In this document: positions 1 through 50,477 of the stretch, one piece after another
Numbering within the stretch: position 1 is the first letter of the stretch
Layout: each line of letters opens with the position of its first letter
Source of the DNA: a virus
Lineage: Duplodnaviria; Heunggongvirae; Uroviricota; Caudoviricetes
Virus record (IMG/VR): IMGVR_UViG_2695420874_000004
Length of the DNA: 50,477 nt
Reading direction: 5' to 3' (one strand)
Program-made: the position numbers and the translations under genes
The notes under the pieces: generated by a model
Databases searched by the model: none
What the model was told of the DNA's origin: nothing
What the model saw: only the letters and a program-made list of their open reading frames with translations

Positions 1-483
1 ATGACGAAGAAAAAAGCACATAAACCTGGTTCAGCGACCATCGCGCTTAACAAGCGCGCCCGTCACGAATACTTTATCGAAGAAGAGTTCGAAGCGGGAC
101 TTGCCCTGCAAGGCTGGGAAGTTAAATCCCTGCGCGCAGGAAAAGCCAATATCAGCGACAGCTACGTCCTTCTGCGTGACGGAGAGGCATTTCTGTTTGG
201 CGCTAACATCACGCCAATGGCCGTGGCCTCCACGCATGTGGTGTGCGATCCTACCCGTACCCGCAAGTTACTTCTCAACCAGCGCGAACTGGACTCATTG
301 TACGGTCGCGTCAATCGAGAAGGCTATACCGTAGTGGCGCTCTCCCTGTACTGGAAAAATGCCTGGTGCAAAGTGAAAATCGGCGTCGCCAAAGGTAAGA
401 AACAGCACGATAAACGTTCAGATATCAAAGAGCGCGAATGGCAGGTGGATAAAGCACGTATCATGAAAAACGCCCACCGTTAA
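1..483 (+). CDS. smpB: SsrA-binding protein SmpB
   Basis: 160-aa ORF whose sequence I recognise as enterobacterial SmpB; lies immediately upstream of the tmRNA gene as in E. coli/Salmonella. Confidence 0.95.
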
Positions 484-697
484 ACCTGCACTCCAATTAT
501 TGACCAGTTCCTCACCGCGCCTCCCTCTCCGGCGGCGCGAATGAACATCTTATTGGCTATCACATCCGACACAAATGTTGCCATCCCATTGCTTAATCGA
601 ATAAAAATCAGGCTACATGGGTGCTAAATCTTTAACGATAACGCCATTGAGGCTGGTCATGGCGCTCATAAATCTGGTATACTTACCTTTACACATT

Positions 698-1060
698 GGG
701 GCTGATTCTGGATTCGACGGGATTTGCGAAACCCAAGGTGCATGCCGAGGGGCGGTTGGCCTCGTAAAAAGCCGCAAAAAATAGTCGCAAACGACGAAAA
801 CTACGCTTTAGCAGCTTAATAACCTGCTTAGAGCCCTCTCTCCCTAGCCTCCGCTCTTAGGACGGGGATCAAGAGAGGTCAAACCCAAAAGAGATCGCGT
901 GGAAGCCCTGCCTGGGGTTGAAGCGTTAAAACTTAATCAGGCTAGTTTGTTAGTGGCGTGTCCGTCCGCAGCTGGCAAGCGAATGTAAAGACTGACTAAG
1001 CATGTAGTACCGAGGATGTAGGAATTTCGGACGCGGGTTCAACTCCCGCCAGCTCCACCA
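698..1060 (+). ncRNA. ssrA: tmRNA (transfer-messenger RNA, SsrA)
   Basis: Starts GGGGCTGATTCTGGATTCGACGGG and ends with a tRNA-like acceptor arm ...GGTTCAACTCCCGCCAGCTCCACCA; contains the tag reading frame GCAAACGACGAAAACTACGCTTTAGCAGCTTAA (ANDENYALAA*). 363 nt. Confidence 0.93.
1016..1060. repeat. attL core: 3' end of ssrA, repeated at 36413..36457
   Basis: 45-bp sequence ATGTAGGAATTTCGGACGCGGGTTCAACTCCCGCCAGCTCCACCA is present identically at 36413..36457. Confidence 0.75.
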
Positions 1061-1070
1061 AATAAATCAA

Positions 1071-1103
1071 GGGGTTACGTGAAAGCGTAGCCCCTTTTTC
1101 TTT
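1071..1103 (+). terminator. Putative rho-independent terminator downstream of ssrA
   Basis: Stem GGGGTTACG / CGTAGCCCC (one G-U pair) followed by TTTTTCTTT, directly after the tmRNA 3' end, in prophage-derived DNA. Confidence 0.5.
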
Positions 1104-1183
1104 GGTAGTGGCGGCAAAATGGCGACAGACTTTTGCGTCCATCTTGCCTGTCGCCATCTTGAAATCATGCAAAGAGGTTTCAC

Positions 1184-1666
1184 ATGGAAGAACTTCACTT
1201 TGTTTACATCAATGCAAATGGTCGTATCGGTGTTCACTCAATACAGAGCATCAGTTATAGCGAAAATCATATACAGGGCATTTGTAAGAACACCGATCGA
1301 ATAAAAACCTTCCGAAAAGACCGCATTCTTAAACAGTACGATTCACCAGAACAAGCCATTCAGGAATGCGCGTCATTCCTCCCCGAAAACTACTCACATC
1401 TCACTAAGCAGTCTGGTCCGAAAAAAAATACATTCGATGTGTGCTTCACCGGATTTAAGAAAGCAGATAAAGAAAGATTAGTTGATAAGGCGAATGAACA
1501 AGGATTAACGGTAAGAACCTCTGTAACCCAAAGCCTTCAGATGCTCTGTTGCGGTTACAATGCAGGCCCATCAAAAGTATCGGCAGCCAGGATGAAAGGC
1601 ACAATCATCATAGATGAGCCTGGCTTTATACATTTTCTTGAAACGGGTGAGATCCCAGATGAATAA
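1184..1666 (+). CDS. Cargo protein with WYL-like N-terminal region and BRCT-like C-terminal domain
   Basis: ORF with AGAGG Shine-Dalgarno-like sequence upstream; N-terminal ...GRIGVHSIQSIS...DRIKTFRKDRI resembles the WYL signature (R-x-F-R-x-D-R-I); C-terminal TFDVCFTGF...GLTVRTSVTQ...GYNAGPSKVSAARMKGTIIIDEPGFIHFL follows the BRCT pattern of LigA. Sits between attL and ogr where P2 has no gene. Confidence 0.5.
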   Translation: MEELHFVYINANGRIGVHSIQSISYSENHIQGICKNTDRIKTFRKDRILKQYDSPEQAIQECASFLPENYSHLTKQSGPKKNTFDVCFTGFKKADKERLVDKANEQGLTVRTSVTQSLQMLCCGYNAGPSKVSAARMKGTIIIDEPGFIHFLETGEIPDE

Positions 1667-1694
1667 AAACCTGCCGTAGCAGGTTCTCTTTCTC
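1660..1694. terminator. Putative bidirectional terminator between the WYL/BRCT gene and ogr
   Basis: Hairpin AACCTGC-CGTA-GCAGGTT flanked by an A-run on one side and a T-rich run on the other; lies between two convergent stop codons. Confidence 0.45.
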
Positions 1695-1908
1695 AAAAAT
1701 TCATATGCCCCTGACCACCTGGCAATGGATGTGGAGGGGCTGTAGCAATCAATGCAGGTGCCACAATAAACCGGACCACTGTTTCATGGGTAACAAAAGT
1801 GCTCCCGCAGTTAATATTTTGGCACTGGCAGTAACGCTCTTTGGTGCTTTCTGTTACTTGAAAACTGCTCCTTGTGTGCGCCGCATGACCACACTTCGGA
1901 CAATTCAT
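1693..1908 (-). CDS. ogr: Ogr-like zinc-finger late-gene transcription activator
   Basis: MNCPKCGHAAHTRSS...CQCQNINCGSTF has the Cys4 arrangement and strong similarity to P2 Ogr; start trimmed to the second of two adjacent Met codons (the one aligning with the P2 Ogr N-terminus). Confidence 0.8.
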   Translation of the reverse strand: MNCPKCGHAAHTRSSFQVTESTKERYCQCQNINCGSTFVTHETVVRFIVAPALIATAPPHPLPGGQGHMNF

Positions 1909-1979
1909 CATATCCAGATCCCTACCTTTGCTATCAGAATCATTGTAATGATACACAAAATATCAATATTGAGAACACT

Positions 1980-3080
1980 TTATTCCATTTCAAGATCACC
2001 AATCTTCACTTCGAGTTCAATACTGGTTGTAAAACCGTTATCCGGGCTGACGGTATGTGTCAGAGTCGTAATGGTCCATTCCGCATCATCTATCGGCTGT
2101 TTAAAGCCACTGACTTTCACTGGCATTTCCGTGTAGAGATCTGCCCGACCTTCCGCCAGTTGTAGCGAGAATGACGCAACGCCGCGTTGCAGGCGTTCCC
2201 ACTGCATTTTCGCTGCCCGTTCAGCGTTGCTCCGGTTGGCATAAGTGCGATTAAGTACCAGCACGTTTTCATCCGTACCCACCAGGTAATCGCCCTGCTT
2301 CGCTTCCGGCTCTTTCTTCTGCTTTGCGGTCCTGCGCTTACGCTTCACCGTGGTGCTTTCTTTCTTCGCGGGTTCGCGGGTATGCAACCAACTGGCAATT
2401 ACGCCCGTATAGGCTCCGCGATCTGCCAGGGTAAAGCGGTGACTGTCGCCGTCCTTGCGTGTGATAGTGATCACCGGCAGAGGTTTACCGCTGGCGCTTT
2501 TGCCCTGTCCCTGCCGGATGAATAACAGATTGCCATTTTTCACCGACGCAATAGCACCGTACTGGCGCGCCAGCCGCATCAGAAAACTGCCGTCACTCTC
2601 ATTGGTCTGGTCTATATGTTCCACGGGCTTATCCGACAGGTCTTTACCCAGTGCCATCTTCAGCTTGTGCCGCGCGGCTATTTCCTTCACCACTTCCCCG
2701 ACGGTGGTCTTGTGCCACGACTTTTCACGACGGGTATTCAGCGTTTCCCGAAAATCAGCACTTCGCGCCCGGATAGTCAGGCGGTCCGGTGCGCCAATGT
2801 GTTCAATCTCGTCCACCGTGAATGCCCCTTTAGGGAAAAGCGGCTGCCCCTTCCAGCCCAGCGCCAGCGTAATGACCGCACCACGGCGCGGCAGCACGAT
2901 TTTTCCGTCGGCATCGTCCAGCTCCAGATCAAGCTGGTCCGCTTCAAAGCCCCGATTGTCCGTCAGAGTCAAACTCATCAGGCGGTTATCCAGCACAGTG
3001 GTGATATCCCTGCCCTCAATACTGATGCTGAATTCGGGAGTTTTGTTGCCTTTGTTAAGCAGTTCAGAGCTGAAATTCAC
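1980..3080 (-). CDS. D: P2 gpD-like tail protein
   Basis: 366-aa ORF at the position and with the character of P2 gpD, following U and T. Confidence 0.88.
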   Translation of the reverse strand: MNFSSELLNKGNKTPEFSISIEGRDITTVLDNRLMSLTLTDNRGFEADQLDLELDDADGKIVLPRRGAVITLALGWKGQPLFPKGAFTVDEIEHIGAPDRLTIRARSADFRETLNTRREKSWHKTTVGEVVKEIAARHKLKMALGKDLSDKPVEHIDQTNESDGSFLMRLARQYGAIASVKNGNLLFIRQGQGKSASGKPLPVITITRKDGDSHRFTLADRGAYTGVIASWLHTREPAKKESTTVKRKRRTAKQKKEPEAKQGDYLVGTDENVLVLNRTYANRSNAERAAKMQWERLQRGVASFSLQLAEGRADLYTEMPVKVSGFKQPIDDAEWTITTLTHTVSPDNGFTTSIELEVKIGDLEME

Positions 3081-3562
3081 GACAGCAGCCCTCCCACCGT
3101 TTTACTGATATCACTTAAGGCAGATGTTGCCGTGTCCTGCAGATTATTCAGTTGCGTACTGAGATCACCGAACATATCGGACAGGGATTCATCCACCCGT
3201 TTGAGCGACAGGGTGAACTCAATCCGACGCGGCATACCGTCGCGGAAAAACTCCGTTTTAGTCAGATTCAGTCCCTCAATCACATACATGCCGTAAATCG
3301 TGCCGCTGCCTTCAATCAGGGGCCATGCTTTTCCCTGTTCTGCCATCTGCTCCAGAGCCAGCAACGACAGCCTGCCGCCCGTTATCTCCGGCATAAGAAC
3401 ACCAGAAAGCGTCAGCATGTCGTTGTCCGGTCCCAGAAACTGCGTGGACGGACGACGGTTTACCCGGCTGTTTGCCGCATGTCGCCAGCTGCGTTGATAC
3501 TGCAGTTCCTGATACGGAACGGTGCGCAGCATAAACACGTACAATCCCAGCACCATCATCAT
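3077..3562 (-). CDS. U: P2 gpU-like tail protein
   Basis: 161 aa, recognised as gpU-like; overlaps D and T ends as in P2. Confidence 0.88.
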   Translation of the reverse strand: MMMVLGLYVFMLRTVPYQELQYQRSWRHAANSRVNRRPSTQFLGPDNDMLTLSGVLMPEITGGRLSLLALEQMAEQGKAWPLIEGSGTIYGMYVIEGLNLTKTEFFRDGMPRRIEFTLSLKRVDESLSDMFGDLSTQLNNLQDTATSALSDISKTVGGLLS

Positions 3563-6500
3563 GCGTCGTATCCCCCCTGATCGCTGTAGTTACTCCTGGC
3601 TTTTGCCTTCAGCCTGCGTTCACGTTCATCAAGCTGGCGTGCCACCTCCCGCGCAATATCCTGCGCACTTTGTCCTGGCTGCGTCTGAATGATGATCTGC
3701 GTCGGTGCCTCAATCCGGTGAACGGGCGGCACAGTGGCTGCACGACTCACCATCGCTTCGCCGCCTTTCGCGGGAAGTGCCAAAGGATGCAACGGTGGAA
3801 GCTCTGCAGGCGCGGCAGCAACGCCCATCATTCCGGCAACAACGGCAGCCAGTGCAGCTGTATTTCTCCGGCTGGTCACATTTGCCGGGCCGTTAACAAT
3901 TTCCGGCCCGTTTTCACCGACGATGCCAAACTGCCCGCGCGGGATATAGCCGCCGCTGTCATACATCCCCGCAAAGCCATATCCCCATGACGGAAAACCA
4001 CCCGGTGGCATCATTACTTTACCGTCTGCATTCACCGTCGCAGGTTGCTGACGCGTCACTCTTTCCGGCAGTTTCGCCTTTGCAGCCTCTTTACTGACAA
4101 TGCCGAGTTTCTCCAGCAACCAGGAAACGCCGGATTTCAGGGAGTCCAGCGGATGCATTACCATATTCAGCCCTTCCGCCAGTGCCTCCCCGAATCGTCG
4201 CCCCATTGCCGCTGCGCTCTGCAGTTCGGCAGAGGTCGACTTAACGGGCGTCAGCAGATCAGTAAACCAGCCCCACAACGCCTGCACTTTGTCGCCAATC
4301 CACTGAAACACAGGCTTAAGTGGTTCGAATGCTGCACTGATGGGACCTGCCGCCGCTTTGAATCCTTCCACCACACCAGCGAGAAATGCGGTGATGGGTT
4401 GCCAGTATTTCCAGACAACCAGCGCCACGCCCGCCAGTGCAGTAACCACAAGACCTATCGGACTGAGCAGAGCACCTAACAGACCAGATATGGCATACAG
4501 GGCAACGCGCAGCATCGCCAGCGGACCAGATGCAAGCACACGAAGCACCGCGCCTGCGGCAGCCAGTCCACCGCGCAGTACCGCCAGAGGATTCATAAAC
4601 ATCACAGCAACAGCACGTAAACCGGATAATCCGGACCGCAATAGTGCAACCGGCGCACCTGCTACAGTTTTCAGGACATTTCCCGTCAGTGATGCCGTAC
4701 GGCGCAAAGACGACAACGGCGCAGTAAGTAAACCCGCTGCGTTACCCGATGAAGCAAGCCCGCGTCGCAGCAGTATCAGTGGTGCGCCAGCCAGCCAGGA
4801 CAACGCGCTGCTGGTTCGAGTTACTGCTGCCGTAACGGAAGGTAACGTTTTGATACCCAGCACAGAGAATCCCAGACGGATCACTGCCAGCGGCCCCAGC
4901 ACTGCAGCCAGCGCCACCGCTAAGGTGCCGAGGCCGACAGTAACCGCAGCCACAACAGCCGCTGCTTTCATCAGTGCGCCTGTCAGTTCCGGGTTAGCTT
5001 CCACCCAGCGGCGCAACGCCCCCGTGATGCTTTTCACCGTGTACAGAATATCCATCAGCGGCTGGCGCAGCGTTTCGCCCAGGCTGCTGAAGGTGTTCTG
5101 CGCTCCGGTTTTGACCAGCAACCACTGAGCAGAAAGTGAGTCTTTGTTGATGTCGGATTCTTTCTGCATGGAACCGAGCGCATCATTGCCCGCTGTCAGT
5201 TTTAGCTGACGCTGCAGTTCCGGAAGGTTGTTTGCCAGTTTCGCCGCGTCATCACCAAACTCTTTACCAAACAACATGGTCATGGCAGACAGACGCTTGT
5301 CCTGCGGCAGTGCGTTCACCTTCTCCAGCACGCGCTGGATGGTTCCCATCGCATCCTTCGTCATCTGCTTTTCAATCACTTCAGGATTGAGTTTCAGCAG
5401 ATTCATCCCTTCAAAGAAACTCTTGCTTTGCATGGTGGCAATGGACAATTCACGCACCATCGCGTTTGCTGCACTGGCTGCAACCTCTGGCGCAGCGCCC
5501 AGTGTCAGGAAGGTGGAACCCAGCGCCGCCGCTTTACGATAATCCAGACGATCAGCCACACCGCCCAGGCGTTGCATGACATCAATGATGTCTGCACCTT
5601 TCGACATGGCGTTATCATCCAGATAGTTCAGCGCATCACCGAGCTGTTCAATATTGCGGGTAGGGATTTTGTAGAGCTGGGCGATTTTCCCCAGACTTTC
5701 TGACAGTTCATCCGCTGGCAGCTCAAAGGCTGTTGCCGCCTTTGCTGCCGTACTGGCGAAGGCCAGCAGGTCACGTTTCTGGTCTTCCCAGCTGTCGTCA
5801 GGGTTTGCGACGTTCATGCGCGCACCACCTTCAACCAGTGCAGCGAAATCCACCGCACCGTTTTCCATCGGCAACTGTTCGCTGGCAGCCTTGATGGCAT
5901 CCTGCATTTCATAAAAACGTGCAGTGCGGTTGCCATTATCGTCACGCAGACCATTGACCTGCTTTGCCACACCTTTCATGGCATCTTCCATGCTGGTATA
6001 GCTTTTTACTGCCGCCATCACTGGTGCGCCCATTGCCAGCCCTGCAGCCGTGGTGGTGGCTCCGGCACCTGCAATCCGATCCCTTACTTCAAGACGCCTG
6101 GCGTAAGCCCCCCGGGCGGCGTGCATTTTTCGCTGTTGCTCCCCGACACGTCGTAACCTCGCTTCCTGCTCAGAAAGCTGCCTGTTATAACGCATCGTTT
6201 CACGGGTAATGCGGGCCGTCGCACTGGCACCATCATTAGCTGAAATACCAGCACGATAAAGTTCTGCACGCACAAGCGCCGTCTGCTGCTGCAGCTTTTT
6301 CTGGCGTTCTTCCAGGCGCTGAACAGCCAGCCGTTGACGGCCCAGAGCAACAACCTGACGTTGCGAAGGCGGCCCCATCGCTCCCAGTTCCTGACTGAGC
6401 AAATTTGCACGCTGGCAGGCATAGCTCAGCCTGTCGCCTAATTTCTGATTTTCTGCCTGCAGCTTTCGGAAGCTGTCCAGACTGCTCCCGGCCTGATCAA

Positions 6501-6636
6501 GCTGCTTTATTGAATCGCGGGATTTTTTGACAGCAGCAGCCAGTTCTCTTGAACTGGCCTGCGCAGATCGAAATGGGCGGGTGAGCTTGTCAACCGCATT
6601 AAGAATGACCTGCAGACGCAGGTTATTGTCACTCAT
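3559..6636 (-). CDS. T: Tail tape measure protein (gpT-like)
   Basis: About 1000-aa Ala/Gly-rich protein with coiled-coil N-terminus and hydrophobic central region, between E and U; start set to the ATG at 6634..6636 (MSDNNLR...) rather than the upstream GTG. Confidence 0.88.
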   Translation of the reverse strand: MSDNNLRLQVILNAVDKLTRPFRSAQASSRELAAAVKKSRDSIKQLDQAGSSLDSFRKLQAENQKLGDRLSYACQRANLLSQELGAMGPPSQRQVVALGRQRLAVQRLEERQKKLQQQTALVRAELYRAGISANDGASATARITRETMRYNRQLSEQEARLRRVGEQQRKMHAARGAYARRLEVRDRIAGAGATTTAAGLAMGAPVMAAVKSYTSMEDAMKGVAKQVNGLRDDNGNRTARFYEMQDAIKAASEQLPMENGAVDFAALVEGGARMNVANPDDSWEDQKRDLLAFASTAAKAATAFELPADELSESLGKIAQLYKIPTRNIEQLGDALNYLDDNAMSKGADIIDVMQRLGGVADRLDYRKAAALGSTFLTLGAAPEVAASAANAMVRELSIATMQSKSFFEGMNLLKLNPEVIEKQMTKDAMGTIQRVLEKVNALPQDKRLSAMTMLFGKEFGDDAAKLANNLPELQRQLKLTAGNDALGSMQKESDINKDSLSAQWLLVKTGAQNTFSSLGETLRQPLMDILYTVKSITGALRRWVEANPELTGALMKAAAVVAAVTVGLGTLAVALAAVLGPLAVIRLGFSVLGIKTLPSVTAAVTRTSSALSWLAGAPLILLRRGLASSGNAAGLLTAPLSSLRRTASLTGNVLKTVAGAPVALLRSGLSGLRAVAVMFMNPLAVLRGGLAAAGAVLRVLASGPLAMLRVALYAISGLLGALLSPIGLVVTALAGVALVVWKYWQPITAFLAGVVEGFKAAAGPISAAFEPLKPVFQWIGDKVQALWGWFTDLLTPVKSTSAELQSAAAMGRRFGEALAEGLNMVMHPLDSLKSGVSWLLEKLGIVSKEAAKAKLPERVTRQQPATVNADGKVMMPPGGFPSWGYGFAGMYDSGGYIPRGQFGIVGENGPEIVNGPANVTSRRNTAALAAVVAGMMGVAAAPAELPPLHPLALPAKGGEAMVSRAATVPPVHRIEAPTQIIIQTQPGQSAQDIAREVARQLDERERRLKAKARSNYSDQGGYDA

Positions 6637-7065
6637 GGCTGGCCCCACTTCTCTGAATCGCTTTATACCGCCATTCCAGCACTTCGGTCAGCGGCATAAC
6701 GTCAGTAACGGATGGCGGCCAGTGAAAGATGGTGGCGATATCAGCCACCAGATCGTCAACCGTCAGGCTGTCGGTAAACCGGCAAGCACCGACTTCTTCA
6801 ACAAAAAAGTGACAACCTCAACCGACATGGCAGTGAGATCTGCCGGGTCCATCTCTGCAATTTCCTGTGCAGTCAGTGCCGGACTGGAGATGCGGGGGAT
6901 CACGGTCATCATCGCGTTCACATCCATATCCATAATGGCCTGCAGGCGTGTGCCGCGCAGCGCACCGGACTGCGGTTTACGCAGCACAATTTCGGTGACT
7001 TCTGTTTTACCGCGCATGATGGGGGTATCCAGTTGAATGGTCTTTTCAGTCTGCTTATCGCTCAT
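6629..7065 (-). CDS. E': gpE+E' -1 programmed-frameshift product (tail assembly chaperone, long form)
   Basis: Manual translation: a -1 shift at TTTTTTG (plus-strand 6802..6808) opens a frame that runs to a TGA at 6629..6631, overlapping the T start; product about 145 aa, matching the known P2 E/E' arrangement. Confidence 0.6.
6763..7065 (-). CDS. E: Tail assembly chaperone gpE
   Basis: 100-aa ORF upstream of T; contains T_TTT_TTG slippery heptamer near its 3' end. Confidence 0.85.
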   Translation of the reverse strand: MSDKQTEKTIQLDTPIMRGKTEVTEIVLRKPQSGALRGTRLQAIMDMDVNAMMTVIPRISSPALTAQEIAEMDPADLTAMSVEVVTFLLKKSVLAGLPTA

Positions 7066-7119
7066 TTTGTTGTCCTGTAAATTGGGTTCTGGCGCGGAAT
7101 CCCGTGCCGTTCAGATACA

Positions 7120-7635
7120 TCAGAGGCCGAGGGCGTTGCGGTGCGCTTCCATCAGGTCCACACCGTTCACAATTTCCACCATGTTGATAAGGTCCACTTC
7201 ATAGAGCACCTCACCATTGATGGTCAGCTTCGCGTAGCTGTTGGTACTGGTCACTTTGGTGGTGTTGCTTTCGCCCGTCTTCCACTCGCCGGAATCCACT
7301 TCTTTGTGACGTCCACGCACCACAAGCTCCACGGCCTGCACTTCCCCGGTATCATCACGCTGGATAGAGCCGGTAAAGCGCAACTGGATGCCATCCACCG
7401 TGGCTTTGCCCATCTGTTTAAACAGCAGCAGTTCAGTACCACCAATGGAAAATTCTGTGTCCAGAGCACTGTCATCAAGCCCCAGATCCACATCCACTGC
7501 ACCCGGCATTCCGCCGCCGCGATACTTCTCATATTTGCGGGTGAATTTCGGCAGCGTCAGAGACTCTACGATCCCCTGCCAGTTGTTCCCGTCGTTAAAC
7601 AGGTTCAGATGTTTTAATTTGCGTGGTAAAGCCAT
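7120..7635 (-). CDS. FII: Tail tube protein (gpFII-like)
   Basis: 171-aa ORF recognised as P2 FII-like, directly downstream of the sheath gene. Confidence 0.9.
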   Translation of the reverse strand: MALPRKLKHLNLFNDGNNWQGIVESLTLPKFTRKYEKYRGGGMPGAVDVDLGLDDSALDTEFSIGGTELLLFKQMGKATVDGIQLRFTGSIQRDDTGEVQAVELVVRGRHKEVDSGEWKTGESNTTKVTSTNSYAKLTINGEVLYEVDLINMVEIVNGVDLMEAHRNALGL

Positions 7636-7644
7636 GTTGTCCCC

Positions 7645-8817
7645 TTACGCGCTGACCTGGCTGGCAAAATTCACCAGGTACTGATCGGTGATGCGCTGAC
7701 GCAGCATCAGATTTTCAAGTGGCGGCACTGGCGTGTAGTCATAGTCGATGGTGAGTTTTCCGGCTTTCAGCGTGTCTTTGTCGTTCACCGACTCGTCCAG
7801 CCAGCAATCACCACCAATGAGATACCCCTGACTGACCAGGCTGCGCATTTTGGCGCGGATACCTTCGATAATGTCGCGGGCCAGCGACGGGTTCAGCGGT
7901 TTGTCCACCGCCCACATATGCGCTTCTGCCATCGTGTCCATCAGTACCTGCGCCGTGCGGGTGTAGTTTTCGAAGGCAAAGAGCGGGTCATCACTCAGGC
8001 AGCGGGAACCCCAGAAGCGGAAACCGTCTTTGCGGATAAGCGTGGTGACGTCGTTCTGGTTAAGCAGTCCCGCATCGGTTGCCGGGTCCTGCAGATCCCA
8101 GAACACATCTGCAGAAATTCCGGTGACACCGTTCACGCCCACGTTGGACAGGCTTTTGTGCCACCCGGTCTGCTCATCAATTTTGGCGCGCAGACCAAGC
8201 GCACGGGCGGTGGCATATGCCGTTGCTTCGGCATTCAGCACCGTGTCCCAGCCAGTAAAGTCAGGCCAGATCAGCATTCCTTCGCGCTGGCTGAAGTTTT
8301 CACGGTAAGTGATCGCCTCCTGTACCGTCTTGCAGCCATATGCTGACAGGTAGGCAAACCCACGCAGGCTTTGCGCCACACTCAGCAACTCAGTAGCAAC
8401 GGCTTTGTTATCATGACCTGGCACGCCGAGAATGCGCGGTTTAACGCCGAGCTGTGTCTGAGCAGATAACAGGGCTTTCATGCCTGTTTTTTTTCCTTCA
8501 GCGGTCACTGCACCGATGATATTGGTCGTGGTTTCTTCTTCCGTTTCACCCTGCGGCACACGCACAACAACGGTCACGGGTTTTGCCTGGTCAGCGATGG
8601 CGTCCAGCGAACGGGCCAGCGTGCCGGACTCACCCGCTTTACCGCTGGCAGTCAGCACATCAGTGATCAGTACGGGTTTATTAAGAGGAAACATTTTTGC
8701 ATCGGCATCATCGCCCGTGCAGACCATGCCCACGATGGCTGTGCTCACCGTGGTAATGGATCGGGTGCCTTCGTTGACTTCAACAACGCGCACCCCGTGG
8801 TGGTAATCCTGAGCCAT
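7645..8817 (-). CDS. FI: Contractile tail sheath protein (gpFI-like)
   Basis: 390-aa ORF recognised as P2 FI-like sheath protein. Confidence 0.92.
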
Positions 8818-8893
8818 AGTGGCGAACCTCCTGGTTGGATTAGGCTTCGCCCTATGTTGAAGTGATTGTGCCTGACAAACAGCTAAGCGCAGT

Positions 8894-8911
8894 TGTACCG
8901 TTATTCACACA
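8894..8911 (-). promoter_or_regulatory. Ogr-type late promoter dyad (TGT-N12-ACA) upstream of the FI operon
   Basis: TGTACCGTTATTCACACA about 85 bp upstream of the FI start codon; nearly the same sequence recurs in the O/P intergenic region. Confidence 0.45.
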
Positions 8912-8959
8912 AAATGACGGTATTTGTCTGCTTTCAGGGATAATCAAAATAAAGCTGAT

Positions 8960-9526
8960 TCAGGGAGATTCATTGCTCTTATTTGCCGGAAATTTTCGAT
9001 AAATGGTAGAAACGCCTACATCAAAAATCAGTGCAATACGCTGTCTTGATTCTCCGGCCTCGAGTAAACGCCCAATCTGTGCCCACTGTTCGCTGGTCAA
9101 CTTAGGACGGCGTCCACCTACTCTGCCTTTAACACGAGCTGCAGCCAGCCCTGCCCTGGTACGTTCAACTATCAGTTCGCGTTCCATTTCAGCCAGGGCA
9201 CCCATGACATGAAAAAAGAAACGGCCCATTGGGGTACTGGTATCAATACTGTCAGTCAGGCTTCGGAAATTCACGCCACGCTGGCGCAACTCTTCTATCA
9301 GCGTAACAAGATGCCGCATACTGCGCCCCAACCTGTCCAGCTTCCAGACAACCAGCGTGTCTCCTGCCGATAGTGTCCTGAGCAGTTTTTTCAGCCCCGG
9401 TCTGTCGGACTTAGTGCCACTGATTTTGTCCTCAAAAATCCGCTCACATCCCGCGCAGTTCAGTGCATTACGTTGCAAATCGGTGTTCTGGTCATTTGTT
9501 GACACGCGTACATAGCCAATAAGCAT
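8960..9526 (-). CDS. Site-specific DNA invertase, Gin/Cin/Pin/Hin family serine recombinase
   Basis: MLIGYVRVSTNDQNTDLQRNAL...LVVWKLDRLGRSMRHL...GRFFFHVMGALAEMEREL... is near-identical in pattern to Gin/Cin; start trimmed to the Met aligning with Gin. Confidence 0.9.
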   Translation of the reverse strand: MLIGYVRVSTNDQNTDLQRNALNCAGCERIFEDKISGTKSDRPGLKKLLRTLSAGDTLVVWKLDRLGRSMRHLVTLIEELRQRGVNFRSLTDSIDTSTPMGRFFFHVMGALAEMERELIVERTRAGLAAARVKGRVGGRRPKLTSEQWAQIGRLLEAGESRQRIALIFDVGVSTIYRKFPANKSNESP

Positions 9527-9581
9527 GATCATCCCCCTGAATAAAAACCGGAGATGATGCCAGTTAGCCGTAATCTCTGCA

Positions 9582-9607
9582 TTTTCTTAAACGTTGGTTT
9601 GGGAGAA
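9582..9607. repeat. Invertase crossover site (gix/hix-like), left
   Basis: TTTTCTTAAACG TT GGTTTGGGAGAA: 26-bp site with two 12-bp half-sites; its right half is the reverse complement of the left half of the site at 11424..11449. Confidence 0.6.
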
Positions 9608-9943
9608 TTATCTCTGGCTGGCACTGCATCGGGTGTCATTGGTCTGAATGGGTATGTAACGATTCCGTTAATTATTTCAGGTTCCCGGAGAACACTGATT
9701 ATTCAGTGGGGGCAGGCGAGATTTGGTGGGTCTGGTGGTGAAGATGCCGGATATCTTAATGATTTTCCTTTTGCCTTTCCGTCAGCATGTTATGGAATGA
9801 TAGTTAGTCATGTGGGGCATACACCTTCAGGCGCAGGAATCCTGTCGGCTTCTGCAATTACATCAAATCAGTTCCGCGGTTTTTCAAGCATAGCGACTGC
9901 TGCAAACGCTGTATTAGGTCGTTATATCGCTATAGGGGTGTAA
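9608..9943 (+). CDS. Alternative tail-fibre C-terminal segment (promoterless in this orientation; 5' part supplied by H after inversion)
   Basis: ORF begins at the crossover site and ends 1 bp before the opposite-orientation assembly gene; Gly/Ser-rich fibre-tip-like composition. Coordinates approximate. Confidence 0.45.
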   Translation, partial: LSLAGTASGVIGLNGYVTIPLIISGSRRTLIIQWGQARFGGSGGEDAGYLNDFPFAFPSACYGMIVSHVGHTPSGAGILSASAITSNQFRGFSSIATAANAVLGRYIAIGV

Positions 9944-9944
9944 T

Positions 9945-10382
9945 ATGTTTTATAGTCCATCTTTAAACATTTTTGTGAATCCTGCACTTAAGGATGATTA
10001 CATTAATGCAAATTCATGGCCAGATGATGCTCTGGCTGTCAGTGATGATGTTTATAATGAATTTGCAATAAATACGCCCCCAGATGGCAAAATTCGTGTT
10101 GCAGGAGAAAATGGATTACCCACATGGGCACTAATACCTCCACCATCACATGAAGAACTTATTCAACAGGCAGAATCAGAAAGGCAATTATTGCTTAATC
10201 TGGCCAACGAATACATGAACAGTAAACAATGGCCCGGTAAAGCCGCTATTGGTCGTCTGAAAGACGAGGAACTGGCGCAATATAATTTGTGGCTGGATTA
10301 CCTGGACGCACTGGAGCTGGTTGATACCTCCAGTGGGCCAGATATTGAATGGCCTACGCCTCCGGCAGTTCAGGCCAGATGA
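9945..10382 (+). CDS. Alternative tail fibre assembly protein (G'/U'-like)
   Basis: 145-aa ORF; C-terminal ...LWLDYLDALELVDTSSGPDIEWPTPP parallels the C-terminus of the minus-strand assembly protein (...LDYIDAVTATDTSTAPDVIWPELP). Confidence 0.65.
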   Translation: MFYSPSLNIFVNPALKDDYINANSWPDDALAVSDDVYNEFAINTPPDGKIRVAGENGLPTWALIPPPSHEELIQQAESERQLLLNLANEYMNSKQWPGKAAIGRLKDEELAQYNLWLDYLDALELVDTSSGPDIEWPTPPAVQAR

Positions 10383-10956
10383 CATCCGGCGCTGTGCTGG
10401 TATCTGTTGCCGTCACCGCGTCAATGTAATCCAGCACAGTGTTAAGTCGGGTGGTCTCTGCCTGCATCAGCTGCCGCCCGGCCTGCAATTTAAGTTGAAT
10501 CAGACTAATGGAAGCCATTGCAGTATTAATCAGTGACTGACGCTGTACTTCTGCCGCGTCTACTGCGGCGCTATGCTGTGCCTCAGTATCGGTCACCCAT
10601 TTCTTACCATCCCATTTATCGAATGGCGTTAACGGGGCGATAGTGGTTGTATTTTCAGGATAATCACCTGGAGCTGTGATTTCTTTGGCGTCTCCCGTTT
10701 CGGTGTTATAGACGATTTCACCGCGATGGTCTGGCACATATTCCCATGAGTTTAAATCCATCGAACGGCAGATAGCATAACCCGCCTTATGTATACCAGG
10801 TTCATCCAGACAGGAATATGCAGGGATACCGACACCAATGGCAAGATATTCATTTGAAGTAGAAATATATTCCCGAGTTTTACCATCATAGTTATAGACG
10901 GTAATATTCCCCGCCTTCGTGGCAATAAGCTCGCTATTTAATACGGCGTTATCCAT
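10354..10956 (-). CDS. G: Tail fibre assembly protein (gpG-like)
   Basis: 200-aa ORF overlapping the H stop by 1 nt (ATGA); conserved assembly-protein C-terminus. Confidence 0.8.
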   Translation of the reverse strand: MDNAVLNSELIATKAGNITVYNYDGKTREYISTSNEYLAIGVGIPAYSCLDEPGIHKAGYAICRSMDLNSWEYVPDHRGEIVYNTETGDAKEITAPGDYPENTTTIAPLTPFDKWDGKKWVTDTEAQHSAAVDAAEVQRQSLINTAMASISLIQLKLQAGRQLMQAETTRLNTVLDYIDAVTATDTSTAPDVIWPELPEA

Positions 10957-12485
10957 TATGCAGCCCTCACGATATAGTTAAATGCAATATTTCGTGGACG
11001 GGTTTCACTCCCGCCAGTATTACCGATACTCCCTCGTGAATGAAGTGTCGGTGATGGGATCAGACTCCCTCCTGTATTTGTGGCATCAAGTCCCCGTCCT
11101 TGTGTGTATGTCTTTTTGAAAATCGTAGCCAGTTCCCATTCATCTTTTGTGTCGTAACCATCATTGGCAACAACAATATGGCGGTGTTTTTCCAGCATCC
11201 CTGTCTGAATGCTCAATAAAACACGTCCTGCATCAATACCGCGCCCGTCATCCCAGCCACGAATAAACTCACCACGTAAATCAGGCAATTTATTTGTCGG
11301 ATAAGCCTTTGCCAGTTCCGGGTATTCTTCAGCAGAAAAAGCCGCACCGTTGCATTTCAGCCAGCCTGTTGGCGGTGTGGCTGAAGGCCATGGAACAGGC
11401 ACACCAACAGGTAATGCAGAGCCTTCTCCCAAACCAAGGTATGTGAGAAGACCAGCTACATCCTTTCCACTCAAATTAGTCAGCGTATTGTCCAGCGGTT
11501 GTTTACCTGCCAGTGCATTAAGCATTGTCGTGGCAAAGTTCGGGTCATTCCCCAGCGCCGCCGCCAGTTCGTTCAGTGTATCCAGTGCCGCAGGTGCAGA
11601 ACCCACCATTGCTGCAATCGCCGATTTCACAAAAGCCGTGGTGGCAATCTGTGTATTGTTGACCGACTGTGCCGCAGTAGGTGCTGTTGGCGTTCCGGTA
11701 AGTGCCGGACTCGACAGCGGCGCTTTCAGTGCCAGCGCATTGTTAATGGTGGTGCTGAATTTCGGGTCATTGTTAATGGCTGCGGTTATTTCTTTCAGTG
11801 TGTCCAGCGTGGCTGGCGCACCATTAATAAGAGCCGTCAGTGCCGCCTGTACAAACGCGGTGGTCGCAACCTGCGTGGTATTATTCCCTGCCGCTGGCGT
11901 TGGCGCTTTGGGGGTTCCGGTAAATGTCGGGCTGGCTTTTGGCGCGTACTGTGAATGCGGATCTGGTGCGGCAAGGTGTTTTGCCATCAGATCATCCACA
12001 TACACCTTCAGCTCCAGTGCCTTGTCATCCACATACTTGCGGGTTGCCAGCACGACGGCAGGATCGATTTTCAGGGTGATATTGTCCGTGCTGCTGGTTA
12101 TCAGCACTATACGCACGGTCTGGGTGCGCCCGCTGCCTTCAGCCAGTTGCGGCTTATAGCTTTCCGGGCAGTTGCCCACGGCAATCAATGCCCCTGACTC
12201 ATCAAACAGGCCCACTTCACGTATCCACCAACCGCCCTCGTTTTCAGGGATCACCTGTTCAGCAATAATCTGGCTGCTGTTCTGCGGGTCGATATAGAGC
12301 ATATTCAGCGCAGCCCGGCGTTTCTCATTTACCAGTGCAGTCTGCTTTGCGTCCGGCGTCGGCAATGCTCCGCCGCCATCCCCCACCGCCATATGGGTAA
12401 TTTTAAGCGGCACACCAAGTGCAGTGGCGCTGGCAAGTTTCGCCGCACCAATCTCCGTCAGCAGGGTATAAAATTTTGTGCTCAT
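10956..12485 (-). CDS. H: Tail fibre protein (gpH-like), constant N-terminal part fused to variable C-terminal part
   Basis: 509-aa ORF with phage fibre-like repeats; the gix-like site at 11424..11449 falls inside the coding sequence. Confidence 0.85.
   Translation of the reverse strand: MSTKFYTLLTEIGAAKLASATALGVPLKITHMAVGDGGGALPTPDAKQTALVNEKRRAALNMLYIDPQNSSQIIAEQVIPENEGGWWIREVGLFDESGALIAVGNCPESYKPQLAEGSGRTQTVRIVLITSSTDNITLKIDPAVVLATRKYVDDKALELKVYVDDLMAKHLAAPDPHSQYAPKASPTFTGTPKAPTPAAGNNTTQVATTAFVQAALTALINGAPATLDTLKEITAAINNDPKFSTTINNALALKAPLSSPALTGTPTAPTAAQSVNNTQIATTAFVKSAIAAMVGSAPAALDTLNELAAALGNDPNFATTMLNALAGKQPLDNTLTNLSGKDVAGLLTYLGLGEGSALPVGVPVPWPSATPPTGWLKCNGAAFSAEEYPELAKAYPTNKLPDLRGEFIRGWDDGRGIDAGRVLLSIQTGMLEKHRHIVVANDGYDTKDEWELATIFKKTYTQGRGLDATNTGGSLIPSPTLHSRGSIGNTGGSETRPRNIAFNYIVRAA
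11424..11449. repeat. Invertase crossover site (gix/hix-like), right, inside the fibre gene
   Basis: TTCTCCCAAACC AA GGTATGTGAGAA; its first 14 bp equal the reverse complement of the end of the 9582..9607 site. Confidence 0.6.
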
Positions 12486-13087
12486 GGATTCACTCTCACT
12501 GTGTCAATAACGTGGACTGCCCCGCCCTCATGCGCGGTGCCGCCGGAAATAATCGTTTCGTTGATATACGGATAGATCGTGATTTCTTCGCCAAGATAGC
12601 TGGCAGCCCCTACCCAATGCGGACCGCTGGTCTGCAGATTGATGGACATGCCAGTCATGTGACGGCTGCATGGTTTGGCATCGCTTATCAGCCGCTCAAG
12701 TTCCAGATAGGTATCTTCAGTGATGCCCTGGTCCTGCACGCCAATATCCAGGCGAAACGTGCCGGGTGTTTCTCCGGTCTGCCACCACTCAATAATGCGG
12801 ATCAGGAAGCCGAACGGCTCCACCACCCGCCGCACGGCACTGGTGGTTCCTTTATGCTGATGTATATAAAAAGCATCCTTCACCACCTGGCGTTTGACGC
12901 TTTCCGTCCAGCCCTCGTCCCATCGATCCACAGAGAACCCCCAGGCGAGATAAGGCAGGAAACTGACCGGACAGGTAGCCGGATCCCACAGGTCACGCAG
13001 CGGCACCTGCAAATCAGAAATCCCGCTGCAGGTTTGTGCCAGTCGGCGCTCCAGTGGTGTTGAACCCGGTGGCAGCAGACTATTCAT
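12482..13087 (-). CDS. I: Baseplate protein gpI-like
   Basis: 201-aa ORF recognised as P2 I-like, between H and J. Confidence 0.85.
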   Translation of the reverse strand: MNSLLPPGSTPLERRLAQTCSGISDLQVPLRDLWDPATCPVSFLPYLAWGFSVDRWDEGWTESVKRQVVKDAFYIHQHKGTTSAVRRVVEPFGFLIRIIEWWQTGETPGTFRLDIGVQDQGITEDTYLELERLISDAKPCSRHMTGMSINLQTSGPHWVGAASYLGEEITIYPYINETIISGGTAHEGGAVHVIDTVRVNP

Positions 13088-13988
13088 CCGTTCCCCCGTT
13101 GGTCACGCTCCACTCCGTACATGATGCCGCCTGCGTTTTGTTCAGGACCACATCCGCCAGCGGGGAAGCCAGTTCCACACGCTGAACACCCTCAACATGC
13201 AGCGCGGCAAAAATGGCGCTACGGCGAATATCCCGACCAAGCCGCGTCTGACTGGCAATGTACCTCTGCAGGCTGGCTTTTGCCGCTGCCATTACCGGCT
13301 CTGCTTCCGGCCCCGGATAGAGAAAAATGGTAGCTTCCACGCGGTACGGGATGATTTCTGCACTGCGAACCGTCAGACGGTCAGCCACCGGGCGGACGTT
13401 CTCACTGTTCAGGGCTTTCTCCACCACATCCAGCAGGTCTTTTTCTGCTGTTCCATCGCCTTCGCGGCTAAGGACAGTCAGCACCACCTCTGCAGGTGCC
13501 GGGCTGGTTGCACTGGCATCCGCCACCCGACCGTCGGCGCTTCGGGCATGAAATTCATAAGCTGCAGTTGGCCCCGCAACTGAAAGCCCCTCAAAGGCTG
13601 CAGGCACACGCAGGCGTAACGCTTCATCGCTTTCCATCACAGCTGCAACGGGCGGCACAGCGTCATCATCAGCAGGCGTCACCGTCAGGCGTTTCACGTT
13701 GTAGTTGGCAGCGAGCTGGTCCAGATCGCCGCCCATCGCGTAAGCCACCATTACCGCCTGCGCGGCTTCGTTAATGCGCTGGCGCAGAAGCAACTCACGG
13801 TAAGCGTTCTCCTGCAGCAATTTGGTGACGGGTTCAGATTCCAGTTCCAGCGTGCGGATCACAGCCTCCACCTCATCTTTCGGATGAAGCGCCACAAATT
13901 CTGCCTTGCGTTCGGCAAGCAGCGTCTCAAAGTTCGGCACATCCACAATCTGCGGCGCAGGCAACTGCGAAAGGTCAATCACTGCCAT
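13080..13988 (-). CDS. J: Baseplate protein gpJ-like
   Basis: Recognised as P2 J-like; start set to the internal ATG (MAVIDLSQLPAP...) that overlaps the W stop. Confidence 0.85.
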   Translation of the reverse strand: MAVIDLSQLPAPQIVDVPNFETLLAERKAEFVALHPKDEVEAVIRTLELESEPVTKLLQENAYRELLLRQRINEAAQAVMVAYAMGGDLDQLAANYNVKRLTVTPADDDAVPPVAAVMESDEALRLRVPAAFEGLSVAGPTAAYEFHARSADGRVADASATSPAPAEVVLTVLSREGDGTAEKDLLDVVEKALNSENVRPVADRLTVRSAEIIPYRVEATIFLYPGPEAEPVMAAAKASLQRYIASQTRLGRDIRRSAIFAALHVEGVQRVELASPLADVVLNKTQAASCTEWSVTNGGTDE

Positions 13989-14334
13989 TCTCTGCTCCTG
14001 TTGATACGGAAAGGGACACAGGCACACCGTTATTCCGCCGCCCGGTCAGCTCCACCACCATTGAACCGTCAAAATTGCTGTTGATGGTGATGGAATCCAG
14101 CGTCAGCCGTGGCTCCCAGCGACTCAGTGCCACATACACAGCCGACATGACCTGCAGGCGTAACGCCGGATTTTGTGGCTGATCTATTAAAGCCGACAGC
14201 AGGGAACCATATTCCCGGCGGGCAATGCGGCTACCCTGCGGTGTCAGCAGAATGTCCCGCACCGACTGGCGCAGATGGTCAATATCAGTAACAGCTTTAC
14301 CGCTGGTATTGTTCATCCCGATATAAAGCGTCAT
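13975..14334 (-). CDS. W: Baseplate protein gpW-like
   Basis: 119-aa ORF recognised as P2 W-like. Confidence 0.85.
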   Translation of the reverse strand: MTLYIGMNNTSGKAVTDIDHLRQSVRDILLTPQGSRIARREYGSLLSALIDQPQNPALRLQVMSAVYVALSRWEPRLTLDSITINSNFDGSMVVELTGRRNNGVPVSLSVSTGAENGSD

Positions 14335-14909
14335 ACCGGGCCTCCGGTTGTGTCGCCGCCTTTCAGGACGCCAGTATGCTGATGCGCATCAACCACGATC
14401 CCGTTAGAATTCATTGCACCGCCGCCCTGGGTAACGCCACCATTGATCACCACTTCGCTGTTAATACGCGTGCGGTCAGCCTCCAGCACAAACTCACTGG
14501 TTTTCAGGGTGATGTTGTCGGCAGCCTCAATGACCATGGATTTGATGCCCCTGACATACCAGCGCCCGGTGGCTGGTTCGTATTCAAACCAGCCACCATC
14601 AGGATGTTCTGTCACGCAGGCTTCCGCCGACGTTGACGGCGGTGCGAACTGATTCGAATAGATGGCGGGCAACGCAAAGGCGGTTTCCAGATTGCCACCC
14701 AGGCTGAACAGCACAACCTGCTCGCCCACAGACGGTTTCCACCAGGTGCGCGATTTGCCCGCGCGCAGTGTCAGCCAGTTAATCCAGTTGGTTTCAAGGT
14801 CGCCCGTTTTCACCCGGCAAAGCCAGTTCTCCCGGTCCACCTCGGTGACTACACCAGTGCGGATCAGGTTGGTGATAAGGCGCATGATTTCAGTCAGTTG
14901 TGCATTCAT
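14331..14909 (-). CDS. V: Baseplate spike gpV-like
   Basis: Recognised as P2 V-like; start trimmed to the ATG (MNAQLTEIMRL...) aligning with the P2 V N-terminus. Confidence 0.85.
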   Translation of the reverse strand: MNAQLTEIMRLITNLIRTGVVTEVDRENWLCRVKTGDLETNWINWLTLRAGKSRTWWKPSVGEQVVLFSLGGNLETAFALPAIYSNQFAPPSTSAEACVTEHPDGGWFEYEPATGRWYVRGIKSMVIEAADNITLKTSEFVLEADRTRINSEVVINGGVTQGGGAMNSNGIVVDAHQHTGVLKGGDTTGGPV

Positions 14910-14957
14910 GAGAGCGATCCTTGCACAACCGGGTGGAGTGATGTAATACAGAGCGTA

Positions 14958-14975
14958 TGTATGGAGAACCACACA
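14958..14975 (-). promoter_or_regulatory. Possible Ogr-type late promoter dyad upstream of V
   Basis: TGTATGGAGAACCACACA is a TGT-N12-ACA dyad; spacing to the V start is short, so the assignment is tentative. Confidence 0.3.
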
Positions 14976-15004
14976 AAAGAGAAACAATTTCTAAGGTATT
15001 TAAG

Positions 15005-15871
15005 ATGACACAAATCGCAATTTATGGATTTAATTTCACTAAAAAAATCACATTTGACGGTGGTGAGTTAACTCCTATTTTCAGTTCATGGAGTGAGTTA
15101 AAAAAAAATGGCTGGGCTAATGATAGGTACATCCTCACTGGTTTTTTCAAACCAAACTCGAATAACTACGCCACTCAACAGCAGCTTATTTTTGATTTAC
15201 AAGCAGTTCTTAGTTTTATTGAACAAAAAAATGTAATCATTTCAGGAGAACTTGAAAATGATGAAACCCCTTTCAATTTCAAACCATCTCTACCCAAAAA
15301 GCTTGACAAAAAAAGAGATAAGGGTGCGGGCATTATCATCATGGAAGATTATTTTGCACCAAACAGCCGAGAAAATTTTATTTGCTTAGCCATGGAAAAA
15401 CTAAATAGTAAAGCCATGCTAAAACAAGATGCCTTTAGAACATCATTTTTTAAATCAATGCTAGCTTTCCGCGACTCAATAAATTATATCGACGTCAGAT
15501 ATTATTTATTATTCTCGGCACTAGAAGCACTTTGCAGATTTATTAAAAATGACTACTCCCCTGCCAAAACACCACAAATAATTACTCAGGTTTTAAAAGA
15601 ATATGGTTTTAATGTCGAAAAAACAGGACATACATTAGCTCAAAGAAACATTATGCATTACTGCAAACTCCGTCACTCGCTGTTCCACAATGGTAAATAC
15701 ATTGCCTATCTTGATGAAAAAAACTCAGATGGCACAATTGAAATTCAAGATTACTCATCAAATTTGAATTTACTGGTGCCACTTGTACTAATGAAATTCA
15801 TAGGATTTGATGACAATTATATAAACTGGGACTCATGGATTGATAGGAATCCATTTATCAGTAAAAAGTAA
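15005..15871 (+). CDS. Hypothetical cargo protein (289 aa) in the S/V (P2 orf30) variable locus
   Basis: Clean AT-rich ORF on the opposite strand to the flanking tail genes, with AAGG ribosome-binding-like sequence upstream of the ATG at 15005; no motif I recognise. Confidence 0.7.
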   Translation: MTQIAIYGFNFTKKITFDGGELTPIFSSWSELKKNGWANDRYILTGFFKPNSNNYATQQQLIFDLQAVLSFIEQKNVIISGELENDETPFNFKPSLPKKLDKKRDKGAGIIIMEDYFAPNSRENFICLAMEKLNSKAMLKQDAFRTSFFKSMLAFRDSINYIDVRYYLLFSALEALCRFIKNDYSPAKTPQIITQVLKEYGFNVEKTGHTLAQRNIMHYCKLRHSLFHNGKYIAYLDEKNSDGTIEIQDYSSNLNLLVPLVLMKFIGFDDNYINWDSWIDRNPFISKK

Positions 15872-15897
15872 ACTAAATTTTATAAATGTGGTTTTAT

Positions 15898-16344
15898 TTA
15901 TCTCTGTAACCAATTTAGCAAAGCATCCTGAATGACAGTTTCCACATCATCATTTACGCCTAGGAGACGACGCTCTGCGTAACGGACCTCCGGTCCTCTT
16001 CGACTGATGCGATCACGCAGGCCGTAGTGATGAACGCGGGCAATGCGCTGCACCTTACCTTCAAACTGCACGCTGGCAGAATCGGCGCTGGCGGCAGTTT
16101 TCAGGTATTTTGTGGTGCGCAGCTTTGTAAACATCTGACGTTTGATGCGCCCCTTTTTGCTGCGTGCTGTTACCCGTCGCGGCTCATAACTGCTGCCATC
16201 TGGATTGCGCTGCATCCTGATGTTCTGCTGCTGTGTCCGGCGCAGTTCCTGCGCCAGCTGGCGCATCATGCGGCTTCTTGCGGCTGGCTCCAGATTCGCC
16301 AGCAAGGCACTCAGCCAGTCGTCCACCTTCTGCAATTCAGCCAC
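15898..16344 (-). CDS. S: Tail completion protein gpS-like
   Basis: 148-aa ORF recognised as P2 S-like. Confidence 0.85.
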   Translation of the reverse strand: MAELQKVDDWLSALLANLEPAARSRMMRQLAQELRRTQQQNIRMQRNPDGSSYEPRRVTARSKKGRIKRQMFTKLRTTKYLKTAASADSASVQFEGKVQRIARVHHYGLRDRISRRGPEVRYAERRLLGVNDDVETVIQDALLNWLQR

Positions 16345-16789
16345 GTTTCACCGTCCACATTTCTTCAGGTTCATCAGGTTCCGCTATAGCTTCAACGCTC
16401 GACACACTGCCGTCAGTGCTGACCAGCACACGCTCCGTCAGTTGCAGGTTCAGGCTGATATCACAGACATCGTTGCGCAGAATATCCACCTCAAAGGTGA
16501 ATAGTTTTTCCCGTAACGCCGGGTTATTGATGGCATCGGGCTGGTTATCCCGCAGCCACAGCAAAACCGGGGCCATCAGCAGATTCTGGTCGCCGCTGAA
16601 ATCCTCAATCACTGCGTTCAGGGTGTAACGGTACTCCCACGACATGGAGCTGGTCCCCGTGGCAACCAGCGAACCGTTATCCACAAACAGATGCAGTTTG
16701 TCCGGGTTATTGCGGACATAAGGCACTGCTTTATTAAGGGCGTGGCGCAGGGATTGTGGTTTGTTCACTGTTTCGCTCCTGACACGCAA
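16337..16789 (-). CDS. R: Tail completion protein gpR-like
   Basis: 150-aa ORF recognised as P2 R-like; true start may be a few codons downstream. Confidence 0.8.
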   Translation of the reverse strand: MRVRSETVNKPQSLRHALNKAVPYVRNNPDKLHLFVDNGSLVATGTSSMSWEYRYTLNAVIEDFSGDQNLLMAPVLLWLRDNQPDAINNPALREKLFTFEVDILRNDVCDISLNLQLTERVLVSTDGSVSSVEAIAEPDEPEEMWTVKRG

Positions 16790-17021
16790 TAATCATGTCC
16801 ACTTTGTCTGCACAGACCGCCCAGGCGGCCTCCGTTTCATCCAGCAACGCGTTCAGCTCACCGTTAGTGCGCGGCGCTGTCTGATCCAGCCGACACGGCG
16901 TCACTCGCGGACAACCACTGACGGTAAGCTGCACCTCCGGTGAGTGCCGGACGTTCCCGCAGCCGGATAATGTCAGCAGGCAAAGGAGTATCAGCCCAGC
17001 GGCGTAAATCCTCGTTCTCAC
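16734..17021 (-). CDS. lysC: LysC-like outer-membrane spanin lipoprotein (Rz1-like), embedded out of frame in lysB
   Basis: Lipobox-like LTLSGC signal near the N-terminus, Pro-rich; starts inside lysB in another frame and extends beyond it, the classic embedded-spanin arrangement. Confidence 0.7.
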   Translation of the reverse strand: MRTRIYAAGLILLCLLTLSGCGNVRHSPEVQLTVSGCPRVTPCRLDQTAPRTNGELNALLDETEAAWAVCADKVDMIIACQERNSEQTTIPAPRP

Positions 17022-17292
17022 GTTTCAGTTCCTCAATCCGGCGTTGTCGTTGTTTCAGCAGCGCGTTGGTCTGTTCTGCGTCGGCATAGAGCCGCGCCTG
17101 CTCCCGGTTATTGGTTTCAGTCAGAATGGACAGGCTGATAAGCTGGCTGTTGCTCTTTGCCAGTGCCTGGCTTTTGCTCTGCAGCTCGTCCGCCTGCGTG
17201 CTGATGGTCCGGCTGGCATCAGCCAGCCGCCACGTCTGCCAGCCCAGCGCCGCCAGTAATAACGCCAGCATAACCAGCAGCAACCGGTTCAT
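16864..17292 (-). CDS. lysB: LysB-like inner-membrane spanin (Rz-like)
   Basis: N-terminal transmembrane segment LLLVMLALLLAALGW followed by a coiled-coil-type region. Confidence 0.8.
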   Translation of the reverse strand: MNRLLLVMLALLLAALGWQTWRLADASRTISTQADELQSKSQALAKSNSQLISLSILTETNNREQARLYADAEQTNALLKQRQRRIEELKRENEDLRRWADTPLPADIIRLRERPALTGGAAYRQWLSASDAVSAGSDSAAH

Positions 17293-17666
17293 GCTGCTAC
17301 CTGTTGCGCCATCTGATTACGGGTGATCCAGAAGGCAATAACGGTCAGTAGATAAAAGACCAGGGTAATAGCCCACCCCGTCCAGACGAGACTTACGACA
17401 ATCAGCAATCGCATCACCCAGCTGATAAATACGTTTTCTTTTCGGGTAATGGTCTTCAGCAAAGATACCCTCAACTCCTGCCAGAGCGAGCCATTCTTAA
17501 TTAACGCAGCCAGTGCTACCGGAATTGCCGCCCATGTCAGTAAACAGGCTACCCAAACGCCGGACGCTGCCAGTACCGGAAAAATCCCCTGCGGATACAC
17601 CATTGCTGCGATTAACAGCGCCATCCATAACATCAGAAACAGTCCGCTGATTAATTTCTTTTTCAT
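17289..17666 (-). CDS. lysA: LysA-like lysis regulator, multi-pass membrane protein
   Basis: Several hydrophobic helices; start set to ATG at 17664..17666 (MKKKLISG...). Confidence 0.75.
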   Translation of the reverse strand: MKKKLISGLFLMLWMALLIAAMVYPQGIFPVLAASGVWVACLLTWAAIPVALAALIKNGSLWQELRVSLLKTITRKENVFISWVMRLLIVVSLVWTGWAITLVFYLLTVIAFWITRNQMAQQVAA

Positions 17667-17667
17667 T

Positions 17668-18180
17668 TCAGTTTGCTCCCTGTAAGCACCAGGCCATCTC
17701 CCGCGCACGGCGGTTATCCAGCCCCTGATTAAACACACCTTTCACATACACCCAGCGCGGCAACTGTCGGCACGCATCCGCCCAGCGCCGCTGATTGAGC
17801 AATTTCACCAGCGTGGAGCTGCAGGCATTGCCTGTCCCCACGTTGAAGGCAAATGACACCACCGCGTCATACACTTTCTGCGGTGGCTGTTGCTTCACAC
17901 ACCTTTCCAGTGACCGCTCCACACGCAGCACGTTGGAGATAAGCCCTTCTGCTGCCTGTCGTTCCGTAATGGTTTTGCCGGGAATGACGCCCGACGTATT
18001 ACCAATGCCGTCAGTCCATACACCCGCGCTGCACTGATACGGCTGCAGACGACAGCCTTCGTAATCGGCAATCAGTTTCAGTCCCTCCACGGAGGTGTGA
18101 AGCTGCTGAAAACCCGGCAGCGTGGCAGCAATAGCCAGCACGACCCCGACAAGGCAGCGTTTAACGATTGATGGATTCAT
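17668..18180 (-). CDS. K: Endolysin (gpK-like lysozyme) with N-terminal hydrophobic SAR-like segment
   Basis: 170 aa; N-terminal CLVGVVLAIAATLPG hydrophobic stretch followed by a lysozyme-like domain with EG...D...T catalytic pattern. Confidence 0.85.
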   Translation of the reverse strand: MNPSIVKRCLVGVVLAIAATLPGFQQLHTSVEGLKLIADYEGCRLQPYQCSAGVWTDGIGNTSGVIPGKTITERQAAEGLISNVLRVERSLERCVKQQPPQKVYDAVVSFAFNVGTGNACSSTLVKLLNQRRWADACRQLPRWVYVKGVFNQGLDNRRAREMAWCLQGAN

Positions 18181-18376
18181 AATCCTCCCGCGAGATCTGC
18201 CCGTCGCGCAGAAGCTGGTAGGCTTTGTGTTTGTAGTACCAGTTGATAGCCAGCATCAGTACACCAATCATCAGGCCGCCCAGCGTTGAGGCATCCTTGA
18301 TGGACAAATCGCCCAGCCAGGCCAGCACGACGGCGATGCAATACGTGATAAAGGCGCTGATTCGCTCAAGCGTCAT
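18161..18376 (-). CDS. Y: Holin (gpY-like)
   Basis: 71-aa protein with two hydrophobic helices and a charged C-terminus, immediately upstream of the endolysin. Confidence 0.7.
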   Translation of the reverse strand: MTLERISAFITYCIAVVLAWLGDLSIKDASTLGGLMIGVLMLAINWYYKHKAYQLLRDGQISREDYESINR

Positions 18377-18379
18377 AAT

Positions 18380-18583
18380 TCAGTCCCATAGCTGGACGGT
18401 CTGCACGGTGGTGGTTGTCGGAATGTCCGGCAGCTCCACCTGCAGCCCGTGAGGTAAAAAGGGGCCGTATTCGGCAAGCCCCGGATTTGCCTTCAGTACC
18501 TGCTCCGTGACACCCTGCGTGCGCCCGTAATGACGCCAGCAAAGTGCGTCCACCGTGTCATACTGATGCGCACGCACTTTCAT
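18380..18583 (-). CDS. X: Tail protein gpX-like
   Basis: 67-aa ORF between L and Y, same size and position as P2 X. Confidence 0.75.
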   Translation of the reverse strand: MKVRAHQYDTVDALCWRHYGRTQGVTEQVLKANPGLAEYGPFLPHGLQVELPDIPTTTTVQTVQLWD

Positions 18584-19110
18584 CAGATAAGCTCCACTGT
18601 GCAGTGCGGCGCATCCTGCACCCGGCTGATGGCCCAGCGGGCGTCACGCCATAAATCACCGCTTGCTTCCGCCAGTTCCTCGCCTCGCTTCGCACCGGAT
18701 GCCGTGGCGTCATAGTCCTGGTAACGTTCGTTGAGCATGGCGCGTGCCCAGCAGTAAACCGCGTTGAAATAGTGCTGAATGCGCTCGCTTTTGCCGTCCA
18801 GTTGTTCCGTCGGGACTTCTGCCAGCGAGGCATACCCCAGCATCTGCTGGCGTCTGCGAAACTCATACAGCTCTGCGTTGACCTCCGAAATTGCCGACAG
18901 CGCAACCTGCTTTAAACGCGGCTGCGTCACCGTGCCGTCAGTGCGCATGACACTGCGAAACTCCGACAGGTCCACATCAGGCCAGAACGGCGTATTTCTG
19001 ATGATTTCCGCCTGTTCCGGTGCCTGTTCTGGCGCAACAAACTTCATGCTGCTTTCTCCTGAAATAAAGGGCGGTGGACGGGGTTTTGATGTGGCAGTGC
19101 CTTTCGCCAC
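18583..19110 (-). CDS. L: Head completion protein gpL-like
   Basis: Recognised as P2 L-like; N-terminal extent uncertain. Confidence 0.8.
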   Translation of the reverse strand: MAKGTATSKPRPPPFISGESSMKFVAPEQAPEQAEIIRNTPFWPDVDLSEFRSVMRTDGTVTQPRLKQVALSAISEVNAELYEFRRRQQMLGYASLAEVPTEQLDGKSERIQHYFNAVYCWARAMLNERYQDYDATASGAKRGEELAEASGDLWRDARWAISRVQDAPHCTVELI

Positions 19111-19142
19111 CCCGTGCCGCCCGTGCGCGGGGGCACGTTCTG

Positions 19143-19793
19143 TCAGCGGCTGTCATTGCGCAGTCTGCGCTCCAGCTGCTGTTTGTCTTTTTTCACGCCA
19201 CAGCGGGGATCGAGCTGTAACGCATGGTTGAGATGATTAAGGGCGGAAGCCGGATTGCTTTCACTCAGGACAGCGCCAATCGCTTTATGCAGACGCGCCC
19301 GTGACTGGTCCGGCATATCCAGACCGTCTGTCAGCTCCAGCGTCTGCAGCAACAGATCGGCATCAAAGCCGGTGGCGGCAAGCATTGCGCTCTGCGCTGC
19401 ATCTGCCATTTCCTCTGCCAGCACGGTCTGCACGTTGCGGTTACCCAGCGGCATCACCCAGCCATGACGCAGGGCATGACGCCCGATCTCCAGCGCCCCG
19501 GCATAATCTCCGGCATCAATGCGCCACAGCATCACGTACATCAGCACGTCATCCTGTTGAGCGCCTCCGGCAGCCAGGACGCCCTCCGCCCAGGCGGCAT
19601 ATTTCGGCAGCAGCTCCACCTTGATTTCCGCTTTTTTCACCGTGGACTGAACGCCCTTGAGACGGCGGCGGTCTTCCGTCAGTTGCAGCAGCATCAGGTC
19701 ATAGCCCGACGCGTGGCGAACGCTGCCGCCCTCGCGGGCGGCCTGTTCAGCCTGAACGCGCAGGCGATGCTGCCGTGCGGGACTCAGGCTCAT
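19143..19793 (-). CDS. M: Terminase small (endonuclease) subunit gpM-like
   Basis: 216-aa ORF recognised as P2 M-like, downstream of the capsid gene. Confidence 0.85.
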   Translation of the reverse strand: MSLSPARQHRLRVQAEQAAREGGSVRHASGYDLMLLQLTEDRRRLKGVQSTVKKAEIKVELLPKYAAWAEGVLAAGGAQQDDVLMYVMLWRIDAGDYAGALEIGRHALRHGWVMPLGNRNVQTVLAEEMADAAQSAMLAATGFDADLLLQTLELTDGLDMPDQSRARLHKAIGAVLSESNPASALNHLNHALQLDPRCGVKKDKQQLERRLRNDSR

Positions 19794-19796
19794 GGT

Positions 19797-20855
19797 TTAC
19801 GCTCCGGCTTCTGCTGCGGCGGCGCTGAAGTCGCCAATCTGGATGTTTTCCACCAGTGCGGCGCAGCGGTAGTCCTCAACCACGTAGGCTTCGTTAACGG
19901 ATTCAAAATTTTCAATCCGGTCACGTTTCGGGTTGTCGATAACTGAACGGCGGCGGGTGTCTTCCTGCCAGTAGATGGACAAGTTATCCAAACGGGTGAT
20001 CAGCAGCGCATTCGGCGGGAAGAACGGCGCACGCACGGCCTGCAGACCGCCCATGCGTTTCTGACTGATAATCATATCGGCTGCCAATTTTTCACTGTTT
20101 TCCTGCTCTTTGTTGACCAGCGGGAAATACTTGTCAGACAGCAGTTCACGACCGCAAATCACCACCAGATCGTCATCGTCCTGGTAGACCACGTCGATAA
20201 GCTCATTGACCGCATCCATCACCACAGCGTCCAGGTTGGCATATTCGCCACCTTTCCCGACTTTCACCGCACCCGGTGTGGTTTCGCCGCCCGTGGTGGT
20301 GCTGCCCATGACGTGATCCGGTGCATCCTCACGGATTTTCTGCAGCCAGCCTTTGTTCACATCCTGCAGCAGCGGGTTTTCACTACGGTTGGAGGTTTTC
20401 GCACGCTTCACGCCGTTAAAGCCGATCATGATGCGGTCCAGTGCCTGACGTTTCACGATGGCGTCACGGATACGCACCTGGAAATCCTGAAACTTCGCCC
20501 ACAGGTCCAGCTTCGCGTAGGTCAGCACCGTGTCAAAGTTGGTCTGCTCGCATTTATATTCCACATCGACCATCAGCGTCGGATCGACAGGTTCACGCTC
20601 TTTCGCGGTGGTGTCAGTGGTTCCGGCAATGGTGCTGCCAACACCCAGCCCCAGCAGCTGACCGGACTGCTCAGTCACTGGCGTGACGTTAATCAGCGTC
20701 AGGAAAGCGGCGGACTGCTGGATCTGGTCTTCCAGCGTCTGCTGCACAGACGGCTCCACAGTGAATTTGCTGGACAGTTCTTCAACTGCCACACCGTTCA
20801 GACGCGCCAGCTGCTGCAGGTAAGCGTTAAAAGCAAAGCGGGTATTCTTCTTCAT
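19797..20855 (-). CDS. N: Major capsid protein gpN-like
   Basis: 352-aa ORF recognised as P2 N-like. Confidence 0.92.
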   Translation of the reverse strand: MKKNTRFAFNAYLQQLARLNGVAVEELSSKFTVEPSVQQTLEDQIQQSAAFLTLINVTPVTEQSGQLLGLGVGSTIAGTTDTTAKEREPVDPTLMVDVEYKCEQTNFDTVLTYAKLDLWAKFQDFQVRIRDAIVKRQALDRIMIGFNGVKRAKTSNRSENPLLQDVNKGWLQKIREDAPDHVMGSTTTGGETTPGAVKVGKGGEYANLDAVVMDAVNELIDVVYQDDDDLVVICGRELLSDKYFPLVNKEQENSEKLAADMIISQKRMGGLQAVRAPFFPPNALLITRLDNLSIYWQEDTRRRSVIDNPKRDRIENFESVNEAYVVEDYRCAALVENIQIGDFSAAAAEAGA

Positions 20856-20871
20856 CGGGTTTTGTGCTCCA

Positions 20872-21705
20872 TCAGCAATTGGTCAGAGTGTCAGCGGGGG
20901 CGTTACCGCCTGTTGCACGCTGACGGTAGTCCTGGCGGCTGTCTTCATGACTCAGCTTGTCCACCAGTTCGTTAAAGGCGGTTTGCTGTGCCTGCAGGGC
21001 AGTCTCCAGCTCAGACAGGCGTTCTTCCTGCTCAGACAGGGATTTTTCAGTGCGTGCGCTCAGGTTCTGCTGCTCAGTGGCGACCAGCTCCACGGCCTTA
21101 TGCACATCAGAGAACCGGGCGTCATCGGACTGCTCTTTTTTGGTAAATAGCGCCGTGACGCGGGCAAACAGGGACGGTTTGTCGTCCTGGATTTCTTCCA
21201 GTTCGATCACCGTTTCCTCTGCAGCGGTAAAGAGATTGGCAGGATTCTGCTTGCGGTTTGCCAGCGGGTTATGGGCTGCACTGGCGCTGAATGTCAGCAT
21301 TTCCGTACCCAGACTGGCAGGATCATCAGTGGCAGCCAGGCCGACCAGGTAGGCTTTGCCCGTATCAGCGAACTTCGGGCTGACTTCCATAGAGGTGAAT
21401 AATTTCTGGCCTTTTTTCACCAGTTCCACCAGGGACTCCGTTGGCTCAACGTCGGCATACAGCGCCATCTTGCCTGCCAGCGGACCTTCCGTGATTTCTT
21501 CAGCAAACAGCGCCGTCACCTTGCCGTAGCGGTTAAAGGTGCTGTCCGGCAGATAAGACTTGATGTGCTCAAGGTTAATCAGCGCGGTATACACCGCCGG
21601 GTTGTAGTTGGCTGCCATCTGTTCCAGCCATTCACGCTGGATTTCGCGTCCGTCGGTGGTGGCACCTTCCACCCCGATGCGAAAACGCTTTGCTTTCACT
21701 GTCAT
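20872..21705 (-). CDS. O: Capsid scaffolding protein gpO-like
   Basis: 277-aa ORF with coiled-coil acidic C-terminus, recognised as P2 O-like. Confidence 0.88.
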   Translation of the reverse strand: MTVKAKRFRIGVEGATTDGREIQREWLEQMAANYNPAVYTALINLEHIKSYLPDSTFNRYGKVTALFAEEITEGPLAGKMALYADVEPTESLVELVKKGQKLFTSMEVSPKFADTGKAYLVGLAATDDPASLGTEMLTFSASAAHNPLANRKQNPANLFTAAEETVIELEEIQDDKPSLFARVTALFTKKEQSDDARFSDVHKAVELVATEQQNLSARTEKSLSEQEERLSELETALQAQQTAFNELVDKLSHEDSRQDYRQRATGGNAPADTLTNC

Positions 21706-21783
21706 GAGCCGTGCTCCGTTAGAAAAAACTTACTGGAGCCTTATGGTTGCGGTGATGGGGGCAGTGAAACAATGCTCGGTATT

Positions 21784-21801
21784 TGTACCGACAACCACAC
21801 A
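21784..21801. promoter_or_regulatory. Ogr-type late promoter dyad (TGT-N12-ACA) in the divergent O/P intergenic region
   Basis: TGTACCGACAACCACACA about 80 bp upstream of the O start; shares TTGTACCG...CACACAAA with the FI-upstream site. Confidence 0.45.
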
Positions 21802-21847
21802 AACCGCAGGCGGGGAAAGCCTTCATTCAAGGCTGTAGGTTTGTGCC

Positions 21848-23614
21848 ATGAACACCACACTGACACCCGCAGATCTCGATCCCCGTCGGCAGGCCATGCT
21901 GCTGTACTTTCAGGGATACCGCGTAGCCCGCATTGCTGAAATGCTGGGCGAGAAAGTTGCAACCGTTCACAGCTGGAAAAAACGCGACAAGTGGGGTGAC
22001 TATGGGCCGCTGGATCAGATGCAGCTCACCACCGCCGCACGCTACTGCCAGCTCATTATGAAGGAGCACAAAGAAGGGAAAGATTTCAAAGAGATTGACC
22101 TGCTGGCGCGCCAGTCGGAGCGCCATGCGCGGATCGGCAAGTTTAACAATGGCGGCAACGAAGCCGACTTAAACCCTAACGTCGCCAACCGCAACAAAGG
22201 CCCGCGCCGTCAGCCGGAAAAGAACGTTTTCACCGATGAACAGATTGAGAAGCTGGAAGAAATCTTCCATTCCTCCATGTTCAACTACCAGCGCCACTGG
22301 TGGGAAGCCGGAAAAACCAACCGCATCCGCAACCTGCTGAAGTCACGCCAGATCGGCGCGACCTTCTATTTTGCCCGTGAAGCCCTGATTGACGCCCTGC
22401 TAACCGGGCGTAACCAGATTTTCCTTTCCGCCAGCAAGGCTCAGGCCCACGTCTTTAAGCAGTACATCATCGACTTCGCCAAAGAAGTGGAGGTGGAGCT
22501 GAAAGGCGATCCGATGGTGCTTCCTAACGGGGCCACGCTGTACTTCCTCGGCACCAATGCCCGCACGGCCCAGAGTTACCACGGCAACCTGTATCTGGAT
22601 GAATATTTCTGGATACCGAAATTCCAGGAGCTGCGCAAAGTGGCTTCCGGTATGGCTATTCACAAAAAATGGCGACAAACCTATTTTTCCACGCCATCCA
22701 GCCTGACCCACAGTGCTTATCCGTTCTGGTCCGGTGCGCTGTTCAACCGAGGGCGCAACAAAGCCGATAAGGTGGACATCGACCTGTCCCACAGCAATCT
22801 AGCCCCCGGCCTTCTGTGCGCAGACGGGCAGTACCGCCAGATAGTCACTGTGGAAGATGCGGTGCGCGGAGGCTGTAACCTGTTCGACCTCGACCAGTTG
22901 CGCATGGAGTACAGCCCGGACGAATACCAGAACCTGCTGATGTGTGAGTTCGTGGACGATCTCGCGTCCGTGTTCCCGCTCAGCGAGCTGCAGGCGTGCA
23001 TGGTGGACAGTTGGGAAGTCTGGACCGACTTTCATGCACTGGCGCTGCGCCCGTTTGGCTGGCGCGAAGTGTGGATCGGTTATGACCCGGCAAAAGGTAC
23101 GCAGAACGGCGACAGCGCCGGATGCGTGGTGGTGGCACCGCCAGCCGTGCCGGGCGGTAAGTTCCGCATTCTTGAGCGTCACCAGTGGCGCGGGATGGAC
23201 TTCCGCGCCCAGGCTGACGCCATCAAAAAACTGACTGAACAGTACAACGTGACCTACATCGGTATCGACTCGACAGGTGTCGGCCACGGGGTTTACGAGA
23301 ACGTGAAAGCGTTTTTTCCAGCCGTCCGGGAGTTTGTCTACAACCCCAACGTTAAAAACGCCCTGGTACTCAAGGCCTACGACATTATCAGCCACCGCCG
23401 TCTGGAGTTTGACGCCGGACACACCGACATAGCGCAGTCATTTATGGCAATCCGTCGCGCCACCACCGCCAGCGGCAACCGCCCGACCTATGAAGCCAGC
23501 CGCAGCGAAGAAGCCAGCCATGCAGATCTGGCCTGGGCAACAATGCACGCACTGTTTAACGAACCGCTGCAGGGCGAGTCCGCCAATACCAGCAATATTG
23601 TGGAGATTTTTTGA
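21848..23614 (+). CDS. P: Terminase large (ATPase) subunit gpP-like
   Basis: 588-aa ORF recognised as P2 P-like. Confidence 0.93.
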   Translation: MNTTLTPADLDPRRQAMLLYFQGYRVARIAEMLGEKVATVHSWKKRDKWGDYGPLDQMQLTTAARYCQLIMKEHKEGKDFKEIDLLARQSERHARIGKFNNGGNEADLNPNVANRNKGPRRQPEKNVFTDEQIEKLEEIFHSSMFNYQRHWWEAGKTNRIRNLLKSRQIGATFYFAREALIDALLTGRNQIFLSASKAQAHVFKQYIIDFAKEVEVELKGDPMVLPNGATLYFLGTNARTAQSYHGNLYLDEYFWIPKFQELRKVASGMAIHKKWRQTYFSTPSSLTHSAYPFWSGALFNRGRNKADKVDIDLSHSNLAPGLLCADGQYRQIVTVEDAVRGGCNLFDLDQLRMEYSPDEYQNLLMCEFVDDLASVFPLSELQACMVDSWEVWTDFHALALRPFGWREVWIGYDPAKGTQNGDSAGCVVVAPPAVPGGKFRILERHQWRGMDFRAQADAIKKLTEQYNVTYIGIDSTGVGHGVYENVKAFFPAVREFVYNPNVKNALVLKAYDIISHRRLEFDAGHTDIAQSFMAIRRATTASGNRPTYEASRSEEASHADLAWATMHALFNEPLQGESANTSNIVEIF

Positions 23615-24645
23615 TGGGAAAGAGTAAGAAGAACCGCGCTGCATCGACGAACCAGATCCAGCCTAAAAGCCAAACTTCAGCCGAAGCATTCAGCTTCGGT
23701 GATCCCGTTCCTGTTCTGGACCGCCGCGAACTGCTGGACTATGTGGAATGCGTACAAACAGATCGCTGGTATGAGCCGCCAGTAAGCTTTGACGGACTGG
23801 CGCGCACCTTCCGCGCTGCCGTGCATCACAGTTCCCCGATTGCAGTAAAGTGCAACATTCTGACTAGTACCTATATCCCTCATCCTCTGCTCAGCCAGCA
23901 AGCTTTTTCGCGTTTTGTGCAGGACTATCTGGTATTTGGCAACGCCTATCTGGAGAAACGCACGAACCGCTTCGGTGAAGTGATCGCCCTTGAACCTGCG
24001 CTGGCAAAATACACCCGACGCGGATTAGACCTGGATACCTACTGGTTTGTGCAATACGGTATGACAACCCAGCCGTATCAGTTCACGAAAGGCAGCATTT
24101 TTCATCTGATGGAACCGGATATTAATCAGGAGATCTACGGCCTGCCCGGTTATCTTTCTGCCATTCCGTCAGCCCTGCTCAACGAGTCCGCCACGCTGTT
24201 CCGTCGCAAGTATTACATTAACGGCAGTCATGCGGGCTTTATCATGTACATGACCGATGCCGCGCAAAACCAGGAGGATGTAAACAACCTCCGCAACGCA
24301 ATGAAAAGCGCCAAAGGACCAGGCAACTTCCGTAACCTGTTTATGTACTCGCCTAACGGCAAAAAGGACGGGCTTCAGATCATCCCGTTGTCAGAAGTCG
24401 CGGCGAAGGATGAGTTTCTGAACATCAAGAACGTGAGCCGGGATGACATGATGGCGGCGCATCGTGTGCCACCGCAAATGATGGGGATTATGCCTAATAA
24501 TGTCGGGGGGTTTGGGGATGTGGAGAAGGCGAGCCTGGTGTTTGTACGTAACGAGTTAATACCGTTACAAAAAAGAATGATGGAAATAAATAAATTGGTA
24601 AGTGAGAACATTGTTAAATTTGATAGTTATAAACTAGCTACTTAA
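23611..24645 (+). CDS. Q: Portal protein gpQ-like
   Basis: 344-aa ORF recognised as P2 Q-like, overlapping the P stop. Confidence 0.92.
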   Translation: MMGKSKKNRAASTNQIQPKSQTSAEAFSFGDPVPVLDRRELLDYVECVQTDRWYEPPVSFDGLARTFRAAVHHSSPIAVKCNILTSTYIPHPLLSQQAFSRFVQDYLVFGNAYLEKRTNRFGEVIALEPALAKYTRRGLDLDTYWFVQYGMTTQPYQFTKGSIFHLMEPDINQEIYGLPGYLSAIPSALLNESATLFRRKYYINGSHAGFIMYMTDAAQNQEDVNNLRNAMKSAKGPGNFRNLFMYSPNGKKDGLQIIPLSEVAAKDEFLNIKNVSRDDMMAAHRVPPQMMGIMPNNVGGFGDVEKASLVFVRNELIPLQKRMMEINKLVSENIVKFDSYKLAT

Positions 24646-24752
24646 CGTAATAACTAAATGAGGTTCTTTAACACAACTAAAAAAAGTTATTAATAGCCAG
24701 CAGTTTTTATGAATTTCTTCAGCGTGCAGATACACGCTGAAGATGCAAAAAA

Positions 24753-25442
24753 TCATATGAGACGACCGTCTGGACTTCTGTTACCTAAATGTAATTCACA
24801 GAGTATCCACCTAATCACATCAGGTCGAATTAACCCAGCTACAAAAACCGAATTCCAATTATTTTTACCTTTATGTTTTTCATCCAACAGCAACAACTCG
24901 CGAGTCAACAACTCATATACATCGCTATAAGTAGAAAGACTCTTATTCAGTCCTCTAATAACAAGCTCAGGATATAAGTAAAACGACTCCCATTGTTCAG
25001 ACAAATACCCCTTAATATTATTCTTGATAACAACATTATCAAGATGATACTTAACATTGTTATATTCTGGTGACATTGGGTCAATTATGATTTTTACATC
25101 AATTGTAGGTGTTCGCCCTAATTTAGAAAAATTAGCACATATTAATCTTTGTTTTAATATATTATCAAAATATGGATGCAGCATCCGATGGCCTGCAGAA
25201 TTAGCTATAGTAGTACTTTTGAAAGTATTACATTTGCAAGCAGGAACCAAATTCTTAGTGAATAAAGAAAATTCTGGATAGTTTTCCTTGGGTAAAACAT
25301 GATCCAAAGTCCCGCTATGCATTGAACCACACATTGGACATAGAGAGTTAGAATTAGCTGCTCTTATATCATCAATTATAGATAAACACTTTGCGGGATT
25401 GTTATAATAATATCTCAAAGCTTCAGCAATATTGTTACTCAA
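24753..25442 (-). CDS. HNH endonuclease-like protein (candidate Septu PtuB-like effector)
   Basis: CPMCGSMHSGTLDHVLPKENYPEF...NLVPACKCN has the C-x2-C / DH / N / C-x-C-N arrangement of HNH nucleases; AT-rich; no ATG at the 5' end (probable TTG start). Confidence 0.7.
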   Translation of the reverse strand: MSNNIAEALRYYYNNPAKCLSIIDDIRAANSNSLCPMCGSMHSGTLDHVLPKENYPEFSLFTKNLVPACKCNTFKSTTIANSAGHRMLHPYFDNILKQRLICANFSKLGRTPTIDVKIIIDPMSPEYNNVKYHLDNVVIKNNIKGYLSEQWESFYLYPELVIRGLNKSLSTYSDVYELLTRELLLLDEKHKGKNNWNSVFVAGLIRPDVIRWILCELHLGNRSPDGRLI

Positions 25443-25616
25443 TACGCCACAAGAATTGACATTAAGATACCCTTTATTCTTTATGTACGATCTATATGCA
25501 TTAAGTATAAATGTATCCTGTTCATTCAGAACAGAATGATGTTTTAATCTCTTATTTGCAGATAGTTTTTAAATGCAGAATAATCTTTAAAAACAGGTCT
25601 TTTTAATTTATTCATT

Positions 25617-27266
25617 TCAATTGCCCATTTCATTTCTCAACGCAGTTAATACATTAAGTGATAAGTCCTCGCTATATTTAGATTCAACATCATCCCAAGA
25701 CATATTCTTTGCAATTATATTATTTTTTACTTTATTTAAAATTTGAGTTGGTTCACTCTCACCGAAAACAAAATATGAGATATTTCCTATATTCGCCCCA
25801 AAAGTACTCAATCTCGGTTTTTCGCTAACAATTACCCCATCATCTCGTCTTCTGAGTATTGTCACTTGCTCCTTAAAAACCTCCCGAACAAGATAAACCG
25901 AATGCGTTGCTATGATAGCTGAAGAGCCTGTCTTTTCTAATAAATTATCAAGCAATGCCATAAATTTATTAATAAATGAAGGATGGAGATGTGTTTCTGG
26001 CTCATCTATTAATAGAAGAGTCCCATTCTCAATATACAAACAGACTTGTACACAAAACTTAATAAACGATATTTCCCCACTACTCAAAGGATAACATTTA
26101 TTTTCAATAAGCCTCAAAGGCTCGCCAGAGAGAATAATTTCAGAATATAATGATAGTCTGGATTCTTCGCCTCGAGAATTAAGCTCATTTAATTTAACAA
26201 ATGGTGAATTTTCACCGTTACATTTGATTACTAAATCGTTGTTACTATTTAGAACACTCAGTGCATCAACAAATATATTCCACCTTTGATTATAGCCGAT
26301 AGCGTCGTTACTCCTCGCTAGTTGCACTATTAAATCATTCAAGTTTAATTTGGATTTTGATTCACGATTTAAAGTCAATCTTTTGTACCATATCAATGAT
26401 TTTATTCTTTTATCGGTTGGAAATGAACACTTACTTTCATTTGTTGGAGAAAAAGCAATGAGCCTACTAATTTGAATTCGTTCTTCAATGCTCACACCGT
26501 TAGAATCAACTACAGCCACCAAATTATCCTTTCCTTTAATCGCAGCCAATGCGATTTCTCTAAGCGTTTGGCTTTTTCCTACACCATTCTCGCCTATAAT
26601 TATGGAAATTCTTTTTGGTAAATCATGCTCGTGATCAAAATTAAAAACATAAGATACATCTTCTTCATTAACTTTATTCGAATAGCTAATCTTGATGTGC
26701 TGTGATAAATTACCCAACTCCTCATATTGAATACCGGAAAGAACTGTTCCTGCATTTTTGAAAGTAAAATACGACTCAGACTCTCTAATGAAAGATTTAT
26801 TAAAGATATCAGAAGAGATTGCTTTTTTCCTCAAATTCTCTGCACTAGCGTCACTTTTCTTAGAAACAACATCATTAATGAAATTTAATATATATTTGGA
26901 TTCATTCACCCCAAAAAATCTTACTAGTCTTCGATAATTATTCATATCCTGAAGCATGACAAAATAATCATTAAACCCCTCATCCTTTAAATTAGATTCT
27001 TCCTTTTTCTTCACTCGCCTTATCAGTTCTGCTTTTCCATTTCGTTCCTCCTCTGAATTCAAAAAACCAATATAACCATTCAGTGAAATTATATCCTTAC
27101 ACTCTTTTTTATTAAAAATAGATATTTCGACTCTACTCAAATATCCAAAATCATTCCAATCGCTTCTTGATGGGACTATTTTTATATAATTACCAGAATC
27201 AGATATCTGTTGATTATTTGTAATTAAAAAATATAAACTATAATTTTTATTTTTCTTGACTAACAT
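25617..27266 (-). CDS. ABC/AAA15-type ATPase (candidate Septu PtuA-like) with about 200-aa N-terminal extension
   Basis: Walker A IIIGENGVGKSQTL, ABC-signature-like LSSGE, Walker B/D-loop LLLIDEPETHLHP; AT-rich. Confidence 0.8.
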   Translation of the reverse strand: MLVKKNKNYSLYFLITNNQQISDSGNYIKIVPSRSDWNDFGYLSRVEISIFNKKECKDIISLNGYIGFLNSEEERNGKAELIRRVKKKEESNLKDEGFNDYFVMLQDMNNYRRLVRFFGVNESKYILNFINDVVSKKSDASAENLRKKAISSDIFNKSFIRESESYFTFKNAGTVLSGIQYEELGNLSQHIKISYSNKVNEEDVSYVFNFDHEHDLPKRISIIIGENGVGKSQTLREIALAAIKGKDNLVAVVDSNGVSIEERIQISRLIAFSPTNESKCSFPTDKRIKSLIWYKRLTLNRESKSKLNLNDLIVQLARSNDAIGYNQRWNIFVDALSVLNSNNDLVIKCNGENSPFVKLNELNSRGEESRLSLYSEIILSGEPLRLIENKCYPLSSGEISFIKFCVQVCLYIENGTLLLIDEPETHLHPSFINKFMALLDNLLEKTGSSAIIATHSVYLVREVFKEQVTILRRRDDGVIVSEKPRLSTFGANIGNISYFVFGESEPTQILNKVKNNIIAKNMSWDDVESKYSEDLSLNVLTALRNEMGN

Positions 27267-27335
27267 TATTACCCTCTCACTTCATTAGTGATGATTTATT
27301 TTGGAATTATTTTACACACTTATACCTAGCGCGCA

Positions 27336-27354
27336 ATCGTATCCCCGCCACGCC
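27336..27354. other. Candidate cos site (cohesive-end core)
   Basis: Minus-strand GGCGTGGCGGGGATACGAT resembles the 19-nt P2/186 cohesive end as I remember it (first 13 nt identical to my recollection of 186); GC-rich patch in AT-rich surroundings. Identification from memory only. Confidence 0.35.
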
Positions 27355-27558
27355 TGCCCGCTTTATGTAGTGGTTTTCATGCACCTGCATGATCTACGCA
27401 AAAGCCCGCCAGTTCTGGCGGGCCTTAGCAAAAACGATCCTCAAACGATCATGCGATCTCATGCGGCATAGACATGCACTACAGAGCTAACGCCTCGCAA
27501 GGGCTCGTTGTTCAACCTTGCTGACGCCAGAAGCAAGTTCAGACGCCAGCAACGTTTC

Positions 27559-27792
27559 TTAATGCAGCCAGCTGTCGTCTTCCCACACCTTCTGCATAAT
27601 TTTCATCACTTGTTTTCTTTCTTCGTCCAGTTGCAATCCGGTAAGTTCCACACCGTTAGAGCTACCTTTGCGGATACGAATTACCGTTTTGGGATACAGA
27701 GGGCGCAGATTGCGGTAAAGCTCGGATTCAAGGGCGTCCAGGGTAGACTGGCTAATCTTCTGCTCTTTATCGATCATTATTTCAATGCGCAT
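27559..27792 (-). CDS. DinI-like protein
   Basis: 77 aa: MRIEIMIDKEQ...DALESELYRNL...WEDDSWLH parallels E. coli DinI (MRIEVTIAK...DALAGELSRRI...WESADDWF). Confidence 0.75.
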   Translation of the reverse strand: MRIEIMIDKEQKISQSTLDALESELYRNLRPLYPKTVIRIRKGSSNGVELTGLQLDEERKQVMKIMQKVWEDDSWLH

Positions 27793-27803
27793 AAAAAGTC
27801 ACC

Positions 27804-27992
27804 TCAACTGATGACATCCATTGAGCGGTTGTATTCGTGGGTTCTGATTTTTGCCATGAGTTCATCTGTTAGTTCAGAAACCCACTGCAAAGCCAGCCCC
27901 TTCTCTTCATCACTACACTCACTAGCCGCTACAAGCTTAAGAAAAAAATCAATGCGCTGGAGCTTCAAAGACTCCAAAAAATAGTCCTGCAT
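27804..27992 (-). CDS. Small hypothetical protein upstream of the DinI-like gene
   Basis: Short ORF between A and the DinI-like gene on the same strand; start chosen at the internal ATG (MQDYFLES...). Confidence 0.4.
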   Translation of the reverse strand: MQDYFLESLKLQRIDFFLKLVAASECSDEEKGLALQWVSELTDELMAKIRTHEYNRSMDVIS

Positions 27993-28145
27993 CTTTCCTC
28001 CTATGACACCACAAGAAATACTGTATACATAACCACTGTTTATATTTACAGTATATAATAATCTTACTGATGTAAAACGTTTTTTTACGTTCATCAGCCT
28101 GATATGCCTTGTATTATTAAGAGCACGAATTGTTAACCCGCGTAA

Positions 28146-30587
28146 TTAATACAGGTTCCGCCACTTATCATCTTCCCGCAAACGCTGGTTCCGATAGAAG
28201 ATACGCAAGCCTGCTCCTGACGGAATACTGCCACCGCGAAGGAGCAAATCGACTTCTTTCTCGCTGCCATCAAATCCTCTGGACTTCAGTTCATAGACGA
28301 GCTGCTGATGCTGATGATCTGTAATTCGCTGTTTGTAGTCTTTACGCCGTTTCGGTTTCACCAAGCGCAACCTTGCTGCCAGCCCCCGGCGATCTTTTTT
28401 GCTCATACTGTGCAGGTAATCGTGCAATTCCTTGTCATCCATGCGGGTAATGTCCGTTCTGGTGCCCCCATCAGCTGATTTGTCTTTCCCTTGTTGGTAC
28501 AAATTTTCAGCAAGGGGACAGTTATTGCCACGAGTCCAAGGGGCGCAAGCGCCCTGGTCGGCTGCCGCCTCCTGAACGTCAACGGCTTTACGAACCATTT
28601 TCCACTTCACTGCATGAGTGCAGATCTTGCCCTCTGCAATGGGTGACCAGATGCCATAAATACGAATACCGTGATCGCCATAGGCGGTCGGCTCTTCGTT
28701 GATTTCATAAGCGGTTCTGATGAGGTGATATTTACGGGGAACCAGTACGCCGCCCTGCTTCATGATGTAGGTGGCAAAGCAACCAGCATCAGCTGCAGCC
28801 AGAATGGCATCAAGGCGCGGGTTATCCAGTACCGGCGCACCTGCTTTTTTGTCACCCTGTTGCCTTGCCGCCTGACCAGCCAGCAATCGCAGTTCACGGT
28901 AAGCCTGACGCCCCGGAATGCCAAAGAAGCGGAATTGCTGAACACGATGCAGAGACGCCCAGGCATTAACGTATTCAGCGTTATCACGCAGAGATTTACC
29001 CGTTTCCTTGCTGATCTCGCCAGCCAGACCACGCCCGTCAATGTTCTTACTGATATATTTCGCGATGTAGCTTGTCGGCGTTCCTTTACGCGGGTTAATC
29101 AACTCAGACTTAAAGCGCGGCCCAGTGTTATTGCCCAGCTCCTCGCGGTCTTCACGGATGGCAAACTTACGCAGTAATGCAGTGATGGCGCGGCGGTCTT
29201 TTTTGCGCATAAAACACAACAGGTGCCAGTGAACTGTACCGTCATGATGCGGCTCAGCCACCCGCACGCCATACCAGCGCAATCCGGCTTTGTGCATCGC
29301 CTTACGAAATGCAGCAAACATGCCGACCAGATAGTCGCTGCTTTGTCTTACCGTCGAGTTTGTCCAGGTCGGGTTGGGTCTGCCGTTATTGAGCGTGGAA
29401 TGGAAACGCGACGGACAGGTGATAGTGTAGAAAACGGCGCAGTCACTGCGCATTTCCGCGATAAGCTCCAGACCTTTAACACAGGCCATCATCTCATTGC
29501 GGCGATGCGCCGGGTTGCTGCTGCTGGCGTTTACCACATCTTCCATATCCAGCGTGTCGCCGTCTTCGTTCACCAGTTCATGAGAACGGAAAAACTCCAG
29601 CGACTTACGGCGCTGCTCACGTTTATGCATCACGGCTTCATAGCTGACATAGGGGGATGCTTTTTTGCTGACCAGGCAGACAGCACGCAACTGCTCTTCC
29701 CGCCATTCGCAACGCATCTTCCATAATTTCCGATACCACCAGTCGGCACACAACATACGCGCCAGCGAACCCGGAATGAGTTCATAGGGCACGGGTTTAC
29801 GGCGGTTTCTTTTCCGACGGAGTTGCTCAAACGCAGGCGGAATAACATCCAGACGCAGGGTTTCCGCTGCCACCTTTTCCCATGTTTTGCGGATTTCTTC
29901 TGGCTTAACGTCATCGGTGGCATACAAATCACCACAAGCGGCATCAAGGCACATGCTCATATGCGCAGCGACAAGGGTAGACAGGCGCTTCACCTGATCC
30001 TGACTCATTTCAGGCAGGATAAGCAGGCCATCCAGCCCTTCATGGCTTGCCATAAAGCGAAAAGAAGTGGATAGCTGACAGTCGCGGACATGCTCCAGTC
30101 GTTCCAGACATGGCTTAATCGTCTCACGCAAATAGCGGGAATAAGCCTTTGGCCTGCCCAGGCTGCTGAAATATTCAATACGTTGCATCAGCGGCTTGCT
30201 GATATGGGAAGGCTGGGCGTTGACGTCAGCCAGAATGACCATGTCTGGATTAAAACGCTGCTGCTCATGCGCCAGCTTTGCCCGGCTAATGAGCTTATCC
30301 TGCTCCATTTCGCGCTGGACAGGATCACGGGATTCATTAAAGAAATAACGCTCCCAGACCTGATCACTCAGTGCCTCGCGGCGCAGTTGTTCCTGCTCGT
30401 TATCGGCAGCGTACAGAGTGATCAGGTTTGAAAGTGCAGAAACCGGCGCAACTTCCGCCGGGTCCAGATAAGGGTTAATGGCCTTTTTTGGGCTGTTCCA
30501 TGAGAATGCTGCGGCGACCTCGTTAAAGCCGCTGCAGTTGTTCATATCAGCATGGCTCATGCACGCACTCCGTACACGGCGGAACAA
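28146..30587 (-). CDS. A: Replication initiation protein gpA-like (rolling-circle nickase)
   Basis: Large ORF with [15 protein letters not shown] and [12 protein letters not shown] motifs typical of P2 A; exact start uncertain (several Met codons overlap the dam stop). Confidence 0.9.
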
Positions 30588-31414
30588 TCCACGCCACGCG
30601 AAGGATCAAATCCTACCCAGCAGCGCGGCCCGGAAACAGCAATGATTTCTGTTGCAGATTTACTCTCACCAGCTGCCACGCCGATGCTGCGTTTTGCCTT
30701 GATGTAGTGGTGAGTAAAATTGCGATACAGCGAACGGATCAGGGATGTGTCACTGTTAGAAATAATGACCGGATATCCTTCTGATGACCGATGTTCAAGA
30801 ACAGATGCCAGGTGATACTGGTCATCTTCAGTGAAACCATCAGTGTGATAGCCTGAAAACGTACCGTCATAAGGCGGATCGCAATACACCACATCCCCCG
30901 CGTGCAACATCGCCAGCGTTTCATCGAAGCTGGCGCAGATAAACGTTGCCCGCTGGGCTTTTACTGCAAATGTACGAATTTCTTTTTCAGGAAAATACGG
31001 ATTTTTATAATTACCGTAGGGAATGTTGAAATGCCCGCTCTTGTTATAGCGACATAAACCACGGTAACCGTGACGATTGAGATACAGGAAATATATCGCT
31101 TTCATGAAATCAGTAATTTCAGTTGAGTAATTAAACTCCTTCCTTATGTTGTAATAATCCATCTCCCTGTTTGCGTTCTCAAATAAAACTCTGGCGCGAG
31201 ATATAAACGATTCACAATCAGCGGCAACCTTTTTATAGAGGTTGATTAAATCAGGATTAATATCCGCAACCAGATAGCTGGGATAATCCGTCTCCATCAT
31301 CACAGCACAGGAACCCGCGAAAGGTTCAACCAGTCGCGGGCCAGCAGGAAGATGTTTTTTCAGTTCGGACATTATGGCAGTTTTATTTCCCGCCCATTTC
31401 AGGATGGTGCTCAT
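30557..31414 (-). CDS. DNA adenine methyltransferase (Dam family, orphan)
   Basis: LKWAGNK near the N-terminus and DPPY motif; start at ATG overlapping the upstream stop (ATGA). Confidence 0.85.
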
Positions 31415-31638
31415 ACAGCACCTCCGTTGTAATGTTTGCCTTTCAGCTCTGCGATTTCCTGACAGGTAATGCAAAGCTGCACACCCGGAATGGCACGGCG
31501 GCGTGCTGGCGGAATTGGCGCTTCACACTCAATGCAAAGCACGCGGGACACGCCCGGCGTTTTGGCACGGGCAGCACGGATATGGCGTTGGCGTTCTTCT
31601 TCAACGCGCTGCTGTACGAGATCCATTGCATCAGCCAT
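31411..31638 (-). CDS. TraR/DksA-family C4 zinc-finger protein
   Basis: CIECEAPIPPARRRAIPGVQLCITCQ: four-cysteine finger typical of the DksA/TraR family found in P2-like early regions. Confidence 0.7.
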   Translation of the reverse strand: MADAMDLVQQRVEEERQRHIRAARAKTPGVSRVLCIECEAPIPPARRRAIPGVQLCITCQEIAELKGKHYNGGAV

Positions 31639-31877
31639 TAGTGGATCTCCTGCGCTTCGTTCTGGATTGCTTCAGCAGTCACACGAAGCAGTTCTGCCGC
31701 TTCGACGTGGGTTAGCTGGCGGGATGTGATATGACACGCCAGGCTATCAAGGCGAGCTGCCATTGCTTCAGCCCTTGCCCGGCGTTCTTCCAGACGAGCC
31801 TCTGTCAGTAAAATATTTAGCCCTGCGTCATCCGGTCCGGTTTGGGTCGAGAGGGTTTCAATATTACGCATAATCAA
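31638..31877 (-). CDS. Hypothetical early-region protein
   Basis: 79-aa ORF on the same strand in the early operon. Confidence 0.5.
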   Translation of the reverse strand: MIMRNIETLSTQTGPDDAGLNILLTEARLEERRARAEAMAARLDSLACHITSRQLTHVEAAELLRVTAEAIQNEAQEIH

Positions 31878-31938
31878 TTCTCCTGAATTTAGATAAAGGG
31901 ATGCCCGGCGGGTTTACGCCATTAATTTCATTAGTTGG

Positions 31939-32280
31939 TTAATTCGGCATGGTTAGCCGTCTGGGAAATAAGCTCACCACTGCACGAAAATGATTCATTG
32001 CTTTAATCAACTCCCGCTTTTCGTCAGTGGTCAGCTCATTAATGCTGATGCTATGACGTTCAGCTGGAATTTTTGCCATAAAGAATATGGCAGCCAGTGC
32101 CCGTTTATTTTGTTCGCTATTAATATCGCGTAGATCACGCATATCTTTAATAAACCGCTCAAGCTCTGACTCAATATTCAGACCAAAAACTTTCGCCCTT
32201 AACTCCGCAATGTGATTAAGTCCATTCAGGCGTTCACCGGGGCCTAATGGAACAGTCGCCGCAGCGCCATTAATTGCCAT
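31939..32280 (-). CDS. Hypothetical early-region protein
   Basis: 113-aa ORF on the same strand in the early operon. Confidence 0.5.
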   Translation of the reverse strand: MAINGAAATVPLGPGERLNGLNHIAELRAKVFGLNIESELERFIKDMRDLRDINSEQNKRALAAIFFMAKIPAERHSISINELTTDEKRELIKAMNHFRAVVSLFPRRLTMPN

Positions 32281-32302
32281 AATTCATATTCCCAAAACGC
32301 AA

Positions 32303-32527
32303 CTATCGCTCTTTGTTCTTACGGTAACGCTCAAGAGGAGATATATTTTTTCGTATCATCTCTTTAACCTGCTCTCCCCGTAAAAACGTCCCATCCTTTA
32401 GCGTGAAAAAGTAACTGCCATCGCCCGACAACGACGGATAACAACAGAGCAAATCATCTTCAGATACTGAATAACTCTCCCCTCTGTAACGAAACTGATA
32501 AACCACTTCACTTTCCGCTGCATACAT
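32303..32527 (-). CDS. Hypothetical early-region protein
   Basis: 74-aa ORF; overlaps an alternative-frame ORF, so the call is tentative. Confidence 0.4.
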   Translation of the reverse strand: MYAAESEVVYQFRYRGESYSVSEDDLLCCYPSLSGDGSYFFTLKDGTFLRGEQVKEMIRKNISPLERYRKNKER

Positions 32528-32701
32528 TTTGACTTTCTCCGTTTCCCCGTGGTCAATTCAGACAGCAATTCATCTTGTGAACGGCACGGATGCCAGCGTT
32601 TACCATCCTCACCCATGATCCAGCCGTGACCGTAGTGCATTGCCGGACTTTGTTTTACCAGCAGCGATGCAAATGATGGTTCTTTCGTCAGCATAAGCAC
32701 C

Positions 32702-33211
32702 TCACAGCAATCCGAATGAAGCACCGAGGCCAGTTACGGTATCAACTGCACTTGCCATCGCAGGATTAGCCTGTAAACGGGCCTGCAATGAAACAGCAGC
32801 CAGCGCCATCAGTCGTGTAACAGAGTTAATGCTGCTGATCGCATCACGACGGCCTGCACTGGTTTTTACATCGCCAGAAACCGCACCAGCCGCGACACGC
32901 CCTATCTCTGCAGTTGCACTCATGACGTAATGCGGCAGTTTCTCTTTTGCCACCTCATTAATCGGAACACATGGCAGACAATGAATCTGTGCCAGAAAAC
33001 CATCTACCAGCGTTGAATCTTCAGTCAGATCGGTAAGTAGCCAGATATCTCGTGCAGTGAGCTGATGCGGTTGTTCCGGGTTCAGCTTGTTACGCAGCGT
33101 CTGGACGTTCATTCCCGCGAGTTCTGCTAGCTTCGCCATATTGTGACGTAGTGCAAAAGCTCTACAGGCTTCATCAAAATGCGGATGTTTGGAAATCTTG
33201 TAATCAAACAT
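32702..33211 (-). CDS. B: Replication protein gpB-like
   Basis: 169-aa ORF recognised as P2 B-like, downstream of the cox-like gene. Confidence 0.8.
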   Translation of the reverse strand: MFDYKISKHPHFDEACRAFALRHNMAKLAELAGMNVQTLRNKLNPEQPHQLTARDIWLLTDLTEDSTLVDGFLAQIHCLPCVPINEVAKEKLPHYVMSATAEIGRVAAGAVSGDVKTSAGRRDAISSINSVTRLMALAAVSLQARLQANPAMASAVDTVTGLGASFGLL

Positions 33212-33243
33212 GGTGCTCCCTTAGAAAGTTCCCATAATTGAAA

Positions 33244-33486
33244 TTACTTACCAACAATGACGCGGAAGTTAGAATGACCGAGGGATTCACGGACCTGATC
33301 AGTTTTGTACATTAGATAACGCAGGCTTACGCGGCCTTTGTTTTTTTCTTTCTTGACCATGTACTTAGCGAGTTGACCATGGTGAATTTTTTGGTAAACA
33401 GACCCGCGGGAAATCCCTTCCCATTCAGCGAATTCAGCAGGCGTAGCCATCTCTTTTGGTACACGAATTGAAATATCTGTGCTCAT
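33244..33486 (-). CDS. Cox/Apl-like excisionase and transcriptional regulator
   Basis: 80-aa protein transcribed divergently from the repressor gene, at the Cox/Apl position; assignment positional, sequence diverged. Confidence 0.55.
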   Translation of the reverse strand: MSTDISIRVPKEMATPAEFAEWEGISRGSVYQKIHHGQLAKYMVKKEKNKGRVSLRYLMYKTDQVRESLGHSNFRVIVGK

Positions 33487-33532
33487 AGTGCAGTATCTCT
33501 TGGTTTAAGCTCGTTTTATGATGTTTAACCCC

Positions 33533-33559
33533 AACTTCTAAACTCTCATATTAGAAGTT
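33533..33559. promoter_or_regulatory. Candidate operator: perfect 9-bp inverted repeat in the lysis-lysogeny switch region
   Basis: AACTTCTAA-N9-TTAGAAGTT between the divergent cox-like and CI-like genes. Confidence 0.4.
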
Positions 33560-33588
33560 AAATACAAAAATACGATCTCGTTATTGGA

Positions 33589-34239
33589 TTGTCAAATGGA
33601 GAGTTCATCTTGAAGATTAATACAGGTGCAAATACGGGAGGGAGAGAGACCATCAAAAGGCTGATGACAGCCTATGGTTTCAACACTCAGATAGCGTTGG
33701 TTGAACACCTCGAAGCATCAAAAAGCACCATGGCAAACAGGATGTTACGTGATAGCTTCCCTGCTGACTGGGTTATTCAATGTGCCCTTGAAACAGGTAT
33801 TTCTCTTCTTTGGCTGACAACGGGCCAAGGGGAAATGTATCCTCAAACAGAAGAAAAAAATAAGTTCAAAAACGAGAGTTCACCTACAGTTCGCCCCCTT
33901 TCAAAGATAGTTATCCCATCAGTAAGGCAGGCAACTATTGAGAACGGAACTCTCGAAGAGATGGGGGATGTTTTCCTTGATCAGACTTTGATACCCGGAA
34001 AAGCCGAATATTGTTTGTACGTCAAAGCTAACGACGGCAATTACATTGTTGATACATCAACAAAACAGCTTAGTAACGGAATTTGGCTCATAGACATCGA
34101 CGGTATGAAAAACATCGTCAAAATTGCGCGCATACCTGGAAACAAAATAGTAGTTAACCAAGATGACACGTCATTTGAATGTTCTGTAGATGATGTGGAA
34201 GTCGTAGGACGTGCAGTCAAAGTAATCAAGAACCTCTAA
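33589..34239 (+). CDS. CI-type immunity repressor (phage 186 CI-like)
   Basis: ...AYGFNTQIALVEHLEASKSTMANRM...CALETGISLLWLTTGQGE parallels the 186 CI N-terminal DNA-binding region as I recall it. Confidence 0.8.
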   Translation: MSNGEFILKINTGANTGGRETIKRLMTAYGFNTQIALVEHLEASKSTMANRMLRDSFPADWVIQCALETGISLLWLTTGQGEMYPQTEEKNKFKNESSPTVRPLSKIVIPSVRQATIENGTLEEMGDVFLDQTLIPGKAEYCLYVKANDGNYIVDTSTKQLSNGIWLIDIDGMKNIVKIARIPGNKIVVNQDDTSFECSVDDVEVVGRAVKVIKNL

Positions 34240-34242
34240 CTT

Positions 34243-35262
34243 ATGACCATAAGAAAACAGCCGAACGGAAAATGGTTGTGTGAGTGCTATCCCAATGGAC
34301 GCAATGGTAAGCGCGTGCGTAAGCAATTTGCTACCAAAGGCGAAGCTATTGCATTTGAAAGCTTCACAATGGAAGAAGTGAACAAAAAACCATGGCTGGG
34401 GGAAAAGGAAGATCGGCGACATTTATCAGAATTAATTGAGCTGTGGTATTCCCTGTATGGTCAAACACTCACAGACCCCAAGCGCCTCATGGCGAAACTT
34501 AGTATTATCTGTAATGGTCTAGGCGATCCCATCGCTTCAGAACTGACAGCCGGTGACTTTACGAAATACCGCGAAGCACGGTTAAAAGGTGAAGTACGAA
34601 ATGAAGATGGCACGCTTATGTCGCCCGTTAAGCCCCGCACGGTAAACCTTGAACAGCGCAATCTATCATCTGTTTTTGGTACACTGAAAAAGCTGGGCCA
34701 CTGGTCAGCCCCCAACCCGCTTGCCGGGCTGCCAACATTTAAAATTGCTGAGAGTGAATTGGCGTTCCTGACCCCGGAAGAAATTAAACGTCTGCTGGAT
34801 GCCTGTGCTGATTCTCAAAGCTCTAGTCTGCTGACGGTTGCAAAAATATGTCTGGCCACCGGCGCGAGATGGAGTGAAGCCGAAAACCTGCAGGGCCATC
34901 AATTATCAAAATACCGGATCACTTACACCAAAACTAAAGGCAAGAAAAACCGAACCGTACCGATATCTCAGGAGCTATATGAAGAACTCCCCAAAAACAG
35001 AGGGAAACTATTCACGCCCTGCAGAAAAGCTTTTGAGCGCGCAGTAAAACGAGCCGGTATAGACCTGCCTGAAGGCCAGTGCACACACGTGTTGCGCCAT
35101 ACATTCGCCAGTCACTTCATGATGAATGGCGGAAACATATTGGTACTACGCGATATTCTTGGTCACTCTGATATAAAAATGACGATGGTTTATGCTCATT
35201 TTTCGCCAGATCATTTAGAAGATGCTGTAACAAAAAATCCACTGGCTATGTTGGGATACTGA
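34243..35262 (+). CDS. int: Tyrosine integrase (P2/186 Int family)
   Basis: 339 aa with C-terminal HVLRHTFASHFMMNGG...LGHSDIKMTMVYAHF catalytic box (R...H-x-x-R...Y). Confidence 0.92.
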   Translation: MTIRKQPNGKWLCECYPNGRNGKRVRKQFATKGEAIAFESFTMEEVNKKPWLGEKEDRRHLSELIELWYSLYGQTLTDPKRLMAKLSIICNGLGDPIASELTAGDFTKYREARLKGEVRNEDGTLMSPVKPRTVNLEQRNLSSVFGTLKKLGHWSAPNPLAGLPTFKIAESELAFLTPEEIKRLLDACADSQSSSLLTVAKICLATGARWSEAENLQGHQLSKYRITYTKTKGKKNRTVPISQELYEELPKNRGKLFTPCRKAFERAVKRAGIDLPEGQCTHVLRHTFASHFMMNGGNILVLRDILGHSDIKMTMVYAHFSPDHLEDAVTKNPLAMLGY

Positions 35263-35264
35263 TA

Positions 35265-36296
35265 ATGGAAAAAAGCATTAGCACATTTATGTACCTATCC
35301 GTTTTATTAGGTTGTATATTCTTATTTATAAAATATCGACTTTATGTTCTCGATCATAGAAGCTTGTTCCAACAACCCTTGTTCTGGGCTGCAATAGGCC
35401 TACCTTTATTCACCAGCCTTTACTTTGGTTCTTTTGTCTGGATAGATAAAATACACTCTTTTAGTCTTACAAGTCACGGTTATGAGAGATTTTTAGATAT
35501 CTCGAAATTACCATTACTCATCCTTGCATCTGCAGTACCTTTAGTTTCAATAGTAAACAACCTACACAGAACCAAACAAACAGAAAAACAGATCTCAGAG
35601 GCAGAAAGGAAAAACAGGGTAGATTTATATTACAACCACATGAAATTTCATCTTGATTTATATAAAAAAATCGAAGGGAAAAGAATAGGCAGCTACTACC
35701 CGGTTCAGGAAGCTCAAGCTGAAGCAATCTACCAACATTTTATAAAACATCCACAAGAACTATATAGAAAAGCATACCCACAATCTACGCCTGATGATTC
35801 TCAACAATTAGATATTAATGAGCAATTTGTTATTGATTTACACAAATGTTGGGTAGAAATCAACGCAAGACTCAAGCAATTATCCGAGAGTGAAAATCAA
35901 ATACATCCTACAGAGGAACTTTGCACAACAAAGATGAGAATATTTGTAGGAGTTATGATTATTTATGAAAAAACTTGTAAACTGTTGTGTTTAGGTGGAT
36001 TTCATTATAAAAAGTCATTTGTAATAAATGATAGTTATAATAAATACCAAGTTTATTCACCATTTTATGATTTTGGCACTCTGTACGAATCACTGCAATC
36101 CTTAGAAGAGATAACCTACGCCTTCTTGGATACTTGCAGAAATGAAGTGGTAAACTTGTACTTCCCTATAGAAGATAAAATTTTGATATATGGTGAAGGG
36201 ATTCTAGAGAATTGGTTCAAGTATTCTCAGTTCTTGATCACTATAGCTTATCAACCCGCCAAGATGTCTCGCTTACCCCAGCTGAGACGCGATTGA
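35265..36296 (+). CDS. Hypothetical membrane-anchored cargo protein between int and attR
   Basis: 343-aa AT-rich ORF starting 2 bp after the int stop; two N-terminal hydrophobic helices (LSVLLGCIFLFI, LFWAAIGLPLFTSLYFGSFVW) and a large soluble C-terminal part. Confidence 0.65.
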   Translation: MEKSISTFMYLSVLLGCIFLFIKYRLYVLDHRSLFQQPLFWAAIGLPLFTSLYFGSFVWIDKIHSFSLTSHGYERFLDISKLPLLILASAVPLVSIVNNLHRTKQTEKQISEAERKNRVDLYYNHMKFHLDLYKKIEGKRIGSYYPVQEAQAEAIYQHFIKHPQELYRKAYPQSTPDDSQQLDINEQFVIDLHKCWVEINARLKQLSESENQIHPTEELCTTKMRIFVGVMIIYEKTCKLLCLGGFHYKKSFVINDSYNKYQVYSPFYDFGTLYESLQSLEEITYAFLDTCRNEVVNLYFPIEDKILIYGEGILENWFKYSQFLITIAYQPAKMSRLPQLRRD

Positions 36297-36412
36297 TGAT
36301 GGCGACATTTTGGCGGCAGAGCTTTAAAAACAGATAAAACTGTCAAACACCACATAACACTAACGTATTGTTTTTAAAAATAAATCATTATTTTTTCTGT
36401 AGTAAAAATGGT

Positions 36413-36457
36413 ATGTAGGAATTTCGGACGCGGGTTCAACTCCCGCCAGCTCCACCA
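36413..36457. repeat. attR of the P2-like prophage / attL of the downstream island: partial ssrA 3' end
   Basis: Exact 45-bp copy of 1016..1060. Confidence 0.75.
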
Positions 36458-36582
36458 ATTTTTGATATATTGAAGTTCAGTGAAGTCTATCAAGCCCGCA
36501 TGGAACCAGCCTTGCGGGCTTTTTTACGTCTATAGTAGTCTACCGAGAATTGCTAGAATCTACTCGTTATGGCACCCTTTTT

Positions 36583-36627
36583 GGGACCCAACACAAAGGG
36601 TCCAAAACATGAGGGTCCCAAACATGG
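36583..36627. repeat. Three tandem 15-bp imperfect repeats overlapping the island integrase start codon
   Basis: GGGACCCAACACAAA / GGGTCCAAAACATGA / GGGTCCCAAACATGG in direct succession; the third contains the int ATG. Confidence 0.4.
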
Positions 36628-37853
36628 CAAAAATCGCTAAGAAGCTCACTGACACTGAAATCAAAAGCACCAAACCTGCCGAGAAAGAGGTTAACCTTTT
36701 TGACGGCGATGGTTTGCTCCTGCGAATCGCCCCCTTAGCGAAGGGAGGAAAGAAAAATTGGTATTTCAGATATGCAGTGCCTGTGACCAAAAAGCGAACT
36801 AAGGTGAGCTTAGGAACCTATCCTCACCTTACACTTGCGAAGGCACGAGCTTTACGTGATGAGTACTTGTCGTTGCTTGCAAATGGTATAGACCCACAAG
36901 TTCATAACACCCACAAAGCCAATGCCCTTAAGGATGCAACGGAACATACATTTCAAGCAGTAGCCAAGAAGTGGCTTGATGAGAAAGTCAAAACGTCAGG
37001 CATCTCCCAGGATCATGCTAACGACATCTGGCGAAGCCTAGAGAGAAATATCTTTCCAACGTTGGGTGATACCCCCATTAAGGAGATTCGCCCTAAAATG
37101 CTTAAACAGCATTTAGACCCCATAGAAAAACGAGGTGTCCTTGAAACACTTCGCCGCGTCATATCCCGCCTGAATGAAATTTTCCGCTATGCAGCAACAG
37201 AAGAACTCATAGAATTCAATCCGGCTGACAACCTGGGGCAACGGTTCAGCAAGCCAAAAAAACAGAATATGCCAGCATTACCCCCTTCCGAACTCCCCCG
37301 CTTCCTGGTTGCTCTAAACAATGCTTCTATCCGTTTAGAAACAAGGCTACTGATTGAGTGGCAACTTCTCACATGGGTTCGCCCTGGTGAAGCTGTTCGC
37401 ACAAGATGGTCAGATATTGATATAGAAACCAGCATGTGGAACATCCCGGCGGAGTTTATGAAAATGAAGAAGCCTCACAAAGTTCCACTGAGCAAAGAAT
37501 CTTTGCGAGTCTTGGATTCAATGAAAGCCATCAGCGGGCATAGAGAGTGGGTTTTTCCCAGTATCAAAGCTCCACTCAATCACATGCATGAACAAACAGC
37601 TAATGCGGCTATAATCCGTATGGGCTTCGGAGGTGAGCTTGTAGCTCATGGTATGCGATCAATCGCTAGAACGGCGGCTGAGGAGTGTGGCAAGTTTAGA
37701 ACTGATGTCTTAGAAGCCGCCCTTGCCCACTCGAAAAAAGATGAAATAATTGCAGCCTACAATCGTGCAGAGTATCTCACAGAACGTGTGGTTCTCATGC
37801 AATGGTGGAGTGACTATGTTTCGTCTCAAAAATACAAAGTTATTGCCGCATAA
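36624..37853 (+). CDS. P4-type tyrosine integrase (CP4-57 IntA-like)
   Basis: N-terminal LTDTEIKSTKP...GDGLLLRIAP...WYFRY arm-binding region and blocks DIWRSLERNIFP, QKKNMPAL, AHGMRSIARTA, EAALAH, AYNRAEYL, MQWWSDYV shared with IntA as I recall it. Confidence 0.9.
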   Translation: MAKIAKKLTDTEIKSTKPAEKEVNLFDGDGLLLRIAPLAKGGKKNWYFRYAVPVTKKRTKVSLGTYPHLTLAKARALRDEYLSLLANGIDPQVHNTHKANALKDATEHTFQAVAKKWLDEKVKTSGISQDHANDIWRSLERNIFPTLGDTPIKEIRPKMLKQHLDPIEKRGVLETLRRVISRLNEIFRYAATEELIEFNPADNLGQRFSKPKKQNMPALPPSELPRFLVALNNASIRLETRLLIEWQLLTWVRPGEAVRTRWSDIDIETSMWNIPAEFMKMKKPHKVPLSKESLRVLDSMKAISGHREWVFPSIKAPLNHMHEQTANAAIIRMGFGGELVAHGMRSIARTAAEECGKFRTDVLEAALAHSKKDEIIAAYNRAEYLTERVVLMQWWSDYVSSQKYKVIAA

Positions 37854-38135
37854 CTCTTCCATGATGGGTTAACTATCTTGATTTATTTGAAGAATTAATG
37901 ATCACACCATTAACCTATGTGGACTAAGCATAGCCATTTACAAATGGGTACCTTGAGGCCACATAACGAAAGCTGTCGGTCATATCAGCTAAATAATTCA
38001 CATCTCTTCTCGATTATCATACACCTCGAAGAACTACCAAATTCGCTCTAATCAATGATAAAACAGTTGAATTCGGTTAAAATTTGATCAATTTTATCCT
38101 CTACATTGTATTGAATCATCCATGAGGTTTTGTGC

Positions 38136-39692
38136 ATGGCTAGCGGAAATGAAAAAAATCATAGAGTTAGGGTCGCACAGTACTTGAGGATGTCTACCGA
38201 CCATCAGCAATATTCTTTACATAATCAGTCTGAATATATCAAAGATTATGCTGAAAAGAACAATATGGAAATCGCTTATACCTACGATGATGCAGGTAAG
38301 AGCGGAGTCAGTATCGTAGGCAGGCATTCTTTGCAGCAGTTACTTAGCGATGTAGAACAAAAGAAAATAGATATACAGGCTGTATTATTTTATGATGTGA
38401 GCCGTTTTGGTCGTTTTCAAAATAGTGATGAAGCTGCATATTATTCCTTTCTATTTGAAAGAAATGGTGTAGATCTTATATATTGTTCCGAACCTATACC
38501 CACTAAAGATTTCCCTTTAGAGTCCTCTGTTATACTGAATATAAAAAGATCAAGTGCTGCATATCACAGCAGGAATCTATCTGAAAAGGTATTTATAGGG
38601 CAAGTAAATTTAATAAAGCTTGGTTATCATCAAGGCGGTATGGCTGGTTATGGGCTGAGACGTCTTTTAGTAGACGAAAATGGCATAGCTAAAGAAATAT
38701 TGAATTTCCGCAAAAGAAAGAGTATTCAAACAGATAGGGTAATATTAATTCCGGGACCAAAAAATGAAATAAAAATTGTAAATAGAATCTATGATCTCTT
38801 TATAGATAGTAACGTCCCAGAATTCATTATTGCTGAGAGATTAAATGAACAGAGCATACCTGCAGAAAATGGAACATCATGGACTCGTGCAAAAATACAT
38901 CAAATTTTGACAAATGAAAAATATATTGGAAACAACATATATAACAAAACCTCATCTAAACTAAAAAGTAAGCTTGTAAAAAACCCCAAACATGAATGGA
39001 TTAGATGTGACAAGGCATATAAACCAATTATTTCAAAGAAAAAATATAATAAAGCTCAAGAAATAATTCAGCTCCGATCCATTCATTTGACTAATGAAGA
39101 TCTATTAGAAAAGCTAAAAGAAAAATTAGAATCTAATGGAAAACTATCAGGCTTTATCATTGATGAAGATGATACAGGCCCTTCATCTTCTGTTTATAGA
39201 ACCCGATTTGGTGGTCTTTTAAGAGCATATACTTTGATTGGTTATAAGCCAGAACATGATTACAGCTATCTCCAAATAAATGAAGCACTAAGATCATTTT
39301 ACTCAGAGATAATTGAGGATTTTAAGGGCGAAATATTAAAAAGTAACTGTCATATAGACGAGTATAAATATTACCCAATGCTTTACATCAATGATGAGTT
39401 TTTAATTTCCGTCCTTGTTACTAAATGCATACATATGAAATCAGGTAAACTTAGATGGAAAGTCCGGTTTGATAACTCACAGAAAGCAGACATAACAATT
39501 GTTATACGAATGAATTCACAAAATATTTCACCTCTTGATTTTTATATCATACCAAAGATTGAAAACGAATATAGTAAAATGTGTATGATGGAAACAAACA
39601 ACATTCGGTTAGATCTCTATAGATTTGATAATCTTGATAAATTTCTACAAATTATTACTCGCATGAAAGTGAGGGAACTATATGCTGCCTGA
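38136..39692 (+). CDS. Large serine recombinase
   Basis: N-terminal resolvase-type catalytic region VAQYLRMSTDHQ...YDDAGKSG...R followed by a long recombinase extension; total about 518 aa. Confidence 0.8.
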   Translation: MASGNEKNHRVRVAQYLRMSTDHQQYSLHNQSEYIKDYAEKNNMEIAYTYDDAGKSGVSIVGRHSLQQLLSDVEQKKIDIQAVLFYDVSRFGRFQNSDEAAYYSFLFERNGVDLIYCSEPIPTKDFPLESSVILNIKRSSAAYHSRNLSEKVFIGQVNLIKLGYHQGGMAGYGLRRLLVDENGIAKEILNFRKRKSIQTDRVILIPGPKNEIKIVNRIYDLFIDSNVPEFIIAERLNEQSIPAENGTSWTRAKIHQILTNEKYIGNNIYNKTSSKLKSKLVKNPKHEWIRCDKAYKPIISKKKYNKAQEIIQLRSIHLTNEDLLEKLKEKLESNGKLSGFIIDEDDTGPSSSVYRTRFGGLLRAYTLIGYKPEHDYSYLQINEALRSFYSEIIEDFKGEILKSNCHIDEYKYYPMLYINDEFLISVLVTKCIHMKSGKLRWKVRFDNSQKADITIVIRMNSQNISPLDFYIIPKIENEYSKMCMMETNNIRLDLYRFDNLDKFLQIITRMKVRELYAA

Positions 39693-40578
39693 AAAAAATG
39701 AATTCCCAATAATTCAAATTGAGATTGCAAAAATAAAATTTCTTAACCCACGAACAAGAAATAAGGTAGTGCATGAAGAAATAAAGGAAAGCATAAAAAA
39801 AAGAGGATTAAGCAAGCCTATAAGCGTAAGAGCTATTGATGAAGACGATTTCAAATATGCTTTAATTTGTGGTCAAGGGAGAATAGAGGCTCTTGTTGCA
39901 TTAGGTGAAACTATTATTCCAGCAATTATAAGAGATGTATCAGAAGAAGATGCTTACGTTATGAGTTTAGTTGAAAACATTGCAAGGAGAAGACCACGTT
40001 CTAATGAGTTATTACAGGTGATTAAAGACATGAAAATCAGAGGACTTTCAGACTCCGAAATAAGTGAGATTACTGGATATTCATCGAACTGGGTGAGCAG
40101 TATTAATATGCTTCTTGATAAGGGAGAGCATAAACTTCTCTCAGCAGTCGAACGGGGTAATTTGCCTCTGTATCTCGCAGTGCAATTTGCAAGATGTGAA
40201 ACTGAGGAAGCACAAGATATTCTTACCGAAGCATATGATAAAAAATTAATAAAAAGTCGGGACATTATAAAGATAAAATACATTCTAAATCAAAGAACAG
40301 TTGGGAATAAAGGTGCAAAAGCAGCCGGATTTTATTATCACAAACCATCAAAAAGGATGACTGCAGAGGAGTTGATTGAGCTTTATGAAAATAGTATCGC
40401 TGAACATAAATCTGTTTATAACAACTCGAAATTTATAAAAACCAATCTACTAATAATAAATGAGATTTTTAACATCATAATGATGAATAAAAGCTTTCAA
40501 AATATACTTGAACAAGAGAATCTTTCAGAACTACCATCTCAGATATTAAACCCAGTAAACAAAGAGGTATCAAAATGA
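39682..40578 (+). CDS. ParB-like (ParB/Srx-fold) protein 1
   Basis: PISVR...YALICGQGRIEA...MSLVENIARR plus HTH-like GLSDSEISEITGYSSNWVSS match the ParB N-terminal domain pattern; overlaps the recombinase stop. Confidence 0.7.
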   Translation: MLPEKNEFPIIQIEIAKIKFLNPRTRNKVVHEEIKESIKKRGLSKPISVRAIDEDDFKYALICGQGRIEALVALGETIIPAIIRDVSEEDAYVMSLVENIARRRPRSNELLQVIKDMKIRGLSDSEISEITGYSSNWVSSINMLLDKGEHKLLSAVERGNLPLYLAVQFARCETEEAQDILTEAYDKKLIKSRDIIKIKYILNQRTVGNKGAKAAGFYYHKPSKRMTAEELIELYENSIAEHKSVYNNSKFIKTNLLIINEIFNIIMMNKSFQNILEQENLSELPSQILNPVNKEVSK

Positions 40579-41471
40579 TTCAGATACGTTTTGGCAAAAA
40601 TTTTATTTACCTGGAAACTAATAAGTTAATTCCATCTAAGGAATTATTAGAAAACGTAAAGCGAAGCCATAAATATCATCAAATAGTTACCTCTATCGAA
40701 AGCTTGGGTATTATTGAACCAATAATAGTATTCTATGACAAAGATAAAGATGTCACTAAGATACTTGATGGCCATTTAAGGGTTGAGGCTTTAAAAGACT
40801 TAGATATAGAAAAAGCTCCATGTATACTTTCGAGCATAGATGATGCTTTCACTCCTAACAAACAAGTGAATCATATAAATGTAGTTGAAGAACATAGAAT
40901 GATAATTAAGTCTCTGGCAAAAGTATTAATTGAAAAACTTAGTGCTGCTTTGGGCATATCTGTTGATGCCATAAAAGATAAAGCTAATGTGATGAACGGC
41001 ATAGATCCAAGTGTAATTGCGAAACTTTCTGATAAACCTATACCTAAGGCTACATTTGACGTTTTGAGGAAAATGAAGCCAATTCGTCAAATTGAAGCAG
41101 TCGGTACAATGATTAATTTTGATAATTATAGTAAAAAATTTGCAATGAGCATCTTGGATGCAACACCGTCATCGATGATAGTAAATAAAGGGAAAAACAC
41201 TCCCTATAAAAAGGACATAAAAAAAACCATACTTCGTCTGGAACAAGAAATGGCAACAACTTCGGAAGAAACGAAAAAACTTCAAACCGAGTATGGTTCA
41301 GATATGTTGAAATTCGTTATAATCCAGTCATATATTAATAAATTACTTGGCAACTCTAAAGTTCTTCATTGGTTCTTAGAAAACGAGGTTGATTATCTTA
41401 ATGAGTTAAAAAGAATTTCTAGAATAAATTCTTTGGATGATAAGACTCTTACTGAAAACAGCCAGTCATAG
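40575..41471 (+). CDS. ParB-like (ParB/Srx-fold) protein 2
   Basis: IIEPIIVF...ILDGHLRVEALKDL resembles the ParB N-terminal motif; overlaps the upstream stop (ATGA). Confidence 0.6.
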   Translation: MIQIRFGKNFIYLETNKLIPSKELLENVKRSHKYHQIVTSIESLGIIEPIIVFYDKDKDVTKILDGHLRVEALKDLDIEKAPCILSSIDDAFTPNKQVNHINVVEEHRMIIKSLAKVLIEKLSAALGISVDAIKDKANVMNGIDPSVIAKLSDKPIPKATFDVLRKMKPIRQIEAVGTMINFDNYSKKFAMSILDATPSSMIVNKGKNTPYKKDIKKTILRLEQEMATTSEETKKLQTEYGSDMLKFVIIQSYINKLLGNSKVLHWFLENEVDYLNELKRISRINSLDDKTLTENSQS

Positions 41472-42523
41472 TCATGGTTTTATATAGCCTAAATAAACCA
41501 AGAAGTATACTTACACAACGACCTTCACGCCGAAGAAGCTGTCAGATACGCCAGCAACCAAAGCATTGCGTTTAAGAGTCAGTCATTGATACGAAGGGAT
41601 AACTGCGTATCAGCAGCCGGACATTGAGTCGAATAAAGGCTGGTAGAGAGGGACAGTTCTGTGTCACCGGGAGATTAGTCAGAAACATCAGCGGCAGAAC
41701 AGATGAACCAGCAATTGGTAGTGTACAGAAAACTCTCCAGTATATAATTATTCAACTTAACACTAAAAAAAATCACATAGTTAATATCATAATTTTTCTT
41801 TGGTCTACTTATGCGAGAGATATTGTGGCTTCAACCTGGTATTAGGAGTCGTTTCAGATAAAAGATGTTCTTCGATTCGACTGGACTTGGTAATAGCAAT
41901 AAGTAATCGTGAATATTGAAGGACGAAAGGCTACTTCAAAACAAAGTAACCTTTCCAATATTCCCATATATGGGACAAGTGGCACATTAACTGCACATAG
42001 TGCAGGATACATATGACATAAAACTTTTTATTTATGGCATACATTAAGAATAACTTTTATTTTACGAATGTCAATAGGCTCTTGCTTAATACTTTTAAAA
42101 TAATTAATTGATTTTTTATTATAGCTTCGCTTGTACAAGCGAAGATCCTATTGTTCTTGAATGAATAATGCCAATTATAAAAGAAGCAAGGGCTAACCCT
42201 ACGAAGCCGCTGCGCTTGTTTCTTTGGGTTCCCCTTGCTTTTCTTCCCTTCGGTTAGAAAAGAAAATCCAGCCCAGTTTATCAACTATCTACAGTATTCC
42301 CACTAAAGAGTAACCGCCACTTTATACTCCGTTTGTGAGCTGAGGCTACTGTAGCATTTTTGGGTTTAAATTTTCTATCATTACCAGTTGTTGTGTCGGG
42401 ATAAAAATATTTTCTCGCATCCAACCATAAAGATATCAGATTTGCTATCATCATCACTTCACATAATGAAACTTTTTAAGTAGGCCTAAAATACAAGGCC
42501 TACTTAATAGCCGGAGATAGTTA

Positions 42524-43429
42524 TTATTTAGATGCTAAAATAGTATTTTTATTGAATTTTTCATCAGCATCTGTAAGCTTTTTCATTATTAAAGCAGGGG
42601 CTATATCCTGAAGCTCCGTAGATTTTATGAAAAAATAATTACAAAGGTAAATTATATTATTAAGATTAATTGGTATATCAATATTATAATCTAACATTAA
42701 CGATAACAAACGATCTCTGTCAATTCTATAAAACTTTTTACCAAGCTCTTTCTCATTAATTATTGAAATTATCTTTTCATCAAGCTTATCGTCCATTCTC
42801 AATCTTAATTTATTTCTTAGCATAGCGGACCATGCGCTTGACTTATAATTTCTATATGCTAAATCCTCAAATAACTTCATTATTCCCCAATCAGATGTTT
42901 CCAAAGAGGCGTAAATTCCATTCAGCGCGCGACTAAGGTCATTATGCTCAACCCAATCCTCTTTGCACTTATAGCGTAGATCATGCTCAACTTCATGCCA
43001 TCCTTCAGATAAAATAGTTCTAAATTGGACTTCAAAAGTAGTATCAATATAAGAATATTTCTTTAATAAGACACTATCATTTGATAATACTTCTGGTAAC
43101 TTAAAGACGTAATTGCATCGAGTTGCCGCAAAGAGATTAGCCGTGGTTTCGTCTACGGTTTTAGATTCAATTTCGAATAATTTCTCCAGTGTTTTTTGAG
43201 CAATAAATAAATCATCAGGAAAATATAATATTATCCTAACCCCAAATAAGTCTTGAATTTTTTTACCATCCTCTGAGTATTTATTAGGCTCTTTTTCATA
43301 TTTCTTAATTATTGAGCTTTCTGATTTTGTCCTCGAAAAAAAACGATAAAGTAATCCAATACGATTAAGTTCATCTTCTATATCTTTTTGCAAACTTTGA
43401 ATAATTCGCAATTCATTCCCGTTATACAT
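42524..43429 (-). CDS. RelA/SpoT-like nucleotidyltransferase (small alarmone synthetase / toxSAS-like)
   Basis: Three synthetase-fold motifs in order: SRTKSESSIIKK (GRxKS-type), DLFGVRIILYF (D-x-x-G-x-R), FEVQFRTILSEGWHEVEHDLRYK (E-x-Q-x-R-T...H...Y-K); about 140-aa C-terminal extension. Confidence 0.7.
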   Translation of the reverse strand: MYNGNELRIIQSLQKDIEDELNRIGLLYRFFSRTKSESSIIKKYEKEPNKYSEDGKKIQDLFGVRIILYFPDDLFIAQKTLEKLFEIESKTVDETTANLFAATRCNYVFKLPEVLSNDSVLLKKYSYIDTTFEVQFRTILSEGWHEVEHDLRYKCKEDWVEHNDLSRALNGIYASLETSDWGIMKLFEDLAYRNYKSSAWSAMLRNKLRLRMDDKLDEKIISIINEKELGKKFYRIDRDRLLSLMLDYNIDIPINLNNIIYLCNYFFIKSTELQDIAPALIMKKLTDADEKFNKNTILASK

Positions 43430-45534
43430 CAGAAATTCCTCCCAAGAATTGCTTTAATCTCTGATATTCTTGCCATGTTAAGTTCAAGGAACGAACGCTT
43501 GTCTGGCGTAAGTAAAAGACCGTCTTTCCTCAATTTATCTAAAGAATGGAGTATTTCACTTAACTGAAATTGATTGTTGTTAGAACATAAGCCTTTTATA
43601 GGCCGATGCTTATGATAGCTAACACTCCCTCTGGGACAGAACTTCTCTAAGATGTAAATATCACAATCTGTAATATCGTGATCATTTTCACTGTTTATCT
43701 CGACAGATTTTTTATTAATAGCATCATTGTCACATTCACATCCCAAAAAATAAATATCTTCCCTACCACTTAATTCGTTAAAACTACAATCTATAAAAGA
43801 ACAGTTCACGAATGTAACGTTTTTATAATTACCACAGGTAAATATGCTGCTAAAAAACGAACAATCAACAAAGATAGTATCATGTATTATATTTATATCG
43901 CCTAAAGAAAGTTTTGATATAGACAATTGCTCAACACTATCATTTTTTAAATCTAATGGAACTTTTCCTATAAGCAAATGACTATAAAGGATTTTATCAT
44001 TACCTGACATAAAATATAAAGCAAACTCTAAGCTATGCCAAAGTAATTCTTTTTCATCATCGATCCTCGGCATATAAGATTGCACTGCTGGTTCTATAAA
44101 ACGTTTATCACCAATCCATTCATTTGACTTATCATTAATAATATTTTCAGAAACAAAATTACCAAGAACAAATTCATTAACAAATCCAATACCTTGGTTT
44201 TCTGAGCCTGACCGATCTAATAGAGCATGCGATGCTAATTTATTAACTAATTCGTCAGTAGTTGGTCTTTCATCTACAGTATAAAGCTTTCTTGTAGCCT
44301 CCAAGAGTTGTTGATTCTTTTCAGTTATGACTAACGATATATACTCTCTAGACTCAGATGTGTAGTTACCCTCGACCATGTCGTCAGCTATTATTTTTAG
44401 TATAGTATATTGATCTTCAATAGACATTAATAAATCTTGTCTTTTTCTTTCTCGCTCAAGCATTGAATCAAAATACTTCCTCACTATAGTTGTTGGGTCG
44501 CTTATAACTTTATTAAAGTCGGTGTCGTCGATGCATCTTAGAAATGATAGCAGTACAGGGTTTGATAATTTGTTAAGAGGAAATCCTGTCGATGAAATTT
44601 CATCTAAACGTTGACCTGGAAGCCAGTCTTCAATTTGTGGTTCATGAATTCTTATTCTTATCACATCAAAATCTTCTTGATGTGATGCTATCCACTGATG
44701 GAATTCATCTCCGTCAAATATAGCTGTTCTTCGAGTTGTCAAAACCACTTTTGCACTATCAGTTAGAAGCTCACTTATTGTTTCCAGCATTGGCTCTGTT
44801 TTTTCATAATTATTTTCAATTCCGTTTGTACTTTCATGCAATAGTTCATCAAACCCGTCAAGTATAACTGGTACATTTCCTGCTCTTATTTCATTCCTTA
44901 CTAAGGCTGAGCTTAACAAAGGAAAACTTCTATCAATTTCATCTAATAGTACATACCTGAATATTTTTGCTTGCCTATTCCTTGATAGTTCTGAAAATAA
45001 TGGTATTTTCCCTATATTGTTAACTATAATCTCCCTCAATAATTCATACGCCGTGCAAGTCTTTCCAAAACCGGCTGCAGCCTCAATCAAAAACAGAATT
45101 GGACGCCTATGTTGTATTCTCTCTAATATTTCCGTAACAACACTAGCTTCGCCAATAACACCATTTAAGTAATATTTTGAATTTATGTAGGAATAAGTTG
45201 CAGTAGGTGAGTGAATTTTTACAATTGAATCTGTGAAAGTATTATAATCTTTAATCAACCTTTCTTTAGTTGAATCGACGCTAAAGAAGCCATTAAATAA
45301 TTCCTTATGTGCTTCTTCATAAGACTGATATTTTTTAATTTGACATGCATAACCTAACTGCCTATATTCTTCAAAGGTTTGATTTACATTAACCTCATTA
45401 TTTAGTGGAAGTATGTCCGCGTTATGGTAGTGCCCTGTTTTAATAGAATATACAGCAATACTTTCGTTACCTGTATTTTCTTCAGTAAAACCAAACCTTT
45501 TATATATCTCTGTAAGTTTGCTTTTTCGTAACAT
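43429..45534 (-). CDS. NACHT-type STAND NTPase with repeat-rich C-terminal region
   Basis: Walker A LIEAAAGFGKTCTA and NACHT-type Walker B VPVILDGFDELLH; C-terminal Cys/Phe-rich repeat-like region; start set to the ATG at 45532..45534, which has a strong AGGAGGT Shine-Dalgarno 7 nt upstream. Confidence 0.8.
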   Translation of the reverse strand: MLRKSKLTEIYKRFGFTEENTGNESIAVYSIKTGHYHNADILPLNNEVNVNQTFEEYRQLGYACQIKKYQSYEEAHKELFNGFFSVDSTKERLIKDYNTFTDSIVKIHSPTATYSYINSKYYLNGVIGEASVVTEILERIQHRRPILFLIEAAAGFGKTCTAYELLREIIVNNIGKIPLFSELSRNRQAKIFRYVLLDEIDRSFPLLSSALVRNEIRAGNVPVILDGFDELLHESTNGIENNYEKTEPMLETISELLTDSAKVVLTTRRTAIFDGDEFHQWIASHQEDFDVIRIRIHEPQIEDWLPGQRLDEISSTGFPLNKLSNPVLLSFLRCIDDTDFNKVISDPTTIVRKYFDSMLERERKRQDLLMSIEDQYTILKIIADDMVEGNYTSESREYISLVITEKNQQLLEATRKLYTVDERPTTDELVNKLASHALLDRSGSENQGIGFVNEFVLGNFVSENIINDKSNEWIGDKRFIEPAVQSYMPRIDDEKELLWHSLEFALYFMSGNDKILYSHLLIGKVPLDLKNDSVEQLSISKLSLGDINIIHDTIFVDCSFFSSIFTCGNYKNVTFVNCSFIDCSFNELSGREDIYFLGCECDNDAINKKSVEINSENDHDITDCDIYILEKFCPRGSVSYHKHRPIKGLCSNNNQFQLSEILHSLDKLRKDGLLLTPDKRSFLELNMARISEIKAILGRNF

Positions 45535-46373
45535 TAAACTCACCTCCTGATATTTTTCGCAATGATGCTATAGTCGCTGTATGAACTTTTAATATAATAT
45601 TACAAAAACCATCTACATAGCTACCGCCTAAGCAATAATAGCTATGTAGAGATTATCTGTAAGAGAACAGTTCAACGGTTACGTGCACGTTATGACATCG
45701 TTCTAACTTCATGGGGTGCTCAGTAACAGAACTTTTAAGCCATTCTTGCTCGCTGAACATGCAGTCATACCTATCACAAGCAGTACAACCATTACTTAGC
45801 AGACCTCTGCTTCTTGTTCCAAAAGGAACGTAAACCAGATGTTAGAGTTAACAAAACTGAAAGCCACTGCCCCCCAAATCTCCAAGTCAAACATTAGAGA
45901 CTTTAAGTGAGCTCAGCCCAGATTATGCATTCTAATCAATTTCCAAATAATCAATCGGGCTAAGCCGTGGTGGTCATCGCGCCAATCCCCATAATGAAGG
46001 ATACATCTTGGCTGTATCATCTTCCTTACAGCTGCGTTTCAACATGTGCTGAACAACACTCAAGTTAATGTAAATGAGCCAGTGAATACAACATCTGTTT
46101 CAAATCACTTTGAAGTTTTCTTCACTTAATGTGTACGCCAAAATTATCCGGATAAACATAGAGTAACGGTCGACCGGGATTACAATCAACCAGTTTCATC
46201 TCTAGTAAGCGATATTCTTATGGCGGCAGCGGAATGTTCTGACAACCCCACTGAGGCGGTGCTACAGAATCTTATCGAAGCCAAACATCAGCTACGTTTC
46301 CCTAGATGTTAAAATCAGTAGTCGCAGGGCCAATGCTAATGATCCACACATTGACCGTGAAGGGGCCTTTCAG

Positions 46374-46646
46374 GTGGGTACGACTGCATTCCAAGTGACC
46401 ACCGCACCTATGGAGAAATTGATTTCACACTGTATCAAAATCAAACGCGCAGGCTACAGGCCGGTCATCCTAACTCTTGAAAGCAAGGTCATTGCAGCAC
46501 GCCAGCTGGCTGATAACGTTGGTATGTCTGAACTGATAGCCATCCAGGCAGCTGAAACTTTCATTGGTAACAATATTGAAGAGATTGCTATTTATGACGG
46601 CGATAAAATCCGTGAGAGTCTCGCAAGATTGATACATCTCTTATGA
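46374..46646 (+). CDS. Hypothetical protein
   Basis: 90-aa ORF of moderate GC in an otherwise non-coding stretch; no recognisable motif. Confidence 0.35.
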   Translation: MGTTAFQVTTAPMEKLISHCIKIKRAGYRPVILTLESKVIAARQLADNVGMSELIAIQAAETFIGNNIEEIAIYDGDKIRESLARLIHLL

Positions 46647-47227
46647 TTGATGAGCCTCTTGGATCGTTAACTTACTGACCGACTCCTGAAATACATAGAG
46701 CTCAGTAAGCTTAACGAGTCGCTTTTTTCCACCATACCTAAGCCCCAAAACTAAAGCACTACGGCTTGATTGGGCTGGCGTAAGTCTGCACACCGAGCCT
46801 TTTGCACTATAAATTTCTCAGAATATATAACCAATATGTCAGTAAAGGTTTAAAGTGAATGATTCGTTTTGGCAGGATACTTACGATTATCACAACACTA
46901 TCACATATTGTGTCTCACACACAAAGTTGAAAATCAAAACAGAAGTAAAAGATATAATATTCCCCTGCTAAAATACGATTCACTTCAAACATTTAATATT
47001 AATGGGATATATTTCCCCCTAAGCAATGGGGAAAAACGCCCATCAATCAACCATGAAATAAAAATAGCACTTTTTGCAAACTATGAATTTATTTATATAA
47101 AACATTACATTAAATTAGTTTATTCAAAAGAAAACGCTTGCTTATTTTTTATTATTAAAAATAAATTTGATTTTTATTTATTTGATAATATACATTCATT
47201 TCATCAAAATAATAAAGGAGAATAAAA

Positions 47228-47668
47228 ATGAAAAAACAAAACTATTCAACCCTGACAAGTTACCTATCTAAAACAAAAAAGAATACAGATCTCTACCGTC
47301 TGTATAACCCTCACTTTTCAATATTCTGTAAAAATAGCATTGAAGATCATGTTTTTTATCTTAATTATTTTTCCAGACATATGGTGACGGAAAGAAATAT
47401 TCTGACCATATTTGCTATCCATACCTTTTTCTCTTATAGCATGGAAAAAAAAGACACCATAAAAGCTTTTACCCGTTTTCTTAAAGAGGAGAATCACGAT
47501 ACTTTCTATCAGTCATTTTCTTTTCGTGGCTGCAATATCATTTACACAAACAAAAAAGGCGAAGTGAAAGAGATCTCATGGTTTTCTTTTTCACGGATCT
47601 ATGACGAGATCATTAAGATAAAAGAATATGAATACAACAATAATACCTGGCACAAAACGACCGCTTAA
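47228..47668 (+). CDS. Hypothetical protein (AT-rich)
   Basis: 146-aa ORF with AGGAG upstream of the ATG; immediately upstream of the ankyrin gene. Confidence 0.5.
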   Translation: MKKQNYSTLTSYLSKTKKNTDLYRLYNPHFSIFCKNSIEDHVFYLNYFSRHMVTERNILTIFAIHTFFSYSMEKKDTIKAFTRFLKEENHDTFYQSFSFRGCNIIYTNKKGEVKEISWFSFSRIYDEIIKIKEYEYNNNTWHKTTA

Positions 47669-47682
47669 AAAGGAGAACGCCC

Positions 47683-48636
47683 ATGAGTAACTATACAGAA
47701 GATAATTTATTTGACAGCAAAACTAAAAAAGACGTCCAGAATTGCATTGCTGCAGGCATTGACATTAACACACTTAATGAACACGGTGAAAACGCCCTTT
47801 TCGGTTGCGACAGTATCGGGGCTTTAAAAGCCATGATTGAAGCAGGCATAGCGCTGAACCATACAGATTGTTATGGTAATAATGCCCTGTTTAGCAGAAA
47901 AAGCCCACGTGCAGTGAGGCTATTGATAAAGTCAGGTATTAACGTTCACCACAAAAATAATAAAGGCCAGTCCTGTCTTCACTGGCAGCGCTACGCCATA
48001 GATTGTGCGGAACTCCTCATAAACGCGGGCATTGATATCCACAGCACAGATAACGAAGGACAAACGCTTCTTTATGACCTCCTCGATCATGACGTCTTTG
48101 ATTACTGGGTAAATAAAGGGTGTGACATAAACCACAGAGATTATGGTGGCAAAGCGGTGCTGGATCTTCCGACTGACAACGAGTGGTGGATATATGATTT
48201 CAGTATTAATGCCCTCAAACGCCATGTTGATAGAATAGACAGCACGCCAGTATTATTTAAACATGTTTCAACTGAGGCTTTGCCTCTAATTGCTTTGCTT
48301 CATGAAAAAGGGCGTAATATCCTTATCGCTGAACACTGTTCCTTCGCATTATATGTCAAAAACATGAAGTACTTCTTTACCTCACTGAAAAAATATACCG
48401 ATATCAGTCATGTTCAGTTTTATAATTGTTATCATGATAAACATATTGGTATCTACACCGGCATAGAAAGTGTGAAATGGTTCATTCGAAATGGTATCCG
48501 AATGGACGACGATATACTCAGACAGCGTTCTGACTCCGATAAGATTTTTTCTTATATCGCAGCAAGAGAGAAAAAAGACCTGTTAAAAGAAATGAAGCCA
48601 GAGATCCCCCGTTCATCTGTACGAAAAAGACTCTAA
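47683..48636 (+). CDS. Ankyrin-repeat protein
   Basis: Repeated 33-aa units of pattern G-x-N/T-A/L-L...A...G...I/V...H/N...D...G (e.g. HGENALFGCDSIGALKAMIEAGIALNHTDCYGNNALF), at least four repeats, followed by an unrelated C-terminal region. Confidence 0.7.
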   Translation: MSNYTEDNLFDSKTKKDVQNCIAAGIDINTLNEHGENALFGCDSIGALKAMIEAGIALNHTDCYGNNALFSRKSPRAVRLLIKSGINVHHKNNKGQSCLHWQRYAIDCAELLINAGIDIHSTDNEGQTLLYDLLDHDVFDYWVNKGCDINHRDYGGKAVLDLPTDNEWWIYDFSINALKRHVDRIDSTPVLFKHVSTEALPLIALLHEKGRNILIAEHCSFALYVKNMKYFFTSLKKYTDISHVQFYNCYHDKHIGIYTGIESVKWFIRNGIRMDDDILRQRSDSDKIFSYIAAREKKDLLKEMKPEIPRSSVRKRL

Positions 48637-48837
48637 AACTCTGGAGTAAACAACCCTTTTCTTAGTCTGCAAGGATTCATTTAATGACCATTAATCTGAT
48701 ATGTCCTCGTGGGTATACTATTTGTCAAATGGTATACCTTTTTTAATCCAGATAATTAAATTATTTATCCCGTAACAACTTGACTTATTCATTTCATCGG
48801 TTATCTGTAGTAATAAACATGAAATAAAAGGATAACT

Positions 48838-49245
48838 ATGAACAGTGACATGAGTAATGATGATGATATAACCAGAGTATCAAAACGCGGTAAATTCCAT
48901 ACTGACAAATTTCCTGAGAATGAAATACGACATCACTGCATCAGTGTCAGATTAAATGAAGAAGAATTAATTATTCTCGACAGTAAAAGAGGTCAGTATA
49001 AAAAAGGAGAATGGCTCAGGATGGCTTCCCTGAATAAACTCCCGCCGGTTCTGCCAGAAATCAATCGTGAAGCATGGATAAAACTTGGCAGCCTTTCACA
49101 GGATTTAAACTACCTGTTGAGTCATCTCGACAGCAAAAGCCCTGACAGCGAACTGACCCGTACAGAACTCTTCGCCCTGCGCAGACAAATCAAAACTCTC
49201 AGGGATCACCTTATTCCCTCAACATTTCTGGAGTCAGACCCATGA
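48838..49245 (+). CDS. MobC-like relaxosome accessory protein
   Basis: 135-aa protein immediately upstream of and overlapping the relaxase gene; the central ...SVRLNEEELIILDSKRGQ... region resembles MobC family proteins. Confidence 0.6.
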   Translation: MNSDMSNDDDITRVSKRGKFHTDKFPENEIRHHCISVRLNEEELIILDSKRGQYKKGEWLRMASLNKLPPVLPEINREAWIKLGSLSQDLNYLLSHLDSKSPDSELTRTELFALRRQIKTLRDHLIPSTFLESDP

Positions 49246-50477
49246 AAGGCATGCAGAAAATAAAAAGGGGTAAACAATTCACAGGTGTGGTTATTTATAG
49301 CCTGAAGTCAGGTTCTCACCACAAAATCACGCCTTATGTCATCGGTGGCAACATGACGGGTAGCACTGCTGCTGAGCTTATAAGTGAATTTGAAGGCACC
49401 CGACTGCTGCGTCCCGATGTCGCCAAACCTGTCTGGCATAATTCACTTCGCCTGCCAAAGGGTGAGAAACTGTCAAACAGACAGTGGGCAGCATTCGCTG
49501 ACGATTATATGGCCCGAATGGGCTTCACTGACACCCATCTTCGCTGCTATATCATGCACGATGATCCGGATGGGCAGCATATTCATATCATTGCAAGTCG
49601 TATTAACATGGTCGGTGGAAAACTGTACCTGGGGAAAAATGAAAATCTTATCGGCACACGGATTATCAGTGAGCTGGAGAGAGTACACGGCCTCACCGAA
49701 ACTACGGGTGTAACCGGCAGTAGCCGCCAGGATAAAAGGAAGCCTTCCCGTAATGAACTGATGATGGCAGAACGCACAGCAGCTCCCTGCCCTAAGTCAC
49801 TGTTGCAGGCCCTGCTCGACAATGCATTAACACACCATCCCGATTTACTAACCTTTGTTCGCTTACTGGAACAGGAAGGAGTGACCTGCAAACCCAATAT
49901 CGCCACTACGGGTAAAATGAGTGGATTTTCATTTCAATACCAGGGTATTGCCTTTAAAGCATCTCAGTTGGGTAAAAAATATGGCTGGTCTTCCCTGCAA
50001 GCACTGATTGATTTTACGCCTGAGCATCTGAGTTTACTGAAAGAAGCCCAGAGGCCAATAGAACCTACAACCGCGCCAGTGCCAGTGCCAGTGCCAGTGC
50101 CAGTGCCAGTGCCAGTGCCATCATGCGAGTCTGAAGAGCAGGCTGCAAACCGGGAAACGATTCTGGAGAAAATCCATCAGCTTGAAGAAAAAATTCGTCT
50201 GGAAAGACAACAGGAGACAGTGGGTATCATCCAGCTCAGGAGCAATCTGCACAATACAGCTCGTCAGATACCCCGCCAGCGTCGTCTGTATTCATGGCTT
50301 GTATTGCTCGTCCATATTGTGGCACTTCTCAGGCGCAGAGGCATGTCTCTGTTACATGCCACTGCACATCCTTTCCACCAAATCCTCCACCTACATATTC
50401 TGACACCCTGTCATCCCATGACAACAAATACCAATAAAGAACAATCATTTAAAAACAACAACCATCCTGCACCATAA
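49242..50477 (+). CDS. Relaxase (MobA/VirD2-family mobilisation nuclease)
   Basis: HDDPDGQHIHIIASRIN has the H-x-D...H-x-H relaxase motif; central (PV)n linker; stop codon is the last three bases of the window. Confidence 0.8.
   Translation: MKGMQKIKRGKQFTGVVIYSLKSGSHHKITPYVIGGNMTGSTAAELISEFEGTRLLRPDVAKPVWHNSLRLPKGEKLSNRQWAAFADDYMARMGFTDTHLRCYIMHDDPDGQHIHIIASRINMVGGKLYLGKNENLIGTRIISELERVHGLTETTGVTGSSRQDKRKPSRNELMMAERTAAPCPKSLLQALLDNALTHHPDLLTFVRLLEQEGVTCKPNIATTGKMSGFSFQYQGIAFKASQLGKKYGWSSLQALIDFTPEHLSLLKEAQRPIEPTTAPVPVPVPVPVPVPVPSCESEEQAANRETILEKIHQLEEKIRLERQQETVGIIQLRSNLHNTARQIPRQRRLYSWLVLLVHIVALLRRRGMSLLHATAHPFHQILHLHILTPCHPMTTNTNKEQSFKNNNHPAP
50076..50120 (+). repeat. Hexanucleotide tandem repeat (CCAGTG)7 inside the relaxase gene
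   Basis: Seven perfect CCAGTG units encoding a Pro-Val linker. Confidence 0.9.

What the first reader, a model, noticed from the sequence alone, without database searches (positions are those of the whole stretch)
35265..36296. Membrane-anchored unknown protein between int and attR
A 343-aa AT-rich ORF starts 2 bp after the integrase stop and is the last gene before the right attachment repeat, where P2 has none. It has two N-terminal transmembrane helices and a large soluble region with no motif I recognise. Position and architecture fit a lysogen-expressed accessory function such as superinfection exclusion or abortive infection.
Basis: partly seen in the sequence, partly recalled or inferred. 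Interest (0 to 1): 0.5.

Follow-up and report, generated by a model that had tools for sequence, protein, structure and literature searches.

The report
Uncharacterised membrane cargo gene after prophage integrase
A real, well-conserved gene of unknown function sits in a small "cargo slot" between the integrase and the end of a P2/186-like E. coli prophage; it encodes an inner-membrane protein with a constant membrane module and a fast-evolving cytoplasmic domain. It is most likely an untested anti-phage protein made by the lysogen.

Summary
ORF 35265-36296 (343 aa, 34% GC) starts 2 nt after the integrase stop and is the last gene before the 46-bp attR repeat of a 186/Fels-2-type prophage inserted in ssrA. 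I count three hydrophobic helices, not two.

The gene is real: dN/dS is 0.06-0.15, and its family has about 945 clusters at 50% identity. No library recognises it (Pfam, NCBIfam, PADLOC), apart from PHROG 17460, which has no assigned function. A confident AlphaFold model (pLDDT 88.8) matches nothing in PDB or BFVD.

- **Family design:** the N-terminal 3-TM module and a polar helix face (H101 R102 T103 Q105 T106 Q109 K116 N117 D120) are nearly invariant. The cytoplasmic C-terminal domain diverges very fast.
- **The slot:** among 80 prophages with a ≥89% identical integrase, the int-to-att slot is empty in 15, holds this family in 20, and holds other cargo in 39. That cargo includes a known dCTP-deaminase defence gene. 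One relative sits in the classical P2 GpA-GpQ defence hotspot.

The gene is therefore not an integration factor. It is most likely a defence or exclusion gene co-transcribed with cI-int, and I favour a sensor-plus-membrane-effector (abortive-infection-like) mechanism. Function is inferred from context and is untested. A weak HEPN lead does not apply to this protein.

The parts
698..1060 (+). ssrA (tmRNA) gene; its 3' end is the attachment site of the prophage
   Evidence: ARAGORN; Rfam RF00023, 295.8 bits
1016..1061 (.). attL core: exact 46-bp repeat
   Evidence: Longest common substring with 36413-36458
33589..34239 (+). 186-type CI repressor, first gene of the lysogenic (leftward) operon
   Evidence: Pfam Phage_CI_repr and Phage_CI_C
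34243..35262 (+). Tyrosine integrase (ssrA-specific, Fels-2/SopE-phi/186 type)
   Evidence: Pfam Int_N and Phage_integrase; 89-100% identical in 80 viral contigs
35265..36296 (+). The finding: 343-aa cargo gene, PHROG 17460, RefSeq WP_001676483.1 'hypothetical protein'
   Evidence: dN/dS 0.06-0.15. The insert equals the ORF exactly, when compared with an empty slot
35283..35333 (+). Hydrophobic helix 1 (residues ~7-23)
   Evidence: Kyte-Doolittle analysis; AF2 helix 2-23
35376..35444 (+). Hydrophobic helix 2 (residues ~38-60), preceded by invariant L34, Q37, F40
35505..35555 (+). Hydrophobic helix 3 (residues ~81-97; invariant P83), continuous with the long helix
35556..35645 (+). Family signature: polar face of the long helix (residues 98-127): N99 H101 R102 T103 Q105 T106 Q109 I110 K116 N117 D120 H125 K127
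   Evidence: Invariant or >=90% conserved in 134 representatives
35646..36293 (+). Fast-evolving alpha/beta C-terminal domain (residues 128-343), predicted cytoplasmic
   Evidence: Only 10% of pairs are BLAST-detectable, against 100% for the N-terminal module. Positive-inside rule and 4-TM variants. AF2 model
36297..36412 (.). Conserved attP-arm DNA (contains ATGGCGACATTTTGGCGGCA; putative Int arm-type sites, by inference)
   Evidence: Aligns with the 136 nt that directly follow the int stop in the empty-slot locus L095
36413..36458 (.). attR core: exact 46-bp repeat (duplicated 3' end of ssrA)
   Evidence: partial tmRNA hit at 36281-36457

Best explanation
ORF343 is a single-gene cargo (moron) in the integrase-to-att slot of a 186/Fels-2-type prophage. 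It is read from the lysogenic cI-int transcript and translationally coupled to int. It encodes an inner-membrane protein with topology N-out, three TM helices, C-in. The conserved 3-TM module and the conserved polar face of a ~45-residue helix leaving the membrane form the constant 'output' part. The rapidly diverging ~215-residue cytoplasmic domain is the 'specificity' part. The most likely role is protecting the lysogen against other phages. I propose that the cytoplasmic domain recognises a phage component and switches the membrane module, probably as an oligomer, to perturb the inner membrane. That would be abortive-infection-like, in effect a fused version of the lambda RexA/RexB logic. 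Shown here: that the gene is real, its position, dispensability, cassette exchange, family architecture, and the lack of any known relative. Inferred: expression in lysogens, topology, anti-phage role and mechanism.
For: 1) Operon position. The ATG lies 2 nt after the int stop, and no promoter- or terminator-like site lies between them. In 15 of 18 related loci the start lies -3 to +5 nt from the end of int. In phage 186, an int::lacZ fusion is used to report leftward (lysogenic) transcription (PMC7708051).
2) Dispensable, mobile cargo. Compared with the empty-slot locus L095, the insert is exactly the ORF. Of 80 loci with a >=89% identical int, 15 are empty, 20 hold the family and 39 hold other cargo. 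In L018 and L019 the ORF has dS 0.10-0.12 while the adjacent int has dS 0.48-0.51. The ORF allele does not track the cI type.
3) Defence company. The same slot holds a kinase-dCTP deaminase (PADLOC dCTPase, E 3.9e-145) and an SMEK_N protein. A 2026 survey places 3% of P2 defence systems between int and att (PMC13586616). Family member P0150 lies between ogr/portal and GpA, the classical P2 defence hotspot (PMC9122126). Other members lie in a Vibrio inovirus and at a Pseudomonas prophage edge.
4) Architecture. All N-terminal modules are mutually detectable (median 42% identity). Only 10% of C-terminal pairs are (median 26% identity). Invariant polar residues lie on one helix face.
5) Cytoplasmic C-terminus. 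K+R counts are 2.55 (loop 1) and 2.04 (after TM3), against 0.59 (N-tail) and 1.54 (loop 2). In addition, 16 of 134 members add an N-terminal TM preceded by a Lys-rich tail.
6) A functional protein. dN/dS is 0.06-0.15 in both halves. The AF2 model has pLDDT 88.8.
Confidence: 0.4

Rival explanations
1. It is a superinfection-exclusion protein. It sits in the inner membrane of the lysogen and blocks genome entry of incoming phages without killing the cell, as P22 SieA, T4 Imm or HK97 gp15 do.
For: It is a prophage-encoded inner-membrane protein in the lysogenic operon. The membrane module is the most conserved part. Family members occur in a filamentous phage and in several prophage types.
Against: The variable, presumably specificity-determining domain is predicted to be cytoplasmic, not periplasmic. 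At 343 aa with a ~215-aa soluble domain, the protein is much larger than typical Sie proteins (from general knowledge). PHROGs shows no match to any annotated exclusion family.
Confidence: 0.2
2. It is a lysogenic-conversion or fitness gene unrelated to phages, for example one that modulates envelope physiology, stress tolerance or host colonisation.
For: att-proximal morons in P2-like phages include non-defence cargo (from general knowledge: ctx of phiCTX, sopE of SopE-phi). No defence homology was found. The allele occurs in only 21 of 5,426 complete E. coli genomes, from animals, humans and wastewater.
Against: Extreme C-terminal diversification next to a >=90% identical integrase, and cassette swapping, are the pattern seen for arms-race genes. 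The slot co-occupants and the second location are defence-associated.
Confidence: 0.2
3. It is a membrane-tethered HEPN ribonuclease that cleaves RNA on activation.
For: Three relatives (P0016, P0017, P0027) hit Pfam HEPN_RiboL-PSP (best E 2e-5, residues 92-241) and carry RNxxxH. Their C-terminal domain is BLAST-detectably homologous to the one in the window protein.
Against: The best score, 25.1 bits, is below the gathering cut-off of 28.4. Only 3 of 134 representatives have R[NDHQ]xxxH. The window protein aligns 'ENQI-H' to 'RNAIAH', so the catalytic Arg is absent. The window protein itself has no Pfam hit, and the fold searches found no HEPN structure.
Confidence: 0.05
4. It is an accessory factor for integration or excision at ssrA.
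For: It is tightly coupled to int and directly abuts the attP arm sites.
Against: 15 of 80 prophages with a >=89% identical int and the same att core have nothing in the slot, and 39 have unrelated genes there. Family members also occur away from any integrase. It is a membrane protein.
Confidence: 0.03

Closest known systems
Lambda RexA/RexB (lysogen-expressed exclusion system co-transcribed with cI)
   Same: It is expressed from the repressor operon of a prophage. It combines a multi-TM inner-membrane component with a cytoplasmic component. The proposed logic is sensor plus membrane effector. The Rex details are from general knowledge.
   Different: This is one fused polypeptide rather than two proteins, with 3 TM helices rather than 4. 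PADLOC gives no match to any of its models. No phenotype is known.
TM-plus-sensor effectors of signalling defence systems (Pycsar PycTM, CBASS 2TM/4TM effectors, type III CRISPR Cam1/Csx23)
   Same: N-terminal TM helices are followed by a cytoplasmic ligand- or trigger-binding domain. These effectors are thought to act by membrane disruption and abortive infection.
   Different: There is no adjacent cyclase or CRISPR partner; the gene stands alone. Only a few distant family members give marginal PADLOC hits to PycTM, 2TM or KwaA models (E 4e-5 to 9e-3), and the window protein gives none. There is no fold match.
Cargo of the P2-like phage defence hotspots (Rousset et al. 2022, PMC9122126; Moura de Sousa et al. 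2026, PMC13586616)
   Same: It occupies the int-att slot, which the 2026 survey names as a minor P2 defence hotspot. It is AT-rich and swapped between otherwise similar prophages. A relative sits in the main GpA-GpQ hotspot.
   Different: The protein family is not among recognised defence families. Its accession is absent from the held supplements of PMC9122126 and PMC13092281, and no supplement text is held for PMC13586616.
HEPN abortive-infection proteins (RiboL-PSP-HEPN, ApeA, AbiV and similar)
   Same: A small subclade of the family shows weak profile similarity and an RNxxxH motif in the equivalent C-terminal helix.
   Different: The motif is absent in the window protein and in 131 of 134 representatives, and all scores are below the Pfam threshold.
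Phage superinfection-exclusion membrane proteins (P22 SieA, T4 Imm, HK97 gp15)
   Same: These are prophage- or phage-encoded inner-membrane proteins that protect against incoming phages.
   Different: Those proteins are small and lack a large variable cytoplasmic domain (from general knowledge). PHROGs gives no match to them.

Membership tests
PHROG 17460 (phage protein family of unknown function) | Full-length match to the family profile | tested here: met
   E 5.1e-203, 675 bits, residues 1-343 on profile positions 1-343
Cargo of the P2-like int-att hotspot | Located between the integrase gene and the att site of a P2/186-like prophage | tested here: met
   int ends at 35262, the ORF spans 35265-36296, and the attR core is at 36413-36458. 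Prophage type is shown by CI/Int Pfam hits and by GPA/CP76 neighbours in related loci
Cargo of the P2-like int-att hotspot | Variable occupancy of the same slot in otherwise closely related elements | tested here: met
   15 empty, 20 with the family, 39 with other cargo and 6 undetermined among 80 loci with >=89% identical int
Cargo of the P2-like int-att hotspot | Known defence genes occur in the same slot | tested here: met
   dCTP deaminase (PADLOC dCTPase, E 3.9e-145) in 3 loci; literature statement
Known anti-phage defence families (PADLOC-DB v2.0.0) | Significant match to any defence-protein model | tested here: not met
   No family at E<=1 for the window protein. Only marginal TM-type hits in a few of 134 relatives
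HEPN superfamily (RiboL-PSP-HEPN, PF18735) | Profile match at or above the Pfam gathering score | tested here: not met
   No hit for the window protein. The best relative scores 25.1 bits, below 28.4
HEPN superfamily (RiboL-PSP-HEPN, PF18735) | Catalytic Rx4-6H motif | tested here: not met
   The window protein has 'ENQI-H' where P0016 has 'RNAIAH'. The motif is present in 3 of 134 representatives
Sensor-plus-TM-effector abortive-infection proteins (functional class) | N-terminal TM helices with a cytoplasmic C-terminal domain | tested here: inconclusive
   Three hydrophobic helices. The positive-inside rule and 4-TM variants favour C-in. No dedicated topology predictor or experiment was available
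Sensor-plus-TM-effector abortive-infection proteins (functional class) | Phage-triggered membrane depolarisation or growth arrest that protects the population | not testable with these tools
   Requires infection assays
Superinfection-exclusion membrane proteins (SieA, Imm, gp15 type) | Sequence or profile similarity to a described exclusion family | tested here: not met
   At E<=1, PHROGs returns only phrog_17460 and phrog_6664, both of unknown function. BFVD fold search gives nothing with E<0.3
Integration/excision accessory factors (RDF-like) | Conserved presence with the cognate integrase | tested here: not met
   The slot is empty or holds unrelated genes in 54 of 74 informative loci

The most novel reading that the evidence does not exclude
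The family could be a large, unrecognised class of single-protein anti-phage immunity. It has about 945 clusters at 50% identity, a fold with no match in PDB or BFVD, a signature HRTxQTxxQI...KNxxD helix emerging from a 3-TM module, and a hypervariable cytoplasmic sensor. In this reading it is maintained as an allelic series translationally coupled to the integrase of 186-like prophages, and it is also found in the main P2 hotspot and in inoviruses. Different C-terminal alleles would set different phage specificities, possibly including exclusion of related P2-like phages.
Probability: 0.35. Interest if true: 0.6.

Novelty: new variant of a known kind. Interest (0 to 1): 0.45.

Why it matters
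If it is a defence gene, it would add a widespread, single-gene family with a new fold to the catalogue of phage-defence systems. The invariant polar residues and the natural series of C-terminal alleles make structure-function work straightforward. It would also give real content to the little-studied integrase-att slot of P2-like prophages, where most cargo found here is uncharacterised: a 395-408-aa family, a 506-513-aa family, and a DCD-like/ThyX pair. If it has no anti-phage activity, it is still a strongly conserved lysogen membrane protein with no known function.

Tried and rejected
- **Sequence libraries.** Pfam, NCBIfam and PADLOC scans of the window protein and of 34 and 134 relatives gave no family-level hit.
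- **PDB by sequence.** Profile searches returned only designed helical bundles and coiled coils.
- **HEPN lead.** I followed it and rejected it for this protein.
- **Integration-factor idea.** Rejected because of the empty slots.
- **Linkage to immunity type.** Rejected: loci with 96% or 92% identical cI carry ORFs only 35-38% identical, and loci with 61% identical cI carry 97-99% identical ORFs.
- **RES domain.** My by-eye reading that the 395-408-aa co-occupant family has a RES domain was not supported by Pfam.
- **Literature.** Searches by accession (WP_001676483, WP_045334044, A0A5R1M8F2, phrog_17460) and by topic found no description of the family. No supplement text is held for PMC13586616.
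- **pL promoter.** The simple sigma-70 scan did not locate it. It found only the presumed lytic promoter on the minus strand at 33595-33567.

Full report
**The observation**

The window carries a 186/Fels-2-type P2-like prophage inserted in ssrA. The tmRNA gene lies at 698-1060. Its last 46 bp (1016-1061) are repeated exactly at 36413-36458, so attL and attR bracket about 35.4 kb.

At the right end the genes run cI (33589-34239), int (34243-35262) and the ORF in question (35265-36296), all on the + strand. The ORF's ATG is 2 nt after the int stop. The ORF ends 117 nt before the attR core.

Its GC content is 0.342, against 0.467 for int and 0.50 for the prophage. With that composition, an open frame of 343 codons has a chance probability of about 5e-12.

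There are three hydrophobic helices (about 7-23, 38-60 and 81-97), and the third is more hydrophobic than the second.

**It is a real, constrained gene**

The identical protein is in the public collection. It belongs to a 90%-identity cluster of 221 member sequences, and the exact sequence is recorded on at least 1,000 contigs, always as 'hypothetical protein'. In RefSeq it is WP_001676483.1.

Against alleles 97-99% and 78-80% identical, dN/dS is 0.06-0.15 in both the N-terminal and C-terminal halves. This allele is found in 21 of 5,426 complete E. coli genomes, as a single copy on the chromosome.

**What it is not**

- Pfam, NCBIfam and PADLOC give no hit for this protein. PHROGs gives a full-length match to phrog_17460, which has no assigned function.
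- An AlphaFold2 model built on 34 homologues is confident (pLDDT 88.8, pTM 0.70).
- Literature searches by accession and by topic found no description.

**Family anatomy**

A profile search of 1.84 billion representative proteins found 945 clusters at E<=1e-3 and 197 at E<=1e-30. In an alignment of 134 representatives sharing about 20-45% identity with the window protein:

- L34, Q37, F40, P83, H101 and Q105 are invariant.
- P47, W59, G72, F76, L87, R102, T103, T106, Q109, I110, K116, N117, D120, H125, K127 and Y167 are at least 90% conserved.

In the model, hydrophobic helix 3 continues into one helix spanning residues 90-135. The conserved polar residues recur at i, i+4, i+7 spacing, so they lie on one face of that helix. 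This last point is my inference from the positions.

The N-terminal modules are all mutually BLAST-detectable (8,910 of 8,911 pairs, median 42% identity). For the C-terminal domains only 860 of 8,911 pairs are detectable (median 26% identity). Even so, 113 of 134 join one single-linkage cluster. The C-terminal part is therefore mostly one domain diverging very fast, not a set of unrelated domains.

**Topology (inferred)**

Mean K+R counts across the family are 2.55 for the loop after TM1 and 2.04 for the 15 residues after TM3. They are 0.59 for the N-tail and 1.54 for the loop after TM2. In addition, 16 of 134 members carry an extra N-terminal TM helix preceded by a Lys-rich tail. Both observations place the C-terminal domain in the cytoplasm.

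**Genomic behaviour**

In 68 viral contigs that carry a family member, almost all show cI-int-ORF. The integrase is about 90-95% identical to the window's, while the ORF ranges from 27% to 100% identity. The ORF allele does not follow the cI type. For example, L063 and L071 have 96% and 92% identical cI but ORFs only 35-38% identical. L018 and L019 have 61% identical cI but 97-99% identical ORFs.

I then anchored on the integrase instead. Among 80 loci with int at least 89% identical:

| Slot content | Loci |
|---|---|
| Empty (136 nt from int stop to att core) | 15 |
| This family | 20 (18 directly after int, 15 of those starting -3 to +5 nt from the end of int) |
| Other cargo | 39 |
| Contig ends too soon to tell | 6 |

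Alignment with the empty locus L095 shows that the DNA directly following the int stop there corresponds to window 36296-36458. The insertion in the window is therefore the ORF and nothing else. No promoter- or terminator-like site separates int from the ORF.

In L018 and L019 the ORF differs from the window's at dS 0.10-0.12, while the adjacent int differs at dS 0.48-0.51. The cassette has therefore moved between diverged prophages.

**Company it keeps**

Other occupants of the slot are:

- a 395-408-aa family of unknown function (22 loci);
- a 506-513-aa family of unknown function (8 loci);
- a kinase-dCTP deaminase (3 loci) that matches the PADLOC dCTPase model at E 3.9e-145;
- a dCTP-deaminase-like TM protein paired with ThyX (2 loci);
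- a 218-222-aa membrane protein (2 loci);
- an SMEK_N protein (1 locus).

Distant family members show where else the gene travels. P0047 and P0100 are again in cI-int-X. P0150 lies between portal/ogr and GpA, the main P2 defence hotspot (PMC9122126). Others sit after umuDC at a Pseudomonas prophage edge, in the Vibrio inovirus VALG_phi6, and in another prophage-like region. The gene is therefore a self-contained cargo unit and does not depend on this integrase.

**The HEPN lead**

Three relatives (P0016, P0017, P0027) give sub-threshold hits to Pfam HEPN_RiboL-PSP. The best is E 2e-5 at 25.1 bits, below the cut-off of 28.4. They carry RNxxxH at the start of the helix equivalent to residues 217-240.

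Only 3 of 134 representatives have such a motif. The window protein aligns 'ENQI-H' to 'RNAIAH'. The C-terminal domain may descend from a HEPN-like domain, but this protein lacks the catalytic arginine. I do not file it as HEPN.

**Most likely function and mechanism**

The results establish four things:

- The gene is a dispensable, horizontally exchanged, purifying-selected cargo gene.
- It is packed between int and the attP arm.
- It encodes a membrane protein with a constant membrane module and a hypervariable soluble domain.
- It occurs in slots that also hold defence genes.

The rest is inferred. First, it is probably transcribed with cI and int from the lysogenic promoters. In phage 186, an int::lacZ fusion is used to report leftward transcription (PMC7708051). 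Second, it probably protects the lysogen from other phages.

Because the variable domain is predicted to be cytoplasmic and the membrane module is the conserved part, I favour a sensor-plus-membrane-effector mechanism that is abortive-infection-like. This resembles lambda RexA/RexB fused into one chain, or the TM effectors of CBASS, Pycsar and type III CRISPR systems. My confidence in this mechanism is about 0.4, and about 0.6-0.65 for an anti-phage role of any kind.

The rivals are:

- superinfection exclusion at the inner membrane (0.2);
- a lysogenic-conversion function unrelated to phages (0.2);
- a membrane-tethered HEPN RNase (0.05);
- an integration or excision accessory factor (0.03, largely refuted by the empty slots).

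**Novelty and score**

The setting is known: AT-rich cargo in P2-like hotspots, including int-att. What is new is the protein family. It is large, undescribed, has no match in the available fold libraries, and has a clear signature and a clear constant-versus-variable split.

A specialist would find it a good candidate rather than a surprise, since many such candidates exist. I rate it a new variant of a known kind, with interest 0.45.

Noticed in passing
window 36297-36320, and the C-termini of homologues P0010-P0018, P0023-P0027 (alignment A1): Many family members, and an unrelated 222-aa slot occupant, end in G-D/G-T/I-L-A-A-E. In the window the DNA just after the stop, GGCGACATTTTGGCGGCAGAG, would translate to GDILAAE. 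This DNA is the conserved attP-arm sequence that directly follows int in empty slots. The shared tail therefore arises from ORFs running into the putative Int arm-binding sites, and is not a functional protein motif.
   Followed up: partly
window 24753-27266 (- strand): An AT-rich two-gene cassette lies in the classical P2 GpA-GpQ hotspot. The 549-aa ATPase matches PADLOC PDC-M01A (E 2e-55) and PtuA-like models, plus Pfam AAA_21. The 229-aa partner matches PDC-M01B (E 9e-32). This is a candidate defence system in the same prophage.
   Followed up: partly
window 14957-15871 (+ strand): A 304-aa ORF sits in a 34% GC pocket inside the tail-gene cluster, on the opposite strand to its neighbours. 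It has no Pfam or PADLOC hit. This is a third cargo locus of the prophage, at the Z/fun-type position.
   Followed up: partly
window 36480-48636: A second island is integrated in tandem at the same ssrA site, right after attR. It carries a P4-type integrase (36480-37853), a large serine recombinase (38130-39692), and two ParB/RepB-like genes (39682-41471). It also has a RelA_SpoT-domain protein (42524-43429, -) next to a 704-aa protein with a NACHT-associated inactive REase domain (43429-45543, -), and an ankyrin-repeat protein (47683-48636). The RelA_SpoT and NA-iREase2 pair looks like another defence candidate.
   Followed up: partly
loci L080, L086, L093 and others (22 loci); L088, L111 and others (8 loci); L087, L090: Other frequent occupants of the same int-att slot are also uncharacterised. 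They are a 395-408-aa family (33-100% identity among members), a 506-513-aa family, and a two-gene pair of a dCTP-deaminase/dUTPase-like protein with a C-terminal TM helix plus ThyX. None matches PADLOC.
   Followed up: partly
loci L018, L019 versus the window: The ORF allele is nearly identical to the window's (dS 0.10-0.12), while the adjacent integrase is much more diverged (dS 0.48-0.51). This indicates recent cassette transfer between diverged prophages.
   Followed up: yes
window 36281-36457; RefSeq NZ_CP029057 feature FORC81_RS26870: Rfam (52 bits) and RefSeq annotate a second 'ssrA tmRNA' of 177 nt that overlaps the 3' end of the ORF. It is only the duplicated 3' fragment of ssrA at attR plus flanking phage DNA, not a second tmRNA gene.
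   Followed up: partly
cluster members P0197, P0199, P0200, P0202, P0204: Many Salmonella and E. coli draft assemblies hold 'partial' copies of 229-253 aa on contigs of about 24.7 kb. Assemblies therefore break repeatedly at the same place inside the gene, perhaps because the conserved N-terminal region or int is present in more than one prophage per genome.
   Followed up: no
locus L153 4070-4999: In one distant 186-like prophage, an extra 309-aa gene with no Pfam hit sits between cI and int. This recalls the cI-int hotspot that Rousset et al. 2022 described for K139-like Vibrio phages.
   Followed up: no

Follow-up and report, generated by a model that had tools for sequence, protein, structure and literature searches.

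A large serine recombinase linked to two ParB-type proteins in an E. coli ssrA island and at the ends of other bacterial mobile elements

Analysis of a 50,477-nt stretch of DNA (hereafter the window) revealed a gene trio, a large serine recombinase (LSR) followed by two ParB-like proteins (ParB-A and ParB-B), in an E. coli ssrA island with its own P4-type tyrosine integrase, the trio lying further 3'. The three genes form an ancient, always-linked unit, found at the ends of islands, conjugative elements and predicted prophages, and the unit is therefore most likely an integration/recombination module. As a full explanation we tentatively favour an LSR module with ParB-type cofactors that lies nested in the E. 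coli island or was captured by it. The trio is most likely neither a partition system nor a known defence system. Literature searches found no paper on an LSR with two ParB proteins in such a trio, and the only RefSeq names for its genes are 'recombinase family protein' and 'ParB/RepB/Spo0J family partition protein'.

The cassette and its setting in the E. coli island

An earlier note on this DNA had described three overlapping AT-rich genes, a serine recombinase and then two ParB-like genes, in an island already equipped with a tyrosine integrase. Both descriptions held. ORFs, Pfam and RefSeq, where the identical three CDS are annotated in identical E. coli genomes, agreed on the trio, and the upstream P4-type integrase displayed the Pfam domains Arm-DNA-bind_3, Phage_int_M and Phage_integrase. 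It is separated from the LSR by 283 bp. The GC content of the trio region is 0.31-0.34 vs 0.50-0.60 across most other parts of the window. The features are:

36281-36457, ssrA 3' repeat (Rfam ssrA fragment), preceding the P4-type integrase gene
37867..38135, + strand, upstream non-coding leader of the cassette; island homology stops before it
38055..38083, + strand, candidate sigma-70 promoter (ATGATA, 17-nt spacer, TAAAAT), its -10 overlapping the palindrome
38080..38095, no strand, 16-bp near-palindrome AAATTTGATCAATTTT with GATC at its centre, a candidate operator or parS-like site
38136..39692, + strand, LSR, 518 aa counted from the ATG, with Pfam Resolvase and Recombinase domains
39682..40578, + strand, ParB-A, 298 aa, sharing 11 nt with the LSR gene
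40575..41471, + strand, ParB-B, 298 aa, with an ATGA overlap with ParB-A
41472..41522, + strand, right end of the cassette, a 51-nt 3' tail at which two lineages diverge

The LSR ORF starts at a TTG at 38130, ahead of the ATG at 38136. An Rfam search of 36-43 kb by E-value detected no known RNA besides the ssrA fragment.

Both edges of the cassette are visible in comparisons with related loci. Homology to sister ssrA islands with other cargo stops about 13 nt past the integrase stop codon, and alignments of related integrase genes with the window end at ~37820-37866, where different cargo follows. On the right, two lineages of ~94% identity part exactly at the 3' tail, with an IS3 remnant in one and a C-terminal integrase fragment in the other. 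The E. coli host island also encodes a relaxase. Our tentative reading of the window cassette is that of a sharply bounded 3.65-kb unit that sits nested within an ssrA integrative mobilizable element (IME) or has been captured by one. Serine-recombinase IMEs are known to nest within other elements (PMC5704250).

The trio is present in 657 of 5,426 complete E. coli genomes, B/BL21 laboratory strains included, and in these genomes the integrase gene and the trio always travel together; a query joining both cassette flanks as one place, representing the empty site, was found in 0/5,426. The flanking repeats that the earlier note had proposed to look for did not rise above chance: direct and inverted repeats in 36-43 kb and 35.3-50.5 kb were chance-level AT-rich matches alone, and comparing the k-mers of the cassette's left and right ends revealed nothing common longer than 8 nt. 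Att sites for the trio were likewise not found in the E. coli window. Of the three options suggested at that time the nested mobile element fits best, read as a second recombination module; it is supported by relatives at element ends, but not by repeats, an empty site or att sites in the E. coli window. An invertible segment or shufflon was rejected; no convincing long inverted repeats were found. A DNA-level search of PLSDB matched the IS3 end alone and supported no plasmid origin, and a protein-level search of a phage collection, with a single unannotated match, supported no phage origin.

The near-palindrome is the unique match to its sequence at <=1 mismatch in the 50-kb window. It lies at -56 from the LSR ATG in the window and at -55 to -57 in 11 of 24 Enterobacterales loci, and the loci sharing it are spread over several divergent clades. 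The sigma-70 candidate that it overlaps matches the consensus at 9/12 positions; the scan gave 24 sites vs 21.5 expected, so this match is not significant alone. The palindrome is a candidate binding site for ParB-A/ParB-B.

The recombinase and the paired ParB-type proteins

Pfam searches with the LSR revealed a Resolvase domain (PF00239; 7.6e-22) and a Recombinase domain (PF07508; 5.3e-22, residues 210-312), the latter found in 16/16 LSR members scanned. Across 16 diverse members S20 (in RMSTDHQ), D87, S89, R90 and R93 are invariant, the motif YDVSRxGRF is kept, which we take to be of the same YDVSRF type as in phiC31 Int, and the C-terminal domain is conserved. C431 is the single Cys that is invariant in these members, and no match to Zn_ribbon_recom (PF13408) was detected at E<=1 in 16 LSR members; as far as profile matches tell, the LSR is without a detectable zinc-ribbon/coiled-coil domain. 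Weak matches to HNH_repeat and HTH_62 were also seen. The PHROG match is integrase (7e-69), and the PDB sequence matches are TP901-1 Int and SPbeta YokA.

The LSR shares its N-terminal serine catalytic domain and its Recombinase domain with the phage and element serine integrases that we compared together with their RDFs (phiC31 Int/gp3, Bxb1 Int/gp47, SPbeta SprA/SprB, TP901-1 Int), which also lie at element ends with small accessory genes. In contrast to them, no zinc-ribbon/coiled-coil was detected in the LSR, and its accessory genes encode two 300-aa ParB-fold proteins, always present and translationally coupled, whereas the RDFs known so far are small proteins that bear no relation to ParB. 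In NCBIfam the LSR comes closest to CcrB and CcrC among the SCCmec recombinases (CcrA/CcrB, CcrC), at a score far under the equivalog cut-off (64.5 vs 900 bits). Ccr LSRs insert islands at a conserved gene's 3' end, and each is transcribed together with a partner gene (PMC3146451); the partner is a second recombinase in SCCmec, and the partners in the trio are ParB-fold proteins.

ParB-A matched ParB_N (PF02195; 1.6e-13, 50.9 bits vs a 26.3-bit cut-off) and RepB (2.7e-7), and is laid out as a ParB N-terminal domain, a RepB-type HTH and a C-terminal helical region. ParB-B matched RepB (4.3e-23) and, slightly under the 26.3-bit cut-off, ParB_N (24.2 bits), and its profile aligned to Noc (4e-10) across the N-domain and the HTH. 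The HTH region of the trio ParB proteins aligns to Spo0J and Noc, and Spo0J, ParB, Noc and KorB are the PDB matches of ParB-A. The HTH proposed earlier for the first ParB-like protein was seen, with a further HTH in the second. The motifs GQGRIEA and DGHLRVEA, also pointed out before, are present and occur family-wide as CGQGRIEA in ParB-A and DGHLRxEA in ParB-B. In the ParB-A family alignment NPRxRN, CGQGR(I/L)E and ENxxRR (ENIARR in ParB-A) are invariant. ParB-A has CGQGR where GERR stands in clamps, and the first Arg of GERR is therefore lost. ParB-B keeps DGHLRxEA, and its ENxxR box is gone according to the family alignment and hhalign. Judged by these motifs, ParB-A appears to keep most of the nucleotide pocket, and the pocket of ParB-B appears degenerate. 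An hhalign comparison of the two profiles gave a probability of 95% over 245 aligned columns, and at the level of profiles the two proteins are paralogous over their full length and belong to the ParB/Noc/KorB clamp branch. The ParB-B family comprises 446 clusters at 50% identity (E<=1e-30).

Profile searches to separate clamp from nuclease variants, as the earlier note had recommended, favoured the ParB/Noc/KorB clamp branch. The nuclease-type PDB entry 6ryk ranks well under Spo0J, Noc and KorB. A stand-alone ParB-like nuclease, and with it the non-canonical ParB-nuclease system considered earlier, is not supported: both proteins carry an HTH/RepB region and appear nearest to the clamp branch, and PADLOC offered no meaningful match.

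ParB-family CTP-switch clamps are known outside partition, namely Noc, KorB, VirB and BisD of ICEclc; like BisD (PMC12409273), the trio proteins are carried by mobile elements. The trio proteins resemble clamps in combining a ParB N-domain with an HTH and in having Spo0J, ParB, Noc and KorB as best solved-structure matches, a likeness by sequence. Like the non-partition clamps they have a candidate palindromic loading site of 16 bp at a promoter and no ParA partner. They differ from clamps in being two co-evolving paralogues, in GQGR and DGHLR instead of GERR, in the loss of ENxxR in ParB-B and in their fixed linkage to a recombinase gene.

Linkage among relatives and position at element edges

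The three genes are a fixed unit, syntenic far beyond chance in ~80 species loci. The order LSR, ParB-A, ParB-B is constant in essentially all of these loci on sufficiently long contigs, with mostly overlapping or abutting junctions. Both ParB genes lie 3' of the LSR in 46/49 divergent LSR homologues; of the other three, two are truncated by contig ends and one is degenerate. The distribution is patchy and covers gamma-, alpha- and betaproteobacteria, Geobacter and one Thermoanaerobaculia MAG.

The trio lies at the edges of mobile elements. In Geobacter, Rhodovulum and Samsonia it directly adjoins core-like genes, and no tyrosine integrase was seen nearby; elsewhere it ends a T4SS (ICE-like) gene cluster, beside HTH_17/HTH_3 genes. 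In IMG/VR provirus contigs the LSR is outermost, less than 4 kb from the contig end, for 28 of the 49 LSRs; this adjacency to prophages could reflect shared tRNA/tmRNA hotspots alone, as in the window. In a cluster of Paracoccus prophages, serine integrases have been annotated that have no known target (PMC6536676).

The clearest case is a Paracoccaceae MAG locus (L079), a 12-kb island between tRNA-Ser(tga) and a 22-nt repeat of 91% identity that contains a 13-bp exact repeat. The island holds ParE, a small upstream ORF, the trio, HsdR and YgjP; no tyrosine integrase was detected among its scanned ORFs or by tblastn, and no recombinase other than the LSR was found in it. An LSR as sole integrase of a separately bounded element, a case that the earlier note had counted against its reading, is closely approached in L079, but not in the E. 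coli copy. L079 is the only relative with statistical support for both island ends; a 10-bp repeat at a further locus (L061) was not significant (E=0.46), and downstream of the Morganella trio no tRNA-Arg repeat was found within 13 kb. One and the same pseudo-tRNA-Ser 3' arm, diverged in sequence, marks the module's outer edge in at least 12 alphaproteobacterial-type loci; from its sequence it appears to be an element-borne att-like arm.

Two further observations were made among the relatives. Many of the alphaproteobacterial-type ones carry a 160-nt structured RNA at the end of the operon, with no Rfam match, and the trio locus in Sinorhizobium megaplasmids, whose records are largely unannotated, is interrupted by IS30.

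In one Rhodobacteraceae class a divergent ParE toxin gene adjoins the module, together with a small upstream ORF that may be read as the antitoxin. The parCBA-parDE stability locus of RK2/RP4 has the same layout: a serine recombinase and its accessory genes form an operon that runs divergently from the toxin-antitoxin genes for ParD/ParE. The analogy is one of layout only. ParA of RK2 belongs to the small resolvases, and its ParB is homologous to staphylococcal nuclease and is not a ParB/Srx-fold protein.

Dehalococcoides ssrA islands rely for integration on an LSR module with a ParB-domain protein among its products (McMurdie et al. 2011, PMC3146451); its genes encode the LSR DsiB, DsiA, and RecF-like, ParBc, Mom-like and primase-like proteins (PMC3146451). 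In gene content and setting it resembles the trio in an LSR and a ParB-domain protein at an island edge, with the tRNA-like ssrA 3' end as att repeat. It differs in having six genes, a second, small serine recombinase and one 210-aa ParBc instead of a RepB-type ParB pair, and in its place at the ssrA junction, whereas in E. coli a tyrosine integrase precedes the trio.

Alternative readings and the proposed module

An alternative that we consider unlikely regards the trio as defence or anti-mobile-element cargo: the ParB pair would recognise incoming DNA (parS-like sites, plasmid or phage) for inactivation through recombination by the LSR, or the trio would exclude competitors from the island site. 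The trio does occupy the variable slot next to the integrase, in which sister ssrA islands carry other, possibly defence-related, cargo (ThiF/JAB genes in E41-1, AAA+PLD genes in H10407), and its AT-richness, patchy distribution and sharp edges would fit such cargo. Its neighbours in the window include NACHT and RelA/SpoT, and defence or toxin genes are often near it in other loci (RloB/AAA, Hxs, type I/III R-M, AbiE, ApeA, DUF499/DUF1156, Fic); such neighbours are, however, common in every island. None of the 5,027 models of PADLOC-DB 2.0 matched the LSR or ParB-A, and the sole match of ParB-B, which involves the ParB-like N-terminal part of a methyltransferase model, was weak (24 bits) and off-target. 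An LSR is the effector in no known defence system, and neither the terminus bias with its fixed outward orientation nor a trio holding the only recombinase of a bounded island, as in L079, would be expected of a cargo gene.

Another improbable reading is a maintenance module for an excised or replicating island or plasmid, in which the LSR would resolve multimers or tandem copies, while centromere binding with segregation, or else silencing, would fall to the ParB-like pair, in analogy to the RK2 parCBA-parDE locus. The ParB/RepB homology with HTH, the parS-like palindrome, the presence of the trio on the megaplasmids pAtC58 and pSym and the neighbouring ParE gene in the Rhodobacteraceae class are consistent with it; the relaxase-bearing E. 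coli island could replicate once excised, and IMEs with ParB for maintenance have already been discussed (PMC5704250). The partition/maintenance unit of the earlier note is nevertheless weak as far as partition is concerned, because a ParA/RepA/Soj partner was absent from every trio neighbourhood inspected and the NCBIfam partition equivalogs score far under their curated cut-offs (partition_RepB 37 vs 201.5 bits; PRTRC_parB 50 vs 278), the generic domain model parB_part being above cut-off for ParB-A alone. The recombinase is moreover of the large integrase/transposase type and not a small resolvase, the palindrome is a single copy with no res-like array, and all 658 E. coli places are chromosomal.

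That the E. coli copy is a decaying relic of a once-mobile module, passively carried and with no present function, is highly improbable: it would agree with the lack of att sites, an empty site or signs of recent movement within E. coli, with occasional IS insertions and frameshifts in some strains and with BL21, which retains integrase and trio alone after an IS1-associated deletion, but all three genes are under strong purifying selection (dN/dS 0.05-0.12; LSR 0.07-0.12, ParB-A 0.05-0.07, ParB-B 0.08), at least 80% of the cassette is present in 619 E. coli genomes, those listed being annotated with all three genes, and the candidate operator is conserved.

For the integration/recombination module, which we prefer and take to be self-contained and site-specific, the following mechanism is proposed. 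The LSR would break and rejoin DNA, and we infer that it is the integrase of the element. ParB-A and ParB-B, one with a seemingly largely intact pocket and the other with an apparently degenerate one, probably work jointly, putatively as a heterodimer. Binding of the pair to the 16-bp palindrome over the operon promoter would result in autoregulation, and as architectural or directionality cofactors of the LSR the two proteins may take over the control that classical serine integrases owe to their zinc-ribbon/coiled-coil and RDF, a control not detectable in this LSR. From its position at their ends, the module would integrate and excise islands, conjugative elements and possibly prophages, with the 3' end of tRNA-Ser as its probable alphaproteobacterial target. 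A more far-reaching version, which we regard as doubtful, has an active/degenerate heterodimer of nucleotide-switch clamps as obligate, co-evolving subunits of a zinc-ribbon-less serine integrase, conferring site selection or directionality, with the 160-nt RNA as a partner in the alphaproteobacterial-type clade. If true, this would define a new class of accessory-factor-controlled, possibly RNA-assisted integrases that move islands, ICEs and prophages, and possibly also a 3.6-5-kb autonomous mini-element. The structured RNA of the relatives is an independent lead.

The trio represents a large family without a name. If it is an integration module, the label 'partition protein' misleads, and a widespread class of proteobacterial island and prophage integrases is uncharacterised. 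A serine integrase controlled by ParB-type clamps would put the ParB CTP switch to a new use and might offer genome engineering a tool that can be regulated.

The ssrA region and its two elements

The window covers the E. coli chromosome around ssrA, a region that is 100% identical in many E. coli genomes. A P2-like prophage and an island with a P4-type integrase are stacked here in tandem, since a partial ssrA repeat separates the two. The second element encodes a relaxase further along and, together with its P4-type integrase, this identifies it as an integrative mobilizable element. The features are as follows.

698-1060: tmRNA gene (ssrA), followed by the P2-like prophage
34243-35262: integrase of the P2-like prophage, at the end of that element
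36281-36457: partial tmRNA repeat (ssrA 3' end), opening the second element
36480-37853: ORF of the P4-type tyrosine integrase (annotated from 36624), first gene of the second element
38080-38095: 16-bp near-palindrome AAATTTGATCAATTTT, overlapping a candidate -10
38136-39692: large serine recombinase (LSR), 283 bp downstream of the P4-type integrase
39682-40578: ParB-A, 11-nt overlap with the LSR gene
40575-41471: ParB-B, ATGA overlap with ParB-A

Pfam, NCBIfam and PHROGs identities bore out the large serine recombinase and two ParB-like genes that the earlier note had placed at 38136-41471. The GC content of this trio is 0.31-0.34 versus 0.50-0.60 across most of the window. Low-GC blocks (0.31-0.34) also occur within the P2-like prophage (15001-16000 and 25001-27000, one of them holding a 549-aa ORF at 25617-27266 (-)) and probably represent cargo of the prophage. 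Between the P2-like integrase and the ssrA repeat, an ORF at 35265-36296 (+) encodes 343 aa with several hydrophobic stretches, for which Pfam, NCBIfam and PADLOC gave no match; strain 300709 carries an anti-phage dCTP deaminase in this slot, which therefore looks like a hotspot for P2-type cargo. A tandem array of the hexamer GCCAGT (50075-50120) lies within the relaxase gene, where the window ends.

Conservation and borders of the trio

ParB-B homologues were collected, aligned and used to fetch 80 loci on contigs from one genome per species. Wherever the contig was long enough, homologues of LSR, ParB-A and ParB-B followed one another in this order on one strand, with mostly overlapping or abutting junctions, so the proposed operon is syntenic elsewhere. 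Searching from the LSR in IMG/VR contigs gave 49 divergent homologues (41-48% identity), 46 of which are followed by both ParB genes; of the other three, two are truncated at contig ends and the third is degenerate. The 80 loci come from gamma-, alpha- and betaproteobacteria and a Thermoanaerobaculia MAG. The trio is also found in Geobacter sulfurreducens and Rhodovulum, on plasmid pAtC58 of Agrobacterium fabrum C58 and on Sinorhizobium megaplasmids, and the ParB-B family comprises 446 clusters at 50% identity (E<=1e-30). Among 5,426 complete E. coli genomes 657 carry the cassette, BL21 and other B-derived laboratory strains included, always on the chromosome and nearly always in single copy.

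Comparison of several pairs of ~91-97% identical cassettes in different surroundings delimited the conserved unit to the three genes with ~80-345 bp upstream and 0 to ~100 bp downstream (~50-100 bp in several pairs). The left edge in the window lies at ~37867; in sister ssrA islands, whose integrases are related, different cargo begins at this point (ThiF/JAB genes in E41-1, AAA+PLD genes in H10407). At the right edge, 41522, two lineages part, one continuing with an IS3 remnant and the other with the C-terminal fragment of an integrase. A lineage with an integrase fragment, the trio and TIGR04141/Hxs genes occurs in an argW island and in Cronobacter. The IS3-family end remnant abutting the edge in the window (41513-41600) has matches in IS3 ends from plasmids of Klebsiella, Erwinia and Pantoea. 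Further trios reside in tRNA-Arg, tRNA-Leu and tRNA-Asn islands, usually with a P4-type integrase nearby, and the Morganella trio comes immediately after tRNA-Arg, without an intervening integrase.

Downstream cargo varies, and the window's NACHT plus RelA/SpoT pair is present in only ~58 complete E. coli genomes. In the window, 42524-45543 (-) encodes a 704-aa protein and a 301-aa RelA/SpoT-domain protein with a 1-nt overlap. The former has an NA-iREase2 N-domain and weak NACHT and pentapeptide-repeat matches. PADLOC gave no convincing match for the pair, the RelA/SpoT protein having a weak PDC-S33 match only; the pair looks like an NLR-type defence pair.

A search for repeats flanking 38.0-41.6 kb found none at the E. 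coli copy, and no empty site was detected in the 5,426 complete E. coli genomes; the copy itself thus offers no direct sign of being mobile. An inverted repeat of 23 nt, with arms 91% complementary, links 39920-39942, within the ParB-A gene, to 46630-46652, its second arm 6.7 kb downstream; by a rough estimate for this AT-rich region it is borderline with chance.

The trio at element ends in other bacteria

Three loci have the trio directly against core-like genes, and no tyrosine integrase is in view there.

Geobacter: AraC gene, small Cro/C1-like ORF, trio, AbiEi, type I R-M
Rhodovulum: IclR gene, small ORF, trio
Samsonia: AcrB and TetR genes, trio, HipA, type I R-M

A metagenomic ICE-like T4SS cluster likewise ends with the trio, after HTH_17 and HTH_3 genes, and adjoins core-like genes. 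Pairwise homology defined a Rhodobacteraceae module consisting of a pseudo-tRNA-Ser 3' arm (TGGCGGAGGGA...), a small divergent ORF, LSR, ParB-A, ParB-B and a structured RNA that has a terminal hairpin. One class has, between the arm and the small divergent ORF, a ParE toxin gene and, upstream of that gene, a further small ORF read as its antitoxin. At least 12 loci from different genera have the diverged arm, TGGCGGAGGGA...CAACGTTCTCC, at the module's outer edge (L079, L049, L050, L052, L053, L054, L059, L060, L076, L065, L084 and L007). Its recurrence in the same diverged form argues for carriage by the element, as expected of an att-like arm, and against separate decay in each host. We regard it as a candidate att arm of LSR-borne islands.

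In the Paracoccaceae MAG locus L079, the module and its cargo (HsdR, YgjP) form a 12-kb island bounded by tRNA-Ser(tga) and a 22-nt repeat (91%) that includes 13 exact bp, GCAAGTGGCGGAG, the sole significant copy in the locus (E=0.003). Here the diverged arm and the tRNA gene together make up the direct repeat (6082-6103 and 18091-18180). Neither Pfam searches of the larger ORFs nor tblastn found a tyrosine integrase there. This island comes close to a case that the earlier note had named as a refutation, the recombinase as sole integrase of a separately bounded element; the E. coli copy does not. Five alphaproteobacterial loci have a tRNA-Ser gene downstream of the trio and convergent with it; at L080 a separate tyrosine-integrase island is inserted between module and tRNA.

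On IMG/VR provirus contigs the LSR is outermost and <4 kb from the end in 28 of 49 cases, with seven in the opposite sense, a strong bias, and phage-tail or GTA-like genes follow the trio in three. The trio could be a prophage integration module or could merely share tRNA hotspots with prophages; in the window itself it shares the tRNA/tmRNA hotspot with a prophage. A cluster of serine-recombinase 'integrases' without identified target sites is reported in a survey of Paracoccus prophages (PMC6536676).

Next to the trio, Fic/DOC-family genes occur in a Salmonella island, on pAtC58 and on an IMG/VR provirus contig that also has GTA-like tail genes, three contexts unrelated to one another.

L090:6385-7002, L097:9965-11146, L163:1-1224: Fic/DOC-family genes

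Alphaproteobacterial, Geobacter and related metagenomic loci carry a small ORF divergent from the LSR. The Geobacter ORF resembles a Cro/C1-type HTH weakly, the others have no Pfam match, and the E. coli window holds no equivalent.

L002:6106-6366, L007:5041-5424, L052:6856-7353, L097:6083-6490, L099:7111-7470 (all -): small divergent ORF

Of 85 loci searched, mostly of alphaproteobacterial type, 44 have a structured non-coding element of ~160 nt with about four stem-loops; it lies on the ParB-B strand directly after that gene, starting 1-24 nt past the stop codon where measured.

L052:10897-11054, L059:9374-9531, L065:6934-7092 and 41 other loci: structured RNA

In the alignment 97.3% of cells are paired and 17 of 35 pairs show compensatory changes; none of 500 shuffles reached the observed values, and slid controls collapsed. 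Rfam 15 gave no match. The element is absent from the E. coli window, all Enterobacterales loci and the Geobacter locus; this places it outside the core mechanism, and it constitutes an independent lead. At the Palleronia pontilimi locus, an internal stop codon interrupts the LSR gene (L052:7492-9063) but the RNA and the two ParB genes persist, a decay of the recombinase alone.

Protein features and a possible mechanism

The LSR (Pfam Resolvase and Recombinase) is conserved along its whole length, with S20 (RMSTDHQ) and the motif YDVSRxGRF invariant. The zinc-ribbon-type domain of classical serine integrases serves att-site discrimination and control by the recombination directionality factor (RDF). 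No Zn_ribbon_recom match followed the Recombinase domain in 16 diverse members (E<=1) and only one cysteine is invariant, so that no such domain is detectable at the sequence level; half of the 16 gave weak HNH_repeat-type and a few weak HTH_62 matches. By its catalytic and Recombinase domains the protein is a large serine recombinase, one without a recognisable zinc ribbon.

ParB-A matches ParB_N and RepB, ParB-B matches RepB with ParB_N slightly below threshold, and the two are paralogues (245 aligned columns, hhalign probability 95%). The ParB N-terminal motifs quoted in the earlier note (GQGRIEA, DGHLRVEA) were confirmed. NPRxRN, CGQGR(I/L)E and ENxxRR are invariant in ParB-A, and ParB-B keeps DGHLRxEA and has lost the ENxxR box. 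This retention and loss of pocket motifs suggests one nucleotide-competent subunit (A) and one degenerate subunit (B). Both match the ParB/Spo0J/Noc/KorB clamp branch, HTH included, better than stand-alone ParB nucleases, which speaks against the ParB-nuclease system of the earlier note. Its partition unit is also disfavoured: both proteins have the ParB fold and HTH without the hallmarks of ParABS/RepB partition, scores to curated partition equivalogs are far below cut-offs, and no ParA-type gene was found in any trio neighbourhood inspected. The proteins rather resemble CTP-switch clamps outside partition (Noc, KorB, VirB, BisD).

The near-palindrome AAATTTGATCAATTTT is shared by 11 of 24 Enterobacterales loci, where it lies at -55 to -57 relative to the LSR start codon. 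These loci span several clades whose LSRs are only ~46-58% identical to that of the window, and there is one copy per cassette. It is read as a putative operator or parS-like site of the ParB pair and not as a recombination-site pair.

We tentatively favour an integration/excision module, which we hold to be slightly less than an even bet. The LSR would recombine site-specifically, and ParB-A and ParB-B, probably as a heterodimer, would bind the palindrome at the promoter, control expression of their own operon and serve the recombinase as architectural or directionality cofactors, replacing the undetected zinc-ribbon/coiled-coil and RDF control. Defence or anti-MGE cargo, to which the integrase-adjacent slot and neighbouring genes would point, is unlikely in view of the terminal bias and the lack of any meaningful PADLOC match for the trio. 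Equally doubtful is a maintenance or multimer-resolution module: ParB/RepB homology, the adjacent ParE gene and the presence on megaplasmids agree with it, but ParA is missing and the recombinase is of integrase type. A relic is very improbable, as dN/dS is 0.05-0.12 for all three genes within Enterobacteriaceae.

For the integration/excision module, the closest functional precedents include serine integrases with RDFs, SCCmec CcrAB, the Dehalococcoides ssrA-island module, which holds an LSR and a ParB-domain protein (PMC3146451), and serine-recombinase integrative mobilizable elements, which nest within other elements (PMC5704250). We found no description of the trio in the literature searched, largely outside subscription journals, and an earlier description is possible. 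The nested mobile element of the earlier note gains from relatives at element ends and the bounded L079 island, and lacks repeats and an empty site in E. coli. The window copy would be a second recombination module, nested or captured, behind the island's tyrosine integrase, and across the family the module would integrate and excise islands, ICEs and perhaps prophages.

Follow-up and report, generated by a model that had tools for sequence, protein, structure and literature searches.

The locus analysed here raises the question of what function is served by two overlapping genes, one encoding a NACHT-type NTPase and the other a separate RelA/SpoT-family enzyme, in an integrase-bearing island of Escherichia coli. 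The genes lie in a 50,477-nucleotide stretch of DNA (IMG/VR record IMGVR_UViG_2695420874_000004), which as a whole is referred to as the window. An initial annotation of positions 42524–45534, made from the sequence alone, had proposed a translationally coupled sensor–effector operon as a candidate undescribed anti-phage system.

Organization of the operon

The two genes and the elements that define their boundaries are as follows.

43429..45534, minus strand: gene A, a 701-residue NACHT/STAND NTPase, proposed sensor/switch (ORF, Shine–Dalgarno sequence, RefSeq, AF2, Foldseek)
42524..43429, minus strand: gene B, a 301-residue RelA/SpoT-family pyrophosphokinase, proposed effector
43427..43431, minus strand: TGATG junction, where the stop of A and the start of B share one base (predicted translational coupling)
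45543..45548, minus strand: Shine–Dalgarno sequence AGGAGG of gene A (direct sequence reading)

The sequence bears out the two minus-strand ORFs and the overlap of the gene B start with the NTPase stop; in the junction ttcTGATGtat, the last base of the TGA stop doubles as the first base of the gene B ATG, giving a 1-nt overlap. The NTPase ORF had been assigned 702 residues, a length that needs correction: the longest ORF (43429–45543) begins with a GTG that falls within the Shine–Dalgarno sequence, and RefSeq (WP_000944877.1, 'NACHT domain-containing protein') places the start at the ATG at 45534, 8 nt past this sequence, which gives 701 residues. The operon is AT-rich, as originally described, with a G+C content of 31.9% versus 53.6% at positions 1–24000 of the window.

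Structure of gene A

Four regions can be distinguished in the product of gene A.

45166..45519, minus strand: NA-iREase2 domain, residues 6–123 (PF22723, E = 1.4e-33, full profile length), proposed adaptor
44095..45150, minus strand: NACHT NTPase module, residues ~129–480 (invariant motifs, weak Pfam NACHT match, structural matches)
43735..43947, minus strand: pentapeptide-repeat-like β-helix, Cys/Phe-rich, residues ~530–600, candidate ligand-sensing surface
43432..43677, minus strand: C-terminal α/β domain, residues ~620–701, small and conserved, with no assigned function

The NTPase module contains a Walker A motif (GFGKT, with K158), a NACHT-type Walker B motif (ILDGFDEL, D226–E230), a TTRRT motif and, in the part predicted to form a winged helix, a conserved H436. 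Across 36 homologues, G155, G157, K158 and T159 of AAAGFGKTC and the D226-G-F-D-E230 stretch of VILDGFDELL are invariant, so that both Walker motifs of the initial annotation are found and conserved. The Pfam NACHT profile (PF05729) scores 17.5 bits on A, under the gathering cut-off of 26.7, and matches 35 of the 36 family members at E ≤ 0.01 (best 1.5e-6). The AF2 model (pLDDT 83.3) is predicted to have an NLR-like NBD–HD–WHD fold; the top Foldseek matches are the NACHT modules of NAIP5 (3.6e-7), NLRC4 and NLRP3, with ORC/Cdc6 and Apaf-like structures ranking lower, and the TM-scores are low (0.2–0.33) because A has several domains. Taken together, the motifs, the weak but family-wide profile matches and the NLR-type structural matches sustain the assignment of A to NACHT.

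A strong match to NA-iREase2 at the N-terminus, overlooked initially, is present in A and in all 36 homologues searched with Pfam. This domain has a restriction-endonuclease-like fold and is labelled inactive in Pfam; in the homologue alignment D40 is invariant and a mostly basic residue lies close to the motif position, and the (D/E)xK position holds no conserved acidic residue. A has neither a recognisable enzymatic effector domain nor any known nucleotide-messenger sensor domain. That A is without an effector is not an accident, as it bears a catalogued 'NACHT-associated inactive REase 2' domain.

The Cys/Phe-rich, repeat-like C-terminus described at the outset corresponds to a short pentapeptide-repeat-like β-helix, for which A itself gives a weak match (Pentapeptide_4, E = 0.003) and 23 of the 36 family members match; the A-family profile matches McbG-like and Qnr chains at E values of 3e-4 to 6e-3, and the AF2 model places β-strands at residues 533–597. 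The final domain carries a conserved block, YxLEKFxPxGxxxxHKHRP...FLELN...LGR, and returned no Pfam match even at E ≤ 10.

Structure of gene B

The product of gene B comprises two domains.

42950..43429, minus strand: SAS-like synthetase domain, residues 1–160, with all ATP-binding and catalytic motifs and a remodelled acceptor loop
42527..42949, minus strand: helical C-terminal domain, residues 161–301, without a Pfam or PDB match, pI about 8

The Pfam RelA_SpoT profile scores 56.8 bits on B (gathering cut-off 27) over positions 1–112 of 113, and the SAS fold was found, which together establish the RelA/SpoT identity first suggested from motifs. All three ordered synthetase motifs are present and invariant or nearly so in 34 homologues: the ATP-binding RxKxxxSxxxK (R33, K35, S39, K43), the Mg-binding DxxGxR (Q59-D60-x-x-G63-x-R65) and the catalytic ExQxRT (E133-x-Q135-x-R137-T138, followed by H145, H149 and Y153-K154). 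In both sequence and fold, B is nearest to the housekeeping enzymes RelP and RelQ, and profile alignments to both were made. The acceptor loop of the B family is F100-x-[A/P]-x-R104-x-N106, replacing the canonical GYRSxH; two HMM alignments conflict here, one placing a variable residue and the other the invariant F100 opposite the stacking Tyr, and residues 94–103 have a pLDDT below 50 in the model. Because the loop differs from GYRSxH and the two alignments disagree, the product of B is not predictable.

The 140-residue C-terminal extension is likewise present, as a helical domain with a pI of 8.04 (21 acidic and 22 basic residues); it gave no Pfam match at E ≤ 10, and the matches in the structural search stop at the catalytic core.

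Genomic setting and distribution

The following elements were mapped in the island.

36432..36457, plus strand: att site at the left edge of the island, identical to the 3′ end of ssrA (exact copies: two found, 0 expected by chance)
36480..37853, plus strand: tyrosine integrase of the island (Pfam Arm-DNA-bind_3, Phage_int_M and Phage_integrase)

The tmRNA lies at 698–1060, and the integrase comes directly after the 26 nt that reproduce the 3′ end of ssrA exactly, which confirms the integrase-bearing island; the operon is situated in an E. coli integrase/serine-recombinase/relaxase island at ssrA, and ParB/RepB partition-like genes adjoin it. In other genomes the flanks include integrases, type I, III and IV restriction–modification (RM) genes, AbiEii, PbeA and Abi_2, and many flanking genes are housekeeping or ordinary metabolic genes. 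The association with defence islands is modest; the flank scan gives family counts, in which RM and Abi neighbours are present.

The two genes travel together. Of 80 genome loci, 59, in at least five phyla, have a homologue of A as the gene immediately preceding B, and the paired loci span Gamma-, Beta-, Delta- and Epsilonproteobacteria, Bacteroidota, Firmicutes and Cyanobacteria; the co-occurrence of the homologues, often as overlapping genes, therefore holds across phyla. In 61 related loci, the gap between A and B is −4 in 18 and −1 in 17, so that 35 overlap by 1 or 4 nt, and only one locus falls outside the range −22 to +17. Individual look-ups agree: each of four A homologues has a RelA_SpoT gene immediately downstream and both of two B homologues have NA-iREase2 immediately upstream. 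The pair is also carried by a Klebsiella pneumoniae IncF plasmid and a Pantoea plasmid. Thousands of homologues were found in at least five phyla, and 66–76 of 5426 complete E. coli genomes (~1%) carry the pair, the count depending on whether flanks are included in the query.

Among 50,697 phage records, no full-length match to the system was found, and 2.9 million viral contigs contained five loci, four of which are the present E. coli copy. A phage- or satellite-borne system was rejected on account of this near-absence.

Regulatory elements

Three candidate elements flank the operon.

45612..45650, strand not assigned: 12-bp perfect inverted repeat with a 15-nt spacer, a possible operator that overlaps the −10 region, lineage-specific
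45635..45663, minus strand: promoter-like site CTTACA-17-TATTAT (consensus scan, 9/12 matches; a consensus match only)
42478..42505, minus strand: hairpin 19 nt past the stop of B, with a 10-bp stem (AAGTAGGCCT / AGGCCTACTT), an 8-nt loop and no U-tract

The perfect inverted repeat reported upstream is real: its arms are TCTACATAGCTA (45639–45650) and TAGCTATGTAGA (45612–45623), and its 12 bp exceed those in shuffles of the 200-nt upstream region (mean 6, maximum 8). The 12-bp repeat is limited to the E. coli/Enterobacter copies; no above-chance repeat occurs upstream of A in 48 of 53 distinct orthologous locus types, and none is common to different lineages. The repeat was thus rejected as a conserved regulatory element and is a lineage-specific feature outside the conserved system. 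It is unlikely to be an upstream terminator because the promoter-like −10 lies within it. The hairpin downstream of B was not called in a terminator scan.

Comparison with known systems

The pair fits no PADLOC model or NCBIfam anti-phage model, and A gave no PADLOC match at E ≤ 1. Matches to HalA (5.5e-4) and Qnr were rejected as reflecting the pentapeptide repeats only, and those to AbiGI (0.0045) and, on B, PDC-S33 (8e-5) as weak and partial. No paper in the searchable literature, which leaves most subscription-journal papers beyond reach, describes a NACHT + RelA/SpoT operon. The proposal that the pair lies outside described systems therefore stands as far as a named system is concerned, but the idea of a split sensor and toxSAS has a precedent in PANGU.

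In PANGU type I, a nucleoid-associated sensor, Pag1A, is paired with the GRel toxSAS Pag1B (10.64898/2026.04.06.716658, a 2026 preprint). Like A and B, this is a bicistronic combination of a sensor and a RelA/SpoT-family effector, and it offers an earlier example of a toxSAS switched on by a separate sensor protein, albeit one of another kind: the PANGU partner is a YejK-like DNA-clamping protein, whereas A is an NA-iREase2–NACHT NTPase. The C-terminal domain of Pag1B is acidic and DNA-mimicking, in contrast to that of B with its pI of about 8, and the product of Pag1B is pppGpp, which B may or may not share.

According to Kibby et al. (10.1101/2022.07.19.500537), bNACHT clade 15 includes the architecture 'NA-iREase2+NACHT+Pentapeptide', with Vibrio cholerae WP_142737953.1 and Paenibacillus daejeonensis WP_020618620.1 among the entries of Table S1; the P. 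daejeonensis locus shows a two-gene layout identical to that of the present operon. A has the same domain order, the NACHT Walker A and B motifs and a predicted NLR-like fold. In that preprint, bNACHT proteins from other clades confer phage protection on E. coli, and the architecture of A is catalogued in clade 15 but is not among the assayed proteins, which for this clade are bNACHT09 (TIR), 34 and 69. The assayed bNACHTs are in essence encoded by one gene each, with the effector fused or the C-terminal domain short, and those of clade 15 have other N-termini, whereas A has an inactive REase-like N-terminus followed by a separate RelA/SpoT gene; such a partner gene was not found in the preprint text or the searched parts of its supplement.

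CapRel (PDB 7ZTB) is a fused toxSAS–antitoxin tRNA pyrophosphokinase, the own C-terminal domain of which is both inhibitor and sensor; the alignment with B covers 150 residues and leaves out the C-terminal domain of B, and sensing would here be given to a separate NTPase. Compared with RelP and RelQ, B has the additional C-terminal domain and the altered loop, is partnered by a NACHT protein, and is mobile and patchily distributed. Avs/AVAST proteins differ from A in carrying a fused effector (nuclease, protease or other) and a TPR-type rather than a pentapeptide-like sensor region. Fungal NLRs with fused RelA/SpoT-like N-terminal domains have been described (PMC10197012), and Table S1 of Kibby et al. 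lists a Reticulomyxa 'Tox-RelA+NACHT+Pentapeptide+BetaPropeller' protein in clade 10. By domain description these combine NACHT with a RelA/SpoT-type domain, as well as a pentapeptide repeat in Reticulomyxa, but they are fusions in one polypeptide from other NACHT clades, whereas A and B are two genes.

Proposed function and alternatives

On balance, we consider it probable that the two genes make up a conflict cassette that spreads horizontally and acts, most likely against phage, via abortive infection or growth arrest. A would be an NLR-like STAND switch, in which the pentapeptide β-helix and the small terminal domain detect an infection cue and the NACHT module then exchanges nucleotide and oligomerises, so that the clustered inactive-REase domains may form an output platform. 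B, presumably made in fixed proportion to A via translational coupling, would be the effector, a RelA/SpoT-type enzyme that moves pyrophosphate from ATP onto an acceptor. Two candidate acceptors are a purine nucleotide, whose use would yield a (p)ppGpp/(p)ppApp-like alarmone and deplete ATP, and the 3′ terminus of tRNA. B would remain inactive until switched on by A, possibly through direct contact, and its activity would arrest the infected cell. In favour of this reading are the domains and NLR-like fold of A, the conserved pairing, the mobile and patchy occurrence, and the phage protection given by relatives of A from other bNACHT clades; in addition, A lacks an enzymatic effector, whereas the family of B includes established toxins and defence enzymes (CapRel and PANGU Pag1B). 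The lack of a PADLOC match beyond the weak PDC-S33 one on B, the modest defence-island association with its many housekeeping flanks, the unpredictable product of the altered loop, the stand-alone B homologues in Blautia and the near-absence of the pair from phage genomes count against it.

A toxin–antitoxin or addiction module, in which A is a large antitoxin to B, a constitutively toxic toxSAS, and the two serve to keep the island or plasmid stable, with defence arising only from loss of A, appears unlikely. An upstream-first bicistron with overlapping genes is the signature by which toxSAS toxin–antitoxin pairs are found, the cassette occurs on mobile elements by partition-like genes and on plasmids, and the catalytic site of B is intact, all of which would suit such a module. 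However, A is frameshifted, interrupted by an IS or truncated at its 5′ end next to a full-length B in at least 15 of the 60 E. coli genomes listed, through six or more distinct events. Such losses would not be allowed by a needed antitoxin and argue against A as an essential one; the converse, a split B beside an intact A, is seen in only about four genomes. Moreover, three gut-anaerobe clades retain B homologues that lack a NACHT partner altogether, and a 701-residue NTPase with sensor-like repeats is unlike the known toxSAS antitoxins. From the broken-A genomes and the A-less clades, A is read as an activator rather than an antitoxin; the argument that B is tolerated without A is weakened in that B may be poorly expressed in broken-A strains.

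We also give a low probability to a physiological regulator, with B serving stress adaptation as an accessory alarmone synthetase, tuned by the STAND-type protein A in response to a metabolic signal. The kinship of B with RelP/RelQ would fit this, as would the Blautia stand-alone homologues, which occupy conserved housekeeping neighbourhoods beside thioredoxin, thioredoxin reductase and CutC, the many paired loci beside ordinary metabolic genes and the virtual lack of the pair in phages. Against it stand the rarity of the pair in E. coli, its foreign G+C content and island site, frequent pseudogenisation, a patchy spread over five phyla, the RM, Abi or integrase genes in some flanks and the place of A in the bNACHT assemblage, the assayed members of which are anti-phage.

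The reverse wiring, in which B makes a nucleotide messenger on infection and A is the receptor and effector, for example via its REase-like N-terminus, as in CBASS or Thoeris, is very doubtful: RelA/SpoT enzymes do make diffusible nucleotides, the nuclease fold of A keeps D40 and its basic residue, and Kibby et al. group 'alarmone synthetases' with nucleotide-signal-generating domains, but Pfam curators call the fold inactive, its (D/E)xK acidic residue is not conserved, A has no known messenger-sensing domain, B has no recognisable sensor domain other than its helical tail, and STAND proteins are sensors in every characterised case.

Returning to the sensor–effector cassette, a more far-reaching version can be put forward only tentatively: that this is the first bacterial NLR-type NACHT sensor controlling a separate RelA/SpoT enzyme, a split counterpart of the fungal and foraminiferal fusions, that the 'inactive REase' domain is a new adaptor recruiting or activating an effector in trans, and that the remodelled loop of B leads to a product other than classical (p)ppGpp, namely a different nucleotide or an RNA end carrying added pyrophosphate.

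With E. coli as the host and an operon of 3 kb that has its own predicted promoter, the decisive experiments are simple. If the sensor–effector reading is correct, a widespread cassette, native to E. coli as a pair, would be added to the catalogue of bacterial immunity, and an NLR-like switch would be shown to drive an unfused effector. It would provide a function for the 'inactive REase' domain found ahead of many NACHT modules in bacteria, as well as a third mode of control of toxic RelA/SpoT enzymes, beside the antitoxin-neutralised toxSAS and fused CapRel and the nucleoid-sensor PANGU, and would offer a tractable bacterial model of the poorly understood RelA/SpoT-bearing NLRs in fungi and protists.

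Organization of the operon

An ORF search found two ORFs on the minus strand of the window, corresponding to gene A, which encodes the NACHT/STAND NTPase, and gene B, which encodes the RelA/SpoT-family protein and lies downstream of A.

43429-45534, minus strand: gene A (ORF; Shine-Dalgarno AGGAGG; RefSeq WP_000944877.1)
45543-45548, minus strand: Shine-Dalgarno AGGAGG of gene A (sequence read)
42524-43429, minus strand: gene B, 301 aa (ORF; WP_000282312.1)

The longest gene A ORF, 43429-45543, has a GTG start that falls within the Shine-Dalgarno sequence itself, and the ATG at 45534, 8 nt past AGGAGG, is the start used in RefSeq. With this ATG as start, the protein has 701 residues and not the 702 given initially. 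The proposed translational overlap is real: at the junction, ttcTGATGtat, the final base of the A stop codon is the first base of the B ATG. A hairpin with a 10-bp stem and no U-tract begins 19 nt past the B stop codon. The operon is AT-rich, as described initially, with a G+C content of 31.9% compared with 53.6% for window positions 1-24000. The perfect 12-bp inverted repeat reported upstream of A exceeds chance (12 bp versus a shuffle maximum of 8), overlaps a promoter-like -10 element and may be a local operator. It nevertheless stands outside the conserved system: among orthologous loci, a repeat longer than chance is lacking ahead of A in 48 of 53 distinct locus types, and none is common to different lineages.

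Domain assignments

Residues 6-123 of A match the Pfam profile NA-iREase2 ('NACHT-associated inactive restriction endonuclease 2') over its full length (E = 1.4e-33), and all 36 of the aligned homologues (45-89% identity) have a match to this profile. The Pfam NACHT match of A itself is sub-threshold (17.5 bits versus a cut-off of 26.7), and 35 of the 36 homologues match this profile at E<=0.01. Walker A (GFGKT), the NACHT-type Walker B (LDGFDEL), TTRRT and H436, which falls in a predicted winged-helix region, are invariant in this alignment. When the AlphaFold2 model of A (pLDDT 83.3) was compared with the PDB using Foldseek, the best matches were NAIP5, NLRC4 and the NACHT domain of NLRP3, with ORC/Cdc6, Dark and CED-4 ranking after them; the identification of A as a NACHT NTPase is supported by motifs, homologues and structural matches. 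The repeats suggested for its C-terminus correspond to weak Pfam pentapeptide-repeat matches at residues 554-600, and the A profile also finds pentapeptide-repeat proteins such as McbG-like proteins and Qnr. The final 80 residues form a small conserved domain with no match in the Pfam search.

The RelA/SpoT assignment of B holds equally: the protein matches the entire length of the Pfam RelA_SpoT profile (3.2e-15), and its ATP-binding and catalytic residues (R33, K35, S39, K43, D60, G63, R65, E133, Q135, R137, T138, H149, Y153 and K154) are invariant in 34 homologues and in 85 homologues taken from genome loci. The canonical GYRSxH is missing from the acceptor-binding loop, which in this family reads F100-x-[A/P]-x-R104-x-N106 and is modelled with low confidence in B; two HMM alignments set different B residues opposite the stacking tyrosine. 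The C-terminal extension of about 140 residues noted previously is a helical domain (residues 161-301; pI about 8) with neither a Pfam nor a PDB match.

Conservation of the pair

Searches with B and A found 2808 and 1628 relatives, respectively, many of them on the same contigs and with identity declining in parallel. In six of six individual look-ups (P. aeruginosa, V. parahaemolyticus, Idiomarina, P. syringae, a metagenomic lineage and Morganellaceae) an NA-iREase2-NACHT gene lay directly before the RelA_SpoT gene, and the genes around the pair were unrelated in each locus. A species scan using one genome per species gave 80 loci encoding a relative of B (37-99% identity), and in 59 of these an A relative ends just ahead of B, in Gamma-, Beta-, Delta- and Epsilonproteobacteria, Bacteroidota, Firmicutes and one cyanobacterium. 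The two genes overlap by 4 nt in 18 and by 1 nt in 17 of 61 junctions, and all junctions but one lie between -22 and +17 nt. A and B form a unit, and the co-occurrence of their homologues, which had been put forward as a check, is found. The pair is essentially missing from phage genomes and viral contigs. It also occurs on an IncF plasmid of K. pneumoniae and on a megaplasmid of Pantoea. On the former (IncFIB/IncFII plasmid p1_020151), the related pair, comprising a 704-aa protein and a RelA/SpoT protein, lies near the replication region of the conjugative plasmid; between it and pifC, which regulates the phage-exclusion locus of the F plasmid, are two small genes and an IS3 element.

The 21 loci without an A relative fall into three clades (Prevotella/Bacteroidaceae, Oscillospiraceae and Blautia), each nested among paired clades when the B sequences are placed on a rough NJ tree. 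Most simply read, the B family was paired ancestrally and has lost or exchanged its partner on at least three occasions. In five Oscillospiraceae/Clostridiales loci (L062, L067, L068, L070 and L071; for example L067:5404-5901) the gene of a conserved protein of about 165 residues, marked by a GCGW...H pattern, terminates 10-50 nt ahead of the B homologue; the protein has no match in Pfam, NCBIfam or PHROG and may take the place of A as partner of these enzymes. The Blautia homologues (324-330 aa; L072-L076, L079-L082 and L087) are solitary and retain all catalytic motifs. Wherever the upstream sequence extends far enough (L072-L076, L080 and L082), they share a conserved neighbourhood with genes for thioredoxin, thioredoxin reductase, CutC and a P-type ATPase, which points to a form of the enzyme that is domesticated and not mobile.

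Genomic setting

The window is E. coli chromosome, and the 3.3-kb operon region is found at >=99% identity in 76 of 5426 complete genomes, chromosomal every time.

698-1060: ssrA (tmRNA gene)
36432-36457: exact 26-nt copy of the ssrA 3' end
36480-37853: tyrosine integrase, first gene of the island

The 35 kb separating ssrA from the copy of its 3' end show that two mobile elements lie in tandem at ssrA: a P2-like prophage, which fills the stretch between them, and a second island beginning to the right of the copy. The integrase-bearing island described initially is this second element, with the gene order tyrosine integrase, serine recombinase, two ParB/RepB-like genes, A/B operon, DUF4928 remnant, ankyrin protein and relaxase. 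From this content and the ssrA site, the carrier of the pair is an integrative and mobilisable element, located at a classical hotspot of integration. Between operon and relaxase lies decayed or unknown cargo: a DUF4928 remnant (46374-46646, plus strand; Pfam 4e-34) of which only 87 C-terminal residues are left and, after it (47228-48636, plus strand), genes for a 146-aa protein without a family match and a 317-aa ankyrin-repeat protein.

The P2-like prophage has cargo of its own. In its variable region, a minus-strand segment of 31-32% G+C (24753-27266) encodes a candidate defence pair: a 549-aa PtuA-like/AAA_21 ATPase (25617-27266; PADLOC PDC-M01A, 2e-55) and a 229-aa partner (24753-25442; PDC-M01B, 9e-32). 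A 343-aa ORF (35265-36296, plus strand), immediately next to the P2-type integrase and shortly ahead of the ssrA att copy, matches only phrog_17460 (unknown function), with no hit in Pfam, PADLOC or NCBIfam; because E. coli strain 300709 has an 'anti-phage dCTP deaminase' in this slot, the site resembles a hotspot for cargo or defence genes that is occupied here by an uncharacterised one. An AT-rich 304-aa ORF (14957-15871, plus strand; 34% G+C), whose sole match is phrog_4373 (unknown function), is probably an accessory (moron) gene.

Decay in E. coli and proposed mode of action

In part of the E. coli population the operon is undergoing decay.

State of the operon in E. coli genomes, among the matches listed (60 of the 66 genomes matching the coding region)
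Both genes annotated intact: about 29
A frameshift-split: about 10
A broken by IS2 or IS3: 2
A 5'-truncated, three different end-points: 6
B split, A intact: about 4

A group of chicken isolates has a common 1-bp frameshift in A. B is annotated as full length in at least 15 of the listed genomes with damaged A and is therefore tolerated without a working A, which fits an enzyme needing activation and not a toxin needing constant neutralisation, although B expression may fall when A is broken. Antitoxins neutralise toxSAS enzymes, and a toxin-antitoxin or addiction module could be envisaged for the pair, but this pattern misfits it and we consider it unlikely. That the pair is a physiological alarmone regulator seems similarly doubtful. 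Least probable is a reverse wiring, in which B would generate the signal and A would act as the effector; A has no recognisable catalytic effector domain, and in the 36-homologue alignment its N-terminal domain shows no conservation of the acidic position in the nuclease (D/E)xK motif.

Among known systems, CapRel is controlled as a fused sensor-toxin, and in PANGU (2026 preprint, bioRxiv 10.64898/2026.04.06.716658) a nucleoid-associated protein activates a GRel toxSAS with its own C-terminal domain. B differs from these and from toxSAS in having a NACHT partner, and its C-terminal domain is not acidic, unlike that of PANGU Pag1B. Table S1 of the catalogue of bacterial NACHT proteins by Kibby et al. 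(bioRxiv 10.1101/2022.07.19.500537) assigns proteins of the architecture 'NA-iREase2+NACHT+Pentapeptide' to clade 15; one of them belongs to Paenibacillus daejeonensis, the locus of which was recovered here as an A/B pair. The clade-15 members tested in that work (bNACHT09, 34 and 69) have N-termini that differ from the NA-iREase2 domain of A. The same table contains a Tox-RelA+NACHT+Pentapeptide fusion from the foraminiferan Reticulomyxa, and RelA/SpoT is a minor class of effector domain in fungal NLRs (review, PMC10197012). PADLOC has no model for A and gave only a weak partial match for B, and NCBIfam has no anti-phage name for either; as had been proposed, the pair fits no named system in these two collections.

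In conclusion, the initial observation is confirmed and the reading of the operon as a candidate anti-phage system is supported; the pair is best viewed as a bNACHT-type sensor whose RelA/SpoT effector is encoded in trans. On the mode of action we lean towards a defence role in which A would act as sensor and switch and, presumably through contact between the two proteins, activate B, which would then pyrophosphorylate a nucleotide or tRNA and thereby halt growth of the infected cell. The pair occurs widely, is native to E. coli and lends itself to direct testing.
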